Part shown: positions 1 through 64,000 of the stretch, in pieces | How positions within the stretch are numbered: the stretch's first letter is position 1 | How the letters are laid out: each line of letters opens with the position of its first letter | NCBI GenBank assembly: GCA_016934315.1 | Contig: JAFGSY010000045.1 | Location: forward strand, 4,361 to 68,360 | Length of the DNA stretch: 64,000 nt | Source: Candidatus Anaeroferrophillus wilburensis | GTDB lineage: Bacteria; Desulfobacterota; Anaeroferrophillalia; Anaeroferrophillales; Anaeroferrophillaceae | Reading direction: 5' to 3' | The notes under the pieces: model-generated | What the model was told of the DNA's origin: nothing | The model's database searches: none | Seen by the model: only the letters and a program-made list of their open reading frames with translations | Translations under genes and position numbers: made by a program

Positions 1-853
1 ACTGACCAAGGTTATAATCATCGAGGTTGACCTGCCCATCTTCGATGGCGGTCAGGATATCCTGGGCCCAGGGAACCAGCAGCCAGACAATGGTGCCCTG
101 CTCCTGGGAAACCGCTTCGAGAATCCACTGGGGGCTGACCCCCTTGAGAATGACCGCCTTGGCCCCGACGATAAAGTTGCCGAACCAGTGCATTTTTGCC
201 CCGGTATGGTAGAGAGGCGGAATAAGGATGAAATTATCCTCGTGGGTCTGCAGGTGATGGCGGTTTTCAGTAATACAGGATGCTTCCAGGTTGCGCTGGG
301 TCAGGAGAATGGGTTTGGGCCGTCCGGTGGTACCCGAAGTGAAATAAAGCGCCGCCTCGTCGTTCAGTTCCAGGGGAACATCCAGGGGTTCGGCAGATTC
401 GCCGGCCAGCAGCTGCTCGTATATATCGGCATAGGCAGGACCCTCTCCTCCCACATAAACAAACTTTTTCACCGTCGGTAACTCATCCTTGATCTGCTCG
501 ATCCGTTCGGCGAACTCCGGTCCGAAAAAGAGCACGTCCCCTTCAGCCACCTCGATACAATATTTGATATCATCGGCGGTAAAACGGAAATTCAGCGGCA
601 CCACCCAGGCCCCGGAACGCAGAATGCCAAAGTAAAGCGGCAGCCATTCCAGGCTGTTCATCAGCAGATGAATGACCTTGCTCCCCTTGCCAATACCCAT
701 GCCCTGCAAAAGATTGGCAACCTGGTTAGCCTGGCGGTCAAATTCACTCCAGGTAATTTCACGTCTGGTTTGCTGGACCGGATCGCGTTCAATCAAAGCT
801 GTTTCAGCCGGATACATCCGGGCGTTACGGGCCAATATTTCAGTTATCAACAT
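1..853 (-). CDS. AMP-dependent acyl-CoA synthetase/ligase, N-terminal part (gene continues beyond window start)
   Basis: Reverse-complement translation from ATG at 853 reads MLITEILARNARMYPAETALIERDP...YFTSGTTGRPKPI...LYHTGAK. This is the AMP-binding motif of acyl-CoA synthetases. No stop codon before the window edge; absent from the ORF track because it is truncated. Confidence 0.7.
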   Translation of the reverse strand, partial: MLITEILARNARMYPAETALIERDPVQQTRREITWSEFDRQANQVANLLQGMGIGKGSKVIHLLMNSLEWLPLYFGILRSGAWVVPLNFRFTADDIKYCIEVAEGDVLFFGPEFAERIEQIKDELPTVKKFVYVGGEGPAYADIYEQLLAGESAEPLDVPLELNDEAALYFTSGTTGRPKPILLTQRNLEASCITENRHHLQTHEDNFILIPPLYHTGAKMHWFGNFIVGAKAVILKGVSPQWILEAVSQEQGTIVWLLVPWAQDILTAIEDGQVNLDDYNLGQ

Positions 854-1236
854 CGATTTCCCCCTCTGCGTCAACAGTTAACAATACTCGGTTGACACAG
901 TTAAGCAAATATCAATCCACCCGGAATTGATGGACAACCATTTCAATGCAAAAAAACATAGCACGGCATATCTGATAAAACAACGATTTATTCAACTTCA
1001 ACGGCTGGCCACCGGCAGCAATTATTCACCGGGAAACGGTTATATTTTGCCATTTATCCGGGTAACGCCACAATAATGGCCTTAGCCATCACCACGGGGA
1101 CCTTTGATTGACAATTTTTCCATATTGCTCCATAGTTGTTGGGTAAGCATGGGTGAAAAAGATGGGCCGGACCCCCATGACAAGACACTTTTTCCTGCCA
1201 TGAACCACGTCCGGACGGAAACCAGAAGGCAGACAA

Positions 1237-1650
1237 ATGATTGAAACTTATCGTGGCATCGTTTACCCTCATCAACTGGACCACATGGGGCATATGAACA
1301 TCCAGTGGTATGCGGCAAAATTCGACGAGGCAACCTGGCACTTTCTTTCAGCCATCGGCATTACTTCAGCCTATATCAAGGAACACCACCAGGGCATGGC
1401 GGCGCTAGAGCAAAAGACCCAGTTTAAATCGGAAGTCAACGTTGGCCAGCTGCTGCTGATCAGGACCAGACTGCTGGCGGTCAATGAAAAAACCGTCCGC
1501 TTTCTCCACATCATGTATGATGCGGAAACCATGGAGGAAGCGGCCCGCTGTGAATTGATGGGAATCCATTTTGACCGCCGACAACGGAAATCAACCCCCT
1601 TTCCCGCTGTCGTCAGGGAGCAATGCGCCTTATTAAAGCAGGATAGCTGA
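1237..1650 (+). CDS. acyl-CoA thioesterase, hot-dog fold (4HBT/YbgC-like)
   Basis: 137 aa with YPHQLDHMGHMNIQWY motif typical of the 4HBT thioesterase superfamily. Divergent from the acyl-CoA synthetase. Confidence 0.65.
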   Translation: MIETYRGIVYPHQLDHMGHMNIQWYAAKFDEATWHFLSAIGITSAYIKEHHQGMAALEQKTQFKSEVNVGQLLLIRTRLLAVNEKTVRFLHIMYDAETMEEAARCELMGIHFDRRQRKSTPFPAVVREQCALLKQDS

Positions 1651-1659
1651 AAGGAGAAC

Positions 1660-2847
1660 ATGGGCCACCATCTTGACGCTAAAAGCAATCTTGTACCGCT
1701 GATAGACCGGCTGAATAAGTATCCCATCGGCCTGGTTGACAGCGAAAAATTGCGGAAAATCCTCTCCTTCCTTTTTACGGAACAAGAAGCCATTATCGCC
1801 TCCAGCTTTCCCCTTGAGGAAACCACCCTGCCGGAGCTGGCCCGACTGACGTCCCTGAAGGAGGAAAAACTGCAGACCATCCTAGCATCCATGGCCGACA
1901 AGGGACTGGTCATGGATCTGCCCTATGGCAACACGACCTATTACCTCCTGGTGCCTGGGTTGATCGGTTTTTTTGAACTGACCTTCATGAAAAACCGCTC
2001 TGATCTGCCGATGACAGAACTGGCCCGGCTGATGGCTGATTATCTCCATGATCGTCCGCACAGCGGCGGTCAGGCAGACGAATTTTTTGGCAGCCGAACC
2101 CCCCTGACCAGATCTCTGGTCTACGAAGAGCACATTCCTGTATCCTCCCAGATCGCAACCTATGAACAGGCCCGTAAGATCATTACCTCTGCAGGTTATG
2201 GCGCCGCCGGCATGTGTTACTGCCGCCATGCCAAACAGCATCTTGGTGAAACCTGTAAAAAAGGGGCCCCGGTGGAAGGCATCTGCATCTCCCTGGGAGC
2301 GGGGGCAAAATTTCTCGTCAGGCGGGGTTTCGCCCACGAAAAAAGCACTGAGGAACTGCTGGCAATCCTCGATCAGGCACGACAGCTGAACCTCACCCAC
2401 GTGACGGACAACATCCGCCATAAGCCGTCGTTCATCTGCAACTGTTGCCAGTGCTGCTGTGAACTGATGGCTGGCGTCCAGGAGGGTTTTCACCAGGGAA
2501 TCGGCAAAACCGGCTTTCTGGCCACCATTGACGAAAGCCAGTGCGTTGGCTGCGGCCTCTGCTTTGCCGCCTGCAACGTCAAAGCAATCGGTCCGGCCGC
2601 CGGGCAGACTGCCGGCGACACCCCCATCGCCCAGGTCAACCGCGCCGTCTGCCTGGGCTGCGGGGCCTGCATCAGCGTCTGCCCCCACAATGCCATCTCC
2701 CTTGTTGAACTCGCAGAAAGACCGGTGCCACCCGCAAAGCGGCAGGAACTTTTTGTCCGCATCCTCAAGGAAAAGGGTCGGCTATTGCCGTTTGTGGTTG
2801 GCAGGATGAAGAAGAAAATCGGCAGTCTACTGCCATTCAAGAGATAA
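1660..2847 (+). CDS. Fe-S cluster-binding protein with two 4Fe-4S ferredoxin motifs and a Cys-rich CNCCQCCC segment
   Basis: 395 aa. Motifs CVGCGLCFAAC and CLGCGACISVCP (CX2CX2CX3C), plus unusual FICNCCQCCCELM. Coupled to thioesterase (10-bp gap). Confidence 0.6.
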   Translation: MGHHLDAKSNLVPLIDRLNKYPIGLVDSEKLRKILSFLFTEQEAIIASSFPLEETTLPELARLTSLKEEKLQTILASMADKGLVMDLPYGNTTYYLLVPGLIGFFELTFMKNRSDLPMTELARLMADYLHDRPHSGGQADEFFGSRTPLTRSLVYEEHIPVSSQIATYEQARKIITSAGYGAAGMCYCRHAKQHLGETCKKGAPVEGICISLGAGAKFLVRRGFAHEKSTEELLAILDQARQLNLTHVTDNIRHKPSFICNCCQCCCELMAGVQEGFHQGIGKTGFLATIDESQCVGCGLCFAACNVKAIGPAAGQTAGDTPIAQVNRAVCLGCGACISVCPHNAISLVELAERPVPPAKRQELFVRILKEKGRLLPFVVGRMKKKIGSLLPFKR

Positions 2848-2965
2848 TGATCTCAAAAAATAACTATCTTAAAACCATCACTGGTAACCATGATAAACGA
2901 TCAAGGGACGGTGAGGCTATACATCATCCACCCCGCACCACATACCCCATGGAAAAATCGACGAG

Positions 2966-4216
2966 ATGACCAGAAAAAAAATTGTGGTAATCGGCGGCGG
3001 ACCGGCCGGTCTGATGGCCGCCGGCCAGGCAGCTGCAGCGGGGGCTGACGTGTTGCTGCTGGAAAAGATGAACCGCCCCGGCCGCAAGCTCAGCATCACC
3101 GGCAAAGGTCGCTGCAATCTCACCAACACCGCCGAAATCACCGATTTCATCACCCATTTTGACACCACCGGCAGATTTCTCCACCAGGCTTTTGCCCGTT
3201 TTTTTACTGCTGATCTTATGATGTTCTTTCAGAATCATGGCCTGGAACTGGTAACTGAACGGGGTGGGCGGGTATTTCCCGCCAGCGGGCACGCCACCGA
3301 TGTGCTGCAAACCTTGCAGCGTTGGCTGAAAAAGTGCGGCGTCCAGAGCAGGAATTCTTCACCGGTGGAAAAACTACTGACCAACAAGGGACAGGTCACC
3401 GGTGTTGTTGCCGGTGGTCAGGAATATACCGCCGACGCCGTCATTCTTGCAACCGGCGGTGCCTCCTATCCGGCCACCGGATCAACGGGTGACGGCTACA
3501 CCCTGGCCACGGCAGTCGGGCATACCCTTATTCCCATACGGCCGGCCTTGGTTCCCTTGGAAACTGCCGGCAACACGGCTGGCCGGATGGCAGAGCTGAA
3601 TCTGCGAAACATCAGAGTCCGCATGCTGCTCGACGGCAAAAAAAGCAAGGAAGATTTCGGCGAACTGACCTTCACCCCTTTCGGGGTAAGCGGTCCGGTA
3701 ATCCTCACCCTCAGCGGCATAGCAGTGGATGCCCTGATCAAGAAACAGACGGTGGAATTCTGTCTTGATCTCAAACCGGCCCTTGACGAAAAAAAACTCG
3801 ACGCCCGGCTCTTGCGTGATATTGCCGCCCGGGGCAAGGAGCCTTTCAGCAGCCTGTTGCGGGGGCTACTACCACGCGAGATGGTCCCGGTCTGCGCTGA
3901 TGCCACCGGGATTCCGTCGGAACGTCTGGCCAGTAGCATCAATGCCAAGGAGCGGCGGCGCCTGCGGACCTGGCTCAAAAATTTCCGCCTGCAGGTAACC
4001 AAGGCCCGCCCACTTGACGAAGCGATTATCACCGCCGGCGGCATCGATACTAAAGAAATTGATCCCCGGACCATGGCATCCCGGAAAAGCAGGGGACTTT
4101 TCATGGCCGGTGAAATCCTTGACCTCCAGGCCGACACCGGCGGATATAACCTTCAGGCCGCTTTTTCCACCGGCTGGCTGGCCGGACGCTCAGCTGCCGA
4201 TCACAGCATCCCTTGA
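2966..4216 (+). CDS. HI0933-family NAD(P)/FAD-dependent flavoprotein (BaiN/aminoacetone oxidase family)
   Basis: 416 aa. N-terminal IVVIGGGPAGLMAA dinucleotide fold, KGRCNLTN motif and C-terminal GGYNLQAAFSTGWLAG are characteristic of HI0933-like proteins. Confidence 0.75.
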   Translation: MTRKKIVVIGGGPAGLMAAGQAAAAGADVLLLEKMNRPGRKLSITGKGRCNLTNTAEITDFITHFDTTGRFLHQAFARFFTADLMMFFQNHGLELVTERGGRVFPASGHATDVLQTLQRWLKKCGVQSRNSSPVEKLLTNKGQVTGVVAGGQEYTADAVILATGGASYPATGSTGDGYTLATAVGHTLIPIRPALVPLETAGNTAGRMAELNLRNIRVRMLLDGKKSKEDFGELTFTPFGVSGPVILTLSGIAVDALIKKQTVEFCLDLKPALDEKKLDARLLRDIAARGKEPFSSLLRGLLPREMVPVCADATGIPSERLASSINAKERRRLRTWLKNFRLQVTKARPLDEAIITAGGIDTKEIDPRTMASRKSRGLFMAGEILDLQADTGGYNLQAAFSTGWLAGRSAADHSIP

Positions 4217-4291
4217 GGATGCAGTGATCGCATAAACCTCCAGAGTCACCGAGCATGATGCTCTAAATAAGGTTACGACTCTGAAAAAATC

Positions 4292-5122
4292 ATGATGCAA
4301 AGGAACTACGTGAAAGACAAAGAAGATTACATGGAACTACTGTTACAAAAGACCTGCACCATTGCCAAGACAGCGGGAGCGGCCATCATGGCATACTACC
4401 GTTCAAACTATGAGGTTAAGAACAAGGCCCCTGACAACCCGGTCACCGATGCCGACTATGCCGCCGACCGCCTGCTTAAAGAACAACTCACCGCCCTGCT
4501 GCCAACTGCCGGCTGGCTCAGTGAGGAATCCGTTGATCAGCCGGAACGGCTCCAGAAGGAGCAGGTGTGGGTGGTGGACCCCCTCGACGGCACCAAAGAG
4601 TTCATCCTGGGCATCCCGGAATTCGCCGTCTCCATCGGCCTGGTCGACAACGGTCAGTCGGTACTGGGGGTCATCTACAATCCGGCAACCGATGAACTGT
4701 TCGCCGGCAGCCGCGGCAACGGCATTGTTCTCAACGGCAAGCCGATGCAAACCACTAGTCGAACTCTGTTGCCGGGAGCGGCCATCGATGCCAGCCGTTC
4801 CGAGTGCAACCGGGGTGAGTTCACACCATTCGAGGATCTGCTGCAAATCACCATTGTCGGCAGCACCGCCTACAAACTAGCCCGGGTGGCTGCCGGTCTT
4901 TGCGATGCCTCCTGGAGCCGCGGCCCCAAAAATGAATGGGATATCTGCGCCGGCGTCCTACTGATTGACGAGGCCGGTGGCAGCTGTGTCGATCTCAACA
5001 ATACTCCCTTTTCCTTTAACCGCCCCAAAACCCTGGTCAATGGCTTTATTGCCGATAACGGCCAGCTTCATGAACAGATCATCGCCGCCTTAGCGCCCCA
5101 CGGTGCCGCCAGAACAACGTAA
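4292..5122 (+). CDS. inositol monophosphatase-family phosphatase, CysQ-like 3'(2'),5'-bisphosphate nucleotidase
   Basis: WVVDPLDGTKEF metal-binding motif of the IMPase/CysQ family. Real start may be the internal MELLLQ (about 4331). Confidence 0.7.
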   Translation: MMQRNYVKDKEDYMELLLQKTCTIAKTAGAAIMAYYRSNYEVKNKAPDNPVTDADYAADRLLKEQLTALLPTAGWLSEESVDQPERLQKEQVWVVDPLDGTKEFILGIPEFAVSIGLVDNGQSVLGVIYNPATDELFAGSRGNGIVLNGKPMQTTSRTLLPGAAIDASRSECNRGEFTPFEDLLQITIVGSTAYKLARVAAGLCDASWSRGPKNEWDICAGVLLIDEAGGSCVDLNNTPFSFNRPKTLVNGFIADNGQLHEQIIAALAPHGAARTT

Positions 5123-5237
5123 CGTAACCACCAGACGGCTAATGCCGCAACCGTCAGAATGCTATTTGATGACTGTCTCCTTTGTCAAGCTGCACCATTG
5201 TTCTCCGGAATAACCAGAAAAACAGGAGGGAAACACC

Positions 5238-6017
5238 ATGAATATCAGTAAGAAGAAAGTCAGCCAACCACCTTTTCTGACCATCTTCATTTGGATCACC
5301 ATTATGATTGTCATTGGTACAGCAACCGCTTTCGGCGGCTGGCTGGACAAAGGCAAAGAGCTGCTGAACCAGGCGGTAACCAGCACCGGCACCGACAAAC
5401 CTGCTGTCCTGACCACTGATGAGATCGGCGCTGGGCTGAAGGAAGCCCTCAAGGTGGGGACCGAGCGGGTCGTCGCCCAGTTGGGACAGAACGACGGCTT
5501 CAACACCGACCCGGCTATTCACATTCCCCTGCCGGACAGCCTCACCAAAGTCCAATCCGCCCTGAATAAGATCGGCCTCTCCTCCATGCTTGACGATCTA
5601 GAACTGCGCCTCAACCGGGCGGCGGAAACGGCTACCCCGAAAGCCAAAACCCTTTTCTGGCAGTCGATCCAGGAGATGACCCTCGACGATGTCCAGGGCA
5701 TCTATAAGGGCCCCGACGATGCCGCCACCCGCTATTTCCAGGGCAAAATGTCAGCCCCCCTGGCCGAAGAGATGCGGCCGGTGGTGGAAGAAAGCCTGGC
5801 CCAGGTGGGGGCCATCCAATCCTATGACAACGTCATGGGAAAATACAGCGCCCTGCCCTTCGTTCCCGACGTCAAGGCCGACCTCACCACCCATGTGCTT
5901 GACAAGGGACTGGCGGGCATTTTCCACTATGTTGCCAAGGAGGAGGCAGCCATCCGCCAGAACCCGGTCAAACGAACAACGGAACTGCTCAAGCGGGTTT
6001 TCGGCACCGCCCCGTAA
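5238..6017 (+). CDS. DUF4197-family secreted protein
   Basis: 259 aa, N-terminal hydrophobic signal/anchor, overall resemblance to DUF4197 family. RBS GGAGG upstream. Confidence 0.55.
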   Translation: MNISKKKVSQPPFLTIFIWITIMIVIGTATAFGGWLDKGKELLNQAVTSTGTDKPAVLTTDEIGAGLKEALKVGTERVVAQLGQNDGFNTDPAIHIPLPDSLTKVQSALNKIGLSSMLDDLELRLNRAAETATPKAKTLFWQSIQEMTLDDVQGIYKGPDDAATRYFQGKMSAPLAEEMRPVVEESLAQVGAIQSYDNVMGKYSALPFVPDVKADLTTHVLDKGLAGIFHYVAKEEAAIRQNPVKRTTELLKRVFGTAP

Positions 6018-6098
6018 TCGACACTAGTTATGATGTTGCTACCTGCATTATTCGATTATGACTGCCTGAAGCCGCCTGGTCTTTACTGCAAGTGGTTT

Positions 6099-6143
6099 TG
6101 TCCGCCGGACGAATCACCTGGATGGTGATTCGTCCGGCGGACA
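6099..6143. repeat. perfect 20-bp inverted repeat (tgtccgccggacgaatcacc / ggtgattcgtccggcggaca) with 5-nt loop
   Basis: Read directly. Arms 6099-6118 and 6124-6143 are exact reverse complements. No flanking U-tract on either strand. Confidence 0.9.
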
Positions 6144-6296
6144 CCTCGGAGCCGGCCCCATAATCGTGCGGCACGCTCTTGCAAACAGAAAGGCCGGCGG
6201 GAATGAGCGGCAGCAAAGATCAGTCGGCTGGTTCACCAAGCACTATGCAAGGACGTCGAGTCACCCCGCTATCGACATTTCTGAGGAACGTACCCC

Positions 6297-6926
6297 ATGG
6301 ATCATACAACAACCCCATCGTCCCCCTTTGCCAACCAAACCCTGGAGACCATCAACCGGAGGCACAGCACCCGGGTGTTTGCCGACCAGCCGATCAGCGA
6401 AGCGGATCTGCTCACCATACTCCAGGCGGCCAACCGGGCACCCTCGGCCCATAACCAGCAGTCTTGGCGCTTCATCGTCATTCGGGGGGAGAAAAAACAT
6501 CAGCTGGTACAGCTGGTCAGTGCCCGGGCAGGCGATTTCCCCCGGGCATCACGGGCCCTGCTGCGAATGGCTTCCCGCAGTATTGCCAGTGCCCCGGTAG
6601 TCATCGCAGTGGCCAACACCGGCGAACTGATCGCCCACGGCATCGACCTGTTCAAAGTGGACAAGACCATTGCCCACGATTTTTTCCGCACCATGGAGAT
6701 CCAGAGCTCGGCCGCTGCCGTCCAAAACTTGCTGCTGGCGGCCACCGCCCTCGGTCTGTCATCCGTCTGGCTCGGCATCCTTTTTCTAATCAAAGACGAT
6801 ATTCTCCAGTTTCTCGGTGAACCGGCCGGCGAGTTCATGGCAGTAATTCCCATCGGCCATGCCGCCACTGCTGGCAAAAGCCCGAAAAAACGACCCTTGG
6901 AGATGATTGTTAAAACTCTGGACTAA
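6297..6926 (+). CDS. nitroreductase-family protein
   Basis: 209 aa. RHSTRVF, SAHNQQSWRFIV and LAATALGL motifs typical of NfnB/NfsA-like nitroreductase fold. Confidence 0.7.
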   Translation: MDHTTTPSSPFANQTLETINRRHSTRVFADQPISEADLLTILQAANRAPSAHNQQSWRFIVIRGEKKHQLVQLVSARAGDFPRASRALLRMASRSIASAPVVIAVANTGELIAHGIDLFKVDKTIAHDFFRTMEIQSSAAAVQNLLLAATALGLSSVWLGILFLIKDDILQFLGEPAGEFMAVIPIGHAATAGKSPKKRPLEMIVKTLD

Positions 6927-7398
6927 CCTTGGTAATCAACGTATGGCCGCTATGATAACCTGGTATCAGGCCCACTCAGCGCTCTTCTGGTGGCTAACCC
7001 TGGCGTCAGCCATCTCTTTTGTCGGCACCCTGATCATTGTTCCGGCCCTGCTGGTCCGCATGCCGGCCGATTACTTCGCCCGCCACCGTCCCTATTATCG
7101 CGGCCACCATCCAGTTGTCCACTGGGCCATCTTGATCGGTAAAAACCTGTTCGGCATCACCTTCCTGCTTGCCGGACTGGTGATGCTTTTTGTTCCCGGT
7201 CAAGGTATCCTCACCATTCTCATCGGCATCACCCTGCTCAATTTCCCCGGCAAACGCAGGCTGGAGCAGCGCTTCATCCGGCTGCCGAAAGTCCATTTGG
7301 CCATCAACCACCTGCGACAACGGGCTGGCAGGCCGCCGTTGCTCAGCCTATTGTCGGAAAACCATACTGACAACGGCAAAACAAGCAGTAACCTTTAA
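6907..7398 (+). CDS. small integral membrane protein (2-3 TM), function unknown
   Basis: 163 aa with hydrophobic helices (LTLASAISFVGTLIIVPALLV; ITFLLAGLVMLFVPGQGILTILIGITLL). Overlaps the nitroreductase stop; start could be 6943. Confidence 0.4.
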   Translation: MLKLWTNLGNQRMAAMITWYQAHSALFWWLTLASAISFVGTLIIVPALLVRMPADYFARHRPYYRGHHPVVHWAILIGKNLFGITFLLAGLVMLFVPGQGILTILIGITLLNFPGKRRLEQRFIRLPKVHLAINHLRQRAGRPPLLSLLSENHTDNGKTSSNL

Positions 7399-7439
7399 TA
7401 CCGGCAAGCAACCGTCTGCAACGTGAAGATTTCAGTGGC

Positions 7440-7820
7440 GGTCCATGTGACACCCTGGTTTTCACCAGCACATCAAGGCTACGATATCATTGCAAAAGAT
7501 ACTGTTTTGCATCATCTGCCAGCCCGGCTACCGGTAATAAAAAACACTACTAATAGCTAATTACAACCAATAAACAAGTTATTACAACCTATAAATGAGA
7601 TAATACTTTAAGTGTTAAAAAAGCTGCGGTCCAGAGAAATTCAAGCACTACTCAAAATAACATTTGAAAATGCAGAGGAAGTTGTAGAATTAGTGCTAAC
7701 ACCAGAACGGACAAAAAAACGGCATAATGAACCAACACACCCGCTTAGGACAACCTCCCCTTGACCTGAAGCCAGCCACTGATTACTGTAAGTAGATAAT
7801 CAGGTAAACCAGCACCAAGA
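7440..7820. promoter_or_regulatory. AT-rich (about 35% GC) intergenic island upstream of msrAB, containing tandem direct repeats attacaaccNataaa
   Basis: Composition drops sharply relative to flanks. Repeat attacaaccaataaac ... attacaacctataaat at about 7556-7600. Long non-coding gap before msrAB. Confidence 0.5.
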
Positions 7821-8918
7821 TTGGAGGCCCGGATGCTCACTAAATTTCTGTCCCTTATCCTCATCTCCCTGTTCATGGTCATCGCCCGACAGGCCGGTGC
7901 CCAACCTGCCACCGCAACCGCAACTTTTGCCGGCGGCTGTTTCTGGTGCATGGAACACCCCTTTGAGAAACTGGGAGGGGTTGATCAGGTCATCTCTGGC
8001 TATACCGGCGGCACCACCGCAGACCCCACCTATGAAGAGGTATCTTCAGGAACCTCAGGTCACCTTGAAGCAGTGCAGATCACCTATGATCCCGCAGTCA
8101 TCAGCTATGGTGAACTACTGGCAGTATTCTGGCGCCAGATCAATCCCACCGATGCCGGCGGCCAGTTTGTCGACCGGGGCAACCAGTATGCCTCGGCCAT
8201 CTATTATCATAGTGAAGAACAGCACCGGCTGGCGGAGCAATCCCGGCATGAGCTCAGCAGCTCCGGCCGCTATGACCAGCCGATCGTTACCCCCATTGTG
8301 CCGGCAACGACCTTCTACCCAGCAGAACCGTATCATCAGGACTACTATAAAAAGAATCCTCTGCGCTACCGATTCTACCGCTCCCGCTCTGGCCGGGATG
8401 CCTTTCTCGAGCGAATATGGAAAACCGAACCGAAAAAAACACCGGTGAGCAGCGGCCGGGAAGCTTACAGCCGGCCATCCCCTGAAGAACTTCGTCGCCT
8501 GCTAACCCCCCTGCAGTACCAAGTAACCCAGGAAGATGCCACGGAACGGCCATTCAATAATGAGTACTGGGACAATAAACGGGCGGGAATCTACGTCGAC
8601 ATCGTCTCCGGTGAACCTCTGTTCAGTTCACAGGATAAGTTCAAATCAGGAACCGGCTGGCCAAGCTTTACCCGGCCTTTAGAACCGGGCCATATTGTCA
8701 GGAAGGTGGACCGCACCCTGTTTGCAACCCGGACTGAAGTCCGCAGTCGCCAGGCCGATTCCCATTTAGGCCATGTGTTCGATGACGGTCCGGCACCCAC
8801 CGGCCTGCGTTACTGCATCAACTCTGCCGCCCTGCGGTTCATCCCCAAAGAAGAGCTGGAAACAAAGGGGTACGGCCGCTACAGCAAGCTTTTTGCCGCC
8901 GATGAAGCGGGTAACTAG
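7821..8918 (+). CDS. msrAB: bifunctional peptide-methionine sulfoxide reductase MsrA/MsrB, secreted (signal peptide)
   Basis: GGCFWC active-site motif of MsrA in N-terminal half. C-terminal MsrB domain with [10 protein letters not shown]-terminal signal peptide [18 protein letters not shown]. Confidence 0.85.
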
Positions 8919-8977
8919 GGGTGCCATCAACTTTTTTTAGCCTTTTATGATGCTTTATTTCCTGCTATGTAATCGGT

Positions 8978-9140
8978 GATGAACTCGTAACAATCGGCAA
9001 AACGCCTTGAAAACCGGATGGCACAGTAGTGGCTCCAGCAAGACCTGAAGAATGCTGCATACATGGGAGCACGCTGCACAGTTGGTTGATGAAGACTGCA
9101 GTTTAACGAACAGCGTGGAGTTGTTACAAAGCTATCATCA
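8978..9140 (+). repeat. copy A of a roughly 163-nt conserved intergenic element (candidate structured ncRNA / REP-like family)
   Basis: Starts tgatgaactcgtaacaatcggcaaaacgccttgaaaaccggatggca and ends gtggagttgttacaaagctatca. The 5' and 3' ends are mutually complementary (cgtaacaa/ttgttacg). About 70% identical over full length to copy at 39573-39736. Confidence 0.6.
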
Positions 9141-9154
9141 GGAAAGGAAGTATC

Positions 9155-9769
9155 ATGGACTTGGTGAATTCGCTTGGCATTCTCCTTGGCAGTTCCTGGG
9201 GTTCCGGGGTTAATCTCTACCTGACTACCGCTGCCCTCGGCATCGCCCACCGGCTGGAGTGGATAAGCCTGCCAGGCAACCTGGAAACGCTGTCTCAGCC
9301 GCCGGTCATTTTTCTCGCCATCATGCTCTATCTGGTTGAATTTATCGCCGATAAAATCCCCTACATTGACTCTCTCTGGGACAGTGTCCATACTCTGATC
9401 CGACCCATTGGCGGCGCTGTCCTGGGCTATCTGGCCATGGGCGACTATGGCCCCCTGGCCCAGATACCGGCCGCCCTGACCACCGGTTCCATCGCCCTTG
9501 ATTCACACCTGACCAAGGCCACAACCAGGGCTGCCATCAATACTTCACCAGAGCCTTTCACCAACGCCATTGCCAGTGTAGCAGAAGATGTCTCAGTGGG
9601 TGGCATTCTCTTTCTGATGGTCACCTACCCGGCTATCACCATTCTGCTGGTTGCCCTTTTCCTGCTTTTTTCCTTTTGGTTTCTGAAAAAGATGGTTCGC
9701 TTTATCAAAGCCGTGTTCCACCCCAGCAGAAAGAGGCCACCGGTTGATCTCCAGCTATCATCGAGTTGA
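9155..9769 (+). CDS. DUF4126-family membrane protein
   Basis: 204 aa, four hydrophobic helices. Conserved LVEFIADKIPYIDSLWD region typical of DUF4126. Confidence 0.55.
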   Translation: MDLVNSLGILLGSSWGSGVNLYLTTAALGIAHRLEWISLPGNLETLSQPPVIFLAIMLYLVEFIADKIPYIDSLWDSVHTLIRPIGGAVLGYLAMGDYGPLAQIPAALTTGSIALDSHLTKATTRAAINTSPEPFTNAIASVAEDVSVGGILFLMVTYPAITILLVALFLLFSFWFLKKMVRFIKAVFHPSRKRPPVDLQLSSS

Positions 9770-9826
9770 TCACCCCGGCTGCAACAGCGGTAAAAACCAT
9801 AAAAATCATACAACGGGGAACTATCC

Positions 9827-10648
9827 ATGAAAGAGGTACAACGCCGGCTGCAACTGGCCCTGATGCTGTTTTTACTGGTGACGGCCATTGGTACGGTTGG
9901 CTTTATGGTCCTCGAAGAGCTCTCTTTCATTGACGCTTTCTACTTCAACATCGTTACCATGTCGACGGTGGGCTTTGGTGATATTCATCCGACGTCGGAA
10001 GTCGGCCGCCTCTTTGCCGTTTTTCTGATTATCATGGGCGGCGCTGCCTTTCTCGGGGTCATTGCCAACGCTACCGAAATGATCATTTTGCGAAAAGAAG
10101 CAGAAATGAGGATGCGGAAAGTAAACATGGTTCTCGGCGTCTTTTTCGCCGAAGTGGGCAATACGCTCCTCGAAATTTTCACCCCCCATGACCAAGAACT
10201 CGACAAGATCAAAGAACATCTTCTGATCAGCGCCGGCTGGTCAGCAAAAAACTTTGCTGCCGCTCGCACCATACTTGATCATCACCGGATAGACATTGAT
10301 ATGGACAGGCTGGAACTGGCTGATTTACGGATATTTTTGCACAGTAAGCGGGATTTCCTCGTGGGCCTGATGGAAAATCCCGTCTTGGTTGAACATGAGG
10401 AGTTCAGTGAGCTTCTGCTGGCCGTTTTCCATTTGCTGGATGAAATGGACAGCCGGGAATCCCTCATCGGCCTGCCGGCAACCGACCTGAAACATCTTAA
10501 CATCGATATCAACCGCGCCTACGGCAAGCTTACGGTGCAGTGGCTTGCCTACCTGGGACATCTCCGACAACAATACCCCTATCTGTTTTCATTGGCAGTT
10601 CGTAAAAATCCTTTTGACCCCAAGGCAAACCCCATCGTTGATCATTGA
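9827..10648 (+). CDS. two-TM potassium channel with C-terminal cytoplasmic domain
   Basis: TVGFGD selectivity-filter signature between two TM helices (ion_trans_2 architecture). Confidence 0.7.
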   Translation: MKEVQRRLQLALMLFLLVTAIGTVGFMVLEELSFIDAFYFNIVTMSTVGFGDIHPTSEVGRLFAVFLIIMGGAAFLGVIANATEMIILRKEAEMRMRKVNMVLGVFFAEVGNTLLEIFTPHDQELDKIKEHLLISAGWSAKNFAAARTILDHHRIDIDMDRLELADLRIFLHSKRDFLVGLMENPVLVEHEEFSELLLAVFHLLDEMDSRESLIGLPATDLKHLNIDINRAYGKLTVQWLAYLGHLRQQYPYLFSLAVRKNPFDPKANPIVDH

Positions 10649-10779
10649 AACACTGATAGGCTGAAAAACGTCAAAAAAAATTTGCATATTGGCATTTCTC
10701 TGCCTATACTTTCTCTATGCTTGCAACCTTATGGTCACCCGCCTTAACAACCTAATAGTATCTGAATCCAGGAGGTAGC

Positions 10780-12147
10780 ATGAAAGCTGCAAAACTTTTT
10801 TTGAGCATAATTATTCTGTTACTCACTATACTGTTGATGCTGCCAACCTCTGGACAGGCACTGGATGAGCAGGACGCTGGAACCGCTGAACTATATACCA
10901 AAGAACAGCTTGCCCAGATGCTGGCGCCCATCGCCCTCTACCCCGACGCCCTGCTGTCCCAAGTTCTGATGGCCTCAACCTATCCCCTTGAAATCATTGA
11001 AGCAGACCGCTGGATCGGCAAAAACCAAAAACTGACCGGCGACGACCTTGATGCAAAACTGCAGGATAAGGATTGGGACCCAAGCGTCAAAGCTCTCTGC
11101 CATTTCCCGTCACTCCTGGCGCTGATGAGCGAAAAGATTACCGAAACCACCAACCTGGGGAATGCCTTCCTGGCCCAGGAAGACCAAGTCATTGACACCA
11201 TTCAGCAACTCAGGACAGAAGCTCACAAACAGGGGAACCTTACCTCCGATGAGAAACAGAAGGTGATAGTAAAAAAGGAAGTCATTGTCATCGAACCGGC
11301 AGACCCGGGAATTGTCTATGTCCCCTACTATAATTCCCTCCGCATCTACGGCAGCTGGTGGTACCCTTACTATCCGCCTTATTACTGGGGTCCGGGGGGG
11401 AGGCTGATCATCGGTGCCGGAATTTCCTTCTGGCCTGGACCCTTTATCAGTTTTTCCCTCATTTCATGGAGTACCATTGACTGGTATCGGCGGGTTATCT
11501 TCATCGACATCCACCAACGACCGCGATTTTTCAGGCATGATGAATGGCGAGCCAAACCGGGAATCTGGTATCATGCCCCTGTACACCGGCGGGGGGTAGC
11601 CTATCGCGACAAGCCAACCGCCCGCAAATATGGCAGACCAACCCTTCACCAGCAGGTTTTCAGACGGGATATCCGAGGCTTCCCCGAACCGGCGGCTAGT
11701 GCAAGACGCAATCCTCCTGACATCCGAAAAAGCACCCCCGTTATCAGTCGGAAAGAAGTGAGCAAAGACAAGGATAGCCGTAACCTGCAGGAAGAAAAGG
11801 TCAGGGAAAAAGAAAAACTTGACCTTGGACGAGTTAAAGAAAAACAAAGCCCTGCTAGCCAGGAAAAAAGAATCATGGAGAAGTTAAGCCGCAGCAGGCA
11901 GGAAGAGAAGCTCATGAAGGAGCAAAATCTTGACCTACGGAAAAGGAGACCTGCCATCCGTGACACTTCTCCCCCGAAAGTCAGACAAGGTGACCGGGAT
12001 GATGAACGCCCCTTCAGCATCATGGGTGACGGCCGTGATGAACGCCGGTCAAGCCAGCGGGGCAGCGTGAGCCGTAAAAGCCAGCGGAGTGTGACCCCCG
12101 GCGACGGCCGGACCGGTGGTCGCAACATGGGGCAGCGGAAACGATAA
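10780..12147 (+). CDS. DUF3300-family secreted protein with long basic low-complexity C-terminal tail
   Basis: Signal peptide. LLAPIALYPDALLSQVLMASTYPLEIIEADRW repeats typical of DUF3300. C-terminal third R/K/E/S-rich. Confidence 0.6.
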   Translation: MKAAKLFLSIIILLLTILLMLPTSGQALDEQDAGTAELYTKEQLAQMLAPIALYPDALLSQVLMASTYPLEIIEADRWIGKNQKLTGDDLDAKLQDKDWDPSVKALCHFPSLLALMSEKITETTNLGNAFLAQEDQVIDTIQQLRTEAHKQGNLTSDEKQKVIVKKEVIVIEPADPGIVYVPYYNSLRIYGSWWYPYYPPYYWGPGGRLIIGAGISFWPGPFISFSLISWSTIDWYRRVIFIDIHQRPRFFRHDEWRAKPGIWYHAPVHRRGVAYRDKPTARKYGRPTLHQQVFRRDIRGFPEPAASARRNPPDIRKSTPVISRKEVSKDKDSRNLQEEKVREKEKLDLGRVKEKQSPASQEKRIMEKLSRSRQEEKLMKEQNLDLRKRRPAIRDTSPPKVRQGDRDDERPFSIMGDGRDERRSSQRGSVSRKSQRSVTPGDGRTGGRNMGQRKR

Positions 12148-12195
12148 CTCCGGGAACAAGCTTCCTGAGGTTTTAGCATAAGGAGAAAAATAGCG

Positions 12196-13179
12196 ATGAT
12201 ACGACAAGGTCTATGCGAATCAAGGAAACGATGGTTTTTTCCTTATCCGACGGTAATTCTTCTGGTGGGGATCGTACTCACCTGCCTCATTGGGGCAACT
12301 CCCGCGGTAGCCACGGAGCAAAAAGTCTTCATCTCTCCACCGGAAGCAGTGCAGGCCCTTGTTAATGCGGTGAGTGATAATAATAATGTTGAGCTGCTTG
12401 CTATTCTAGGTCCTGAAGCCGAGGATTTGATATATTCCGGCGACCCGGTTGCCGACCAGAAGCGCAAAGCGCGTTTTCTCAGCGTATTCAACGAGCAACA
12501 TCACTTTGAACATGAAGGAGACACCAAGGCCATCCTCATTATAGGCAGCCAGAACTACCCGTTTCCCATCCCCATCACACAGCAGGGAAACGTCTGGATT
12601 TTCGACACTGCGGCCGGCAGGGAGGAGATTCTCAACCGCCGGATTGGCAGAAACGAGCTGTGCACCATCAAAGTACTCCAGGCCTATATTGACGCTCAGC
12701 GCGAATACGCCGCCGTGGATCGCAATTCCGACGGCTATCCCGAGTTCGCCCAACAGTTTGCCAGCAGCAAGGGCCGCAAAGACGGCCTCTACTGGGAAAC
12801 CGGCAAGGGAGAACAGGAAAGTCCTTTCGGCCCCTTGATTGCCCGGGCCACCCTTCAGGGCTATGCGGGCAGCTTCAAACAACATCAGCGTTCAGAACCA
12901 TTCCACGGCTATTATTACAAGATCCTCAAAGCCCAGGGCCCCCATGCCAACGGCGGCGCCTTTGATTATATCGTCAAAGGGAACATGATCCTCGGCTTTG
13001 CCCTAGTGGCCTACCCTGCCAAATACGGCTCATCGGGGATTATGACCTTTATGGTCAACCATGAGGGCGATATCTATGAAAAAGACCTCGGCATAAACTC
13101 TGCTGCTGTCGCCGGCGCAATGACTCTCTTTGACCCCGATGAAACCTGGCAGCGGTGTCAGGAAGTTGCCGAACGATAG
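12196..13179 (+). CDS. DUF2950-family secreted protein
   Basis: 327 aa with signal/anchor. Conserved pairing with DUF3300 genes in many genomes. GYYYKILKAQGPHANGGAFDY region. Confidence 0.6.
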   Translation: MIRQGLCESRKRWFFPYPTVILLVGIVLTCLIGATPAVATEQKVFISPPEAVQALVNAVSDNNNVELLAILGPEAEDLIYSGDPVADQKRKARFLSVFNEQHHFEHEGDTKAILIIGSQNYPFPIPITQQGNVWIFDTAAGREEILNRRIGRNELCTIKVLQAYIDAQREYAAVDRNSDGYPEFAQQFASSKGRKDGLYWETGKGEQESPFGPLIARATLQGYAGSFKQHQRSEPFHGYYYKILKAQGPHANGGAFDYIVKGNMILGFALVAYPAKYGSSGIMTFMVNHEGDIYEKDLGINSAAVAGAMTLFDPDETWQRCQEVAER

Positions 13180-13231
13180 AACGGTCAGACTTTTTTCAGC
13201 CACCAGGGTATGGCAGATTTTAGTCATGCAG

Positions 13232-13272
13232 CTTGTACGCCACCGGGAAAAATCCCACCGGTGGCGTACAAG
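13232..13272. repeat. perfect 15-bp inverted repeat (cttgtacgccaccgg / ccggtggcgtacaag) with 11-nt loop
   Basis: Read directly. Downstream of DUF2950 gene. No U-tract. Confidence 0.85.
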
Positions 13273-13450
13273 CGAGCGGCACTCACCCAACATGCCCCCT
13301 GGCAAACATCAAACCAACCGCCAACCGGCAATCAGTCGGTTTCATCCGCGAACTCCAAGATTCCTGGTCACTCATCAATCCTGATTATCTCCTTTTTTTA
13401 TATCACTGGCAACCCTTGCCAAACCGATACCTGACAATTATACTAAGATT

Positions 13451-14446
13451 ATGAAGACTGCCCTAGTTATGGTCATTATGATACTACCTGTGGGCAGCCT
13501 GGCTGAAGGTCTTCTCTACCGGGAGGTCAACCTACTGGCGGGCTACCGTCACGAAGAAAAGGTGATCTCCACGTTCAATGAGAGGATGAAAAACTCCATC
13601 GGCATGGAGTATTTCCATCCATTTGCCAATGATTATGGCGATTTTTTGACCGGCGACCTGCAGCTGCGGCTCTCCTACGACAGCACCACTGAGCGTCAGG
13701 ACGCTTGGGCCCTTGAGGTCCACAGCGCCTGGCTTGAGTACCGGCCCGGCTTGGGGAAAGCCTTCACGGTAGGCCATTTTACCCCGCCTTTCGGTCTTGA
13801 GACGGCGCTCGACACCCACAGCACCCTGCACCAGACCCTGGCAAGCCATGCCATCGGCTTCAAAAAAGACTGGGGCCTTGCCTACCGCTCTTTTGTGGGA
13901 CGCTATAACTGGCAGACGGCTGTCCAGCTAGGCTCGGGAATGGGCCTCGAGCATCGCCATGGCAGCTATCTGCTCAGCACGCGGATCAGCACCACCGTTG
14001 CTGACGCCGGCCGCTACGGCCTGTCACTGATGACCGGCAACACCCTGACGACGGAGCAGTTTCGCACCCTGCCTGCCCCTGAATGGGGAGTCAAAAGCGT
14101 TGAAAAAAAGGGGATTGCCCTGGATTGGGAGCAGACACTCGGCATTACCATCCTGCGGGGCGAACTCCATATGGGAAGACGGGAATCAGCCACCACCGCC
14201 GGCGTGATGACCGAGTGGCTGACGGCCATTCCGGATTTCCAGGAGATTACCTTGAAAATCCAGGGGTTCTACTGGACGGATGACTGGCAGAAAAAGGCCG
14301 GCCGAACCCTGACCCTGTTTCCGGTGGCTGAATACCGCCTGAGCAACACCACCACCATCCGCCTCGGTTATGCCCATGAATTCAGCTCAACGGCCCAGGA
14401 GAAAGACCGCCTGTTGCTGCTGCAACTGTATTACTACGGACAATAA
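13451..14446 (+). CDS. predicted outer-membrane beta-barrel protein
   Basis: Signal peptide. Alternating hydrophobic beta-strand pattern. C-terminal aromatic-rich end LLQLYYYGQ typical of OM beta-barrels. Confidence 0.45.
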   Translation: MKTALVMVIMILPVGSLAEGLLYREVNLLAGYRHEEKVISTFNERMKNSIGMEYFHPFANDYGDFLTGDLQLRLSYDSTTERQDAWALEVHSAWLEYRPGLGKAFTVGHFTPPFGLETALDTHSTLHQTLASHAIGFKKDWGLAYRSFVGRYNWQTAVQLGSGMGLEHRHGSYLLSTRISTTVADAGRYGLSLMTGNTLTTEQFRTLPAPEWGVKSVEKKGIALDWEQTLGITILRGELHMGRRESATTAGVMTEWLTAIPDFQEITLKIQGFYWTDDWQKKAGRTLTLFPVAEYRLSNTTTIRLGYAHEFSSTAQEKDRLLLLQLYYYGQ

Positions 14447-14459
14447 GGGGACAATCGCC

Positions 14460-15116
14460 ATGAGCAGTAGAATAAGAGCCTCACTCCTTCTGCCGGCAAT
14501 GGCCGGCTGGCTGCTGCTGAGCTGCCCGGCCCTGGCGGCGGTGGGCTGCACCCTGAACAATCCCGACCGGGATATCATCAGGATTTTTCCCGCCGCCACC
14601 AACTACCGCACCGAATTTATCTCTATCCAGGATCGGGGCGGGGCAATCCTGGCGGCCAAGATTGAAAAGAAGCTCGGCGACCGGCTTGATCCCCACTACG
14701 AAAGCCTTGATGTCCCCTATGCCTATTACACTGTTCTCCAGGGAGGAAAAACCATCGGCTATGTCCACGGGGTTAATCAAAAAGGCACCTATGGCGGCCT
14801 GCAGCTTATTCTGGCCACCGACCCGCAAGGGGTGATCAGGAATTTCTACTACCAGAAAATATCCTCGCCGGAGGCCAGGCTTTTCAGAGACCGGCATTTT
14901 ACCAGCCAGTTTCTCGGCCTGACCCTGGCTGACTTCTTTCAGGACAGGGCGGCAGCCATCATCAGGGATCCCAGCACCGCAAGCTCGGCAGATTTTGCGG
15001 CCACCATGAGAGGAATAATGAAAAATCTGATTCTCCTGGATGAATTCAAACTGCAGCATATCCATGACCAAAAAGCCAAAACTTCCCAGCCAGCCACTGG
15101 AGGACGCCATGAATAA
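14460..15116 (+). CDS. FMN-binding-domain (FMN_bind-like) lipoprotein/periplasmic protein
   Basis: Start chosen at MSSRIRASLLLPAMAGWLLLSC (signal with LLSC lipobox-like) to avoid overlap with the upstream gene. Central region resembles FMN_bind domains. Confidence 0.45.
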   Translation: MSSRIRASLLLPAMAGWLLLSCPALAAVGCTLNNPDRDIIRIFPAATNYRTEFISIQDRGGAILAAKIEKKLGDRLDPHYESLDVPYAYYTVLQGGKTIGYVHGVNQKGTYGGLQLILATDPQGVIRNFYYQKISSPEARLFRDRHFTSQFLGLTLADFFQDRAAAIIRDPSTASSADFAATMRGIMKNLILLDEFKLQHIHDQKAKTSQPATGGRHE

Positions 15117-15486
15117 AAAATCCCTGCTCACCATCATTCTTTTGCTTCTGGGCCTGTTGATTCTTTCCGCTGGCTGTGGGCAGCAAAGCGAAACCTTCGG
15201 GCAGCATAGCGACCGCACGGCAACAACGGTCTCCATCGGCGAGTTGTTGACCAATCCCGCCGGGCACCAGAACCAGACCGTGGTTATTGAGGGTAAAATT
15301 CTGCGGGAATGCCCAACCGGCTGCTGGTTTGACCTTGCCGAAGGCAATGCCGTCATCTATGTCGACATCGAGCCGTCGGGCCTGGCCATTCCCCAGCGGA
15401 TTGGCAAAACCGCCCAGGTTATCGGAACCGTGAAAAGCAACGGGCCGCAGGTTTCCATTATCGGCAAGGGAGTGAAAATCCGATGA
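15109..15486 (+). CDS. small lipoprotein with CPTGC motif
   Basis: Start MNKKSLLTIILLLLGLLILSAGC (lipobox LSAGC) preceded by GGAGGA RBS. 8-bp overlap with upstream gene. Conserved CPTGCWFDL. Confidence 0.45.
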   Translation: MNKKSLLTIILLLLGLLILSAGCGQQSETFGQHSDRTATTVSIGELLTNPAGHQNQTVVIEGKILRECPTGCWFDLAEGNAVIYVDIEPSGLAIPQRIGKTAQVIGTVKSNGPQVSIIGKGVKIR

Positions 15487-16667
15487 ACCTGTTCACCTTC
15501 GCCTGCCGCAACCTGGCCCGCAAGAAGATCCGTACCCTGCTAACCATGGGGGGGGGCTCCCTGGCGGTGGCCGTCCTGGTCAGCCTCATGGGCTTCGGCC
15601 GGGGCTACCGCCAATCGCTGTCAGCCACCATTGACCGCATGGGCTACCAGCTGCTGGTAACCGCCAAGGGCTGTCCCTACGAAGCGGCCACCCTGATGCT
15701 TAAAGGGGGCAGCGGTCTGCGTTACATGGATGCCGGCATCTACGAAAAAATCAGTCATGATGCCCGGGTCAAACATCTTTCCCCCCAGTTGGTGGCCACC
15801 GTTTATGATCCTGACCGGCTGGACGGCCAGGGTGGTTTTTCCCTGTATATGGGCATCACCGACGACTATCTGAAGCTGAAGCCCTGGTCGACCTTCCAGG
15901 ACGGTCAATGGTTTTCCCAGCCAAACGCCGAAGAGGTGATCATGGGCTACGAAGCTGCCGAAGTGGAACAACGGCTGGTGGGCGACCAGATCTTTATTCC
16001 AAAACTGGACCGGGTACTCCGGGTGGTGGGAATTTTTAAACGCACCGGCACCCAGGATGACGGGATCATTTTTCTGCCCCTGAAAACCGCCCAACAGCTT
16101 TTCGGCCTGCCGGACAAACTCACCGGGGTCGGCATCAAACTGAAAGAGCTCCAGGAGTTAACCGCCTTTGAAGAAGATCTCTACAACGAGCCTGGCATCC
16201 AGGTGATCAGCATGTCCCAGGTGCGCGGCACAATCCTCAACCTGATCTCCTCAGCCCGGGTAATGGCCAACTCGGTAGCCCTGGTCGCCATATTCATCGC
16301 CGCCATCGGGGTCATCAATACCATTCTCATGTCGGTTTTTGAAAGAACCCGGGAGATTGGCATCATCAAAGCCCTGGGGGCTTCGCGACTCGAGGTTTTT
16401 GAGCTTATCTGGGCCGAAACCATGCTGGTCTGCCTGATGGGCGGCCTGGGAGGAATGGTCATTGCATTGGCCGGTAGCCGCGGCATCGAGGGAATGATCA
16501 AGCGAATCCTGCCCTATACCCCACCAGGGAAGTTGGTAATGATCGAGCCTGTGGTTCTGATGCTTGCTTTTGCTGGCACCCTAATCCTGGGATTGCTGGC
16601 CGGCCTCTATCCAGCCTGGCGGGCTTCCTCCATGATGCCGGTCAAAGCCATCAGGTCAACGGAGTAA
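15483..16667 (+). CDS. ABC transporter permease, FtsX/MacB-like
   Basis: 394 aa. N-terminal TM, large periplasmic loop, C-terminal 3 TM with FERTREIGIIKALGA signature of FtsX-family permeases. Start overlaps upstream stop. Confidence 0.8.
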   Translation: MNLFTFACRNLARKKIRTLLTMGGGSLAVAVLVSLMGFGRGYRQSLSATIDRMGYQLLVTAKGCPYEAATLMLKGGSGLRYMDAGIYEKISHDARVKHLSPQLVATVYDPDRLDGQGGFSLYMGITDDYLKLKPWSTFQDGQWFSQPNAEEVIMGYEAAEVEQRLVGDQIFIPKLDRVLRVVGIFKRTGTQDDGIIFLPLKTAQQLFGLPDKLTGVGIKLKELQELTAFEEDLYNEPGIQVISMSQVRGTILNLISSARVMANSVALVAIFIAAIGVINTILMSVFERTREIGIIKALGASRLEVFELIWAETMLVCLMGGLGGMVIALAGSRGIEGMIKRILPYTPPGKLVMIEPVVLMLAFAGTLILGLLAGLYPAWRASSMMPVKAIRSTE

Positions 16668-16670
16668 CCC

Positions 16671-17345
16671 ATGTCGGAGATCCTGATCAGGACAGCAAAG
16701 CTGAAAAAAATCTTTCACTTGGCCGCCGAACAGGTTGCTGCGGTTGACGGCGTCGACCTGTTGGTCAACAAAGGGGATTTTGTTGCCCTTCTGGGTCCCT
16801 CAGGGTCAGGTAAAACAACCCTGCTGGACATGCTCGGCTGCCTCGACCAGCCCACCTCAGGCATCCTTGAGGTGCTGGGCACCAAGGTCACCGGACTGCC
16901 GGAACATGAGCTGGTCAACCTGCGCCGGGGGCGGATCGGCTTTGTCTTTCAGGATTTTTCCCTGGTACCGACCCTGACCGCCAGGGAAAACCTGCTGCTG
17001 GCCGCCCGTCTCAGCCGGAGAACAACCAATGGTAAAAAAATCGATAAAGCCCTCGCCATGGTCGGCCTGGCGGGCCGCGGCAGTCACCTGCCCCGCCAGC
17101 TTTCCGGCGGCGAAAAACAGCGGGTGGCCATCGCCCGGGCACTGCTGATCGAACCGGAAATCCTCATCGCTGACGAGCCCACCGGCCAGCTGGACTCGGA
17201 AAATTCCCGGATGATCTTCGCCCTCCTGCAGCAGTTGAACCACGATCAGATCCTCACTGTCATCGTTGCCACCCATGACCTGGCCCTGGGTGAATTAGCC
17301 GGGCAGCGCATGTTCCTCCGTGATGGCCGAATTATCAAAAGATAA
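16671..17345 (+). CDS. ABC transporter ATP-binding protein (MacB/LolD-like)
   Basis: Walker [10 protein letters not shown], signature [15 protein letters not shown], Walker B ILIADEPT. Confidence 0.85.
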
Positions 17346-17366
17346 CATGGTGTCAACCCTGCGGCA

Positions 17367-17403
17367 TAAAAAAGCGGTGCCTGTCGGGCACCGCTTTTTT
17401 ATT
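17367..17403. terminator. bidirectional rho-independent terminator between convergent ABC ATPase gene and sucD
   Basis: aaaaaagcggtgcc-tgtc-gggcaccgc-ttttttatt: GC stem flanked by an A-run and a T-run. Confidence 0.8.
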
Positions 17404-17419
17404 TCGGGAAAATAACAGC

Positions 17420-18292
17420 TCAGGGCTTCAGCACCTGAACCACCGCCTCTCCAATGTCGGCCGGGCTTTTCACCACTTCGATCCCGGCAGCGGTCATGGC
17501 GGCCATCTTTTCGGCCGCGGTGCCCTTGCCGCCGGCAATGATCGCTCCGGCATGGCCCATGCGCCGCCCCGGAGGCGCCGTCTGCCCGGCGATGAAGCCT
17601 ACCACCGGTTTGGTCATGCAGTTGCTGACAAAAGCAGCCGCTTCCTCCTCGGCGGAACCGCCGATTTCGCCAATCATCACCACCGCTTCGGTTTCCGGGT
17701 CCTCCTCAAACAGGGCCAGCAGATCGATAAACTGGCTGCCGATGATCGGGTCACCGCCGATGCCGATGCAGGTGGACTGCCCCAGACCCCGTTCGGTGAG
17801 CTGTTTCACCGCCTCATAGGTCAGGGTGCCGCTGCGGGAGATAAGACCAACTTTGCCCTTCAGGTGGATAAAGCCAGGCATGATGCCCACCTTGGCTTCA
17901 TCTGGGGTGATCACCCCTGGACAGTTGGGGCCGACCAGCCGGGTTTGGCCATCATCAAGGTAGGCTTTGGCCTTCACCATATCGACGGTGGGGATCCCTT
18001 CGGTGATGCAGACCACCAGGTCAACCCCGGCATCAGCAGCTTCCATGATCGCATCAGCAGCAAAGGGGGGCGGCACAAAAATCAGCGACACGTTGGCACC
18101 GGTCTGCTGGACGGCACTCTCAACGGTATTGAATACCGGAATACCATCCATATCCTGGCCGCCCTTTCCAGGGGTAACCCCGGCAACCACCTGGGTGCCA
18201 TAGGCTACACACTGGCGAGTATGGAACATCCCTTCCTGGCCGGTGATCCCCTGGACGAGAATTTTTGAATCTTTATTAACTAAGATGGACAT
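17420..18292 (-). CDS. sucD: succinyl-CoA synthetase subunit alpha
   Basis: 290 aa [27 protein letters not shown]... Canonical SucD N-terminus and CoA-binding/His-phosphorylation region. Confidence 0.9.
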
Positions 18293-18353
18293 GCTTTTCT
18301 ACCTCCTCATCAGACATTACGAGATCAGTACCAGCACCGTGCGGCAGCTGGAA

Positions 18354-19517
18354 CTACTGGATGGCGGCCACCACTTTCTGGGCCGCGTCCGCCAGGCCCC
18401 GGCCGACAATCATGTCGATACCGGATTCCTCGAGAATTTTTGAGGCCTCTTCGGCATTGGTGCCTTCCAAGCGCACCACCAGCGGTACTTTGATTTCCAC
18501 CTGCTTGGTCGCTTCGATAATACCGTTGGCAATCCGGTCACAGCGGACGATGCCACCGAAGATATTGATCAGCACCGCCTTGACATTGGGATCGGAGAGG
18601 ATAATACGAAAGGCGTTGGCCACCCCTTCGGCATTGGCGCCGCCCCCGACATCGAGGAAGTTCGCCGGCTCACCGCCGGCCAGCTTGATGATATCCATGG
18701 TCGCCATGGCCAGGCCGGCCCCATTGACCATGCAGCCCACATTGCCATCAAGCTTGATATAGTTGAGACCGAACTTGGATGCCTCGATCTCCAGAGGCTC
18801 CTCTTCGGAAAGATCCCTGAGTTCCGTCCAACTGTCCTTGTGCCGGTACTGGGCATTATCGTCAAAGTTTATTTTTGCATCAAGAGCCAGAACCCGGCCG
18901 TCACCGGTAACCACCAGCGGATTGATCTCCAGCAGCGAGCAGTCATTGGCTTCAAAGGCTTTGAAGAGATTGATGAACATCCGCGACGCCTGGCGCACCA
19001 GCTGGGCATCCAAGCCGAGTTTATAGGCAATTTTGGCCGCCTGGAACGGCCGCAGACCCAGGAGCGGATGAACATATTCCTTGACAATTTTTTCCGGGGT
19101 TTCGGCGGCCACCTTTTCGATCTCCATCCCCCCCTCGGTACTGGCCATGATCACCGGCTGATTGGTGGCCCGGTCAATGACAATCCCGAAGTAGTATTCC
19201 TTCTGGATATCCATCCCCTCTTCCACCAGCAGCCTTTTGACTTCCTTGCCTTCGGGACCGGTCTGGTGGGTCACCAGTTGCATGCCGAGAATCTGCTTGG
19301 CTGTTTCATGGGCTTCGTCGGGACCGTTGACCACCTTGACGCCGCCGCCCTTGCCCCGGCCGCCGGCATGAATCTGGGCCTTGACTACCACGGTGCCGCC
19401 GCCCAGATCGATCGCCGCCTGTTTAGCATCATCGACGGTGAAGACGGCAAATCCCCTCGGAACCTCAACCCCGAAGTCCCGCAACAGTGCCTTCGCCTGA
19501 TATTCATGAATTTTCAT
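18354..19517 (-). CDS. sucC: succinyl-CoA synthetase (ADP-forming) subunit beta
   Basis: 387 aa [22 protein letters not shown]... ATP-grasp N-terminus and C-terminal CoA-ligase domain. Confidence 0.9.
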
Positions 19518-19591
19518 ATATCCTCCCTTGTTAGCAGCAACGCGTGCCGTTGAAACACTGAGCTAGCAAACTCTGTACCGAATAGCAACAT

Positions 19592-19621
19592 AAAAGACGG
19601 GAGATACCACCCCGTCTTTTA
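19592..19621 (-). terminator. terminator-like hairpin between sdhA-like gene and sucC (possible attenuating read-through site)
   Basis: aaaagacggg-agataccacc-cccgtctttt. Stem with U-run on the minus strand directly after the sdhA stop. Confidence 0.4.
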
Positions 19622-19648
19622 TGCATCTGATCCTGCCCTTCAAGACCG

Positions 19649-21325
19649 TTAGCGCATCCCGCCCTGATAATGGGTGGTCAACTGTTTTTCCATGGTCTCT
19701 TCACGGGTATAGTTGGGCAGCACCAGCGGTGACACCCGGTTGGTTTCCACCCCGGCAGCCTGCAGTTCGGCATGGAACTGACGCACGTGATCCATGGTCA
19801 AAGTGCTCGACTGATTTTCCAGGCCCTTGACATATTCCGCCGCGCTCCGGCCGGCCCGCCGGCCGAAAACGGTGATATCCAGCAGGGAATTACCCATCAG
19901 CCGGTTTTCTCCATGGACGCCGCCCGAAGCTTCCCCGGCACCGAACAGACCAGGCACTCCGGTTTCAGTCAGGTTATTGATCTGCAGACCGCCATTCTGG
20001 TAGTGCAGGGTGGGATAGACCAGCATGGGCACCTTGCTGATATCGATATCATAGCGCATGAATTGGATATACTTGGCCGGCAGTTCCTGTTTCACTGCCC
20101 CGGGTCCCTCAAGCACCTCGATCATCGGCGAATCAAGCCAGACACCGATCCGGCCGGTGGGGGTGATAATCCCTTTATTCCGATCCAGGCATTCCTGGAT
20201 GATGCAGGCTGATTCCACATCCCGCGGCTCCCGCTCAAAGACAAACTGTTCACCATTGATATTCAGCAGGTTGGCCCCAAGCCCTCGGACCTTTTCCGTA
20301 ATCAGCAGACCGATATTCTGTTCCGGAAAGGCAACACCGGTGGGATGATACTGGGTTGAATGCATGAAGGCCAGCGGCACCCCGGCACGATAGCCGATTA
20401 CCAGCCCGTCAGCGGTGGCACCATAGTGGTTGGTGGTGGCAAACCCCTGGACATGCAGGCGGCCGTAACCGCCGGTGGCAACCACCGTCGCTTTTGCCCT
20501 GATGGCAAAGTATTCCTCGGTCTCCATATTGTAGAACAGTGCCCCGGCGCAGCGGCCCTGGGTATCCTTGAGGATCTCCACCGCCGCCGAGAATTCAAGA
20601 ATGGTAATCATATCCTGCCGGTTGCGAGCTTCATCCCGCAGCACCCGCATGATTTCCGAACCGGTCATATCGCCGGCTGAATGCATTCGTTTACGGCTGG
20701 TACCGCCGCCATGGCGGACCCGCAGACGACCATCGGCATTCTTGTCAAACATCATCCCCAGCCGTTCCAGCCATTCGATAACCAGGGGTGCATCATGGGT
20801 GAGAGCTTCCACCAATTCGGGAGTATTGGTAAAGTGCCCACCACCGATGACATCAAGATAATGGAAATAGGGAGAATCCACTTCCTGGGTCGCCCCCTGG
20901 ATGCCACCTTCAGCCATCACCGTATTGGCATCCCCGTGCCGCAGCTTGGTGGCCAGCACAACCTTGGCTCCATGTTCCGCCGCCAGCAGGGCGGCTGAAG
21001 TCCCGGCACCGCCACCGCCGATTACCAGCACATCGGTTTCATAAGCCACCAGATCCTGCAACGCGGCATCATCCACCAGCAGCCTGCTTTTGGATTCCAG
21101 CAGGTCGACAAACTCATCCGGATAGCTCTCACCTTTGCTGGGCCCCACTTTTACGGCCCGGCGTCCCTCTTTTTTGTAATCGGGATGGAATTTACCCAGA
21201 ACCTCTTCGCGACCGGCCAAGGTCAAGGGAGTAAAGTGCTCCCCCTTCTTGGCCCGTTCAATGCGTTCGGGCCGGCTTTTTTCCACCCGCTTAATCAATT
21301 CCAGCATTTCAGGAGTGTATCCCAT
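19649..21325 (-). CDS. succinate dehydrogenase/fumarate reductase flavoprotein subunit-like protein with about 95-aa N-terminal extension
   Basis: 558 aa. FAD fold DVLVIGGGGAGTSAALLAA. Active-site region HYGATADGLVIGYRAGVPLAFMHSTQYHPTG resembles SdhA/FrdA (His/Arg catalytic residues). No adjacent membrane-anchor genes. Confidence 0.8.
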   Translation of the reverse strand: MGYTPEMLELIKRVEKSRPERIERAKKGEHFTPLTLAGREEVLGKFHPDYKKEGRRAVKVGPSKGESYPDEFVDLLESKSRLLVDDAALQDLVAYETDVLVIGGGGAGTSAALLAAEHGAKVVLATKLRHGDANTVMAEGGIQGATQEVDSPYFHYLDVIGGGHFTNTPELVEALTHDAPLVIEWLERLGMMFDKNADGRLRVRHGGGTSRKRMHSAGDMTGSEIMRVLRDEARNRQDMITILEFSAAVEILKDTQGRCAGALFYNMETEEYFAIRAKATVVATGGYGRLHVQGFATTNHYGATADGLVIGYRAGVPLAFMHSTQYHPTGVAFPEQNIGLLITEKVRGLGANLLNINGEQFVFEREPRDVESACIIQECLDRNKGIITPTGRIGVWLDSPMIEVLEGPGAVKQELPAKYIQFMRYDIDISKVPMLVYPTLHYQNGGLQINNLTETGVPGLFGAGEASGGVHGENRLMGNSLLDITVFGRRAGRSAAEYVKGLENQSSTLTMDHVRQFHAELQAAGVETNRVSPLVLPNYTREETMEKQLTTHYQGGMR

Positions 21326-21389
21326 GCTTTACATCCTCCCTGTTGTATGACTTGAAAAAAAGTCCATCATCATTGGTTTGCAATTCAAC

Positions 21390-22187
21390 CTAAAGTTTTG
21401 TTTTGTCCTGGGGTTCCCAGCCGACACTGTCCTGGGGTTCCATTTCCCGGTCAACATACAGTTTCCGCAAGGTATCATGATCACTGCCCACCAGGTCAAG
21501 AAGCAGGGTATCATACTTATGCTCATTAATCTCCCCTACCCGGTTCTGAAGATGTTCCGCCTGGGGAACTTTATAGCGGGCGTACAGCCGGCGGCACATC
21601 TGTGCCAGGTGAAAGTGCTGGATCTGGGCCGGACAGCGGGACGAACACAAGCCGCACTGAATGCAGTCAAAAGAAAGCCGGGCAACCTTAGCCAGATCAC
21701 CGCGCATGGCAGCATTGACGTATTCCATCACTTCGATATCCATCGGACAGGCCTTGGTGCAGGTGTTGCAGGCCACGCACTTCATCACCTCCGGATAGAG
21801 TTTCATGATTGATTCCGCTGTTGCCGAAGTTTCCTCAATATTGTAGACTGCCCGGTTGGCGGGGAAAAACGGCACCTGGGTCAGGTACATATTCTCCTGA
21901 ACCACGGTTTGACAGGCCAGACCAAAGTGGAGATGATAATCTCCCAGTATCCGGTAGACCGTGCCGCAGGCACCACAGATGCCACCCCGGCAGCCGCAGG
22001 CCCGGATAAACTGATAACCGGCATATTCCGTCGCTTTCTGGATGGTCAGTGTTTCCGGCACCATGTACCGTTTACCCATAATGTAGATGGGCACCAGCCG
22101 GGTACCTTCAGGAAGTATGGCCCGATCACCGGTTGCAATCTTGAATTCTTTTTGTCCCTCACTCATATCCTTGTCCTCCTGCTTCAT
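21390..22187 (-). CDS. succinate dehydrogenase/fumarate reductase iron-sulfur subunit-like protein
   Basis: 265 aa. 2Fe-2S-like CGCRGGICGACG...C. Clusters CVACNTCTKACP and CIQCGLCSSRCP (both CX2CX2CX3CP). 64-bp gap to flavoprotein gene. Confidence 0.75.
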   Translation of the reverse strand: MKQEDKDMSEGQKEFKIATGDRAILPEGTRLVPIYIMGKRYMVPETLTIQKATEYAGYQFIRACGCRGGICGACGTVYRILGDYHLHFGLACQTVVQENMYLTQVPFFPANRAVYNIEETSATAESIMKLYPEVMKCVACNTCTKACPMDIEVMEYVNAAMRGDLAKVARLSFDCIQCGLCSSRCPAQIQHFHLAQMCRRLYARYKVPQAEHLQNRVGEINEHKYDTLLLDLVGSDHDTLRKLYVDREMEPQDSVGWEPQDKTKL

Positions 22188-22217
22188 ACGCTCATCATCG
22201 GGCTGAATTCCCCGGGC

Positions 22218-23363
22218 TTATCTGGCCCCGGACTCATCCTGCAGTTCATCTTCTTTATAGGTGGTTACCGGCGCCGGTTCATCATAGCTGCGGCCGGGGA
22301 GATACTCGATTGCCTGCTGAGCCCGCATACCCACGGTGCGGAACAGCGACATCACCGGGATATCACTGGGACAGGCGGTATCACAAAGGCCACAACCGAT
22401 GCAGGAGGTGACCATGTGGTTAAGGCGGGTAGTATGAAACATCAGGGTATTGGCCGGCATCCGCATGGCCCCCTTACGCTCCGCCCAGCTCAGATATTGA
22501 TCCGGGGTATGCTCAAAGGTAGGGGAACGGAAAACACATTCACGGCAATAGCAGATGGGACAGTTGATCATACAGTTGTGACATCGGATGCAGGTGGAAA
22601 GCAGCTCCTGCATCCCCTTGAGGGAGCCGATACGCTGACCAAACTCACCCAGAACAACATCACGGTTGGCTGTCCGTGCCTTGGCAAGCTGGTCGATACA
22701 TTCCTGACGGGTTGGCGCTTCCTGACCATTGATTGCCAAAATGTCTTTGGCCGCAAAGGCATCAGCCAACTCATCCCGGACTGCCAGACACAGCTGTTTA
22801 GCCGTATCCACCCCCCAAAGACCGATCACCACATCAACAACCTCCGGATTCGGTGCCGGAAACTCGCAGATATCACAGGCACTGCGGAAGGCATAGCCAT
22901 CCAAAGGGGCAAAGCTACCAGCCGCCGCTTTCTGCCGCAGATCAGCAGCCGGATGATGACCTGCCTTGACCATCGCCGAATAGACCTTCGGCTCATAGGT
23001 TCCCAGGCAGTCGACGGCAATAATCATGATTGCCGAACGAATGATCTGCTGAAACTTGACCAGCTCGACGATGGCCCGCACTTCACATGGTTTGACTACC
23101 ACCCCGATCACCTCACCGGGTTCCCGGACCGCCAGGTTAGCGATAATCCTTGCCGACTGGACCGGCATCACCGGCACCGTCACATCGGTATCAGCCAGCA
23201 TGGCCGGATCCTTGATCAGGGCCTGGACATAGTTGTCGCCGCCGGTGTTCTTTTTCGGCACCAACAGGCTGCCCACCAGGCCGCTTGCCAGCAACCGGCT
23301 GAGAAAGCCGCTGATTTCTTCATTGTAATTATCGCTTTTCAGGTCGATAAGCGTCGATTTCAT
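22218..23363 (-). CDS. FrhB/FdhB-like (coenzyme F420 hydrogenase/dehydrogenase beta-subunit family) protein fused to 4Fe-4S dicluster domain
   Basis: Start set at MKSTLIDL (RBS GGAGACAG upstream; the longer ORF would overlap mvhD). FrhB-like region KPCEVRAIVELVK...IAVDCLGTYE. C-terminal CIRCHNCMINCP and CIGCGLCDTACP. Confidence 0.65.
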   Translation of the reverse strand: MKSTLIDLKSDNYNEEISGFLSRLLASGLVGSLLVPKKNTGGDNYVQALIKDPAMLADTDVTVPVMPVQSARIIANLAVREPGEVIGVVVKPCEVRAIVELVKFQQIIRSAIMIIAVDCLGTYEPKVYSAMVKAGHHPAADLRQKAAAGSFAPLDGYAFRSACDICEFPAPNPEVVDVVIGLWGVDTAKQLCLAVRDELADAFAAKDILAINGQEAPTRQECIDQLAKARTANRDVVLGEFGQRIGSLKGMQELLSTCIRCHNCMINCPICYCRECVFRSPTFEHTPDQYLSWAERKGAMRMPANTLMFHTTRLNHMVTSCIGCGLCDTACPSDIPVMSLFRTVGMRAQQAIEYLPGRSYDEPAPVTTYKEDELQDESGAR

Positions 23364-23383
23364 CACGTTCTCTGTCTCCGTAA

Positions 23384-23821
23384 TTAGATATCCCATTCCT
23401 GGGCCAAAGGATTGGCCCCCTGCTCTTCCAGAGCGCCACTGAATTCCCGCACCGTTTCGACAAACAGGCGCCCCTCGCTGGCGCTGATCCACCGTAGCCA
23501 GACCCGGTCGGCATCCATCCCCAGGCAGGCCATGATTTCCCGCAAGAGCGCTATGCGGCGCCGGGCCTTGAAGTTGCCGCTCTGGTAGTGGCAGTCACCC
23601 GGATGACAACCGCCGATCATCACCCCGTCGGCACCTTCCAGGATGGCTTTCAAAACATAGACAACGTCGATGGCTCCCGAACACATCAGGTGAATCACCC
23701 TGATCCCGGATGGATACTGCTGCCGGGTGGTGCCGGCAAGATCGGCACCGGTATAGGTGCACCAGTGGCATAAGAATGCGACAATCCGCGGCTCAAAATT
23801 TTCCGACATAACTTCCCTCAC
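23384..23821 (-). CDS. mvhD: MvhD-like (methyl-viologen-reducing hydrogenase delta subunit family) protein
   Basis: 145 aa with FLCHWCTYTGADLAG ... CSGAIDVVYVLKAILEGADGVMIGGCHPGDCHY, the hallmark Cys pattern of MvhD/FlxD. Confidence 0.8.
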   Translation of the reverse strand: MREVMSENFEPRIVAFLCHWCTYTGADLAGTTRQQYPSGIRVIHLMCSGAIDVVYVLKAILEGADGVMIGGCHPGDCHYQSGNFKARRRIALLREIMACLGMDADRVWLRWISASEGRLFVETVREFSGALEEQGANPLAQEWDI

Positions 23822-23892
23822 TCATGCATATAAAGTATTAACGCTATAGATACAGCTCTTTACAGCGCCCTATTAAGGTTCTTGCTGAGCTA

Positions 23893-26800
23893 TTAAAACA
23901 GTCGATTGACCATCGCCATCACCTGGCCCTTGTCAAACCCGTACTGCTGGGTGGCCCCGTTGGGACAGACGGAAGCACAGCTTCCACAGCCATGACAGAG
24001 ATCATAGTGAACATCGGCAATCCTAGTCTCCTGGTTCAGTTCCCGGGCCCCGTAGGGGCAGGCTTCAACGCAGAGGCCGCAGCCGCTGCACAGGCGGGTG
24101 CTGACGGTCACCGCCGTTTTTTCACTGACCAGCTCGCCCTTGCCCAGCACCGTCGCCGCCCTCGCCGCCGCCGCCCGGGCCCGGATCAGCGTTTCATTGA
24201 TATGCAGCGGAGCGGATGCCAGACCGCAATGGTAGCGTCCTTCACCAACAAAATCAACCAGGGCTGCTTTGGCATTCGCTTCCTGGTAGAAGCCGAAATC
24301 ATCAAGGGGCAGACCCAGCAACCGGGAAAGCTCACCAACTTCATGAGGTTCGACCCCGGTGCTCAAGACCACGTAGTCGGCCGCCAGCGAAAGCTTCTGC
24401 TGGAGAATCTGATCATCATAGGTGACCTGCAGGCTATGACTGCCGATCTCGACAACCGGCTTCTGCTCCACGTCATAGGTGGTAAAGAGCACTCCGGCTT
24501 CACGGGCCCGGCGGTAATCATCCTCATAGAGGCCATAGGCGCGCAGATCACGGTAAAGAACCACAACTTCAAGGGTCGGGTTAAGTTCTTTCAACTTCAG
24601 GGAATTTTTCAGGGCATGGGTGCAGCAGACCCGACTGCAGTATTCCCGTTTTCCCCGCTCACGGGAACCGACACATTGGATCATCACCACCCGTTGAAGA
24701 TTTTTCAGGGCTTCACCATTCGTGGCAACCAGCGATTCCAGTTCAGACTGCGTCAAAACCCGCTCGTCCTGACCCCGGAGATACTCATCGGTTGACGCTT
24801 CCCGGCCACCGGTGGCCATCACCAGCACCCCGTGACGGATCAGATGATCAGTCTGATCGTCATCCAGGCGAAAGATGGTGGTATAGTTGCCGGTCCGCCC
24901 TTCATGATGGCTCACTGTCGCCCGGCAGTATACGTCCAGATTCTCCTGGGCCGCAACTGCCTGACGCAGCTTTTCAACCAGCTGCTTAGGCTCCCCTCCC
25001 CTGAGGGTGTAGTGGGAATCCTTGGCCAACCGGCCGCCCAGCTGTTCCTCTTTCTCCAGCAAGGTTACAGGATAACCGCGGCCGGCCAGGGAAAGGGCGG
25101 CCGTCATGCCGGCAACGCCACCGCCGATCACCAGGGCCCGCTGATCAACCGCAATGGTCTGTACAGCCATCGTCTGCCGACTGCCGAACACCTGGGTAAT
25201 GGCTGCCTGCAGCAACGCTCTGGCCTTCGCGGTCGCCGCCTGACGATTGTTGTCATGAACCAGGGAACACTGTTCCCGCAAATTAGCCAGGGCGAAAAAA
25301 GCGCTGTTGAACCCGGCCAGACGGGCAAATTCGTCGCACTGACGTTCCATCTCCCGCACGGAACAAGCACCCAGCACCATCCGGTTCAATGAATGCTTGC
25401 CGATGGCCTGCTGGACGATGGCAAAGCCACCGGTGATGCAGGCATTGTCGATAATTTCCACATGGGCCACATGGGGCTCGGTCCGCACAGCCGCCGCCAG
25501 TGACTCCAGATCCAGCTGCTCTTCCAGCAGACCGCTGCAGCGGCAGAGAAAAACACCAATCCGCGGCCTTTCCTCCCAAACCGCCCCTTCCCGGGGCATC
25601 TTCGGACACTGCTCAGCGGCCGGTTCCCGGCTTACGGCAGCGGCAATCAGATCGGCGGCACAGGCCGCTTCCATCACTGTTTCAGGAATATCTTTGGGGC
25701 CGGTAAATGCCCCGGCCGCATAGATCCCGGCAACCGATGTTGCGGCTGGAAAAAATTCATCGGGACGGCAGAAACCATAATCATCAAGAGCATCGGCCGG
25801 CAAACCGGTACAATCGAGGATCGGGGCATCAAAACCGAGGGAGAGAACCACCAGGTCAAACTCCTCCTCCCGCCGGCGGCCATGATCATCAGCAATCAGG
25901 CGTAACTTCCGGCTTTGGGGATCCTCCTTGACGGTGGAGATCATCGACCGCTGGTAGCGAATGCCGTAGTGCTCTTCGGCTTCCCAGAGATAGCGCTCGT
26001 ACTCCTTGCCCATGCCGCGGAGATCCATGTAATAGATGGTGACCTCGGTTTCCGGCAGCCGTTTTTTGAGAAACATGGCCTGCTTGGTGGCATACATGCA
26101 GCAGACACTGGAGCAGTAACCACGGCCGCAGGCAATGTCCCGGGAACCGGCACACTGGATAAAAGCCACCCGTTCAGGAGCGGAACCATCGGTCAGCAGC
26201 CGGGGAGCACCACCAGTCGGGCCAGAATAGCTGATCATCCTCTCCATCTGACGGCTGGTAATGACATTGGCATAGCGACCGAAGCCGAACTCCCCCTTCA
26301 ACGTGCCCTCAACCAGGGAAAAACCCGGGGTCAGCAGGATCGCCGCCACCTGTTCATCACGCTGTCCGGTTGGCATATCCAGGTCGATCGCCTTGGTGGG
26401 GCAGATGTCGACACAGGCGCCGCAGCGGTTGCAGGCGGCGGCATCAATACGGTAGCCCGCCTTCACCATTTTTGGATACTGTTTATAAATTGCCTTGCGC
26501 TCCTCCAGCCCGCCGCTGAATTCATCGGCAACGGCAACCGGACAGACGTCACTGCATTTGCCGCAGTCGATGCACTTGTCCTGATCGACACCATGGGGAT
26601 CGACAGCCAGGGTGACGATAAAATCGCCCTGCTCGCCGGCAATGGCCAGCGGCCTGGCATTAACCTGGATTTCAAGATTCTGGTGCAGGCGGCACTCAAC
26701 AAAGGGACAATAAGCCGGCTGGCGAGGCGATAAAAAGCAGACGCCGCAGGAGTTCGTCGGAAAGGTGTTGTCCAGCAGAGGGAAAAATCCGCCGATGGCC

Positions 26801-26937
26801 GCCTCTTTTTCCACCAGGCAGACGGCGTGACCTTGCTCCGCCAACAACAGAGATGCTGTCATGCCGGCAAAACCACCGCCGACCACCATAATTTTTTTCT
26901 TGTCCGCAGAGTTACTCATCACGCCTGTTACACCCAT
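23893..26937 (-). CDS. giant HdrA-like flavoprotein: tandem fusion of two HdrA modules (1014 aa)
   Basis: Two FAD folds (MVVGGGFAGMTASLL; LVIGGGVAGMTAALSL). Two HdrA Cys clusters (CAGSRDIACGRGYCSSVCCMY; CVGSRERGKREYCSRVCCTH). Three or more ferredoxin CX2CX2CX3CP motifs. Real start may be the internal MSNSADKKK. Confidence 0.8.
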   Translation of the reverse strand: MGVTGVMSNSADKKKIMVVGGGFAGMTASLLLAEQGHAVCLVEKEAAIGGFFPLLDNTFPTNSCGVCFLSPRQPAYCPFVECRLHQNLEIQVNARPLAIAGEQGDFIVTLAVDPHGVDQDKCIDCGKCSDVCPVAVADEFSGGLEERKAIYKQYPKMVKAGYRIDAAACNRCGACVDICPTKAIDLDMPTGQRDEQVAAILLTPGFSLVEGTLKGEFGFGRYANVITSRQMERMISYSGPTGGAPRLLTDGSAPERVAFIQCAGSRDIACGRGYCSSVCCMYATKQAMFLKKRLPETEVTIYYMDLRGMGKEYERYLWEAEEHYGIRYQRSMISTVKEDPQSRKLRLIADDHGRRREEEFDLVVLSLGFDAPILDCTGLPADALDDYGFCRPDEFFPAATSVAGIYAAGAFTGPKDIPETVMEAACAADLIAAAVSREPAAEQCPKMPREGAVWEERPRIGVFLCRCSGLLEEQLDLESLAAAVRTEPHVAHVEIIDNACITGGFAIVQQAIGKHSLNRMVLGACSVREMERQCDEFARLAGFNSAFFALANLREQCSLVHDNNRQAATAKARALLQAAITQVFGSRQTMAVQTIAVDQRALVIGGGVAGMTAALSLAGRGYPVTLLEKEEQLGGRLAKDSHYTLRGGEPKQLVEKLRQAVAAQENLDVYCRATVSHHEGRTGNYTTIFRLDDDQTDHLIRHGVLVMATGGREASTDEYLRGQDERVLTQSELESLVATNGEALKNLQRVVMIQCVGSRERGKREYCSRVCCTHALKNSLKLKELNPTLEVVVLYRDLRAYGLYEDDYRRAREAGVLFTTYDVEQKPVVEIGSHSLQVTYDDQILQQKLSLAADYVVLSTGVEPHEVGELSRLLGLPLDDFGFYQEANAKAALVDFVGEGRYHCGLASAPLHINETLIRARAAAARAATVLGKGELVSEKTAVTVSTRLCSGCGLCVEACPYGARELNQETRIADVHYDLCHGCGSCASVCPNGATQQYGFDKGQVMAMVNRLF

Positions 26938-26965
26938 AACTATACTCGATTACAGCTGCTGTGGT

Positions 26966-27787
26966 TTAAAACAGCCCCGAGGGATCATTGAAATGCTTCT
27001 TCCACCAGCGGGGACGATTGCCGATCTGGAACGCCTCAGCCATCATTTCAGTAAAATAGAGGATCGGCAACCGCTGCTGACGGATATCGACATTGGCCTG
27101 GCACAAAGCACAGGAGGTCACCATGCAATCCACCCCGGCAGCAACGGCATAATCAGTAATCCTGTTGACCAGTTTGGCCGCCTTATCGGGATGGGTCAAC
27201 CCCAGGTCACTGCCGCAGCAATCCACCTTGCAGGACCAGTCAACCACCTCCGCCCCCAGATCCGCCATCAAACGGTCAAGTCGCTGGGGGTTTTCCACAT
27301 CATCGGAACCGGTCACCTCCTGGGGACGGATAATGGCACAACCGTAGTAGCAGACCACTTTCAGACCGCTCAGGGGCTTTTTCACCAGCCCCTTGATCTG
27401 CTCCCGCCGCTGGTCATCGGCAAGGAGGTCGACGATGGACAGCATGCTGATCGTCCCGGAATAGGTAAAACCCAGCAGAGCTTCCAGCTCTTTTTTCTTT
27501 TCCGGATCGGTTTGCAGCACCCGCTGGGCCCGTGCCAGGTTATTGAAACAACCGGCACAGGGAATCACCAGATCTGCACCCTGCTTTTCAGCCTCGGCTA
27601 TATTAAAGGCCGACAGGCCAAGAGCCAGGGACTGGGAGAGATTATGGGCAGAGGCAGCCCCGCAGCAGGACCAATCGGGCAACTCTGCCAGCTCGATGCC
27701 CATTGCCGCCATCACCGCATGGCTGGCTTCGATATACTCAACCGCAGTGGAGTGATTGGTACAGCCTGGATAGTAGGAATATTTCAT
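26966..27787 (-). CDS. hdrB: heterodisulfide reductase subunit B-like protein (two CCG domains)
   Basis: MKYSYYPGCT...PDWSCCGA...VVCYYGCAIIRP...DWSCKVDCCGS... CCG-domain Cys patterns. Confidence 0.8.
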   Translation of the reverse strand: MKYSYYPGCTNHSTAVEYIEASHAVMAAMGIELAELPDWSCCGAASAHNLSQSLALGLSAFNIAEAEKQGADLVIPCAGCFNNLARAQRVLQTDPEKKKELEALLGFTYSGTISMLSIVDLLADDQRREQIKGLVKKPLSGLKVVCYYGCAIIRPQEVTGSDDVENPQRLDRLMADLGAEVVDWSCKVDCCGSDLGLTHPDKAAKLVNRITDYAVAAGVDCMVTSCALCQANVDIRQQRLPILYFTEMMAEAFQIGNRPRWWKKHFNDPSGLF

Positions 27788-27816
27788 AATATATCAGAAT
27801 ATCAAAGTGTTAATAA

Positions 27817-28347
27817 CTATTTTACACCTGACTTATCAAATATTTCTTTTATCTTCTTAATATTCTTTGATTTTTTTGGAAGAATGGGAATTTTTCCCTT
27901 AAGGAAGAGCTTTAGGCCCACATCGACATCGGTAGTAAAATTCCTGGTTTTCATTTTATACTGCATGAGCATGGTGGCTTCATGAATGCGGCCGAAAGTC
28001 CGGATGCTGCCGGTGAAAGCCCGGTGAAAATCCACCGTCACCTGATCCGCAGGCGCAATCCCCTCTTGCAGACACATCTCCCGCAGGACATCCATTACCG
28101 GTGCCGTTTTGATACCGTTTGGGCAGCGGGTGCCGCAGGTTTCACAGGAAACACACATCCAGATTGCTTTGCTGCGCAGCAGCTCATCCTTCATCCCCAA
28201 TTGAATCATCCGCATCACCATGTTGGGCGGATAATCAAAGTCATCCACCGTCGGACAGCCAAGGGTGCATTTGCGGCACTGGTAGCAGAGATTGACGGGT
28301 TGGCCGCTTCGGGCCACTACCTGCTCGAGAAAGGTTTGCTCAGCCAT
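27817..28347 (-). CDS. hdrC: heterodisulfide reductase subunit C-like protein
   Basis: 176 aa. CYQCRKCTLGCP and CVSCETCGTRCP ferredoxin motifs in HdrC arrangement. Confidence 0.8.
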   Translation of the reverse strand: MAEQTFLEQVVARSGQPVNLCYQCRKCTLGCPTVDDFDYPPNMVMRMIQLGMKDELLRSKAIWMCVSCETCGTRCPNGIKTAPVMDVLREMCLQEGIAPADQVTVDFHRAFTGSIRTFGRIHEATMLMQYKMKTRNFTTDVDVGLKLFLKGKIPILPKKSKNIKKIKEIFDKSGVK

Positions 28348-30332
28348 TACTCAGCTCCTTGCTCCACCAGCTCCAGAGCCGGGCTTTCCTGAACAAAATC
28401 ACCAATCATCCGGATAAATTGACAGGAGGTTGAATTCACCAGTTCACATGCTTTATTGGGGCAGGCGGAGATACAGGCGCCGCAGCCCTGGCAGACCGCT
28501 TGGTTGACCTCGGAAATTCGGCTGAAATCATTCATCACCCGTGCTCCGTAGGGACAGATTTCCACACAGATGCCGCAGCCGCTGCAGACATCGTCCTTGA
28601 CTTCGGCAATCAGCGGATCGGCAATCAGAGTTTCATTGGAAAACAGGGTCTGAATTTTTCCGGAAGTGGCTAAAGCCTGGGAAACCGTATCAGTTATATC
28701 TTTGGGTGACTGGCAACAACCAGCCAGGTAAACACCCTTGGTGGAGCTTTCCACCGGATAGAGCTTGATATGGGTTTCAGAGAAAAATCCCTCTTCGTCC
28801 ACCGTCACCCGCATCTTCTTGGCCAGCTCTTTGATGCCAGCCCGCGGCTCCATCGCCAGGGCGAGAACCACCAGATCGGCATCGATCTCAACTTTTCTGC
28901 CCGTCAGGGTGTCAGCGGTCCAGACTTTTAGACTCTGGTTTTCCGGAAAAATTTTAGCCACCCGGCCGCGAATATAGACCAGCCGGTCCTCCTCCATCCC
29001 CTGCTGGACAAACTCCTCAAAATCGCGGCTGTCGGAACGGATATCCATATAGGAGATATATGCCATCCCCTCCGCCACCTGCTGGCGGTACTGACGAGCC
29101 TGTTTGGCAACATACATGCAGCAGGCCCGGGAGCAGTAGGGCTTATGCCGTTCAGGGTCACGGGAACCGACGCACTGGACAAACACCACACTCCTGGGAA
29201 TCCGGCCGTCGGAAGGGCAGACAACTTTACCGCCGGTTGGCCCCAGGGGATCAAGCATCCGCTCCATGGCCAGACCATCTATTACATCAGGATAGCGGCC
29301 GCCGCCATATTCGGGAAACTGCCGCTGGTCATACAGGTCATAACCGGTGGCCATGATAATCGCACCAATCTTCTCCACCTCAGACTCCGGCTCAGCGGCA
29401 AAAGAGATCGCCGCTTCACTGCAAGCCTGGAAACATTTATCGCAACTGCCATCGGCAACGTGCAGGCAGGCATCCTGATCGACAACCGGCTTCAGCTCCT
29501 GACCACCATATCGGTAGATTGCGCCGCGGGTGGTCAGTCCGCGATCAAAAGCATTGGGCAGTTGAACCGGACAGACCTCCAGACAGGCACCGCAATTGGT
29601 ACAAAGCTCCTGGTTGACATAGGCAGCCTGGGTGGCAATGGTAACCTCAAAATTACCCACGTAGCCATCCAGGTCAGCTACTTCGGCATTGCAGTACACC
29701 TTGATGTTCGGGTGCGCCATCACCTCCTGCACCTTGCGGCCAAGCATGGCTGGCACATCCTGAAAATAGGGAAAGGTTTTTCCCAGCTGCCGCATATGGC
29801 CGCCGATGGCTGGCTGCTTTTCCACCATGGCCACGTCATAGCCGGCATCGGCAAGATCCAGGGCCGCCATGATTCCGGCAATACCGGCACCTACCACCAG
29901 TACCCGTTTATTAAGCGAGATGGTAATGGTTTCCAACGGGATATTGTCGCGCACCTTATCCAGGGTGGCCTCGATGATATTGATCGCTTTAGCAGTGGCC
30001 ACCGGCTTATTATTCTGATGGACCCAGCTGCACTGTTCGCGGATATTGGCGATTTCCACCAGGTAGGAATTCAGCCCCACGAGACCGGCTGCCTTGCGGA
30101 AGGTATTTTCGTGCATCCGGGGCGAGCAGCAGGCCACCACCACCCCGTTGAGCCCTTCTTTTTCAATGGTATCTTTCACCAACTGCTGGCCGGGATCAGA
30201 ACACATGTACATGTAGTTCTCGGCATGCTTGACATCCTTACATTTCCGGACCTCTGTCACCACCCGGTCGACATCAACACTACCGGCAATATTGGAACCG
30301 CACCAGCAGACAAAAACCCCTATTTTTTTCAT
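28347..30332 (-). CDS. hdrA: heterodisulfide reductase subunit A-like flavoprotein
   Basis: 661 aa. N-terminal Cys domain MKKIGVFVCWCGSNIAG. FAD fold VLVVGAGIAGIMAAL. CVGSRDPERHKPYCSRACCMY. Inserted and C-terminal ferredoxin domains (CTNCGACLEVCP, CSGCGICVEICP, CQGCGACISACP). Confidence 0.85.
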   Translation of the reverse strand: MKKIGVFVCWCGSNIAGSVDVDRVVTEVRKCKDVKHAENYMYMCSDPGQQLVKDTIEKEGLNGVVVACCSPRMHENTFRKAAGLVGLNSYLVEIANIREQCSWVHQNNKPVATAKAINIIEATLDKVRDNIPLETITISLNKRVLVVGAGIAGIMAALDLADAGYDVAMVEKQPAIGGHMRQLGKTFPYFQDVPAMLGRKVQEVMAHPNIKVYCNAEVADLDGYVGNFEVTIATQAAYVNQELCTNCGACLEVCPVQLPNAFDRGLTTRGAIYRYGGQELKPVVDQDACLHVADGSCDKCFQACSEAAISFAAEPESEVEKIGAIIMATGYDLYDQRQFPEYGGGRYPDVIDGLAMERMLDPLGPTGGKVVCPSDGRIPRSVVFVQCVGSRDPERHKPYCSRACCMYVAKQARQYRQQVAEGMAYISYMDIRSDSRDFEEFVQQGMEEDRLVYIRGRVAKIFPENQSLKVWTADTLTGRKVEIDADLVVLALAMEPRAGIKELAKKMRVTVDEEGFFSETHIKLYPVESSTKGVYLAGCCQSPKDITDTVSQALATSGKIQTLFSNETLIADPLIAEVKDDVCSGCGICVEICPYGARVMNDFSRISEVNQAVCQGCGACISACPNKACELVNSTSCQFIRMIGDFVQESPALELVEQGAE

Positions 30333-30353
30333 CGATGTTTTTCCCGTTATTCC

Positions 30354-31739
30354 CTATTCAGCAGCCGCCGACTGCCGGCCACGGCGCAAAGATGAGAGAA
30401 ATACCTGTACCTTGCTGGCCGCCGCGCTGCCCTGGGCAACACTGTCGGCAATATCCTTGGTCCCCTGACAGCAGCCGGCCAGGAAAATCCCTTGCTGCCC
30501 GCTGTCAATAGGAGCCAGCTTATAATCCTCTTCAACGAAGAAACCGTCCTTATTGCACCTGATGCCAAGGATATCAGCCAGTTTTTCCGCCCCTTCATTG
30601 GGAACCATGGCTGCGGCCACCACCACCAGATCAGCGGCGATCTCAACCTTTTTACCACTCAGGGTGTCAGCTCCCCAGACCATCACCTTATCACCCTGCT
30701 GAACCAACTTGGCAGCCCGACCCCGAAGATAGACCAGGTTTTCTTCAGAGGTTGACTGCTGGAGAAACTGCTCATAGCCCTTGCCGGTGGTTCGCAGGTC
30801 AATGTAAAAAATATAGGCTTGCCCGTCATGGACCTTATGCTTATAGAGTCGGGCATGCTTGGCGGTATACATGCAGCAGACCCGTGAGCAGTAGGATTTA
30901 TGCAGCTCCGGGTTCCGGGAACCGACACACTGGATGAACACCACATCCCGGGGCACCCGACCGTCCGACGGCCGAAGAACCTTGCCAGCGGTGGGCCCGG
31001 AGGCCGAGAGAAAACGCTCCATGGTCAGCCCGTCAATAACGTCGGGTATCATTCCGCCGCCCAGTTCCGGCATGTTACGTTTCCAGTCGTAGATATCAAA
31101 ACCGGTGGCCACCACAATGGCCCCCACCCGCTCCTCGAAAAAACTGTCCTGCTGCTCGAAATCAATCGCCCCCACCGGGCAGACCTTGGCACAGACACCG
31201 CACTTGCCCTTCGTAAGGTAGCGGCAGAACTCCTCGTTAATCACCGGCTTGTTGGGCACCGCCTGGGGAGACGGGGTATAGATTGCTTTCATTGTCCCGG
31301 CATCACGCTCGAAAAGGGAGAAATTCTTAGTCGGACACTTCTCCACACAAGTGCCGCAGCCGGTACACTTGCTCCAGTCAACATAGGCCCGCTTCTGGCG
31401 GATACTGACGGTGAAATCACCCGGCTGGCCACTGAGGCCTTCCACTTCACAGTAAACCTTCAGCTGGACATTGGGGTGCTGGCCCGTTTCCACCGTTCTG
31501 GGAGTCAGGGTACACTGGGCGCAATCAAGGGTGGGGAAAGTTTCGGACAGCTGCAGCATCCGGCCGCCAATCGCCGACAGCCGCTCCACCAGAACCACCT
31601 GGTACCCGGCGCTGCCGAGATCGATGGCGGTGGTAATCCCGGCAATGCCGCCGCCGATCACCATAACCCGTCGATCTACGGGTACAGTTGCTGCCGGTGC
31701 CTTTTGCTGCTCTTCACTCATCTGCACAACGTCTCCCAT
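30354..31739 (-). CDS. second HdrA-like flavoprotein (shorter, QmoA-like length)
   Basis: 461 aa. VMVIGGGIAGITTAI, CVGSRNPELHKSYCSRVCCMY, CTGCGTCVEKCP. Lacks the N-terminal Cys domain of the 661-aa paralog. Confidence 0.8.
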   Translation of the reverse strand: MGDVVQMSEEQQKAPAATVPVDRRVMVIGGGIAGITTAIDLGSAGYQVVLVERLSAIGGRMLQLSETFPTLDCAQCTLTPRTVETGQHPNVQLKVYCEVEGLSGQPGDFTVSIRQKRAYVDWSKCTGCGTCVEKCPTKNFSLFERDAGTMKAIYTPSPQAVPNKPVINEEFCRYLTKGKCGVCAKVCPVGAIDFEQQDSFFEERVGAIVVATGFDIYDWKRNMPELGGGMIPDVIDGLTMERFLSASGPTAGKVLRPSDGRVPRDVVFIQCVGSRNPELHKSYCSRVCCMYTAKHARLYKHKVHDGQAYIFYIDLRTTGKGYEQFLQQSTSEENLVYLRGRAAKLVQQGDKVMVWGADTLSGKKVEIAADLVVVAAAMVPNEGAEKLADILGIRCNKDGFFVEEDYKLAPIDSGQQGIFLAGCCQGTKDIADSVAQGSAAASKVQVFLSSLRRGRQSAAAE

Positions 31740-31751
31740 GCCTCGCGCCCC

Positions 31752-32630
31752 CTATTCGACTCCGATCCCTTTGGCCTGCAGCATGGGCAGCGGATCGATG
31801 AGATTACGTTCAAACCCGAGTTCAGCCACCGGTAATTCCAAGGCCAGGGCCAGCAGCTGGGTGAAATAGACCACGGGAATCTGCTCGAAGGAGGGGTCGG
31901 CTTTTTTTATCTCCGGCTGCCGGTCATCCAGATTGAACTGGCACAAGGGGCAGGTGGTGATCACCAGGTCGGCACCGCAGTTTCTGGCACTGTTGAGAAT
32001 ATCCCGTGAACAGCGGGTGGCCAGATCCATAGAATGGACGGTCTGGAAGGCGCTGCAGCATTCAATTTTAAAAGGGAAATCAACCGGCTCCGCTCCCAAA
32101 GCACGGACAAAATCCTCAAAGATGGTGGGATTTTCCATGCTGTCAAGGCCGATCTCCTTCACCGGCCGCAGCAGCAGACAACCATAGTAGCAGGCGACCT
32201 TCAGGCCTTCCAGTGGCTTGCTGATCTTCTCAGCCAGCTGGTCAAAACCCAGTTCATCACGCAGAACCTGAAGGTAATGCAGCACTTCGGTCTCACCATG
32301 ATAGTCCCGTTCAATAAAATCGGTAATCTTAGCCCGCCGTTCTTCATCGGTGCGCATGACGTGATTGGTGCGTTTGAGCACATTGTAGCAGACCGAGCAG
32401 AGCGCCACCAGCTTATCACTGCCCTGCTCCTTGGTGTCGGCAAGTATCCGGGTGGGGCCGGACATGGCGATATGATAATCATTCACCAGCGGAAAGGTTG
32501 CCCCGCAGCAGGTCCAGTCGGGAAGCTCATCCAGCTCAAACCCCAGGCGCCGGCTGCACTCACGACCGGCATCATCGAGCTTCTTGGCTTTGGTGTAGAG
32601 GGTACAGCCCGGGAAGTAGGTATAGTTCAT
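31752..32630 (-). CDS. second HdrB-like protein (CCG domains)
   Basis: MNYTYFPGCT...PDWTCCGA...VACYYGC...IECCSA...TTCPLCQFN. Confidence 0.8.
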   Translation of the reverse strand: MNYTYFPGCTLYTKAKKLDDAGRECSRRLGFELDELPDWTCCGATFPLVNDYHIAMSGPTRILADTKEQGSDKLVALCSVCYNVLKRTNHVMRTDEERRAKITDFIERDYHGETEVLHYLQVLRDELGFDQLAEKISKPLEGLKVACYYGCLLLRPVKEIGLDSMENPTIFEDFVRALGAEPVDFPFKIECCSAFQTVHSMDLATRCSRDILNSARNCGADLVITTCPLCQFNLDDRQPEIKKADPSFEQIPVVYFTQLLALALELPVAELGFERNLIDPLPMLQAKGIGVE

Positions 32631-32661
32631 CTGCTAACTCCAAAAAAAGTATGCCAATCTC

Positions 32662-33078
32662 TTACAGCGAGAGAAATTTGCGATAGCCGCTGATCATGGC
32701 TATCTGTGGTGCCCTCTCAAGATAATCATCATCGAAATCCGTAACATCAATCCGGGAATTATGCTCATCCTCCCGCAGGCGCAGCACCCGCAGGGCATCC
32801 ATAATCTTGGAAATATCCACCCCCTTGGGGCAGCGGGCATGACACATGAGGCAGGCGGCGCACACCCACATGGATTTACAGGTTTTCACCTCTTCCACCA
32901 GGCCAAGCTGCAGATAGCGGACCACCTGGCTGGGCAGCAGATCCATCTCTTCCACCGATGGGCAGCCAGCCGAACAGTTTCCGCACTGATAACAGTTAAA
33001 GAAATTCTCACCGCTGATTTCCGCCACTTTCTGGACAAAATCGGCGCGGACGGTATCCTGAGAAATCGTTGCTTTCAT
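32662..33078 (-). CDS. second HdrC-like protein
   Basis: Start set at MKATISQ (avoids large overlap with fumB). CYQCGNCSAGCP and CAACLMCHARCP. Confidence 0.7.
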   Translation of the reverse strand: MKATISQDTVRADFVQKVAEISGENFFNCYQCGNCSAGCPSVEEMDLLPSQVVRYLQLGLVEEVKTCKSMWVCAACLMCHARCPKGVDISKIMDALRVLRLREDEHNSRIDVTDFDDDYLERAPQIAMISGYRKFLSL

Positions 33079-33088
33079 GGCCTTTCCC

Positions 33089-33643
33089 CTATTTCTGGTA
33101 CTGGCTGACTCCCTGCTCATACAGGTCATTGCCGTAAATATCATTGACCACCACCACCGGAAAATCCTCTACCTCCAGACGGCGGATGGCCTCCGGCCCT
33201 AAATCCTCATAAGCAATCACTTCCGCCTTTTTGATCCGCTGGGCCAACAGGGCACCTGCTCCGCCCACTGCGGTGAAGTATATCCCCTTATAGGTCTTCA
33301 TGGCATCTTTTACCGCCTGACTGCGCCCCCCCTTGCCGATCATGCCCTTGAGTCCATGGGCCAGCAGGGTGGGAGAATAGGAATCCATGCGGTAGCTGGT
33401 CGTCGGTCCGGCAGCACCGATGGCATGCCCCGGCCGGGCCGGGGTCGGCCCGACAAAATAGATAATCTCCCCCTGCAACGGCAATGGCAGTTCTTTGCCC
33501 TGCTCCAGCAGATCCACCAGACGTTTATGGGCCGCATCCCGCCCGGTGTAGATCGTTCCACTGATCAAAACCCGATCGCCGCTGCGCAGGCGCTCCACAT
33601 CAGCATCGGTCAATGGCGGAGTCAGGCGAATAGCTTCACTCAT
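33089..33643 (-). CDS. fumB: class I fumarate hydratase (Fe-S hydro-lyase) beta subunit
   Basis: Start at MSEAIRLTPPLTDADVERLRSGDRVLISG. C-terminal catalytic domain of two-subunit class I fumarase/tartrate dehydratase family. Confidence 0.7.
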   Translation of the reverse strand: MSEAIRLTPPLTDADVERLRSGDRVLISGTIYTGRDAAHKRLVDLLEQGKELPLPLQGEIIYFVGPTPARPGHAIGAAGPTTSYRMDSYSPTLLAHGLKGMIGKGGRSQAVKDAMKTYKGIYFTAVGGAGALLAQRIKKAEVIAYEDLGPEAIRRLEVEDFPVVVVNDIYGNDLYEQGVSQYQK

Positions 33644-33656
33644 AGCAACCTCTTTA

Positions 33657-34496
33657 TTAAATGACAACCTCTTTATGCCGAGCGGCATGACATTGAATAT
33701 TGATGGCCAGCGGCAGACTGGCAATATGGCAGGGCAGCATCTTGACATGGACGGCAAAACTGGTCACCCGGCCGCCAAGCCCCTGGGGACCGATGCCAAG
33801 TTCATTAATCGCTGCCAGCAGATCCTTTTCCAGCAGGGCAAGTTCTGGGTCGGCACTGGGGTCCCCGGCCGGACGCAGCAACGCCTCTTTGGCCAGCAGG
33901 GCAGCCCGCTCAAAGGTACCGCCGATACCGACCCCGACAATGGTGGGCGGACAGGGATTGGCACCGGCCTGCTGCACCCAGGCAACCACCTCCCGCTTGA
34001 TCCCCTCAATGCCGTCAGCAGGTTTGAGCATCACCACTTTTGACATATTCTCACTGCCGCCGCCTTTGGGGGCAACAATGATTTTAACTTTGTCTCCGGG
34101 AACCAGGGAATAATGAATGATGGCCGGCGTATTGTCGCCGGTATTCTTGCGGGTAAAGGGATGGCAGGATGATTTTCGCAGAAAACCTTCCTGGTAGCCG
34201 CGTCGGACACCGTCGTTGATGGCGGCTGACAAATCACCACCAACCAGGTGAACCTCCTGGCCCACTTCAACAAAGACAACCGCCAGACCGGTATCCTGAC
34301 AGATGGCTACCCGATCATGGGCGGCAATAGCAGCATTTTCCTGCAGCTGTTTGAGGATATCAATACCGGTGGGCGACTCCTCGCGGTCGATGGCAGTGGC
34401 AATCACCGCCTGCATGTCATCACCAAGTTCGTAATTGGCCGCCATACAGAGACTGGCCACAGCATCACTGATACTACCTACTGCAATTTCCCGCAT
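33657..34496 (-). CDS. fumA: class I fumarate hydratase (Fe-S hydro-lyase) alpha subunit
   Basis: 279 aa MREIAVGSISDAVASLCMAANYELGDD ... CQDTG ... C. N-terminal domain of the Fe-S hydro-lyase family with Cys ligands. Confidence 0.7.
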   Translation of the reverse strand: MREIAVGSISDAVASLCMAANYELGDDMQAVIATAIDREESPTGIDILKQLQENAAIAAHDRVAICQDTGLAVVFVEVGQEVHLVGGDLSAAINDGVRRGYQEGFLRKSSCHPFTRKNTGDNTPAIIHYSLVPGDKVKIIVAPKGGGSENMSKVVMLKPADGIEGIKREVVAWVQQAGANPCPPTIVGVGIGGTFERAALLAKEALLRPAGDPSADPELALLEKDLLAAINELGIGPQGLGGRVTSFAVHVKMLPCHIASLPLAINIQCHAARHKEVVI

Positions 34497-34854
34497 AGTC
34501 TCACCTTTACCATCATGTCAAGAGCTGCAAAACGGGGTATACTGTATACATATGGTCCGGTGATGTCAAGTTGATTTTGCCGGTCTCTTTTCTTTTTTCG
34601 CAGGAGGCAACAGCTGAGGATCAAGCAAAAAAACAACGATCCTAAGACTGCTATTGGCACGCATCAAAACGGAGGAGATGAGGTGAAAAAGAGGGACTGT
34701 TCGAGCTGGTAATCCGGGATAGCCTACCACGACGGGCTGCCAATCAACCCAGAACCATCAGCCTGGCGATCAGCAGACGCCGGGAGGACTCAAGCTGAAA
34801 CAAAGGGACAATAATACCGTGTATGCAACTTCGATCAAGGAAGATTCGGCGGGC

Positions 34855-34908
34855 AGAAAAAACCCGGCTGCTGCACAGTGAAGGAGGGAAAGGGGCGCAG
34901 CAGCCGGG
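34855..34908 (-). terminator. rho-independent terminator of the upstream leucine-catabolism operon (minus strand)
   Basis: On minus strand: cccggctgctgc-N22-gcagcagccggg followed by ttttttct. Lies between the DRE-TIM gene stop (34955) and the fumA promoter region. Confidence 0.65.
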
Positions 34909-34954
34909 GTAGAAAAACCATTAGAAGCAGAGAATCTTCCGGTTTCAGAATAAC

Positions 34955-36127
34955 TTATTTGAGGCCGGAAATCTCCGGCGGTACAACGGCATTCTCAGGC
35001 CAGCCGTCAGGAATCAGCTGACCGGGTTTTTCACCGTTCTTCTCTTTTTGAATGGGCAGCTGCGGCCGTTTGAAATCAGTACGCACCTCTTTGGGAATCC
35101 GCCCGTTGAGGATCGATTCGGAACGCAGGCGGCGGCCGACGGTTCTTTCCATCATGGTCCCCAGTTCCAGAATACGGTCAATGTCGATGCCGGTTTCAAT
35201 CCCCATCTCATCCATCATCACCAGCATATCTTCCAATACCGAAAGGCCGACCACGTTGGGATCTTTGTAATAGTACTGCCCGGTACCCAGTCCCGGCACT
35301 CCATCGACGAAATTGGCCGGCTGGCCGCCGGTACCGCCGATGGTTGCCTCAAAATTGGTAATTCCAGCCTGCAGGGCAGCCAGGACATTGGCATTCCCCC
35401 AGCCCCGAGTAACATGGAAATGACCTATATGCAGGTCCGTATTGGGCAGGGCATCGAGAATCATGGAAAAATAACGGTAGACCTTGTCCGGCGGTGCCGA
35501 ACCATCATGGTCGGCATGTTCGATGTCATCAGCACCGATGCTCAGCCATCTCTTGGTAAACTCTACTGCGTCCTCAAATTTGGTCGGACCGGAAATGGGG
35601 CTGCCCCAGATGGTGCTCACCGTCCCGCACATCTTGATGCCGGCAGCATGGCACTTTTTAATGCAGCGTTCAGCCTCTTTCCAATACTGCGGCAAAGTGG
35701 TGCCGGAGTTGGCAAAATGGTGCTGTTCATCGGTGGATACCATCATCAGAATCCGATCCGGCCCATAGCCCTTTTCTTTCAACTCAATCGCCCGATCCAC
35801 CGCACTTTCACGAATCGTGATGCAGGTCCATTCAATATCGCTGGGATTGATGCCCCGTTTGGTCAGCCGCTTTTTGAAAATATCGCTGTGGACACTTTTC
35901 AGCAGCTCTTCTGCGTCGCTGAACTGGGGCATATTGCGGGGGTTGCCAAGGTTGGTCACCTCCATCCGTTTGATACCGGCAAAGGCCATTTCGTGCAGAT
36001 AAAAGATCTTGGCCCGAGTGGGAATAAAGTGTTCCTCGTGCTGAAAACCGTCTCTGACGGTAATATCACCAATATTGACCTTTTTCGGCATCCGCTTAAA
36101 CACGTCGAAGAGATCATGGTTTGACAT
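34955..36127 (-). CDS. DRE-TIM metallolyase family protein (HMG-CoA lyase-like / pyruvate carboxyltransferase domain), 390 aa
   Basis: ITVRDGFQHEE ... HFHVTRGWGNANVLAALQAG. DRE-TIM barrel signature (DG-Q ... H-H). Confidence 0.6.
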   Translation of the reverse strand: MSNHDLFDVFKRMPKKVNIGDITVRDGFQHEEHFIPTRAKIFYLHEMAFAGIKRMEVTNLGNPRNMPQFSDAEELLKSVHSDIFKKRLTKRGINPSDIEWTCITIRESAVDRAIELKEKGYGPDRILMMVSTDEQHHFANSGTTLPQYWKEAERCIKKCHAAGIKMCGTVSTIWGSPISGPTKFEDAVEFTKRWLSIGADDIEHADHDGSAPPDKVYRYFSMILDALPNTDLHIGHFHVTRGWGNANVLAALQAGITNFEATIGGTGGQPANFVDGVPGLGTGQYYYKDPNVVGLSVLEDMLVMMDEMGIETGIDIDRILELGTMMERTVGRRLRSESILNGRIPKEVRTDFKRPQLPIQKEKNGEKPGQLIPDGWPENAVVPPEISGLK

Positions 36128-36194
36128 CGCTTTTCCTCCAAAAAAATTAGGTTATGCTGCTGGTTATAGCCATTTCACCAGAAGGTGAAATAAT

Positions 36195-36974
36195 TTATTC
36201 GCCGATATATACCGGTTTCCGCTTTTCGCGAAAAGCCAGCAAGCCTTCCTGGCGGTCCTTGGTGGGGATGGTTACGGCGTAACAGTTGGATTCGAGCGCC
36301 AAGCCTGAAGCCAGATCAACCTCGCTGCCATGGTTGATGGCATACTTGGCCATTTCAAGGGCAATGGGGGCATTTTCATTAATTTTAGCCGCCATCTCCA
36401 GAGCCTCGTCGAGGAGCTTGCCCTCTGCTGCCACCCGGTTCACCAGACCGATTTCCAGCGCTTCAGAAGCTTTGAGCCGCTGGGCCAGAAAAACCAGCTC
36501 TTTAGCTTTCCCTTTACCCACCAGGCGGGCCAGCCGCTGGGTGCCGCCGGCCCCGGGAATGATCCCCAGGCTGGTTTCCGTCAACCCCATGACCGCATTG
36601 GGCGCGGCAATCCGGATATCCGCCGCCATAGCCAGTTCCGTACCGCCGCCAAAAGCAAAACCATTGATCGCCGCAATCACCGGTTTGGGCAGATTTTCCA
36701 CCATAGTGAAGGTATTTCTGATGTTGTAGATATACTGCTTGACTTCAGCGGGGCTCATGGTCGCCCGTTCTTTCAGATCGGCACCGGAGCAAAAGGATTT
36801 CTCGCCGGCACCGGTAATCACCACTACCCGAACATCGCGGTCAAAAGCGATCTCTTTCACCACGTCGGCCAAGGAACCAAGCAGCTCGCGGTTAAGTGAG
36901 TTCATACTCTCCGGACGGTTCAAGGTAATCAGAAGCACACCGTCACGGTTATCAGTCAGAATTGTCTCTGCCAT
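36195..36974 (-). CDS. enoyl-CoA hydratase/isomerase (crotonase family; methylglutaconyl-CoA hydratase-like)
   Basis: 259 aa. ITGAGEKSFCSGADLKE and FGGGTELAMAADIRIA crotonase motifs. Confidence 0.8.
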   Translation of the reverse strand: MAETILTDNRDGVLLITLNRPESMNSLNRELLGSLADVVKEIAFDRDVRVVVITGAGEKSFCSGADLKERATMSPAEVKQYIYNIRNTFTMVENLPKPVIAAINGFAFGGGTELAMAADIRIAAPNAVMGLTETSLGIIPGAGGTQRLARLVGKGKAKELVFLAQRLKASEALEIGLVNRVAAEGKLLDEALEMAAKINENAPIALEMAKYAINHGSEVDLASGLALESNCYAVTIPTKDRQEGLLAFREKRKPVYIGE

Positions 36975-37026
36975 TACACACCTCTTTTTAAGTCTTTCCT
37001 GTTATCTGCAATGGGCAGCTATCCCA

Positions 37027-37962
37027 TCAAGATGCAGTTGATTCCTTCGCCATCTCACACCCTTTGAGAAATCCCAGCATATGACTGTTTGCCTGGGGGA
37101 TGGTGCGGGCAAACAGTTCTGCCGCCTGCACCAGGGCTTCAGGTTTAATTCCTGTGGCAAGGCCCATATCCTCAAGGCAGAAAACCAAGTCCTCGGTTGC
37201 CAGGTTGCCGGCGGCACCGGGAGCATAGGGACAGCCACCCAGTCCACCCACGGCACTGTCAAAGCGGGTTATGCCCATCTGCAGGCCGGCGACAACTCCA
37301 GCCAGGGCCCGACCACAGGTATCATGGAGATGGAGACCAAAATCGGCCTGCAGTCCGGCGGTTGCCAGGTGTTCCAGCACCACCGCCACGTGTAGCGGCG
37401 TTGCTACCCCCAAAGTATCACACAAAGTTATTTCGTTGATCCCCAAAGAGATCAACTCACTGACCAGCCCCGCCACCCCGGCAACCGGAACCCGGCCTTC
37501 ATAGGGACAGCCGAACACGTTGGAGATGGAAGCCCGGACACTCATGGTTGTTGGCACCCGGGTGGTCATTCTGCCAATAACCGCTCTGGTCTCAGCAATC
37601 GTCTGGCCGATATTGTGCCGGTTATGGGTTTCACTGGCGGAGATGAAAAAGCCCACTTTGTCAACTCCGGCATCAATGGCCTGCTCCAATCCCCGCTCAT
37701 TAGGCACCAAGGCCGAATAGACGGTACCAGCAACCCGGTCAATGGCAGCAAAAACATCAGCCGCATCGCGAAGCTGGGGAATGGCCCGGGGGCTGACGAA
37801 GGAACTGACCTCTATTTCAGCAAAGCCACAGGCTGAAAGGGCATTAATCAAAGAAATTTTCTGCTCGGTCGCCAAAAATTCCGGCAGATTCTGCCAGCCG
37901 TCCCGGGGGCCGACTTCAACAACCCTGACCGTGGCCGGCAGTGCATTGTACGGGTGAACCAT
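37027..37962 (-). CDS. hydroxymethylglutaryl-CoA lyase
   Basis: VRVVEVGPRDGWQN, CDTLGVATP, LHLHDTCGRALAGVVAG, GLGGCPYAPGAAGNLATEDLV. Classic HMGL signature. Confidence 0.75.
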   Translation of the reverse strand: MVHPYNALPATVRVVEVGPRDGWQNLPEFLATEQKISLINALSACGFAEIEVSSFVSPRAIPQLRDAADVFAAIDRVAGTVYSALVPNERGLEQAIDAGVDKVGFFISASETHNRHNIGQTIAETRAVIGRMTTRVPTTMSVRASISNVFGCPYEGRVPVAGVAGLVSELISLGINEITLCDTLGVATPLHVAVVLEHLATAGLQADFGLHLHDTCGRALAGVVAGLQMGITRFDSAVGGLGGCPYAPGAAGNLATEDLVFCLEDMGLATGIKPEALVQAAELFARTIPQANSHMLGFLKGCEMAKESTAS

Positions 37963-39113
37963 TATCTGATCAAACGGGAAACAACAATCCGCTGGACTTC
38001 TGATGTTCCCTCACCGATATCAAGCAGCTTCTGATCCCGGTAGAATCGCTCCACATCGTACTCTTTCATCAGACCATAGCCGCCGTGAATCTGCACTGCG
38101 TGATTCACCACCCGGCCCATGGTTTCGGAACAGTACAATTTGGCCATCGCCGCTTCCTTGGAGAACGGCCGCTTATTATCCCGCAACCAGCAGGCCTTAT
38201 AGAGCAGATTCCTGGCCAGTTCAATTTCCATGGCCATATCGGCCAGCTTGAACTGGGTTACCTGGAAATCAAGCAGCGGCCGGCCGAACTGATTGCGCTC
38301 GCCGGCATAGCGCAACGCCTTTTCAAAGGCCCCCTGGGCGCCGCCCAGCCCCATGGAGCCGATACTGAGACGACCGCCGTCAAGGGTGGAAAGCATCATA
38401 TGAAAGCCGTCACCCCGCTTACCCAGCAGGTTTTCTTTGGGGACCCGGCAATCATCAAAATAGATTTCGGTGGTATTGGAAGCCCGCCACATCATCTTCT
38501 TATGCATGACCCGACAGTCAAGACCTGCAGAGCCAGCCGGCACCAGGATACAACTCATTTCCGGCCGGCCGTCAGGCCGGGTTCCGGTCACCGCCTGCAC
38601 GACAATAACCCCGGTTATGGGCGTCGAGGCATTGGTAATAAAAATCTTTGAGCCGTTGATTACCCACTCATCACCATCGAGAACGGCATTGGTTTTGGAG
38701 TTGCCGGCATCCGAGCCAGCATTGGCTTCGGTCAACCCAAAGGCAGCCAACATCTCACCGGAACACAGTGGAGGCAGCCACTTTTTCTTCTGCTCTTCCG
38801 AACCAAAATAATAGATCGGTCCGATACCTAAAGAGTTGCCGGCGGCAACCGTTGCCGCCTGCGAACCATCCACCCGGGCAATTTCCTCCACTGCGATAAT
38901 GTAAGAAACATAATCAAGTCCGGAACCGCCATACTCAGGTGAAACAAACATGCCAAAAAGCCCCAGGTCCGCCATCTTCCTGGTCACTTCCAGTGAGAAT
39001 TCCTCCCGCTCATCGAGCTCCTGCGCTACCGGAGCTATCTCCTTCTCAGCAAAGGATCGTACACTTTTGCGGAGAATCTCCTGTTCTTCAGTCAGATCAA
39101 AATTCAAAGCCAT
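37962..39113 (-). CDS. acyl-CoA dehydrogenase (isovaleryl-CoA dehydrogenase-like)
   Basis: 383 aa. GLTEANAGSDAG; C-terminal QIHGGYGLMKEYDVERFYRDQKLLDIGEGTSEVQR. Confidence 0.85.
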   Translation of the reverse strand: MALNFDLTEEQEILRKSVRSFAEKEIAPVAQELDEREEFSLEVTRKMADLGLFGMFVSPEYGGSGLDYVSYIIAVEEIARVDGSQAATVAAGNSLGIGPIYYFGSEEQKKKWLPPLCSGEMLAAFGLTEANAGSDAGNSKTNAVLDGDEWVINGSKIFITNASTPITGVIVVQAVTGTRPDGRPEMSCILVPAGSAGLDCRVMHKKMMWRASNTTEIYFDDCRVPKENLLGKRGDGFHMMLSTLDGGRLSIGSMGLGGAQGAFEKALRYAGERNQFGRPLLDFQVTQFKLADMAMEIELARNLLYKACWLRDNKRPFSKEAAMAKLYCSETMGRVVNHAVQIHGGYGLMKEYDVERFYRDQKLLDIGEGTSEVQRIVVSRLIR

Positions 39114-39379
39114 CGGGCAACCCCCTCTTTCCTTTTTATCACTTTACGTTAACTGTTAAGTTGTGGATAAAAAAAAATGCGCGTGAAGCTCTTTTTCGTT
39201 AGCGCATTTCCCCCCTCATGTCAATGAAAAAGAACAATAATTTGCATCTTGATTATTGGGAAACCACTGTGCTAGTCTACAATTTGTCGTCGTGAGACCT
39301 AAGCCATCAATCAGGCATGGCACCGGAACACCGTACCATTTACCCATGCCGAATCTGAACAAAACAGCTGGAGGATTCA

Positions 39380-39574
39380 ATGTGTCAATCTAATGCTTTT
39401 TTAATCAAGGAAAACGGAACCGAAGAGATGGTCATGGAAAATGTCTCCCTGATCACCCCTTTGGAAGACGGTTCGCTCGAACTGACGGGCCTGTTTGGTG
39501 AACGTTTGAACGTCAAAGCTACCATCAAGGAGATGGATCTGCTGAAGCATCGGATCCTGATCCAGGAAGATTGA
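39380..39574 (+). CDS. cooT: CooT-family small nickel-binding protein (64 aa, N-terminal Met-Cys)
   Basis: MCQSNAFLIKENGTEEMVMENVSLI...LTGLFGE. MC start and size or pattern match CooT family. Orphan (no cooS/cooC adjacent). Confidence 0.5.
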   Translation: MCQSNAFLIKENGTEEMVMENVSLITPLEDGSLELTGLFGERLNVKATIKEMDLLKHRILIQED

Positions 39575-39736
39575 TGAACTCGTAACAACTGGCAATAAGC
39601 CTTGGAAACCGGATGGCATAGTAACAGCTCCAGATTTGAGGCAAGCAAAACCTGATGAATGGGTTGACCATACAGTACGCCGCAGTGACGAAGGTTGCTG
39701 CTTGAAGAAGAAGGTGGAGTTGTTACGAAGCCATCA
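39573..39736 (+). repeat. copy B of the roughly 163-nt conserved intergenic element
   Basis: Begins at the cooT stop codon (tgatgaactcgtaacaactggcaataagccttggaaaccggatggca...) and ends gtggagttgttacgaagccatca. Lies between convergent cooT and nfi. Confidence 0.6.
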
Positions 39737-39743
39737 AGATTGA

Positions 39744-40610
39744 TCAGCCCTGCCTGAAGGGATGCGCAGCCAGCCAATCCTGCCTCATCCGGTTGACATG
39801 ATGATGAGCCTGGCGGGTGACCTCAGGCAATCGGTAGCACCCGGTCAACTGTAGTATCAGTGCTGCAGCTGTTGCAACGCTGATCCGGTGACCGGGAGAA
39901 ACAAAAACCGGTTTAACCCGGTCCCGCGTCCTGACAACCATGCCAATCTGCCTGTTGTCTACCCCCATCAACGGTACCATGCTGCCTTTCTTTTCCCCCG
40001 GCATCCTATACGTTCCCACCAGCCTTTTTTTGGCGCAACCTATTGTCGGCAGATCAAAAAGGATTCCCAGATGGGAAGCCAGCCCCAGACCACGGGGATG
40101 GGCAATTCCCTGGCCATCACTGACCAGCAGATCAGGAAGGACAGAAAGCCGACTGAGAATTGCTGCCAGCAACGGTCCTTCACGAAAGGATAACAACCCC
40201 GGAAGATAAGGAAACTGCGACTTGGCCTGATGCTGGCACACCGACAAAAGGGTCAATCCAGGATAACTGAAGGTCAAAACGGCAGCAAAAAGCATTCCGG
40301 TACGCTGATCATAGGAGATATCAGCCCCGGCAACCGTTCCCAGCGGCCACGGAAACCGGTCGGCAATGACAACCTGCTCTCGCAGATGACGCTGAACCTC
40401 CACCGCTTCGGTAGGTGAAAGCTGCCAGGAATGGGATTCCAACATATCATTCATACCGTCACCTGGCACATGTACGGGCTTGGCAATTGCAACGCTGCCA
40501 GCAGTGGGAAAACACCGGGTAAAAGTTCCCGAAACAGCATATTCAGCTTTTTCCCATTTCTGCCATGCAGAGATCCGCTTGTCAAGAGAAGGGAGAACTG
40601 CTATAGCCAA
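39744..40610 (-). CDS. nfi: endonuclease V (deoxyinosine 3' endonuclease)
   Basis: GADISYD ... GIAHPRGLGLASHLG motifs of the endonuclease V family. Confidence 0.75.
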   Translation of the reverse strand: MAIAVLPSLDKRISAWQKWEKAEYAVSGTFTRCFPTAGSVAIAKPVHVPGDGMNDMLESHSWQLSPTEAVEVQRHLREQVVIADRFPWPLGTVAGADISYDQRTGMLFAAVLTFSYPGLTLLSVCQHQAKSQFPYLPGLLSFREGPLLAAILSRLSVLPDLLVSDGQGIAHPRGLGLASHLGILFDLPTIGCAKKRLVGTYRMPGEKKGSMVPLMGVDNRQIGMVVRTRDRVKPVFVSPGHRISVATAAALILQLTGCYRLPEVTRQAHHHVNRMRQDWLAAHPFRQG

Positions 40611-40665
40611 AAAACATTGTCTACCATCGTCTTACAACCCTCTGCCGGCCAACGTTGATATCCAG

Positions 40666-42030
40666 ATGCCAGAACCACTGCCGATTACCGCGCTGGTCAC
40701 CCTGGGGTGCCCGAAAAATCAGGTTGATGCTGAACAGCTCCTCCAGCTGCTGACGGCCGCCCGGTTTCCCCTGACGGCCCGACCGGAAGAGGCCGGCATT
40801 ATTATCGTCAACACCTGCGCTTTTATCCAGCCGGCAGTCGAAGAATCGCTGGAGACAATCCTGGAGCTGGCGGAATTGAAAAATACCGGCTCCTGCCGTT
40901 ACCTGGCGGTCGCCGGCTGCCTGCCCCAACGATACGGCAAAAAACTCCTTGAGGAAGTTCCGGAAATTGACCTGGCTGTGGGGACTTCATCGTTTCCCCT
41001 GCTCCCTGCCCTGCTGGAAAAACTCCATGCCGGCATTCCGGTCGCCAGATTTCATGCCGGCACCACCAATTATGCCGACTTGACGGCCATCCCGCAGATA
41101 TGCAGTCAGCCATACACCGCCTATCTTAAAATTGCCGAGGGCTGCAACAACCATTGCAGTTACTGCTTCATACCGCAGATTAAAGGACCACAAACCAGTT
41201 TTGCCCCGTCGCTGCTGCTGGATAAAGCCCGCCGGATGGCAGATTACGGCATCAGGGAATTAAATATTATTGCCCAGGATATTACCGCCTACGGCCGGGA
41301 ACGCCCCGGACAGTCAACCCTGGTACCCCTGCTGGAACAACTGGCAGCCATTGACGGGCTCAGCTGGCTGCGGTTGCTCTATGCCTATCCGGGCAAGATA
41401 ACTGATGAACTGATCACGCTGCTGGGAAAAGAAGAGAAAATCTGTCCCTACCTTGACCTGCCGATCCAGCATATCAGTGGGCATATCCTGCAGCGGATGA
41501 ACCGCCATGATCAACCGGAAACAATCAGACAGACGATCCACAAACTGCAGTCGCTAGGGCGCACCATACACCTGAGGAGCACGGTCATTGTCGGTTTCCC
41601 CGGTGAAACCGATCACGATTTTCAGCTTCTGCTTGATTTTATTGCTGAAGGCCACTTCACCTATCTCGGCTGTTTTCCCTATTGGCCGGAAACCGGAACC
41701 CGGGCTGCTTCCCTTGATCAACAAGTGGAGGACCGGGTGAAGGAAGAGCGTTGCCGGGCGATCATGACCTGCCAGCAGGAAGTAACCAGCCGGCAGCTGG
41801 CGGTCTACCGGGGCAAAAGCATTCCTTTGCTGGTTGAAGGGGTAAGCAGCGAAACCGAACTGCTGCTCCAGAGCAGAACCTCTTTCCAGGCTCCTGATAT
41901 TGATGGGGTTACCTATATCACTGATGGTTTTGCCACTCCGGGAACCATCATCAACGGCAAGATTCACGAGGCCCATGAGTATGACCTTTTTGCCGAACTC
42001 CCCGAAGCACACCCCCTGGATCACGACTGA
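40666..42030 (+). CDS. rimO: ribosomal protein S12 methylthiotransferase RimO (radical SAM MTTase)
   Basis: Start at MPEPLPITALVTLGCPKNQVDAE (MTTase N-terminal domain; the longer ORF from 40480 overlaps nfi). Radical-SAM CNNHCSYC. TRAM-like C-terminus. Confidence 0.8.
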   Translation: MPEPLPITALVTLGCPKNQVDAEQLLQLLTAARFPLTARPEEAGIIIVNTCAFIQPAVEESLETILELAELKNTGSCRYLAVAGCLPQRYGKKLLEEVPEIDLAVGTSSFPLLPALLEKLHAGIPVARFHAGTTNYADLTAIPQICSQPYTAYLKIAEGCNNHCSYCFIPQIKGPQTSFAPSLLLDKARRMADYGIRELNIIAQDITAYGRERPGQSTLVPLLEQLAAIDGLSWLRLLYAYPGKITDELITLLGKEEKICPYLDLPIQHISGHILQRMNRHDQPETIRQTIHKLQSLGRTIHLRSTVIVGFPGETDHDFQLLLDFIAEGHFTYLGCFPYWPETGTRAASLDQQVEDRVKEERCRAIMTCQQEVTSRQLAVYRGKSIPLLVEGVSSETELLLQSRTSFQAPDIDGVTYITDGFATPGTIINGKIHEAHEYDLFAELPEAHPLDHD

Positions 42031-42803
42031 TGGCCAACTTCAGTTTTACCAGCCGGATTACGGCATCAACCGCCTGTTTTGACCAGCAGGAATACTATCA
42101 CACCGTCAAAGTACTGCGCCAGAAAGTTGGTTCAACCATTCGCTTCCTCGACGGTTGCGGCGGCGTCTACCGGGGCACCATCAGCTGCATTGATCCCGGC
42201 AAGCAGACTTTTGAGGCAACCATCGAGGAAACCCGCCAGTCGCCGCCGCCCAGACCGGCAGTCACCCTGGCAATAGCTCTGCCAAAGGGAAAAAAATTTG
42301 ATATCATCGTCCAGAAGGCGGTGGAACTTGGCATTCAGCGCATCATACCCCTGGTGAGCCGTTATTCGATGGTCAAACCTGGCAACGACCGGGAGGTAGC
42401 CCGCAAACACGCACAACGGCAGAAAACCGCTCTAGAAGCGCTCAAACAATGCGGCAACCCCTTTCTGCCTGAGCTGTGCCTGCCTCTTGCCCTCACCTCC
42501 CTGCCAGCCCTGGCCGACCACCGGAAAATCGCCCTGGTATTTGACAACCATGCAACCACGGGCATCTCGTCATGTACCACGCTCCTGGCCGCTGCTGATG
42601 AGATCATCATTATCATCGGCCCGGAAGGCGGTTTCGCCCGCGAGGAAATCATCTGGTTGAACAGCCGGGGATACCGGCCGGTGAGCCTTGGCAGCCCCAT
42701 TCTCCGCCTTGAAACCGCAGCCATCGCTGCCATGGCCATCATCCAGTATCTGAACAATTATTTTCAGCCGGTAAAAAACCTTCAAGAAATTGACCTGAAA
42801 TGA
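42030..42803 (+). CDS. rsmE: 16S rRNA (uracil1498-N3)-methyltransferase
   Basis: 257 aa. SPOUT fold with IIIGPEGGF and C-terminal LGSPILRLETAAIAA typical of RsmE. Start overlaps rimO stop. Confidence 0.8.
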   Translation: MANFSFTSRITASTACFDQQEYYHTVKVLRQKVGSTIRFLDGCGGVYRGTISCIDPGKQTFEATIEETRQSPPPRPAVTLAIALPKGKKFDIIVQKAVELGIQRIIPLVSRYSMVKPGNDREVARKHAQRQKTALEALKQCGNPFLPELCLPLALTSLPALADHRKIALVFDNHATTGISSCTTLLAAADEIIIIIGPEGGFAREEIIWLNSRGYRPVSLGSPILRLETAAIAAMAIIQYLNNYFQPVKNLQEIDLK

Positions 42804-42863
42804 CGATCATACCCCAAACTGAAAAATCTGTTCGGAAAAACGTATCGATTTATCATTTTAGCA

Positions 42864-43526
42864 ATGTTGCGAGGTTTACCCATGAAATGTCCCAAATGTG
42901 GTTTTACCAGCTTTGATTACCTCACAGAATGCATCAAATGCGGCCACCAGCTGGAAGAGGCAAGAAAACAGCTGAATCTCCTGAACAGCAAGCCGGTCCT
43001 TTTCGTTGAAGAACCGCCGATCGAGGAATCCGCAGAGATTGAAATGGTGGCAGAGGAAGACACCGAGGACGTTGTCGAACAGCCGGAAAACAAGGATGAT
43101 GATCAGGATGTCGAAAGGATTATTCTGGCAAGCAGCACCACCGATACTCCACTGCCCCTGGAAGGCTTGGGCACGATGGACAGCCTGGGTTCCATGGAAG
43201 ATATCCAGCCGGAGGCGGTGGTTGTAGGAAACGACTTTACCACCATGGATAAATCGCAGACAACAGCAGATACGGACGACATGCTCACCAACGGAGAATC
43301 ATTGGCTGATCTGGAAATCCTGGGAGAGGCCAGCCAGGAAGAAGATGAAGAATTTCTAGATCTTGATGATGCCATCTCAGAAGTGGACAGCAAGAGTGGC
43401 ACAACGCGTTCAGAAGGCGGCAAAGTGATCGAATTAAACGATGACGATCAGATTTTTGATCTCGAACTTGACCTGAATGACCCTGACAACCTGGAACACA
43501 TTCTGGCGGTGGATAAAAACGACTGA
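42864..43526 (+). CDS. zinc-ribbon protein with long acidic disordered tail
   Basis: MKCPKCGFTSFDYLTECIKCGH (CxxC...CxxC), then about 180 aa of D/E-rich low complexity. Probable start 42882. Confidence 0.45.
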   Translation: MLRGLPMKCPKCGFTSFDYLTECIKCGHQLEEARKQLNLLNSKPVLFVEEPPIEESAEIEMVAEEDTEDVVEQPENKDDDQDVERIILASSTTDTPLPLEGLGTMDSLGSMEDIQPEAVVVGNDFTTMDKSQTTADTDDMLTNGESLADLEILGEASQEEDEEFLDLDDAISEVDSKSGTTRSEGGKVIELNDDDQIFDLELDLNDPDNLEHILAVDKND

Positions 43527-43552
43527 CCGACCACCGATTGACTCGCGAGTAT

Positions 43553-43585
43553 AAAAAAACGGCGCCTGAAGGCGCCGTTTTTTTT
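43553..43585. terminator. bidirectional rho-independent terminator
   Basis: aaaaaaacggcgcc-tgaa-ggcgccgttttttttt between convergent genes. Confidence 0.85.
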
Positions 43586-43589
43586 ACGA

Positions 43590-44663
43590 CTACTTTTTCT
43601 TGCCGGTCGCAGCCGGCAGACCGACGTTGATAGCTTTTTCAAAACTTTCGGCAACGGCGGTAATACTCATGTTCTCCGGCACAATCTCCCAGCTGCCAAT
43701 CCCCTTCCCCAGCGATTCGGCAATCCGGACCCGCATATAGCGCTCACCGCCGTCACCTTCATAGGCTTCCGCTTCCCAGCGTTTGGATGCGGCCTCGGCT
43801 TTACCAAGAGCCATAATCCCCTCGGACTCCATTTTAGCCGCCTCCATGGCATTCTTTGCCTCCACCATCTGAGCTTCCGAAGCCAGAACAATACGGCGCT
43901 TTGCAGCTTCCGCTTTCTGGATTTCGGCCAGCTTAAAGCCATTGGCCTCTTCTTCCATCCTCTTGGATGCTTCGATAGCGGCCAGCGTTTTATTCTTGTT
44001 GATTTCGATATCTTTTGCCGACAGGGTTTTTTCCGTCAGCTTCGTAACAATCTCTTCACTGAACAACAATTTTTTAAATTCAATCGAACTAACCTCCAGT
44101 CCCCGAGGCTTCAACTCTTCGTTCATGCCATCTTTCGAAATGGCAATGATCTGTTCTTTTACTTCACCTTTGAAAATAGATTCAACCTCATAGTAGCCGG
44201 ACTTGTTGCGGATAACCGATCTAGCTGTGTTGCGAATCAGACTGACCACATCATCGGCGGCCAGCGAAGTGACAAAGACATCAGCCATTTCAGGAATAAC
44301 CCGATACCAGATGCTAACGTCAGCTTTGATAATTTCACTATCCATAGTTTCCAGGTTGACGCTGCCTGTTTCATTAGCCAGCTTGTTTTCAGCACAGCCG
44401 CCATTTACCAATTCCAGGTTGGACTCGGAGATATCGACAATAATAACCCGTTGGGCCAGAGGATTAAAGCCGGAGAGAAACCAGACGTATTTACCAGGCT
44501 GCAGCTCCTTCTCCTGGACCCCGCGGTGCTCGCCATACAGGTTAACCAGCACACCACGCTGATGCGCCCTTATCTCCGGCGAAAGATAGACGGCGACATT
44601 GCCCGCTATAAAAAGCAGGACACCGACAGCAACCAGAACGGTCATTTTGGTTATATACTTCAT
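43590..44663 (-). CDS. SPFH/Band-7 (prohibitin/flotillin-like) domain membrane protein
   Basis: N-terminal TM. SPFH core, then alanine/glutamate-rich coiled coil (EASKRMEEEANGFKLAEIQKAEAAKRR...). Confidence 0.7.
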   Translation of the reverse strand: MKYITKMTVLVAVGVLLFIAGNVAVYLSPEIRAHQRGVLVNLYGEHRGVQEKELQPGKYVWFLSGFNPLAQRVIIVDISESNLELVNGGCAENKLANETGSVNLETMDSEIIKADVSIWYRVIPEMADVFVTSLAADDVVSLIRNTARSVIRNKSGYYEVESIFKGEVKEQIIAISKDGMNEELKPRGLEVSSIEFKKLLFSEEIVTKLTEKTLSAKDIEINKNKTLAAIEASKRMEEEANGFKLAEIQKAEAAKRRIVLASEAQMVEAKNAMEAAKMESEGIMALGKAEAASKRWEAEAYEGDGGERYMRVRIAESLGKGIGSWEIVPENMSITAVAESFEKAINVGLPAATGKKK

Positions 44664-44811
44664 CTATGTTCAGCTCCTTACCATAATAAAAACCTTGCAA
44701 AAGCGACCGGCTATCAGCCAGACCCTCCCGGGAAAAGGTAACGTATTGGGAAGCTTAACAAAACCAGTTACTCCCCGTCAATAAAAAACTCCCCGGCCAC
44801 ACTTCAACCAG

Positions 44812-45423
44812 CTACAGGTAATCGACCTGCCCCTTACCCTCCCGAATAATTTCAGGCGCCGTGGTGGTAAGGTCGATAATGGTTGATGACTCGGAAACGA
44901 TATCCCCAGCATCCAGCAGATAGTCAACCACATGGGAAAACCGGTCAACAAGGCCGGCAACGGAGCCAACAACCTGGCCCTGATCGTCTCTGGCACTGAC
45001 GGCAAGCAGGGCGCTGCCAAGTCCGGCAAGCAATGCCTGGCAGGCTGGACGGTCAGGAACCCGGACGCCAACGGTTCTCCGCTTGGTCATGACCATCTTG
45101 GGCACCTGCCGGGAAGCCGGCAAAATAAAGGTATAAGGACCGGGAATCAATCCTTTCATACAGCGATAGGCCTGTTTACTGACGACTGCATAACGACTGA
45201 TATCGGTCAAATCTGCACACACAAGAGTAAACTGTTTCTGCTTCTTGCCGGTTTTCAACGCATACAGCCGCTGAACACCCTGTCTGGCATCGATGGAACA
45301 GACAGCGGCATAGTTGGTATCAGTGGGAACAATAGCCAAGCCGCCATCGCTCAACTGATCCACCACCTGATTGAGCAGCCGATCCTTGGGGACATCATCA
45401 TAGAGGGATAACACGGTGAGCAT
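44812..45423 (-). CDS. tsaC: L-threonylcarbamoyladenylate synthase (YrdC/TsaC family)
   Basis: 203 aa. AIVPTDTNYAAVC ... GPYTFIL ... VGVRVPD. YrdC domain signature. Confidence 0.8.
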   Translation of the reverse strand: MLTVLSLYDDVPKDRLLNQVVDQLSDGGLAIVPTDTNYAAVCSIDARQGVQRLYALKTGKKQKQFTLVCADLTDISRYAVVSKQAYRCMKGLIPGPYTFILPASRQVPKMVMTKRRTVGVRVPDRPACQALLAGLGSALLAVSARDDQGQVVGSVAGLVDRFSHVVDYLLDAGDIVSESSTIIDLTTTAPEIIREGKGQVDYL

Positions 45424-45594
45424 GAGGCGATCCTGGATACCATTGACGTATGCTGAGCAAGTACGGCTTGATCGTTATGAATCTATTCACGGTGGAACAA
45501 CCTGTCAGAGTCAGGGACGCCGGCATTCGCTCGCCCGCACGTCGGTCGGATGACGCATGGGCTTACCGAACATGCAAAAAGTTCCCCTGTCCGG

Positions 45595-46299
45595 CTATAA
45601 CTTCTCTCTTTCCACCGGGGGGGTCGGTTTCTCCGGCAAAGGTTCTTCAGTAGATAATTGGAATTGCTGTTTCAATTCTTCTATCCGTCGCTGCAACTCC
45701 GGAAGAATTTCCTGTTGGACCTTCTCCTTGTAATGCTCCCCCTCCTGGAGAAGCTGCTCCAGGGTTTCCCGCAGGGAGCGCTGCAGATCACGATACTCAA
45801 CTGACTGCGGCACATCCTTCAAGTCATTAAGGAACTCCTCAAACGTTTTACTCATGACCTCGGAAGTTTCCTCCAGAGTTTCCCGGTTTCTTTGCAGGTA
45901 GTAGGCCAAGCTTGTGCAGCCGGCAATCGTTTCATTGTCTCGGATGGGCACCAGAGAGGCTTTCCTGCCCTTTTTAATCATGATCGCTTTTTTGCCTACC
46001 ACTACCGGATCATTATCAAGAACAAACACATTATTCCGTGAGGCTACGGCCCGCTGGGCATCCTGGATACGTACCTGAACGAGAAACATGCCGTCCTCAT
46101 GGACGCGAATCATACCAATGGTACCAACGGGATACTCTTTAAAATAAACCCGATCACCTTCGCTGAGTCCCTGCAGCTGGTCAAACTCCAGGTTGAATTT
46201 CAGGTCATTGTCCATCCCCATACAGGCACTGCAGATCAGCACACCAACCAGCAGCAGCAGCCCGAGAACATACTTATAGCGTTTCCCTGTCATGCTCAC
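45595..46299 (-). CDS. lipoprotein with MlaD/MCE-like domain and C-terminal coiled coil
   Basis: Lipobox LICSAC. VYFKEYPVGTIGMIRVHEDGMFLVQVRI resembles MlaD domain. Confidence 0.45.
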   Translation of the reverse strand: MSMTGKRYKYVLGLLLLVGVLICSACMGMDNDLKFNLEFDQLQGLSEGDRVYFKEYPVGTIGMIRVHEDGMFLVQVRIQDAQRAVASRNNVFVLDNDPVVVGKKAIMIKKGRKASLVPIRDNETIAGCTSLAYYLQRNRETLEETSEVMSKTFEEFLNDLKDVPQSVEYRDLQRSLRETLEQLLQEGEHYKEKVQQEILPELQRRIEELKQQFQLSTEEPLPEKPTPPVEREKL

Positions 46300-47087
46300 C
46301 CCCTTGTTTCAGGCAGATCATCAGTACCCGCAGTTTCATCAGCTTTCTCTTTTTTACCGAAAATCCGGGCGACAATGATGCTGATTTCATAGAGAATCAT
46401 CAGCGGACCCGCCATCATCAGCTGACTGAGAACATCCGGTGGCGTCAAAATAGCAGAAATAACAAAAACGCCGAGGAAAGCATATTTGCGCTGGCGAACC
46501 AGCATGGCAGCATTGATTACCCCGATACGGGCCAGAAAGAGACTGAAAACCGGCAGCTCAAAAACCACTCCGAAGGCAAAGAGCATTCGGGTGGCAAAGG
46601 CAAAATACTCTTTTACCGAGGGTAGCGGCCTGATAAAGTCGGTGGCAAAACCGACAAAAAAGCGAAAACCAAAAGGGAAAACTACATAGTAGCCGAACAT
46701 GGCACCGCCGGCAAAAAAAACCGTCGAGAAAAAAACGAAGGGCAAGATGTATTTTTTTTCTTCGGAATAGAGCCCGGGGGCAACAAACTTCCAGATCTCA
46801 TAGAGAATAACCGGCGCCGCGATAAAAAAGGCAGCAACCAGGGCTACCTTAAGATAGGTAAAGAATGCTTCCGGCAAACCGGTAAAAATAAGCCCCTGGT
46901 CCGGCGGCATGACCGCCAACAAGGGAGCCATCAACAACTGGAAAAGATCCTTGGCAAAATAATAGGTGCCGCAAAATGCCAGTCCGACTGCAACAAAACA
47001 AGCTATCAGCCGCCGGCGCAATTCTTCCAGGTGTTCTGTCAGGGTCAATCCCTGCTCTTTAGCTTCCTGCTTCTGCGCCTTGCTCAT
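46296..47087 (-). CDS. tatC: twin-arginine translocase subunit TatC
   Basis: Start at [28 protein letters not shown] (TatC N-terminus). Six TM helices. PPD motif. Overlaps tatA 3' end by about 28 bp in a different frame. Confidence 0.85.
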
Positions 47088-47358
47088 CGGCTTGATCTTC
47101 CGTCTTATCAGTTTCATCGAGGCCGATGGTCGGCGGTACTTTTGCCACTTCCTGTTTGGCCACCGCCTGCTGCACATCAGTCTCCGTTGGTTTTTTATCC
47201 TCTGCGTAGATGGAATCTTTCAGGTCATCTGTTGCCCGCCGGAATTCCGCCATACCACGACCAAGTGACTTTGCCAGATCCGGCAGTTTCTTCGGTCCGA
47301 TAACCACCAACGCCACCACCAGTATCAAGATCAATTCAGGCATTCCTATGCCAAACAT
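47059..47358 (-). CDS. tatA: twin-arginine translocase TatA/E
   Basis: Start [40 protein letters not shown]. Canonical TatA TM plus amphipathic helix. Confidence 0.8.
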
Positions 47359-47753
47359 GGAACAACCCCTCCCCCGAGCAGCACTCTCAAACTGTTCCCA
47401 TGGCAGGATGCCAATTCCTCCTGCCGACATATACGTCTATAATAAGTACCATCATGAATGTCAAACACTATCCCCATGCTTGGCAGAGGGAAGGCGCTCA
47501 ATGAACATCAAAAGCCCTCGGCAACGGGGCATTATTGGAAAATCGACGGCTCAGCTTTTCATCCCCTTCCAACGGTCATGTTCTCAGCAGCCAAACATCA
47601 TATTGATCAGGACCGGCTGCAGGGGAAGAATTGGCAATCGTTTGGCGTGACAAGTAATCTATTTGACAAGATTTCACGGTTTCAGTTATAGAGGTATACG
47701 GTAAACCATGGCCGCTCCCTGCCACTTAATCCTCTGAAAACTCAACTTAATCC

Positions 47754-48605
47754 ATGTCAGATCTGCAAAACAACGAGGGCATCATCGGGACAACCGGAGC
47801 CGCAACAATGGTTCGCAAAATTCCCCTTGTGCTGTCAGCTGGCACCCTCTTCCACCTGAAGCTGTCGGAAGCTTTTGCCATTGCCAAAGAATGCCAGTTC
47901 GACGGGGTGGAACTGATTATCAATGAGGTTTTTGAACGGCTTGACCCACGTACGATCATTGAAACCCTGATAAAAATCTGCCCGATCGCCTCGATTCACG
48001 CCCCTTTTTTTAAGATTTCCGGGTGGGGAAACCAGGTTAAAACCCTGCTCAGAACCATTGACCTTGCGAATGAATTTCAGATACCCCTGGTCAATTTCCA
48101 TCCACCGCTATGGCTGCCACCGGAATTTACTTTCTGGCGCTGGTTTCGTCAGGTAAAAGATTTCCAGCAGTTGACACCTGACAACCAGACCATAATCACC
48201 ATTGAAAATATGCCCTACGTCGGCAACCGAATCCGCTTCAATCCCAACATGCTGCGCAAGACCGAGGATATGGTCAGGTTTATCGAAAAGCACAATCTGT
48301 ACATGACTTTCGACACCACCCATCTCGGCTCTCACAACCCTAACTTTCTCAACGGCTTTAAGGAATTCTACCAAACCGGACGCATTCGCAACATTCATTT
48401 CAGCGACTACGGTCATGGCCGGGAACACCTGTTCCCCGGTCGCGGCCTCCTGCCCCTCACCCGCTTCCTTTACCTGCTAAAACGACTGAACTATGAGGGC
48501 GCCATAACGGTTGAACTGAGTCCGGCAGAACTGCCTCCCACCACCAAAATGATTATTACCAGCCTGCGGGACCTGCGGGAATATCTGGTGGTCGAAACCA
48601 GCTGA
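47754..48605 (+). CDS. sugar-phosphate isomerase/epimerase (xylose-isomerase-like TIM barrel) family protein
   Basis: 283 aa. AP-endonuclease-2/TIM-barrel-like pattern (FDGVELI...HAPF...TFDTTHLG...EL). Probable start MVRKIPL at 47808. Confidence 0.55.
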   Translation: MSDLQNNEGIIGTTGAATMVRKIPLVLSAGTLFHLKLSEAFAIAKECQFDGVELIINEVFERLDPRTIIETLIKICPIASIHAPFFKISGWGNQVKTLLRTIDLANEFQIPLVNFHPPLWLPPEFTFWRWFRQVKDFQQLTPDNQTIITIENMPYVGNRIRFNPNMLRKTEDMVRFIEKHNLYMTFDTTHLGSHNPNFLNGFKEFYQTGRIRNIHFSDYGHGREHLFPGRGLLPLTRFLYLLKRLNYEGAITVELSPAELPPTTKMIITSLRDLREYLVVETS

Positions 48606-48700
48606 CACCGTAACGGCTCCAGATTCGAAGCAGGCTTATGCCCCTGAGAGTGCAAAACCTGAGTAATCGATTGCACAATCAAAAAGATGGCATTGTCACC
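48606..48700 (+). repeat. partial diverged copy (D) of the 163-nt element (central/3' portion)
   Basis: ccgtaacggctccagattcgaagcaggc ... gcaaaacctgagtaatcg aligns with copy B agtaacagctccagatttgaggcaagcaaaacctgatgaatgg (22/25 in the core). Confidence 0.5.
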
Positions 48701-48706
48701 AGGCCA

Positions 48707-49459
48707 TCAGTCCTGCCAGTTGATCAAGCCGGCCAGATATCCGGCCCCAAAACCGTTGTCGATATTCACTACACCAACACCGCCAGCACAGGAATTCAGC
48801 ATGCCGAGCAACGCCGCCATACCGCCGAAAGAGGCGCCGTAGCCGATGCTGGTGGGCACCGCAATAACTGGGCTGTCCACCAGGCCGGCAACCACACTGG
48901 GCAGCGCCCCCTCCATGCCGGCAATAACAATAATCACCGCAGCCTGACCCAGCTTTTCCCGATAAGCCAACAACCGGTGCAGGCCGGCAACCCCCACATC
49001 GATCAGCACTTCGGGTTCCTGACCCATCAGTTCAAGGGTTACCGCCGCCTCCCTGGCAGTTTTGAGATCGGAAGTCCCGGCCGTTACAATCAGCACCGTT
49101 CCCCGACCGGAAGGCTTCACCTCATGCCTCTTCAGGAGCAGAAACTCCCCCTCCTCATCATAGGTAAAACCGGGAAACAGGGGCTGCAACGCCGCTGCTT
49201 TTTCCGCTGACAGGCGGGTAACCAGAATATTGCCGGGCAAGCCCACCATATACTGAAGAATGGTGGTCAACTGGCTCACGGATTTCCCCTGGGCAAAGAC
49301 CACCTCACCGACTTTGCCGCGCAAGCCCCGATGGGTATCAAGATGAGCGACCCCCACATCCCGGTAAGGCATCTCCTTCAGGACATCCATCACCTGATCC
49401 AGGCTGATCTTCCCCTCCTGGTACTTTTCAAGCAGATCCCGCATATATCTTGTATCCAT
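48707..49459 (-). CDS. larB: nickel-pincer cofactor biosynthesis protein LarB (PurE-like carboxylase/hydrolase)
   Basis: Start at MDTRYMRDLLEKYQEG. C-terminal PurE-like fold (LIVTAGTSDL ... AGMEGALPSVVAGLVDSPVIAVPTS). Adjacent larE. Confidence 0.65.
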   Translation of the reverse strand: MDTRYMRDLLEKYQEGKISLDQVMDVLKEMPYRDVGVAHLDTHRGLRGKVGEVVFAQGKSVSQLTTILQYMVGLPGNILVTRLSAEKAAALQPLFPGFTYDEEGEFLLLKRHEVKPSGRGTVLIVTAGTSDLKTAREAAVTLELMGQEPEVLIDVGVAGLHRLLAYREKLGQAAVIIVIAGMEGALPSVVAGLVDSPVIAVPTSIGYGASFGGMAALLGMLNSCAGGVGVVNIDNGFGAGYLAGLINWQD

Positions 49460-49608
49460 GGCATGTACCTGTGAAAATACCAGCACTCAGCTGGCAGACA
49501 TTATCGCTGGCACGGGAGTGCCAGCGCCATCTTCATTTGTAAGAATAGTCCCTGATGGATATGGAAACAGGTTTCCGAACAGCACCGTCGGTCATGTCCA
49601 GTGGAATA

Positions 49609-50382
49609 TTACCGCCTTGCTCCGCCGGTCAGCGACTCAATGACAACCTGCATAAACCCCATCGACCGGATCAGCGCCTGAAATTCATCCCCCGCCACCA
49701 GCCTCCTGACCTGTTGATGGTGGTGGTCCATTGCCCGAAGAATCAGCTGCTGATCATCGATGCAGAAACGCACCGGAATGGCAAGGGCATGCGAAGTAAA
49801 CGTTTCAAGGAGGGTAAGGTGTTGCAGGAGATTCCCGGTAACTGGACCCTTAACAGCAACAGCGAGACAGGCACGGGCCGGTCGGTCCCAGCATGACAAT
49901 CCCATAATCCTGGCCTGGTGACGAATCATCTCCTTTGTCCACCCGGTGAGCCGTAATGGACTCATGATCCCCAGCTCTTCAAGGGCTTTCATTCCCGGCC
50001 GCCGGGCGGGATCATCCTGGGCATGGGTACCATCACAGACAACAGCCAGCTGCAGATCATCAGCCAAGCGCAACAGCCGGCTGAAAAACAGGTGTTTGCA
50101 GTAATAGCAGCGCTCCGACTGCCGGCCGCTCCAGACCTTCTCCATCTCCTGCAGGGAAAGGGTTTCCACCAGGCCGCCAACCGCCTGGATGACGGATAAT
50201 GCCGCCTGCCGTTCTCCATCAAGCAATCCTGGATGATCTATAAAAACCGCCCTGAAAGGGATATCAGCCTCGGTCCGCAGCACTTCAAGGAGCAGTGAGC
50301 TATCAACTCCTCCAGAGTAGGCAAGGAGCAGCGAAGGAAAAGAACGGAGGCAGGCAGTCAGCTGTTCAAGGGGAAAGGTCAT
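49609..50382 (-). CDS. larE: PP-loop ATP pyrophosphatase LarE-like (sulfur transferase of NPN cofactor pathway)
   Basis: LLAYSGGVDSSLL PP-loop. Cys residues CYYCKH and downstream Cys suggest Fe-S-dependent LarE subtype. QueC is an alternative, but adjacency to larB favours LarE. Confidence 0.6.
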   Translation of the reverse strand: MTFPLEQLTACLRSFPSLLLAYSGGVDSSLLLEVLRTEADIPFRAVFIDHPGLLDGERQAALSVIQAVGGLVETLSLQEMEKVWSGRQSERCYYCKHLFFSRLLRLADDLQLAVVCDGTHAQDDPARRPGMKALEELGIMSPLRLTGWTKEMIRHQARIMGLSCWDRPARACLAVAVKGPVTGNLLQHLTLLETFTSHALAIPVRFCIDDQQLILRAMDHHHQQVRRLVAGDEFQALIRSMGFMQVVIESLTGGARR

Positions 50383-50397
50383 GACAAGGCAAAAGAG

Positions 50398-51123
50398 CTA
50401 ATGAATCAGCAGGTTTTCCAAATCGATCCTGTCCGGCTGAAGATTCCACTGTTCCAGCACGGCAATCAGGGTTTCCCAAATCAACCCGTCAAACAACTTC
50501 TCGGGTTGATCGCCCAGTTCATCCAGCAAGCGGCCGTCAACCTTGGCAGCCAGAGCCCCGTGAATCTCCTGTTTCAACTGCTTGACTTGCTCAGGAGAGG
50601 GAAGCACCGTCTCGCCGGCAACATAGCATAGTTTGACATCAACTCCCAACACTTGAAGGCCATGGAGGGAATAGAGGGGATAATGAAATCGAAAGGCAAC
50701 AATCTCAGGCGGAAGTACTTCAGCCGGCAGTTCTTCATCTTCTAATTCGCTCAGTTGCCGGGTAATAATATCAGCGATGGCAATCTCGCGCGGCCCTGTC
50801 CTGATGATTGGCTGGTGCCGGAAGACCCCGAGGGCCAGATAAAACTGCAGGATGAGCAGCAGCCCACCCGCTCCCACTGCAAGGAGAAAAAACAATGGTT
50901 GCAGAACAGCCAGCCGGCCACCCTGCTCGCCACCTCCCGGTTCAACCGCAACAGGTTCGTTGGTGACCGGTGTACCAACAGTTCTCTCCACTTCAGGAAC
51001 CGGTTCCTCTTCCTGTTCCTGAAGGTTGTCCGAGAGGTCGTCAAAATCGAAATCCTCCAGGAAGTCATCATCCTCAAGCAATTTATCGAGCTCAAGATCG
51101 TCAAGTTCGGTTTCCCGGCTCAT
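50398..51123 (-). CDS. hypothetical protein with acidic N-terminus and one TM helix
   Basis: 241 aa. D/E-rich N-terminal 50 aa, then hydrophobic segment LAVLQPLFFLLAVGAGGLLLILQFYLALG. No recognisable family. Confidence 0.3.
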   Translation of the reverse strand: MSRETELDDLELDKLLEDDDFLEDFDFDDLSDNLQEQEEEPVPEVERTVGTPVTNEPVAVEPGGGEQGGRLAVLQPLFFLLAVGAGGLLLILQFYLALGVFRHQPIIRTGPREIAIADIITRQLSELEDEELPAEVLPPEIVAFRFHYPLYSLHGLQVLGVDVKLCYVAGETVLPSPEQVKQLKQEIHGALAAKVDGRLLDELGDQPEKLFDGLIWETLIAVLEQWNLQPDRIDLENLLIH

Positions 51124-51163
51124 GGGCGGTACTGTCCCTCAGAAAGTTTCTATTCTTTACTGA

Positions 51164-52324
51164 TTACAAGACTCGCTCAAAAAGGGCATTGACAAAATCA
51201 TCCGCCTTAAATGGTCGGAGATCATCGAGCTGTTCACCAATCCCGATATAACGGACCGGCAGTTTCAATTCATCACAGACACCGACAATAACCCCACCTT
51301 TCGCCGTGCCGTCAAGCTTGGTCATCACCAGTCCCGTTATCCCCAGGGCTTCGTGAAACATGCGTGCCTGATTGATGGCATTCTGCCCGGTGTTGGCATC
51401 AAGAACCAGCAGAATCTCATGGGGAGCCCCGGGAAGCGCCTTGCCAACCACCCGCTTCATTTTCTTCAACTCGTCCATGAGATTCACTTTGGTATGCAGA
51501 CGGCCGGCGGTATCAATGATAACCACATCGACCTCTTTGGTCATTGCTGATGTGACCGTATCAAACGAAACGGCCGCCGGATCAGCTCCCATCTTCTGGC
51601 GGATCAGGGGCACCCCTGCCCTTTCAGACCAGACCTCCAGCTGTTCAATGGCTGCCGCCCGAAAGGTATCTGCCGCCCCGAGCATCACCTTTTTCCCCTG
51701 GGAGGCAAAGATGGCAGCCAGCTTGCCGATGGTTGTCGTTTTACCGACGCCGTTCACACCGACCGCCATGATCACGTATGGTTTTGCCGTAATCTCCCAA
51801 GGCTGCTCGGCCGTCTGGAGAATTCTGCCAATCTCCTGCTGCAAAAATCTGCGCAACTGAACCGGGTCCTCCAGCAGTTGGTGGCTGACCTGTTCCTCCA
51901 CCTCGGCAAACAAACGATAACTGGTCTGCACTCCAAGATCGGACGTCAGCAGAATCTCCTCCAGCTGCTCAAGGAACTCCTCATCAATCTCCTTCTTGCC
52001 ATAAAAAAGCGTATCCAGGGTCCCGACAAAACGTTTGCGGGTTTTCTGCAAACCGTTTTTCAACCGGGAGAACAGACCGGTCGCTCCCGCTTCCGACTCC
52101 TGTTGCGGTTGCGGAACATCCCCTCCGCCACCGTCAGCCACCGCGGTTTCTTCCTCCACCACAGGAGACTCTACGGTTGCCGAGGCCGACCCGCCTGCGG
52201 TTTCAGGCTCCACCGGCAGTTCATCCCCAGCGGCCGCCTCCTCTCCACTTTCAGCGAAGGGCTCATCCTCCTGCCGGCGCGAAAACAAGCGCCCGATAAA
52301 ACCCTTTTTTCTTGTATCCGTCAT
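51164..52324 (-). CDS. ftsY: signal recognition particle receptor FtsY
   Basis: Start at MTDTRKKGFIGRLF. Acidic A domain. NG domain with GVNGVGKTTTIGKLA and DTAGR. Confidence 0.85.
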   Translation of the reverse strand: MTDTRKKGFIGRLFSRRQEDEPFAESGEEAAAGDELPVEPETAGGSASATVESPVVEEETAVADGGGGDVPQPQQESEAGATGLFSRLKNGLQKTRKRFVGTLDTLFYGKKEIDEEFLEQLEEILLTSDLGVQTSYRLFAEVEEQVSHQLLEDPVQLRRFLQQEIGRILQTAEQPWEITAKPYVIMAVGVNGVGKTTTIGKLAAIFASQGKKVMLGAADTFRAAAIEQLEVWSERAGVPLIRQKMGADPAAVSFDTVTSAMTKEVDVVIIDTAGRLHTKVNLMDELKKMKRVVGKALPGAPHEILLVLDANTGQNAINQARMFHEALGITGLVMTKLDGTAKGGVIVGVCDELKLPVRYIGIGEQLDDLRPFKADDFVNALFERVL

Positions 52325-52358
52325 AATGCTATTCGCTCTCCGCCCTATCCTGCCGCCA

Positions 52359-55300
52359 TCATCCAGCCAACTCTTCGGCGGCCGGCAGGGGCTGCTCGGT
52401 TGTACGGTCATAGTCAGCAAGTTGTACCGACACCGCTTTGGAAACCCCATCCTCTTCCATGGTTACCCCGTAGAGAAAATCACCGATGGTCATGGTCCGC
52501 CGGTTATGGGTAATAATGAGAAACTGGCTGTGGGCGGCAAACTTTTTCACCAGCTGGTTGAAGCGGCCGATATTGGCATCATCGAGGGGGGCATCCACCT
52601 CATCAAGGACGCAAAACGGCGCCGGATTAACTTTGAAAAAGGCAAAAATCAGGGCGATGGCCAACAGGGCTTTTTCACCACCGGAAAAGAGTCGCAGATT
52701 CTGCATCCGCTTGCCCGGTGGCGCTGCCGTAATTTCGATTCCTGCTTCCCAGAGGTTGTCCTCATCGGTAATATTCAACGACGCCCGGCCGCCATCAAAC
52801 AATTCGCTGAACAATTGGGAAAAATGGTCCCGCACCTGAAAAAAGGTGGCAAGAAACTTTTCCCTGGAGGTTTTTTCCATTTTCTCGATAGCTTCACGAA
52901 CTGCCTGAATGGAAGAAAGCAGATCAGCCTCCTGCTCTTTGAGGAAATCGTAGCGTTGCTGCACCTCCTCCTCCTCTTCCAGGGCCAACAGGTTAACCTG
53001 CCCGAAATTAGCGATCCAGGAGCGAATATTTTTCAGCTTAGCAACCGCTTCATCCTCTTTGAACTCCTGCTGGGCAACCCCTGTCTCCCGCAGATGATCA
53101 GGCAGGGAAAAACCGTAGCGCTGAACAAAGGAGTCCATCAGTTGGCGCTGGCGATGTTCACTGTCCTGCAGGGCAAGCCGGGCATCAAGCAACCGGGGGC
53201 GCCAGTCAGCCAGCAACGATTCCAGTTCTCGCATATGCGCCTGCTGGCTGCCCAGCTTTTCCTCCAGGAATTCTCTTTCCCGCACCCTGCCAGCCAGCCG
53301 CTGTTCATGATCAGCGACAACCTTTTCCAAGGCCGCAATTCCCTCCCTCGTTTCATTGAGACCGGCCACCGACCCTTCAAGTTTCGCGGAATCGGCGCTG
53401 ATGTCCCGGGTCAGGGCGGCATACTGGCGATCAAGCTGTTCCCCTTCGACGGCAAACCGGTCGATCTCGCGTTTCACCTGAGCCTGCTCGGCATTCAAGG
53501 AGGCCAGAATGACCTTTTTATCAGCCAGCATTTCCTGAGCAGCAAGCATCTGCCGCTCCCCTTCCTGGTGGAGAGCGACCAGTTTGGTCAATTGCCGTTC
53601 CTGCGCTGCCCTGAGATCAGCGGCGGCGCCAATCTCTTCACTTCCGGCGGCAACTGCTTCCGCGAGATCCGCTTCCTGAACCCGCAATTGGGTCATCTCA
53701 AGATCAGCATGTCGAGCTGACGTCACGAGACGATTCTGCTCATGCAGGCTGTCGTGCAACTGGCGTTTACCCTGCCGGATAGCCTCATCAAGCGGCTCCA
53801 ATTCCTGTAGACAGGCATGATACTTTGCGCTAATAGCCGCGCCCCCGGCCTGCAGATCCTCCAACACCCGGTCCTGATCTGCAAGCTGCTGCCGGGCAAT
53901 TTCCCGATCCTGCTCAGCCTCATCCTGCTGGCGCCGCAGGGATAGCAGCTCATTGCTGCTGGTTTTTTTACTATTGCCGACCCAGAACCAGCCGTTACCA
54001 GCGTAGATTTCACCAGTTTTACTAAGGACATAGGAATCAACCGGCAATTCATCCAGCAGGGCCAGGGCGGCATCACCATCAGCAACTGCGTAGGTACGTT
54101 TGAGCAATGGCAAAACCACATCCTGAAATTCTTCTTTAACGGCGACTATATCGGCCAACGTGGGAATCACCTGAGACAGGATGGCGCAACCATCCACCGA
54201 CAAAAGGTTTTGGCGCGGCTGGAGAACAGCCACTCGATCCCGCTGCCGTTGACGGCCAATGAAAGCATGGACCACGCTCTGGTCGGCAATCACCAGTCCT
54301 TCACAAAGTTGGCGGATAAACAGTTCCAGCGGCTGTTCCCATTCAGTGGGCACCTCGGCAAAGACATCCCAGAACGAATGGAGGATACGATCGCCGGACT
54401 CGGCCCGCAAAGCCTCCTTCATCCCCTCGGTAAAACCAAAACCTTCGGAAACCTTGATATGCAGCTGATGCCACTGCCGGTCGCAAGCGGTTAACCTGTC
54501 GGCAACGTTCTGCCGTTCCTGTTCCGCCTTGCCATACTTCTCCTTCTGCGTTGCAAGATCGGCCGTCAGCTGCTCTTTCTGCCGCTGCAGCTGCTGCTGG
54601 TTTGCCTGCTGTTCAGCCAGCTCTTTTTCGAGTTTTTCCACCAGCAGCCGGCGAGCCGCCAACTCCCCTGATGCCTGCTGGCTGATATCTTCCAACTGGG
54701 AACGACGCTGCTTAAGATGCTTTATCTTCTCCTGATTGAGCAGCTGTTCATTCTTTGTCCGACTTTCCCTGGTCATCAGTTGAAAGAGCTCTTCCCGGGC
54801 GGCAGCCTGCTCACTGGCCAAACGGGCAACGGTCTGTTTTTCCGTCTCATAGGCCTCTTCACAGCTCTGACGTTCCTCATTATGCTTTTGCAGACGCGCT
54901 ACAACCTCTGACAAGAGACCTGCATGTTCCCCGGCTGTCTTCTGCAATTCGGTTTTTCTGCGCTGCAGGCGCTGCTGTCGATCACTGGCCTCTTTTAGGC
55001 GGCGCCGGACAGTTTCCTGCTCCTGGAGAAGGAACGTAATCCGGGAATGGGCGGCAACCAGCTCCTCTTTACGGCTGCTCAGCTGTTCCCGGGTCTCGTC
55101 CAGCTGCAGAGTCAGTTGACGCCCCTTGGCAGTCAAGTTATCCAACTCAGCACCAACTGACGAACGCTCCTGTTCTTTGGCTTCCACCTCGCGCTGCCAG
55201 CGTCGCACTTCCTCCCTCAAGGGACCCAGATCATCCTCCACCTGACGGTAGCGATAAACATAGAGCTGCTGATCCAGAGTTTTTTCATCCTCCTGGAGGC

Positions 55301-55958
55301 GGCGGTACTTTTTTGCCTGGCGGGCCTGTTTCTGCAGATTCTTGAGATTTTTAGCCACTTCATGGATGATATCATGGAGCCGGTCGAGATTCTCCTCACT
55401 CTCCCTGATTTTACGATAACTTTCCTGCCGCTGAATCTGGAAATTGGAAACGCCGGCCGCCTCTTCAAACATAAAGCGAATCTCGGTCGGCTTGGCGGTA
55501 ATAATGTGCGAAATCTGTCCTTGTTCGATGAAAGCATAGCCCTTGGCGCCAATGCCTGTATCACGAAAAAGCGCAGCAACATCTTTCAGGCGGCAGGGAA
55601 CTTTGGCCAGAAAGTATTCCGAATCCCCCTGACGGAACATCCGGCGGGAAATCATCAATTCCGCATACTGCTCATAGGGCGGGGGCAATGGCTGGCCACG
55701 GCCGGTCATGGTCAGATGCACCTCAGCCAGACCAGCGGGCTTGAGGCGGTTGGTTCCGTTGAAAACCATATCCCCCATCGCTTTGCCTCGCAACTGCAAA
55801 GGCCGCTGCTCCCCCATAACCCAGCGAAGAGCATCAAGGATATTGCTTTTGCCGCAGCCATTTGGCCCGACAACCACCGTAATCCCGGCATGCAACGGTA
55901 TACGGGTCCGATGGACAAAGGATTTAAACCCCTGTATGGTCAGTTCTTTGACTTTCAT
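52359..55958 (-). CDS. smc: chromosome partition protein Smc
   Basis: 1199 aa. MKVKELTIQGFKSF...GPNGCGKSNILDA Walker A. Long coiled coils. Hinge. C-terminal LSGGEKALLAIALIFA signature and DEVDAPLD. Confidence 0.9.
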   Translation of the reverse strand: MKVKELTIQGFKSFVHRTRIPLHAGITVVVGPNGCGKSNILDALRWVMGEQRPLQLRGKAMGDMVFNGTNRLKPAGLAEVHLTMTGRGQPLPPPYEQYAELMISRRMFRQGDSEYFLAKVPCRLKDVAALFRDTGIGAKGYAFIEQGQISHIITAKPTEIRFMFEEAAGVSNFQIQRQESYRKIRESEENLDRLHDIIHEVAKNLKNLQKQARQAKKYRRLQEDEKTLDQQLYVYRYRQVEDDLGPLREEVRRWQREVEAKEQERSSVGAELDNLTAKGRQLTLQLDETREQLSSRKEELVAAHSRITFLLQEQETVRRRLKEASDRQQRLQRRKTELQKTAGEHAGLLSEVVARLQKHNEERQSCEEAYETEKQTVARLASEQAAAREELFQLMTRESRTKNEQLLNQEKIKHLKQRRSQLEDISQQASGELAARRLLVEKLEKELAEQQANQQQLQRQKEQLTADLATQKEKYGKAEQERQNVADRLTACDRQWHQLHIKVSEGFGFTEGMKEALRAESGDRILHSFWDVFAEVPTEWEQPLELFIRQLCEGLVIADQSVVHAFIGRQRQRDRVAVLQPRQNLLSVDGCAILSQVIPTLADIVAVKEEFQDVVLPLLKRTYAVADGDAALALLDELPVDSYVLSKTGEIYAGNGWFWVGNSKKTSSNELLSLRRQQDEAEQDREIARQQLADQDRVLEDLQAGGAAISAKYHACLQELEPLDEAIRQGKRQLHDSLHEQNRLVTSARHADLEMTQLRVQEADLAEAVAAGSEEIGAAADLRAAQERQLTKLVALHQEGERQMLAAQEMLADKKVILASLNAEQAQVKREIDRFAVEGEQLDRQYAALTRDISADSAKLEGSVAGLNETREGIAALEKVVADHEQRLAGRVREREFLEEKLGSQQAHMRELESLLADWRPRLLDARLALQDSEHRQRQLMDSFVQRYGFSLPDHLRETGVAQQEFKEDEAVAKLKNIRSWIANFGQVNLLALEEEEEVQQRYDFLKEQEADLLSSIQAVREAIEKMEKTSREKFLATFFQVRDHFSQLFSELFDGGRASLNITDEDNLWEAGIEITAAPPGKRMQNLRLFSGGEKALLAIALIFAFFKVNPAPFCVLDEVDAPLDDANIGRFNQLVKKFAAHSQFLIITHNRRTMTIGDFLYGVTMEEDGVSKAVSVQLADYDRTTEQPLPAAEELAG

Positions 55959-56013
55959 TCTTTTCGTTTAGTCAGGCAATAGTTGACAGACATACTACTC
56001 TTAACTATACTTT

Positions 56014-56102
56014 GATGAACTCGCAACAGCTGGCAAAACCCCGCGAAAACCACATGGCAGGATAACTGTTCCAGCTTCGCGGCACGCAAAAGTTGTTAAA
56101 TC
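56014..56102 (+). repeat. short copy C (about 89 nt) of the conserved element, immediately upstream of the CNNM/CorC transporter gene
   Basis: gatgaactcgcaacagctggcaaaaccccgcgaaaaccacatggcaggataactgttccagcttcgcggcacgcaaaagttgttaaatc. Retains the 5' and 3' ends but lacks the central 75 nt. Internal ccgcgaa/ttcgcgg stem. Confidence 0.55.
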
Positions 56103-56144
56103 TAAAAGATAATTCCATTTTTGTAAAGAGAATAATCCGTCGCC

Positions 56145-57416
56145 ATGGACAGTGCCACCATTGCTCTGCTGACCGCCCTCTTCCTGCTGTTAGTACTCCT
56201 GTCAGCTTTTTTCTCCGGCACTGAAACCGCCCTGCTCACCTTTCGCCGTTACCGCCTCCGCTACTATAGCAAAAAATATGAAGGCCAGGCCAGACAACTG
56301 AAAAAAACGCTCAAGAGCCCCCAGGAATTCATCGCCACGGTCCTGGTATGCAACAATTTTGTCAATGTGGCGGCCTCGGCTCTGGCCACTTATCTGTGCG
56401 TCTATTTCTTTGGCAATAAGGGGGTGGTAATCTCTACGGTAGTCGTTACGGCAATTCTGTTAATTTTTGCCGAGATCACCCCAAAAACCTACGCAGCCTC
56501 GCGCTCTGACACCATTGCTCTGAAAATAGCCGGCCTGTTTAACCTGATTATCCGCCTGATGAGACCGATGACCCGACTAATGAACATCTTTACCAACCAG
56601 ATGATCAAGGTCCTGGACGTTGCCAGGACCGGCCACACTGAGCCCCTGTTTGATGAGGAGATCAAATCCTTCATTCTCAGCGGCCGGGAAAAAGGAGCTT
56701 TGAATCACCATGAATCGCTGATGATGCATAATATCCTGGAAATTGAAAAGGCCACTGTCAAGGAAATCATGGTTCCCCGCCAGGAAGTAACCATGATCCA
56801 CATGAACACCCCTTACGCGGAAATCCAGCGTCTGGTTAGAGATGCAGGCTATTCCCGCTATCCGGTGTTCAGCAAAAGCCAGGAAGATATTGTCGGCATC
56901 ATCCACATCAAAGACCTGCTGACCCATCAGTTCGGCAAAACCTTTTCTCTGGCCCAGATCATCAGGCCGGTACTTTTCATTCCGGAAATCATGCCCCTTG
57001 ATACCCTGCTGGAGACTTTCCGGCAGCATAAAACGCACATGGCGATTGTTGTCGATGAGTATGGCGGCATGGAAGGCCTGGTAACCGTTGAAGACCTCAT
57101 CGAAGAGATTGTCGGCGAATTAAAAGATGAGATGGATGAAGGATCTGAAGCGGAAATCATTGCCCTGAAAAATGGCACCTATCTGGTCCGGGCGGACATC
57201 TCCATCCGCCGCTTCAACCTTGAAATACCCTCCGTGCAGATTCCCGAAGAAGACCGCTACCTGCACCTGTCAGGCTTCATCCTCTCCCAGTTGGGCAGAA
57301 TCCCCGTTGCCGGCGATATCATCGAGATTGATGCCGCCAGGCTATCGGTCATCCGGGTGGCCGCAAACAAGGTTCTCCTGGTAAAGGTCATCCCCCATCC
57401 CCCAATCTCTTCTTGA
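56145..57416 (+). CDS. CNNM/HlyC/CorC-family transporter (DUF21 TM domain + CBS pair + CorC_HlyC)
   Basis: N-terminal 4-TM DUF21 with GTETAL motif. Tandem CBS. C-terminal transporter-associated domain. Confidence 0.8.
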
Positions 57417-57506
57417 CAGCATTCCTAAAAGGGATTACAAATAAGCGATTTCAACCTTATTACTATATTGCTATACATTGACTTTAATCAAGGGAGGAGT
57501 TTTCCG

Positions 57507-58898
57507 ATGAAAACAGCAGATGTGGCAATTATTGGTGGTTCGGCCGCCGGGCTGATGGCGGCAATCACCTTAAGAAAACGCTATCCGGGAAAAAAGGTTT
57601 TACTGGTCCGCGACGTGACACAGACGCCGGTTCCCTGTGGCATCCCCTATATCTATGGTACGTTGGGTGCCGTACAGAAAGACATTATTGCTGATGATAA
57701 GTTTCTAGAAATGGGGATTGAGATTATTCATGATACGGTCACCGCTATTCAGCGCGATAAAAAAACCGTCACTTTCGCAGCACATGACACCTTGGCCTAC
57801 GACAAACTAATTCTGGCTTCCGGATCAAAACCTCTCCTGCCCCCCATGCCCGGCATTGACCTGGGCAACGTTTTTACCATTAAAAAAGATCCCGAACATC
57901 TGCAGCTCATTTATACCCGTTTACAGAAAGCGAAAAATGTCGTGGTCATCGGCGGTGGCTTCATCGGCGTTGAGATGGCTGAACAGATTGCCAAAATGGG
58001 CGGCGCCACCTGCAAAGATTATTTCTGCACCGCCGAAGAAAGTGGTTCATCTCTGCAGGTAACCATCATCGAGATGCTGCCCCACTGCCTGATGCTGGCC
58101 TGCGAAGAAGAGTTCTGCCTGCAGGCGGAAAACGAACTGCGGAAAATGGGAATCAACGTGCTGACCAACAGCCGTGTTGAAGCCCTGGAAGGTAATGGCA
58201 CCGTATCCGCTGTCAAACTGGCTAACGGTAAAAGCATTCCAGCCGACATCGTTATTATCGGCATCGGGGCAATCCCCAACATCGACCTTGCCCAACAGGG
58301 TGATATTGATGCCGATCCCAGGAGCGGGGTTGTGGTTAATGAATTTATGCAGACCAATGACCCTGACATCTATGCAGCCGGCGACTGCGCCAGTAAATTT
58401 TCCCTGATTACCGGCAAACCGACCGGCATCCGTCTGGCTTCGGTTGCCTGTTCTGAAGGCATGATTGCGGCCAGCAACCTTTACGGTATTCCAAGAAAAA
58501 CCATGGGTGCTTTGGGGGCCTTTGGCACCACGGTGGGGAATCGGAGTATTGCCGCCGCCGGCCTGACCACCAAAGCGGCGGCTGATGAAGGAATTGAAGT
58601 GGTCATCGGCGAAGCACAGGCACCAAACCGTCATCCCGGCGGATTGCCCGGCTGCATTCCCGACATGAAAGCCAAACTCCTGTTCCGCAAGAGTGACGGC
58701 GTTATTGTAGGCGGCCATATAAGCGGTGGTGAGGCCTCTGCCGACATGGTCAACATCATTGCCGTTGCCATCCAGGGGGAAATGACGGCTGAACAGCTGG
58801 CCACCATGCAGTATGCCACCCATCCGCTGCTTACCGCCTCGCCCTTGGCATACCAGGTGATGCTGGCCGCGGAAAATGCTGCAGTTGCCCTGGGCTAG
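57507..58898 (+). CDS. FAD-dependent pyridine nucleotide-disulfide oxidoreductase (NADH oxidase / CoA-disulfide reductase family)
   Basis: Start MKTADVAIIGGSAAGLMAAI. Second dinucleotide fold VVVIGGGFIGVEMAE. AAGDCAS. Unusual insert containing CKDYFC. Confidence 0.7.
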   Translation: MKTADVAIIGGSAAGLMAAITLRKRYPGKKVLLVRDVTQTPVPCGIPYIYGTLGAVQKDIIADDKFLEMGIEIIHDTVTAIQRDKKTVTFAAHDTLAYDKLILASGSKPLLPPMPGIDLGNVFTIKKDPEHLQLIYTRLQKAKNVVVIGGGFIGVEMAEQIAKMGGATCKDYFCTAEESGSSLQVTIIEMLPHCLMLACEEEFCLQAENELRKMGINVLTNSRVEALEGNGTVSAVKLANGKSIPADIVIIGIGAIPNIDLAQQGDIDADPRSGVVVNEFMQTNDPDIYAAGDCASKFSLITGKPTGIRLASVACSEGMIAASNLYGIPRKTMGALGAFGTTVGNRSIAAAGLTTKAAADEGIEVVIGEAQAPNRHPGGLPGCIPDMKAKLLFRKSDGVIVGGHISGGEASADMVNIIAVAIQGEMTAEQLATMQYATHPLLTASPLAYQVMLAAENAAVALG

Positions 58899-58978
58899 CA
58901 GGATGTGACCAGATTTAATACCTTCAGCCTCGGAAACCCGCAATGACAAAGTAATGAAAAAAATGGGGTATTACCAAG

Positions 58979-59020
58979 AAAAAAAGCCGGGAGGAACAGA
59001 TGTTCCTCCCGGCTTTTTTT
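58979..59020. terminator. bidirectional rho-independent terminator
   Basis: aaaaaagccgggaggaaca-gat-tgttcctcccggcttttttt. Confidence 0.85.
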
Positions 59021-59050
59021 GCAGCACACGTTCAAATCCACGGACCGTTG

Positions 59051-59233
59051 TCAGTCCTCGTAGTAGCCGACGATAAATCTCTCTGCCAGCATACCGATGA
59101 TAATCATCACCCCGCCAACCCCGATTGCCACCGTAGCAATGGTATACATCTCGTGCAATATCCAGACGGCAATGCCGCAGATACCGATAAAAAAACCCAA
59201 TAACTCCACCAGGGGAATCCATAATTTCGACAT
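59051..59233 (-). CDS. small two-TM membrane protein (60 aa)
   Basis: MSKLWIPLVELLGFFIGICGIAVWILHEMYTIATVAIGVGGVMIIIGMLAERF. Tightly linked upstream of ccdA (8-bp gap). Confidence 0.3.
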   Translation of the reverse strand: MSKLWIPLVELLGFFIGICGIAVWILHEMYTIATVAIGVGGVMIIIGMLAERFIVGYYED

Positions 59234-59240
59234 AGTTTAC

Positions 59241-59975
59241 TCAACCTCCTGCTTGGGGTATAACGATGGTAATATACTGGGAAAGCGCGGATAAATAGTT
59301 GAAAAAGAGTAGCAAACCAATAATAATCAGGAATATGCCGCTGACCATGCTGATTATGCGCAGGTAACGGTTCAACCGGGCGAAATAGGCCAGGAATGAG
59401 TTGAATGCCAGCGCAGCAATGAGGAAGGGAAGCCCCAGACCGAGGGAATAGAAGACCAGCAGGATGATGCCGGTGGCCATCTGCTGCGACGTACTGGCAT
59501 AGAGCAGAATGCTGGCCAGGATGGGACCGATGCAGGGTGTCCAACCGGCGGCAAAGGCGATTCCCACCAGCACCGAGCCCACATAACCCACCGGTTTGTT
59601 TTTGAATTCCACCCTTCGTTCCCGCTCAAGAAACTTCAGTTTAAAAGCACCGGTGATATGAATACCGAGCAGGATGACCACCAGGCCGCCAATTTTCCTG
59701 ATCAGCGCCTGATTCTGCTGAAAAAAGTTCCCGAGATACGTGGCCGAGGCTCCCATAGCCACAAACACCAGGCTGAAGCCCAGAATAAAGAGCAGGGAAT
59801 GGATAAGCGTCTGTCGGCGGACCGATCGCTTTTTTGATTCCACCAGATCGTCAAAAGACATCCCGGTAATATAGGTCAGATACGACGGAATCAGGGGCAG
59901 TACACAGGGTGAAACAAAAGAAAGTAAACCGGCGGTAAAAGCAATAAAAATTGAGATATTGGACGTTGAAGACAT
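59241..59975 (-). CDS. ccdA: cytochrome c-type biogenesis / thiol-disulfide transporter CcdA (DsbD core domain)
   Basis: Start MSSTSNISIFIAFTAGLLSFVSPCVLPLIP. Second conserved Cys GWTPCIGPIL. Six TM. Confidence 0.75.
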   Translation of the reverse strand: MSSTSNISIFIAFTAGLLSFVSPCVLPLIPSYLTYITGMSFDDLVESKKRSVRRQTLIHSLLFILGFSLVFVAMGASATYLGNFFQQNQALIRKIGGLVVILLGIHITGAFKLKFLERERRVEFKNKPVGYVGSVLVGIAFAAGWTPCIGPILASILLYASTSQQMATGIILLVFYSLGLGLPFLIAALAFNSFLAYFARLNRYLRIISMVSGIFLIIIGLLLFFNYLSALSQYITIVIPQAGG

Positions 59976-59986
59976 AACGAAATATC

Positions 59987-60994
59987 CTAAGGAAAATAAA
60001 GGTGACAGGCTACCCTGTGCTGTGTGCCATTGGCCTGCTGCAACTGCGGCATCTCCACGGCACACCGGGGCAGACGTTCATGGCAACGGGCATAAAAAGG
60101 GCAGCCGGTTCCCATCGCTGCCCGACTGCTGCCGGCCGGCGCCGTGACTTTTTTTCGCCGCTGACGGGGATCAGGCAAAGGAATTGACTGCAGCAGCAAG
60201 CGGGTATAGGGATGCAAAGGCTCCCGATACAGAACATCACCAGCCGCTTCTTCGACAATCCTGCCCAGGTACATTACCAGAATTCGATCACTAACCAGTT
60301 TCACCACACTGAGATCATGGGAAATAAACAGCATGGTCAGCTGAAACTGCTCTTTCAGATCCAGCAGCAGATTAAGAATCTGGGCCTGGATGGAAACATC
60401 AAGAGCCGATACCGGCTCATCGGCAACCACAAACTCAGGGTTCAGGCACAAAGCCCTGGCGATGCCGACCCGCTGGCGCTGACCACCACTGAACTCATGG
60501 GGATAACGGTTGCCCACTTCGGCATCCAGGCCGACAACATCGAGCAGTTCATCGACCCGCTGGCGCCGCCAGGCCGCCTTACCCTGACGGTGAATAATCA
60601 GGGGTTCTTCAATGATCTTCCGCACTCTCATCCTCGGGTTCAGGGATGAGTAGGGATCCTGAAAAATCATTTGAAACCGGCGGCGATAAGGCCGCAGCTG
60701 TCGTTCAGTCAATCTCCCTATGGAAATATCATGAAAAAAGATTTCCCCCCGGTCAAGGGTTTCCAAACGAAGCAGCAACTTCCCCAAGGTTGATTTGCCG
60801 CAGCCGGACTCCCCCACCAAACCGACCGTTTCACCCGGTTGGATGCTCAGGCTCACCCCATCAACAGCGGTCAGCGTCCCCTGCGGGGCAAACAACCCTC
60901 CACCCCGTACGGGAAATTTTTTCTGCAGATCCTTAACGGTCAGCAAAGGCTGTGATTCCTGGCCGCTAGGCACGGTCCTGTTCACCTTCATGGC
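59987..60994 (-). CDS. ABC transporter ATP-binding protein, oligopeptide/dipeptide (DppF/OppF-like) type with C-terminal Cys-rich extension
   Basis: Start at MKVNRTV...LLTVKDLQKKF. GESGCGKSTLG, LSGGQRQRVGIARAL, FISHDLSVV. C-terminal YTRLLLQSIP ... CPFYARC. No cognate permease adjacent. Confidence 0.75.
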   Translation of the reverse strand, partial: AMKVNRTVPSGQESQPLLTVKDLQKKFPVRGGGLFAPQGTLTAVDGVSLSIQPGETVGLVGESGCGKSTLGKLLLRLETLDRGEIFFHDISIGRLTERQLRPYRRRFQMIFQDPYSSLNPRMRVRKIIEEPLIIHRQGKAAWRRQRVDELLDVVGLDAEVGNRYPHEFSGGQRQRVGIARALCLNPEFVVADEPVSALDVSIQAQILNLLLDLKEQFQLTMLFISHDLSVVKLVSDRILVMYLGRIVEEAAGDVLYREPLHPYTRLLLQSIPLPDPRQRRKKVTAPAGSSRAAMGTGCPFYARCHERLPRCAVEMPQLQQANGTQHRVACHLYFP

Positions 60995-62099
60995 CCAGAG
61001 GCTGCCGGCATTTTTCCAGAGCAGCCAGTAGATGCTCACGGCTGATGTTGCTCTGGACGAAGGGTTGGCCGATATTACGCAAAAGAACCATGTTGAGCTT
61101 GCCGTTGGCAACTTTTTTGTCGCGCTCCATAACCGCCAGCAGTTCGTCGGCACTCACATCATCGGGAGCAATACCCTGAAGACCAAAAAGCTCGAGCAAC
61201 GCGGTAATCCGCCGCAGTTCCTCTTTTGCCAGAAAGCCAGCCTCAACAGACAGATACGCCACGTATGCCAGACCGATGGCCACCGCAGCACCATGCTTGA
61301 TCCCCCGGTATGCGCCGGCCTTTTCAAGGGCGTGAGCCATGGTATGACCAAGATTCAAAATAGCCCGTACACCCAGCTGCTCAAGTTCATCCCGGGCAAC
61401 AAAATCAGCTTTAATCCGTGAACAGTAGTGCAGCATGCTGGCAAGAATTTTAGGATTTTTGGCCAAGATGCCCTGATGATTCATCTCCAGAAAGGAAACA
61501 AAATCTTCACCGGCAATCAAGGCATATTTGACGACCTCTCCCAAGCCGCTGTAGAACTCTTCCTCCGGCAGGGTGGTCAGGAGATCAACATCAGAAATGA
61601 CCGCCCGCGGCTGATAGAACGTACCCACCAGATTTTTGCCCACCGGCAGATTGATGCCGTTTTTGCCGCCGATGGCACTGTCAACCTGGGCCAGCAGGGT
61701 GGTTGGTACCTGCAGCAGATCAATGCCCCGCATATAGGTGGCCGCAGCAAAGCCGGCCAGATCACCGATAACCCCGCCGCCGAATGCACAGACGAACCCA
61801 TCCCGTTGCAGGCCGGCATCATACATGCTCCGGTAGAGGGAAAAAAGGGTTTCCTGGTTTTTGTACTGTTCCCCGTCAGAAATAACAATCGGCGCGACAT
61901 CGTACTCGGTACGGGCAAAAAGATCGAGCAACTGGTTCAGATGCAGGGCCGCCACCGTTTCGTTGGTGATAATAACACCACGTTTGCCGCGAAAATGGGG
62001 CAGGTGCATCTCATCATTGACGCCGGCAAGCATACCTGAACCAATCATTATCGGGTAGCTTTTCCCCGCCAACTGCACGGAAATTTTATGTATTGCCAT
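60966..62099 (-). CDS. aroB: 3-dehydroquinate synthase
   Basis: 377 aa. GGGVIGDLAGFAAATYMRGI NAD site. LNLGHTMAHALE metal-binding motif. Confidence 0.85.
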   Translation of the reverse strand: MAIHKISVQLAGKSYPIMIGSGMLAGVNDEMHLPHFRGKRGVIITNETVAALHLNQLLDLFARTEYDVAPIVISDGEQYKNQETLFSLYRSMYDAGLQRDGFVCAFGGGVIGDLAGFAAATYMRGIDLLQVPTTLLAQVDSAIGGKNGINLPVGKNLVGTFYQPRAVISDVDLLTTLPEEEFYSGLGEVVKYALIAGEDFVSFLEMNHQGILAKNPKILASMLHYCSRIKADFVARDELEQLGVRAILNLGHTMAHALEKAGAYRGIKHGAAVAIGLAYVAYLSVEAGFLAKEELRRITALLELFGLQGIAPDDVSADELLAVMERDKKVANGKLNMVLLRNIGQPFVQSNISREHLLAALEKCRQPLGHEGEQDRA

Positions 62100-62113
62100 C
62101 TCTCACCTAGAGC

Positions 62114-62824
62114 TCAGACAGGCTCACATACCCGCCGGCTGACCTCAAGATAGGCTTCCTCTATCTTGCCAAGATCACGGCGAAAGCGGTCTTTATCCAT
62201 TTTTTCCAGACTGCGGGCATCCCACAACCGGCAGGTATCCGGACAGATCTCATCCGCCAGCAGCACCTGATCGTGAAAGACACCAAACTCCAGCTTGAAA
62301 TCCACCAGCAGAATCTCCCGATCGGCAAAAAACTGCCGCAGGATATCGTTGATTTTCAGCGCCAGCTCCCGGGCCTGATCAATCTGGACCGCGGTTGCCA
62401 GGGAAAAGGCCAGCACATGGTCCCGATTGATCATCGGATCATGCAGGGAATCATCCTTGTAGTAATATTCGACAATCGGAAACGGCAGGGACTCGCCCTC
62501 AGGCTTACCCATGCGCTTGGCCAGGCTACCGGCAATGGTGTTGCGGACCACCACTTCCACCGGCATAATTCTGACACTTTTAACCAGCACTTCACGATCC
62601 GAGAGTTTCTTCACCAGGTGGGTCGCAATCCCCTTGGATTCCAGCATCTCAAACAGATGGGTGGAGATGCGGTTGTTGAGGACGCCCTTTTCGACAATCG
62701 TCCCCTTCTTGGTCCCGTCAAAGGCGGTGGCATCATCCTTGAAATAGAGGATATGGTGATCAGCATCATCGGTGGCATAAATTATTTTAGCCTTGCCTTC
62801 GTACAGTTTTTCCCCTCTGGTCAT
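62114..62824 (-). CDS. purC: phosphoribosylaminoimidazole-succinocarboxamide synthase
   Basis: Start MTRGEKLYEGKAKIIY. SAICAR synthetase N-terminus. 237 aa. Confidence 0.85.
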   Translation of the reverse strand: MTRGEKLYEGKAKIIYATDDADHHILYFKDDATAFDGTKKGTIVEKGVLNNRISTHLFEMLESKGIATHLVKKLSDREVLVKSVRIMPVEVVVRNTIAGSLAKRMGKPEGESLPFPIVEYYYKDDSLHDPMINRDHVLAFSLATAVQIDQARELALKINDILRQFFADREILLVDFKLEFGVFHDQVLLADEICPDTCRLWDARSLEKMDKDRFRRDLGKIEEAYLEVSRRVCEPV

Positions 62825-64000
62825 CACTCAACTCCTTTGGTGCCGAAAACCCGGTCAAAAATAACCGGTATCTGGCGTAAATGATGTTCGACAGAAAAAA
62901 GATTTTCCACTTCATCCGGTTGCAGCACAGCCATAACCTCACCATCTTCCAGTAGATTTTCCTTGAAAGACGTACCGGATTCAAATGATTTCATGGCATT
63001 TCTCTGAACCCAACGGTAGGCCTGCTCACGACTGATACCCCGGCGGGCTAAAGCCAGCAGAATACCCTGGGAAAAGAAGGTTCCGCCGGTCAACTGCAGA
63101 TTCTCCTGCATGCGTTCGGGATAGACAACCAGTTTATCAATCACCCCGGTTACCCGGTGAAGCATGAAATCAATCAAAATAGTGGAGTCCGGGGCAATGA
63201 CCCGCTCCACTGACGAATGGCTGATATCACGTTCGTGCCACAAGGACATATTTTCCATCGCCGCCAGGGCGTTTGCCCGAACCAGACGGGCCAGGCCGCA
63301 GAGGTTCTCCGAAAGAATCGGATTCCTTTTATGGGGCATGGCGGAAGACCCCTTCTGGCCGGCATGGAAAAACTCCTCTGCCTCGCCCACCTCGGTCCGC
63401 TGGAGATGACGAATCTCGGTTGCAAACTTTTCAATGGAGCCAGCCAGCAGGGCAAGGACGGTAAAAAACGAAGCATGACGGTCGCGCTGCACGATCTGGC
63501 TCGAAGCCGGCGCCGGCTTTAATCCCAACTTGCGGCATACCGATTCTTCAACCACCGGGGCAATATTGGCAAAGGTACCCACCGCCCCGGAGATTTTACC
63601 AACGGAGATATCTTCGAGCGCCTGGAGAAAACGGCAACGCTGCCGCCTGATTTCATCATACCAGATAGCCAGCTTGAGGCCAAAGGTGATCGGTTCTGCA
63701 TGAATGCCATGGGACCGGCCGATCATCACACAATCACGATGTTGGTGCGCCTTGTTCTCCAGTACGGTCAGCAACCGGTCTATGCCGTCAAGGATCAGCT
63801 CTCCCGCTTCTTTCAGCTGCAAAGCCAGGGCAGTATCAAGAACATCCGAGGAGGTCATCCCCAAATGGATAAAACGGGAATCAGGCCCGACAAACTCGCC
63901 CACCGAGGTCAGAAAGGCAATAACATCATGGCGGACTTCCTGCTCAATTTCATCAATCCGGGCAACGGAAAAATCAGCCTTTTCACTGATGGTCCGCGCG
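62824..64000 (-). CDS. purB: adenylosuccinate lyase (C-terminal 390 aa; N-terminus beyond window end)
   Basis: Frame stays open to window end (…ISEKADFSVARIDEIEQEVRHDVIAFLTSVGEFVGPD…). GMTSSDVLDTA, SSAMPHKRNP fumarate-lyase signature. Confidence 0.85.
   Translation of the reverse strand, partial: ARTISEKADFSVARIDEIEQEVRHDVIAFLTSVGEFVGPDSRFIHLGMTSSDVLDTALALQLKEAGELILDGIDRLLTVLENKAHQHRDCVMIGRSHGIHAEPITFGLKLAIWYDEIRRQRCRFLQALEDISVGKISGAVGTFANIAPVVEESVCRKLGLKPAPASSQIVQRDRHASFFTVLALLAGSIEKFATEIRHLQRTEVGEAEEFFHAGQKGSSAMPHKRNPILSENLCGLARLVRANALAAMENMSLWHERDISHSSVERVIAPDSTILIDFMLHRVTGVIDKLVVYPERMQENLQLTGGTFFSQGILLALARRGISREQAYRWVQRNAMKSFESGTSFKENLLEDGEVMAVLQPDEVENLFSVEHHLRQIPVIFDRVFGTKGVE

Follow-up and report, generated by a model that had tools for sequence, protein, structure and literature searches.

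A fused HdrA with two diverged flavin modules, probably serving as each other's dimer partner, is encoded beside a putative Hdr-type fumarate reductase

Our data point toward a fused and asymmetric "double HdrA" (HdrAA) in Candidatus Anaeroferrophillus wilburensis, in which two anciently diverged modules are likely to serve as each other's dimer partner, module 2 acting mainly as a scaffold. Its gene lies in the window analyzed here, 64,000 nucleotides of contig JAFGSY010000045.1, to which all coordinates refer. The gene and its parts, in the order of the protein, are as follows:

23893-26937, minus strand: fused double-HdrA gene (open reading frame list, translation, match to 5ODC_A, independent assemblies)
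25618-26898, minus strand: half 1, TrxR-like FAD module 1, aa ~14-440 (aligns to HdrA 166-495)
26734-26763, minus strand: FPTNSC64GVC67F motif, half 1 only (mapped via the 5ODC alignment)
26353-26601, minus strand: inserted ferredoxin domain, aa ~113-195, sole copy (Pfam Fer4, 5ODC alignment)
26083-26154, minus strand: cluster motif 1, C262-AGSRD...C275-SSV-C279-C280-MYAT-K285 (translation, alignment, conservation)
25567-25632, minus strand: linker between the halves, aa ~436-457, low confidence (AF2, split homologues)
25183-25566, minus strand: internal copy of the HdrA "N-terminal" FeS domain, aa ~458-585, sole copy (aligns to 5ODC 2-135)
24133-25152, minus strand: half 2, TrxR-like FAD module 2, aa ~596-935 (domain matches, alignment, profile search)
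24607-24675, minus strand: cluster motif 2, C755-VGSRE...C767-SRV-C771-C772-T773-HAL-K777 (translation, conservation)
23929-24120, minus strand: C-terminal ferredoxin domain, aa ~940-1003, sole copy (Pfam, 5ODC alignment, conservation)

The initial annotation had described two complete HdrA modules in tandem. Two TrxR-like FAD modules are indeed present, but neither half is complete, and the accessory domains of the two halves are complementary. The FAD fold and the HdrA-specific cluster that had been claimed for each half were found: GxGxxG is kept as GGGFAG (aa 20-25) in half 1 and as GGGVAG (aa 605-610) in half 2 (aa ~458-1003), where HMM domain mapping found the FAD fold intact, and the cluster motifs span C262-C280 and C755-C772. 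In contrast, the ferredoxin domains do not recur in each half. There are two with 2 x [4Fe-4S] each, matched at aa ~117-187 and ~944-995 (C122/125/128/132 and C169/172/175/179 in the inserted domain; C950/953/956/960 and C981/984/987/991 in the C-terminal one), and these are non-equivalent domains of HdrA, each present once. [quoted passage not shown] The same complementarity is seen in the phmmer matches to the HdrA of 5ODC (aa 36-369 to 166-495, aa 456-638 to 2-183, and aa 867-1012 to 501-648), and the NCBIfam HdrA2 profile is matched only in part by either half (positions 139-554 by half 1; the N-domain stretch and positions 310-639 by half 2).

Across the 331 core columns that they share, the two halves have only 29.9% identity, and archaeal HdrA is closer to each of them (39% and 35%) than they are to one another. 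In the AF2 model of HdrAA, which is confident overall (pLDDT 83.5, pTM 0.85), each half can be superposed on experimental HdrA structures (Foldseek TM 0.78 for the full protomer 8rvy_A and 0.85-0.88 for core-only chains), and pLDDT falls to 51-66 for aa 441-460 between them. Split genes in three other loci (L072, L013, and L050) align to aa 17-440 and 449/459-1014, i.e., the break is exactly at the linker. All 28 cluster cysteines are conserved, those of the N-domain (C465, C467, C500, C525, and C557) in 68-76/76 and the others in 76/76 sequences; 2 FAD and 7 [4Fe-4S] are predicted. C64 and C67, the counterparts of Cys194/Cys197 of HdrA and of Cys59/Cys62 of BamE, are likewise conserved in 76/76; at the position of this motif, L069 and L072 have a TGA (probably selenocysteine) and Methanococcus maripaludis HdrA has U197. 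Both halves retain the lysine that in HdrA touches N5 of the flavin, as K285 (76/76), which lines up with Lys409 of HdrA and Lys280 of BamE, and as K777 (71/76).

All domains of canonical methanogen HdrA (5ODC, 7BKB, and 8RVU; MvhAGD/FdhAB-HdrABC) are thus represented in HdrAA, and HdrB, HdrC, and MvhD adjoin it as they do canonical HdrA. However, canonical HdrA (~650 aa) is a symmetric homodimer with 12 clusters and 2 equivalent FAD, whereas HdrAA has two diverged cores (30% identical), one copy of each accessory domain with their order permuted, and 7 clusters; it reaches 554-694 bits with NCBIfam HdrA/HdrA2, where the cut-offs are 1100-1400. Fused and tandem HdrA proteins have been described as heterodimers whose partners complement each other in Cys197 and N-domain, and the fused HdrA3/HdrA4 and the tandem HdrA5/6 and HdrA12/13 of ANME archaea are interpreted as having the heterodimer built in (Chadwick et al. 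2022, PMC9012536). The ANME proteins, HdrAA, and the pair HdrA461/HdrA661 encoded nearby (see below) all combine an N-domain unit lacking Cys197 with a Cys197 unit lacking the N-domain. In ANME HdrA3/4, however, the N-domain unit comes first, whereas HdrAA starts with the Cys197 unit and has its "N-terminal" domain inside the chain; the reversed order suggests that the two fusions arose independently. HdrL of Desulfobacterium autotrophicum and Syntrophobacter fumaroxidans is also a large soluble HdrA-like protein whose gene is followed by mvhD, and in S. fumaroxidans an FdhB-like FeS protein and hdrABC are in the vicinity as well. However, HdrL is defined as a fusion of HdrA and glutamate synthase type with NAD(P)H-binding domain(s), and domain and profile searches of HdrAA found neither a GltD-like domain nor an additional one for NAD(P)H, only the two HdrA-type FAD cores.

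HdrAA is part of a gene cluster, listed here from its head to its tail:

33657-34496, minus strand: class I fumarate hydratase alpha (Pfam Fumerase, 9.4e-113), cluster head
33089-33757, minus strand: class I fumarate hydratase beta, start uncertain (Pfam Fumerase_C, 1.7e-60), cluster head
32662-33144, minus strand: HdrC1, start uncertain, second, unfused Hdr set
31752-32630, minus strand: HdrB1, same set
30354-31739, minus strand: HdrA461, Cys197 motif, no N-domain, same set
28347-30332, minus strand: HdrA661, N-domain, no Cys197, same set
27817-28347, minus strand: HdrC2 (Pfam, NCBIfam), upstream of HdrAA, syntenic in most loci
26966-27787, minus strand: HdrB2 with two intact CCG motifs (Pfam, NCBIfam, cysteine pattern), directly upstream of HdrAA
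23384-23809, minus strand: MvhD/FlpD-type [2Fe-2S] adaptor, 141 aa (Pfam FlpD, 1.3e-47), directly downstream of HdrAA
22218-23366, minus strand: FdhB/FrhB-like flavo-FeS subunit, 382 aa (PDB matches, weak Pfam FrhB_FdhB_C)
21390-22187, minus strand: SdhB/TfrB-N-like FeS protein (domain and profile matches, synteny)
19649-21325, minus strand: SdhA/TfrA-like flavoprotein (domain and profile matches, synteny), Asn134 replacing the FAD-linking His
18354-19517, minus strand: SucC, succinyl-CoA synthetase (Pfam, synteny), cluster tail
17420-18292, minus strand: SucD, succinyl-CoA synthetase (Pfam, synteny), cluster tail

The 15-gene order FumAB-HdrC1B1-HdrA461-HdrA661-HdrC2B2-HdrAA-MvhD-FdhBlike-SdhB-SdhA-SucCD is kept in at least 20 species-level MAGs. 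In the alignment, the pair HdrA461/HdrA661 repeats the complementarity of the two HdrAA halves. MvhD follows the fused HdrA in nearly all related loci, and the FdhB-like subunit is present in 35 of the 80 best related loci; its top hits in the PDB come from FdhB subunits of Fdh-Hdr complexes (9t1s_M, 1.6e-25; 8rvu_E; 7bkb_E).

One structural guide is BamE of the class II benzoyl-CoA reductase of Geobacter metallireducens, which a cryo-EM preprint (10.64898/2026.04.10.717634) describes as a fused HdrA dimer; it contains two TrxR domains and binds two FAD and seven [4Fe-4S] clusters (E1-E7). Only the N-terminal TrxR1 holds the branch-point, bifurcating FAD (Lys280, Cys59-Cys62 disulfide); the FAD in TrxR2 (Gln768) is non-bifurcating and is given a structural role (bioRxiv 10.64898/2026.04.10.717634). 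Input is through its C-terminal Fd, with BamF as the MvhD-like adaptor and BamD as the HdrBC/D-like high-potential exit (10.64898/2026.04.10.717634). With a constant offset of +5 in the published numbering, Cys59/Cys62, Lys280, and Gln768 of BamE correspond to C64/C67, K285, and T773 of HdrAA, Gln768 thus being a threonine; the homology is inferred through this numbering and a Syntrophorhabdales AOR-linked relative (39% identity), and an AOR-linked homologue (L079) is among the related loci. The low-potential exit of BamE is hard-wired to the tungsten enzyme BamBC and the input comes from BamGHI, whereas the HdrAA locus has neither.

A second guide is MetFV-HdrABC-MvhD, the methylene-tetrahydrofolate reductase complex of the Moorella thermoacetica type, whose purified Moorella HdrA holds two FAD, one of them proposed to be bifurcating (PMC5861303), and shows the complementary loss of Cys197 and N-domain (Chadwick et al., PMC9012536). 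As a stand-in for this type we used locus L053 (HdrC-HdrB-HdrAA-MvhD-MetV-MetF), the fused HdrA of which is colinear over query positions 6-1011 at 38% identity. Upstream hdrC-hdrB and downstream mvhD are common to both types, but the partner module is MetVF in one and FdhB-like plus SdhAB in the other. The HdrAA clade also has a 6-residue insertion with C77, as well as C82, C270, and C390, all of which the MetFV clade lacks, and directly after the CC of module 2, HdrAA has Thr where the MetFV clade has Gln.

By analogy, HdrAA probably has one electron-splitting flavin, an assignment of one bifurcating and one structural flavin that derives from a single, non-peer-reviewed BamE structure with residues mapped by published numbering. 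Homology to canonical HdrA, to the Moorella protein, and to BamE suggests that the high-potential electron would exit to HdrC2/HdrB2 via the cluster of module 1. Its low-potential counterpart would travel from C64/C67 to the internal FeS domain, then to the inserted ferredoxin, and on to ferredoxin or a bound partner, and module 2, FAD and cluster included, would mainly be a scaffold standing in for the second protomer of the HdrA homodimer. There is only one copy each of the CxxC pair, the N-terminal FeS domain, the inserted ferredoxin, and the C-terminal ferredoxin, which points to a single branched pathway. Nevertheless, the second FAD may have a catalytic role, as the module-2 cluster cysteines (76/76) and K777 mark a strongly constrained redox module.

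The initial annotation had gone further and envisaged two bifurcating-type flavins that could serve different partners (e.g., SdhAB and an FrhB-like module, here the FdhB-like subunit); in such a reading, the partners might also be the two HdrCB pairs. Intact FAD motifs with an adjoining [4Fe-4S] site in both halves, the N5-type lysine in each, and the two FAD of Moorella HdrA speak for it, and the two HdrCB pairs at the locus could in principle serve two flavins. However, the single-copy accessory domains provide complete input, high-potential, and low-potential wiring for only one flavin, the second flavin of BamE is away from the branching point, and the second HdrCB pair adjoins HdrA461/HdrA661, an unfused HdrA of its own, and hence has no need of the fused protein. 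We therefore regard two splitting sites as very unlikely.

With regard to function, the conserved cluster suggests an uncharacterized Hdr-type fumarate reductase. Tentatively, the gene context can be read as that of a soluble Hdr-type complex of HdrC2B2, HdrAA, MvhD, the FdhB-like subunit, SdhB, and SdhA, with HdrAA as its core, although this falls short of a probable assignment. A mid-potential hydride donor (F420H2 or NAD(P)H) would deliver its electrons at the FdhB-like flavoprotein, fumarate would accept those of high potential, and fumarate reduction in the TCA branch of fumarase, SdhAB, and SucCD would be coupled to the reduction of ferredoxin. The top NCBIfam match of the SdhA-like protein is TfrA of thiol:fumarate reductase (1.6e-99); the SdhB-like protein, HdrC2, and HdrB2 tile the TfrB profile at 21-175, 131-238, and 264-464, and HdrB2 also matches the SdhE CCG subunit (3.8e-46) of the type E enzymes FrdABEF/SdhABEF. 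Like TfrAB and the type E enzymes, the putative enzyme is soluble, with no heme or membrane anchor. However, all Tfr-type scores are under the curated cut-offs (334 versus 718 bits for TfrA), the functions of TfrB are spread across three genes, and the fused HdrA, MvhD, and FdhB-like subunit are additions that TfrAB and FrdABEF do not have. Moreover, in L062 FdhA comes after the FdhB-like gene, in the position of SdhBA in the HdrAA cluster, which would put SdhAB on the input branch, a thermodynamically awkward arrangement that argues against the coupling.

The same complex might instead run in reverse as a confurcating succinate dehydrogenase, with succinate and reduced ferredoxin together reducing a mid-potential carrier. 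If so, the problem of uphill succinate oxidation would be solved for syntrophic or sulfate-reducing Thermodesulfobacteriota, and indeed host lineage and homologues are MAGs of Syntrophaceae/Thermodesulfobacteriota, and the flanking fumarase and SucCD operate in both directions. We nevertheless consider this unlikely: the cluster has no quinone or membrane subunit, and the SdhA-like protein, in which the catalytic motifs (HPTG, Arg, His, and Arg) are retained, carries Asn where the FAD-linking His would be (21/21 loci). Variants of FrdA/SdhA with non-covalent flavin reduce fumarate but oxidize succinate poorly.

It is equally doubtful that SdhAB is merely a neighbor, with HdrAA-HdrCB-MvhD-FdhB-like reducing ferredoxin and a thiol/disulfide carrier (DsrC-like or another "bacterial heterodisulfide") and SdhAB drawing on this thiol or some other carrier in the manner of a split thiol:fumarate reductase. 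Such a division would fit the CCG motifs of HdrB2, both of which are expected for non-cubane clusters, and the tiling of the TfrB profile. Chloroflexota have HdrD-HdrAA-MvhD-FdhB-like without SdhAB, which also counts against the coupling to fumarate. On the other hand, SdhBA directly follows the FdhB-like gene in all 20-21 loci of the clade, with gaps of 30-64 bp, and the cluster contains no evident gene for a thiol carrier. Furthermore, the HdrBC-like site of BamD passes electrons to a protein (ETF) and not to a disulfide (10.64898/2026.04.10.717634).

The placement of a fused HdrA beside a soluble fumarate reductase is conserved and seems to be undescribed. The fused architecture itself, which the initial annotation had called unusual, is common and already described (Moorella HdrA, ANME HdrA3/4, and BamE): a database search with HdrAA returned 7301 proteins at E ≤ 1e-10, and full-length homologues occur in at least seven bacterial phyla, including Thermodesulfobacteriota, Chloroflexota, Nitrospirota, Spirochaetota, and Actinomycetota.

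HdrAA is one authentic gene. The uninterrupted open reading frame of 1014 aa that had been noted, without its strand, fills exactly 23893-26937 on the minus strand, with an ATG start and no internal stop, and its match to solved HdrA (5ODC_A) is far above chance (phmmer E = 1.2e-135). Adjacent unfused half pairs such as those of L072, L013, and L050 and HdrA461/HdrA661 in the window could raise the suspicion that an assembly error or sequencing frameshift had merged two neighboring hdrA genes, but this is for practical purposes refuted by the same 1014-aa frame in independent assemblies of runs SRR13394436 and SRR13394437, an identical protein in two NCBI MAG records, intact fused frames of 998-1117 aa in 75 of the 80 best related loci from different studies, and a length of 996-1057 aa in 117 of the best 120 database homologues, all in line with the earlier statement that two genes had not been joined. 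A second ATG, six codons in at 26919, has a slightly better Shine-Dalgarno-like context than the first, and the NCBI-annotated product of 1008 aa starts from it.

The open reading frame (ORF) at 23893-26937 is one ATG-initiated frame of 1014 codons on the minus strand, with exactly these coordinates; a plus-strand reading of the same interval gives a translation full of stops and was therefore rejected. The 1008-aa product in the NCBI annotation starts at the second ATG, six codons in. That the frame is a single gene and not a join of two, as the initial annotation had it, held up well: the identical 1014-aa ORF is found in two independent run assemblies (SRR13394436 and SRR13394437), in both between the same HdrB and MvhD genes, and two NCBI MAG records carry the 1008-aa form. 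The gene is part of the following cluster.

Genes around the fused HdrA (window coordinates)
34496-33089 (-): fumarase alpha/beta
33144-31752 (-): HdrC1 and HdrB1
31739-30354 (-): HdrA461
30332-28347 (-): HdrA661
28347-33144 (-): the second, unfused Hdr set HdrC1-HdrB1-HdrA461-HdrA661 as a whole, directly upstream of HdrC2
28347-26966 (-): HdrC2 and HdrB2
26937-23893 (-): fused HdrA (HdrAA)
23809-23384 (-): MvhD
23366-22218 (-): FdhB-like protein, 382 aa
22187-21390 (-): SdhB-like protein
21325-19649 (-): SdhA-like protein
19517-17420 (-): SucC and SucD

Longest-ORF coordinates are misleading here, since independent gene calls place the start of the FdhB-like gene at 23366; the mechanical ORF (GTG start, 22218-23492, minus strand) overlaps MvhD by 108 nt. 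The mechanical fumarase beta ORF (33089-33757, minus strand) likewise overlaps fumarase alpha.

A double HdrA had been thought unusual, but the class is widespread and already recognized. A protein database search with the fused HdrA gave 7301 relatives at E<=1e-10, and 117 of the 120 best matches are 996-1057 aa long with a query coverage of 98-100%. Scanning species-representative genomes yielded at least 548 confirmed relatives, of which the best 80 loci were analyzed. In these, the match spans essentially all 1014 residues, and 75 of the 80 have an intact ORF of 998-1117 aa; of the remaining five, three end at a contig edge and two carry an in-frame TGA (L069) or TAG (L051). Represented among the 80 loci are Thermodesulfobacteriota/Deltaproteobacteria, Syntrophaceae, Syntrophorhabdales, Chloroflexota, Nitrospirota, Spirochaetota, Actinomycetota, WOR-3, and Bipolaricaulia. 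The fused HdrA is correctly assembled and ordinary for its class, which is known and widespread, and the database label "HdrA family protein" is adequate for it.

Each half of the chain has its own FAD fold and its own CxGSR[DE]...CSxxCC cluster, as first described. The GxGxxG glycines with the acidic residue at the end of beta-2 are G20/G22/G25 with E43 in the first copy and G605/G607/G610 with E628 in the second, and the Pfam dinucleotide-fold starts are located at aa 15-46 and 600-640. The two cluster sites are C262/275/279/280, with K285 five residues past CC, and C755/767/771/772, with K777. However, the description of these halves as two complete HdrA modules is wrong, because neither contains the full domain set of an HdrA (N-terminal FeS domain, TrxR core with the Cys197 motif, inserted ferredoxin, C-terminal ferredoxin). 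[quoted passage not shown] Consistent with this, half 1 covers positions 139-554 of the NCBIfam HdrA2 profile, and half 2, skipping the insert, matches it in two stretches, the larger at 310-639. The Pfam Fer4 matches fall at aa 117-187 and 944-995. The phmmer alignment to 5ODC_A (E = 1.2e-135) runs through the chain in three segments.

Segments of the fused HdrA aligned to 5ODC HdrA
Query 36-369, HdrA 166-495: TrxR core with inserted ferredoxin and cluster
Query 456-638, HdrA 2-183: N-terminal FeS domain and start of the FAD fold
Query 867-1012, HdrA 501-648: end of the core and C-terminal ferredoxin

Hence, each accessory element is present exactly once across the chain, and the two flavin cores share one complement of accessory domains. 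From its motifs, the protein is predicted to hold two FAD and seven [4Fe-4S] clusters. When the protein is aligned with 75 full-length homologues, the 28 cysteines of the seven sites are conserved, those of the FeS domain in 68-76 and all others in 76 of 76 sequences. The GxGxxG glycines of both halves are kept in 72-76 of 76, and the equivalent of Lys409 is kept in 76 of 76 (K285) and 71 of 76 (K777). The two cores are 29.9% identical over 331 shared columns, less than either half is to archaeal HdrA (39% for half 1, 35% for half 2), which argues for an old fusion of diverged paralogues and rules out a recent tandem duplication. An AF2 model built with 63 sequences is confident overall (pLDDT 83.5, pTM 0.85) but weak at aa 53-63 and 74-81 (pLDDT <50) and across the linker at aa 441-460 (51-66). 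Foldseek matched it to the full HdrA protomer 8rvy_A with a TM of 0.78 over 649 columns and to core-only HdrA chains with a TM of 0.85-0.88.

By family, the protein has the FAD fold and the [4Fe-4S]/Lys signature of the HdrA superfamily, each of them twice. Its whole-protein scores are below the curated cutoffs of the methanogen HdrA/HdrA2 equivalogs (693.8 versus 1100 bits for NF041778, 554.3 versus 1300 for NF041891, and 553.8 versus 1400 for NF040770). As in the MetFV-type and BamE-type fused double HdrAs, the Cys197 unit comes first, followed by the internal FeS domain, the second core, and the C-terminal ferredoxin, and the chain is colinear with the fused HdrAs of 75 loci, including the MetVF-linked L053 and the AOR-linked L079. 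An hdrC-hdrB pair (or hdrD) upstream and mvhD downstream is common to most loci; here, these are HdrC2/HdrB2 and MvhD, at gaps of 28 and 83 bp, respectively. HdrL was rejected, as the fused HdrA has no extra NAD(P)H-binding domain resembling the glutamate synthase small subunit: PRK12771 and models like it match no more than the start of the dinucleotide fold (83 versus a cutoff of 516 bits), and HdrA domains account for the whole sequence. QmoA/QmoB was rejected too, with no Qmo family found for either half at E<=1e-15; the gene cluster has neither the membrane subunit QmoC nor aprAB, and HdrC2 resembles qmoC in the soluble FeS part only (70 versus 300 bits).

The two halves also exist as separate proteins. 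Split homologues have them as adjacent genes with the break at the linker: in L072, a TrxR1-type gene is followed by a 565-aa gene aligned to aa 449-1014, in L013 a 446-aa gene aligns to aa 17-440, and in L050 a 612-aa gene aligns to aa 459-1014. [quoted passage not shown] An HdrC/HdrB of its own precedes this pair. Judged by their domain content, HdrA461 and HdrA661 form a tandem pair of the heterodimer type that follows the same logic as the fused gene. Descent of the fused halves from this pair is unsupported; HdrA461 and HdrA661 are 50% identical to each other versus 30-35% to the halves. This unfused set has no MvhD of its own.

In two loci, the codon at the C67 position is an in-frame TGA, once in a fused gene (L069, Nitrospiraceae; ...NDCAM*I..., L069:9998-10400) and once in a split one (L072, Syntrophobacteraceae; ...NDCAL*I..., L072:~14734-15064). 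From its position, this codon probably encodes selenocysteine, as HdrA of M. maripaludis has selenocysteine U197, which argues that the CxxC pair of module 1 is functionally critical. The in-frame TAG of the Dehalococcoidia locus L051 (L051:158-800) is at aa 120.

Fused HdrAs have been described before. Chadwick et al. noted the MetFV-associated HdrA of Moorella as the same kind as the fused HdrA of ANME (PMC9012536), and HdrA of the purified Moorella complex contains two FAD, one of which is proposed to bifurcate (Buckel & Thauer, PMC5861303). In the ANME fusions the unit with the N-domain comes first (PMC9012536), whereas the window protein starts with the Cys197 unit; this opposite order suggests that the two fusions are independent. 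A bioRxiv preprint on HdrA evolution does not treat fused architectures. Class II benzoyl-CoA reductase has been solved by cryo-EM in a 2026 preprint, which calls its subunit BamE "a fused HdrA dimer" and assigns it the clusters E1-E7. The bifurcating FAD of BamE is located in TrxR1, with Lys280 at N5 and the Cys59-Cys62 pair adjacent; electrons enter via the C-terminal ferredoxin and an MvhD-like adaptor and exit via E4 to an HdrBC-like subunit (high potential) and through E3 and the inserted ferredoxin (low potential) (10.64898/2026.04.10.717634). With a constant offset of +5, taken from the published numbering and in keeping with colinearity, Cys59/Cys62, Lys280, and Gln768 of BamE correspond to C64/C67, K285, and T773 of the fused HdrA.

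By homology, the flavin of module 1 would bifurcate, with one electron passing via the C262/275/279/280 cluster to HdrC2/HdrB2 and the other via C64/C67, the internal FeS domain, and the inserted ferredoxin clusters, from where it would reach ferredoxin or an acceptor that is bound. The place of the second protomer in an HdrA homodimer would be taken by half 2. The initial annotation had instead suggested that two bifurcating flavin sites could serve two partners. K777 and the cluster of module 2 are indeed highly conserved, but every accessory element is single-copy, and this two-site reading is therefore disfavored.

Among the best 80 of at least 548 loci, the genes that follow HdrAA-MvhD fall into the following sets.

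Partner genes after HdrAA-MvhD in the best 80 of at least 548 loci
FdhB-like, SdhB, and SdhA: 20-21 loci
FdhB-like without Sdh (Chloroflexota, HdrD upstream): about 14 loci
MetV and MetF: 21-24 loci
FdhB-like and molybdopterin FdhA-like (Actinomycetota; L062, L064, L077): 3 loci
AOR: 1 locus
Second fused HdrA: 2 loci

In view of these varied sets, the fused HdrA is a generic core with exchangeable partner modules (MetVF, FdhA, AOR, and here SdhAB). L053, from a Thermodesulfovibrio MAG, has the cluster HdrC-HdrB-HdrAA-MvhD-MetV-MetF, with a colinear homologue 38% identical over residues 6-1011, and a Syntrophorhabdales MAG (L079) has HdrD-HdrAA-MvhD-AOR. The three Actinomycetota loci are a bacterial fused-HdrA counterpart of the FdhAB-MvhD-Hdr arrangement of methanogens. 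Two fused double-HdrA genes lie close together in L033 (L033:15265-18294) and L059; the order in L033 is HdrCB-HdrAA-MvhD-FdhB-like-HdrC-like-HdrAA, and its second copy and the window protein share 40% identity.

The full 15-gene order of the window is repeated in at least 20 species-level MAGs, with fused HdrAs that are 44-65% identical. We tentatively propose, giving it rather less than an even chance, that an as yet uncharacterized, soluble Hdr-type fumarate reductase is built around the fused HdrA as its bifurcating core. Besides this core, the complex would comprise HdrCB, the adaptor MvhD, an FdhB-like module for the donor, and SdhAB with noncovalent FAD. In our model, a mid-potential hydride donor would enter at the FdhB-like flavoprotein, whose best solved relatives are the FdhB subunits of Fdh-Hdr complexes; fumarate would be the high-potential acceptor, reached via HdrCB and/or SdhB, and ferredoxin the low-potential acceptor, its reduction being driven by the very positive fumarate/succinate couple. 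The potential of fumarate is about +30 mV, and with textbook potentials fumarate-driven ferredoxin reduction is exergonic. A reductive branch from fumarase via SdhAB to SucCD would suit such a complex, and since the cluster is conserved between the genes of fumarase and succinyl-CoA synthetase, it may supply the following step that depends on ferredoxin in a reductive tricarboxylic acid (TCA) branch.

In alignments, the SdhA-like protein retains the catalytic motifs for fumarate/succinate, namely HPTG, R(GLG), H(YQNGG), and R(LMGNS), and the His that links FAD is replaced by Asn134 (GDANTVMAEGG), with the same Asn in 21 of 21 syntenic homologues. In SdhA/FrdA enzymes, Asn at this position would point to fumarate reduction over succinate oxidation, and the sequence fits a fumarate-reducing member with noncovalent FAD. 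An N-terminal extension of ~95 aa precedes its FAD domain. One weak point of the proposal is that the genes are ordered as in FdhB-FdhA, by which SdhAB would belong to the input side; reverse operation as a confurcating succinate dehydrogenase is possible. Equally, a functionally separate, thiol-linked scheme is possible. TfrB of thiol:fumarate reductase is a single SdhB-HdrC-HdrB-like fusion, whereas here these parts are split over the SdhB-like protein, HdrC2, and HdrB2, which jointly tile the TfrB profile, all below the cutoff; HdrB2 has kept both CCG motifs. Identity with the TfrAB equivalogs was rejected (334 versus 718 bits for TfrA; TfrB segments each far below 385).

Four further cysteines, C77, C82, C270, and C390, are invariant or nearly so in the clade with an FdhB-like neighbor and are all absent from the MetVF-linked clade; C77 is within a 6-residue insertion past the CxxC motif. 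Situated near the flavin and the cluster of module 1, they may form an additional metal/cluster site or disulfides, and an additional centre there might wire the SdhAB partner. Three loci with the full 15-gene fumarate cluster (L028, L029, and L031) have lost two to three of the internal FeS domain's five cysteines (equivalents of 467, 500, and 525), and the equivalents of C82 and C270 are lost as well; in these members, the low-potential branch may have changed or be missing.

The ORF alone changes very little. Together with its relatives, it extends the reading of ANME, Moorella, and BamE as built-in heterodimers to a large bacterial family by sequence evidence, namely the single accessory set, the 28 cluster cysteines strictly kept in 76 sequences, the break of split and fused forms at the same linker, and the probable selenocysteine at the Cys197 equivalent in some members. 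The main interest, which we rate as moderate, is the fumarate-reductase-linked variant with its extra cysteines rather than the double-HdrA ORF as first stated. No description was found of this SdhAB-containing 15-gene cluster of at least 20 species-level MAGs, nor any specific one of an Hdr-linked SdhAB or bifurcating fumarate reductase, in a literature of which most subscription papers were outside our reach; co-location of archaeal Ehe and SdhA has been reported. If the complex is a bifurcating fumarate reductase, fumarate would be a new high-potential acceptor for flavin-based electron bifurcation, and the "orphan" soluble SdhAB operons of syntrophic Deltaproteobacteria, whose role in Syntrophus and Syntrophobacter is undocumented in the literature, would be explained.

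Elsewhere in the window, adjacent genes for DUF3300 (455 aa) and DUF2950 (327 aa) proteins lie at 10780-13179 on the plus strand and are followed by two ORFs without a Pfam match (13451-15116). Upstream of fumarase, at 34955-39113 on the minus strand, two HMGL-like genes (HMG-CoA lyase/carboxyltransferase type), an enoyl-CoA hydratase, and an acyl-CoA dehydrogenase possibly belong to a leucine/isovalerate or related acyl-CoA pathway.
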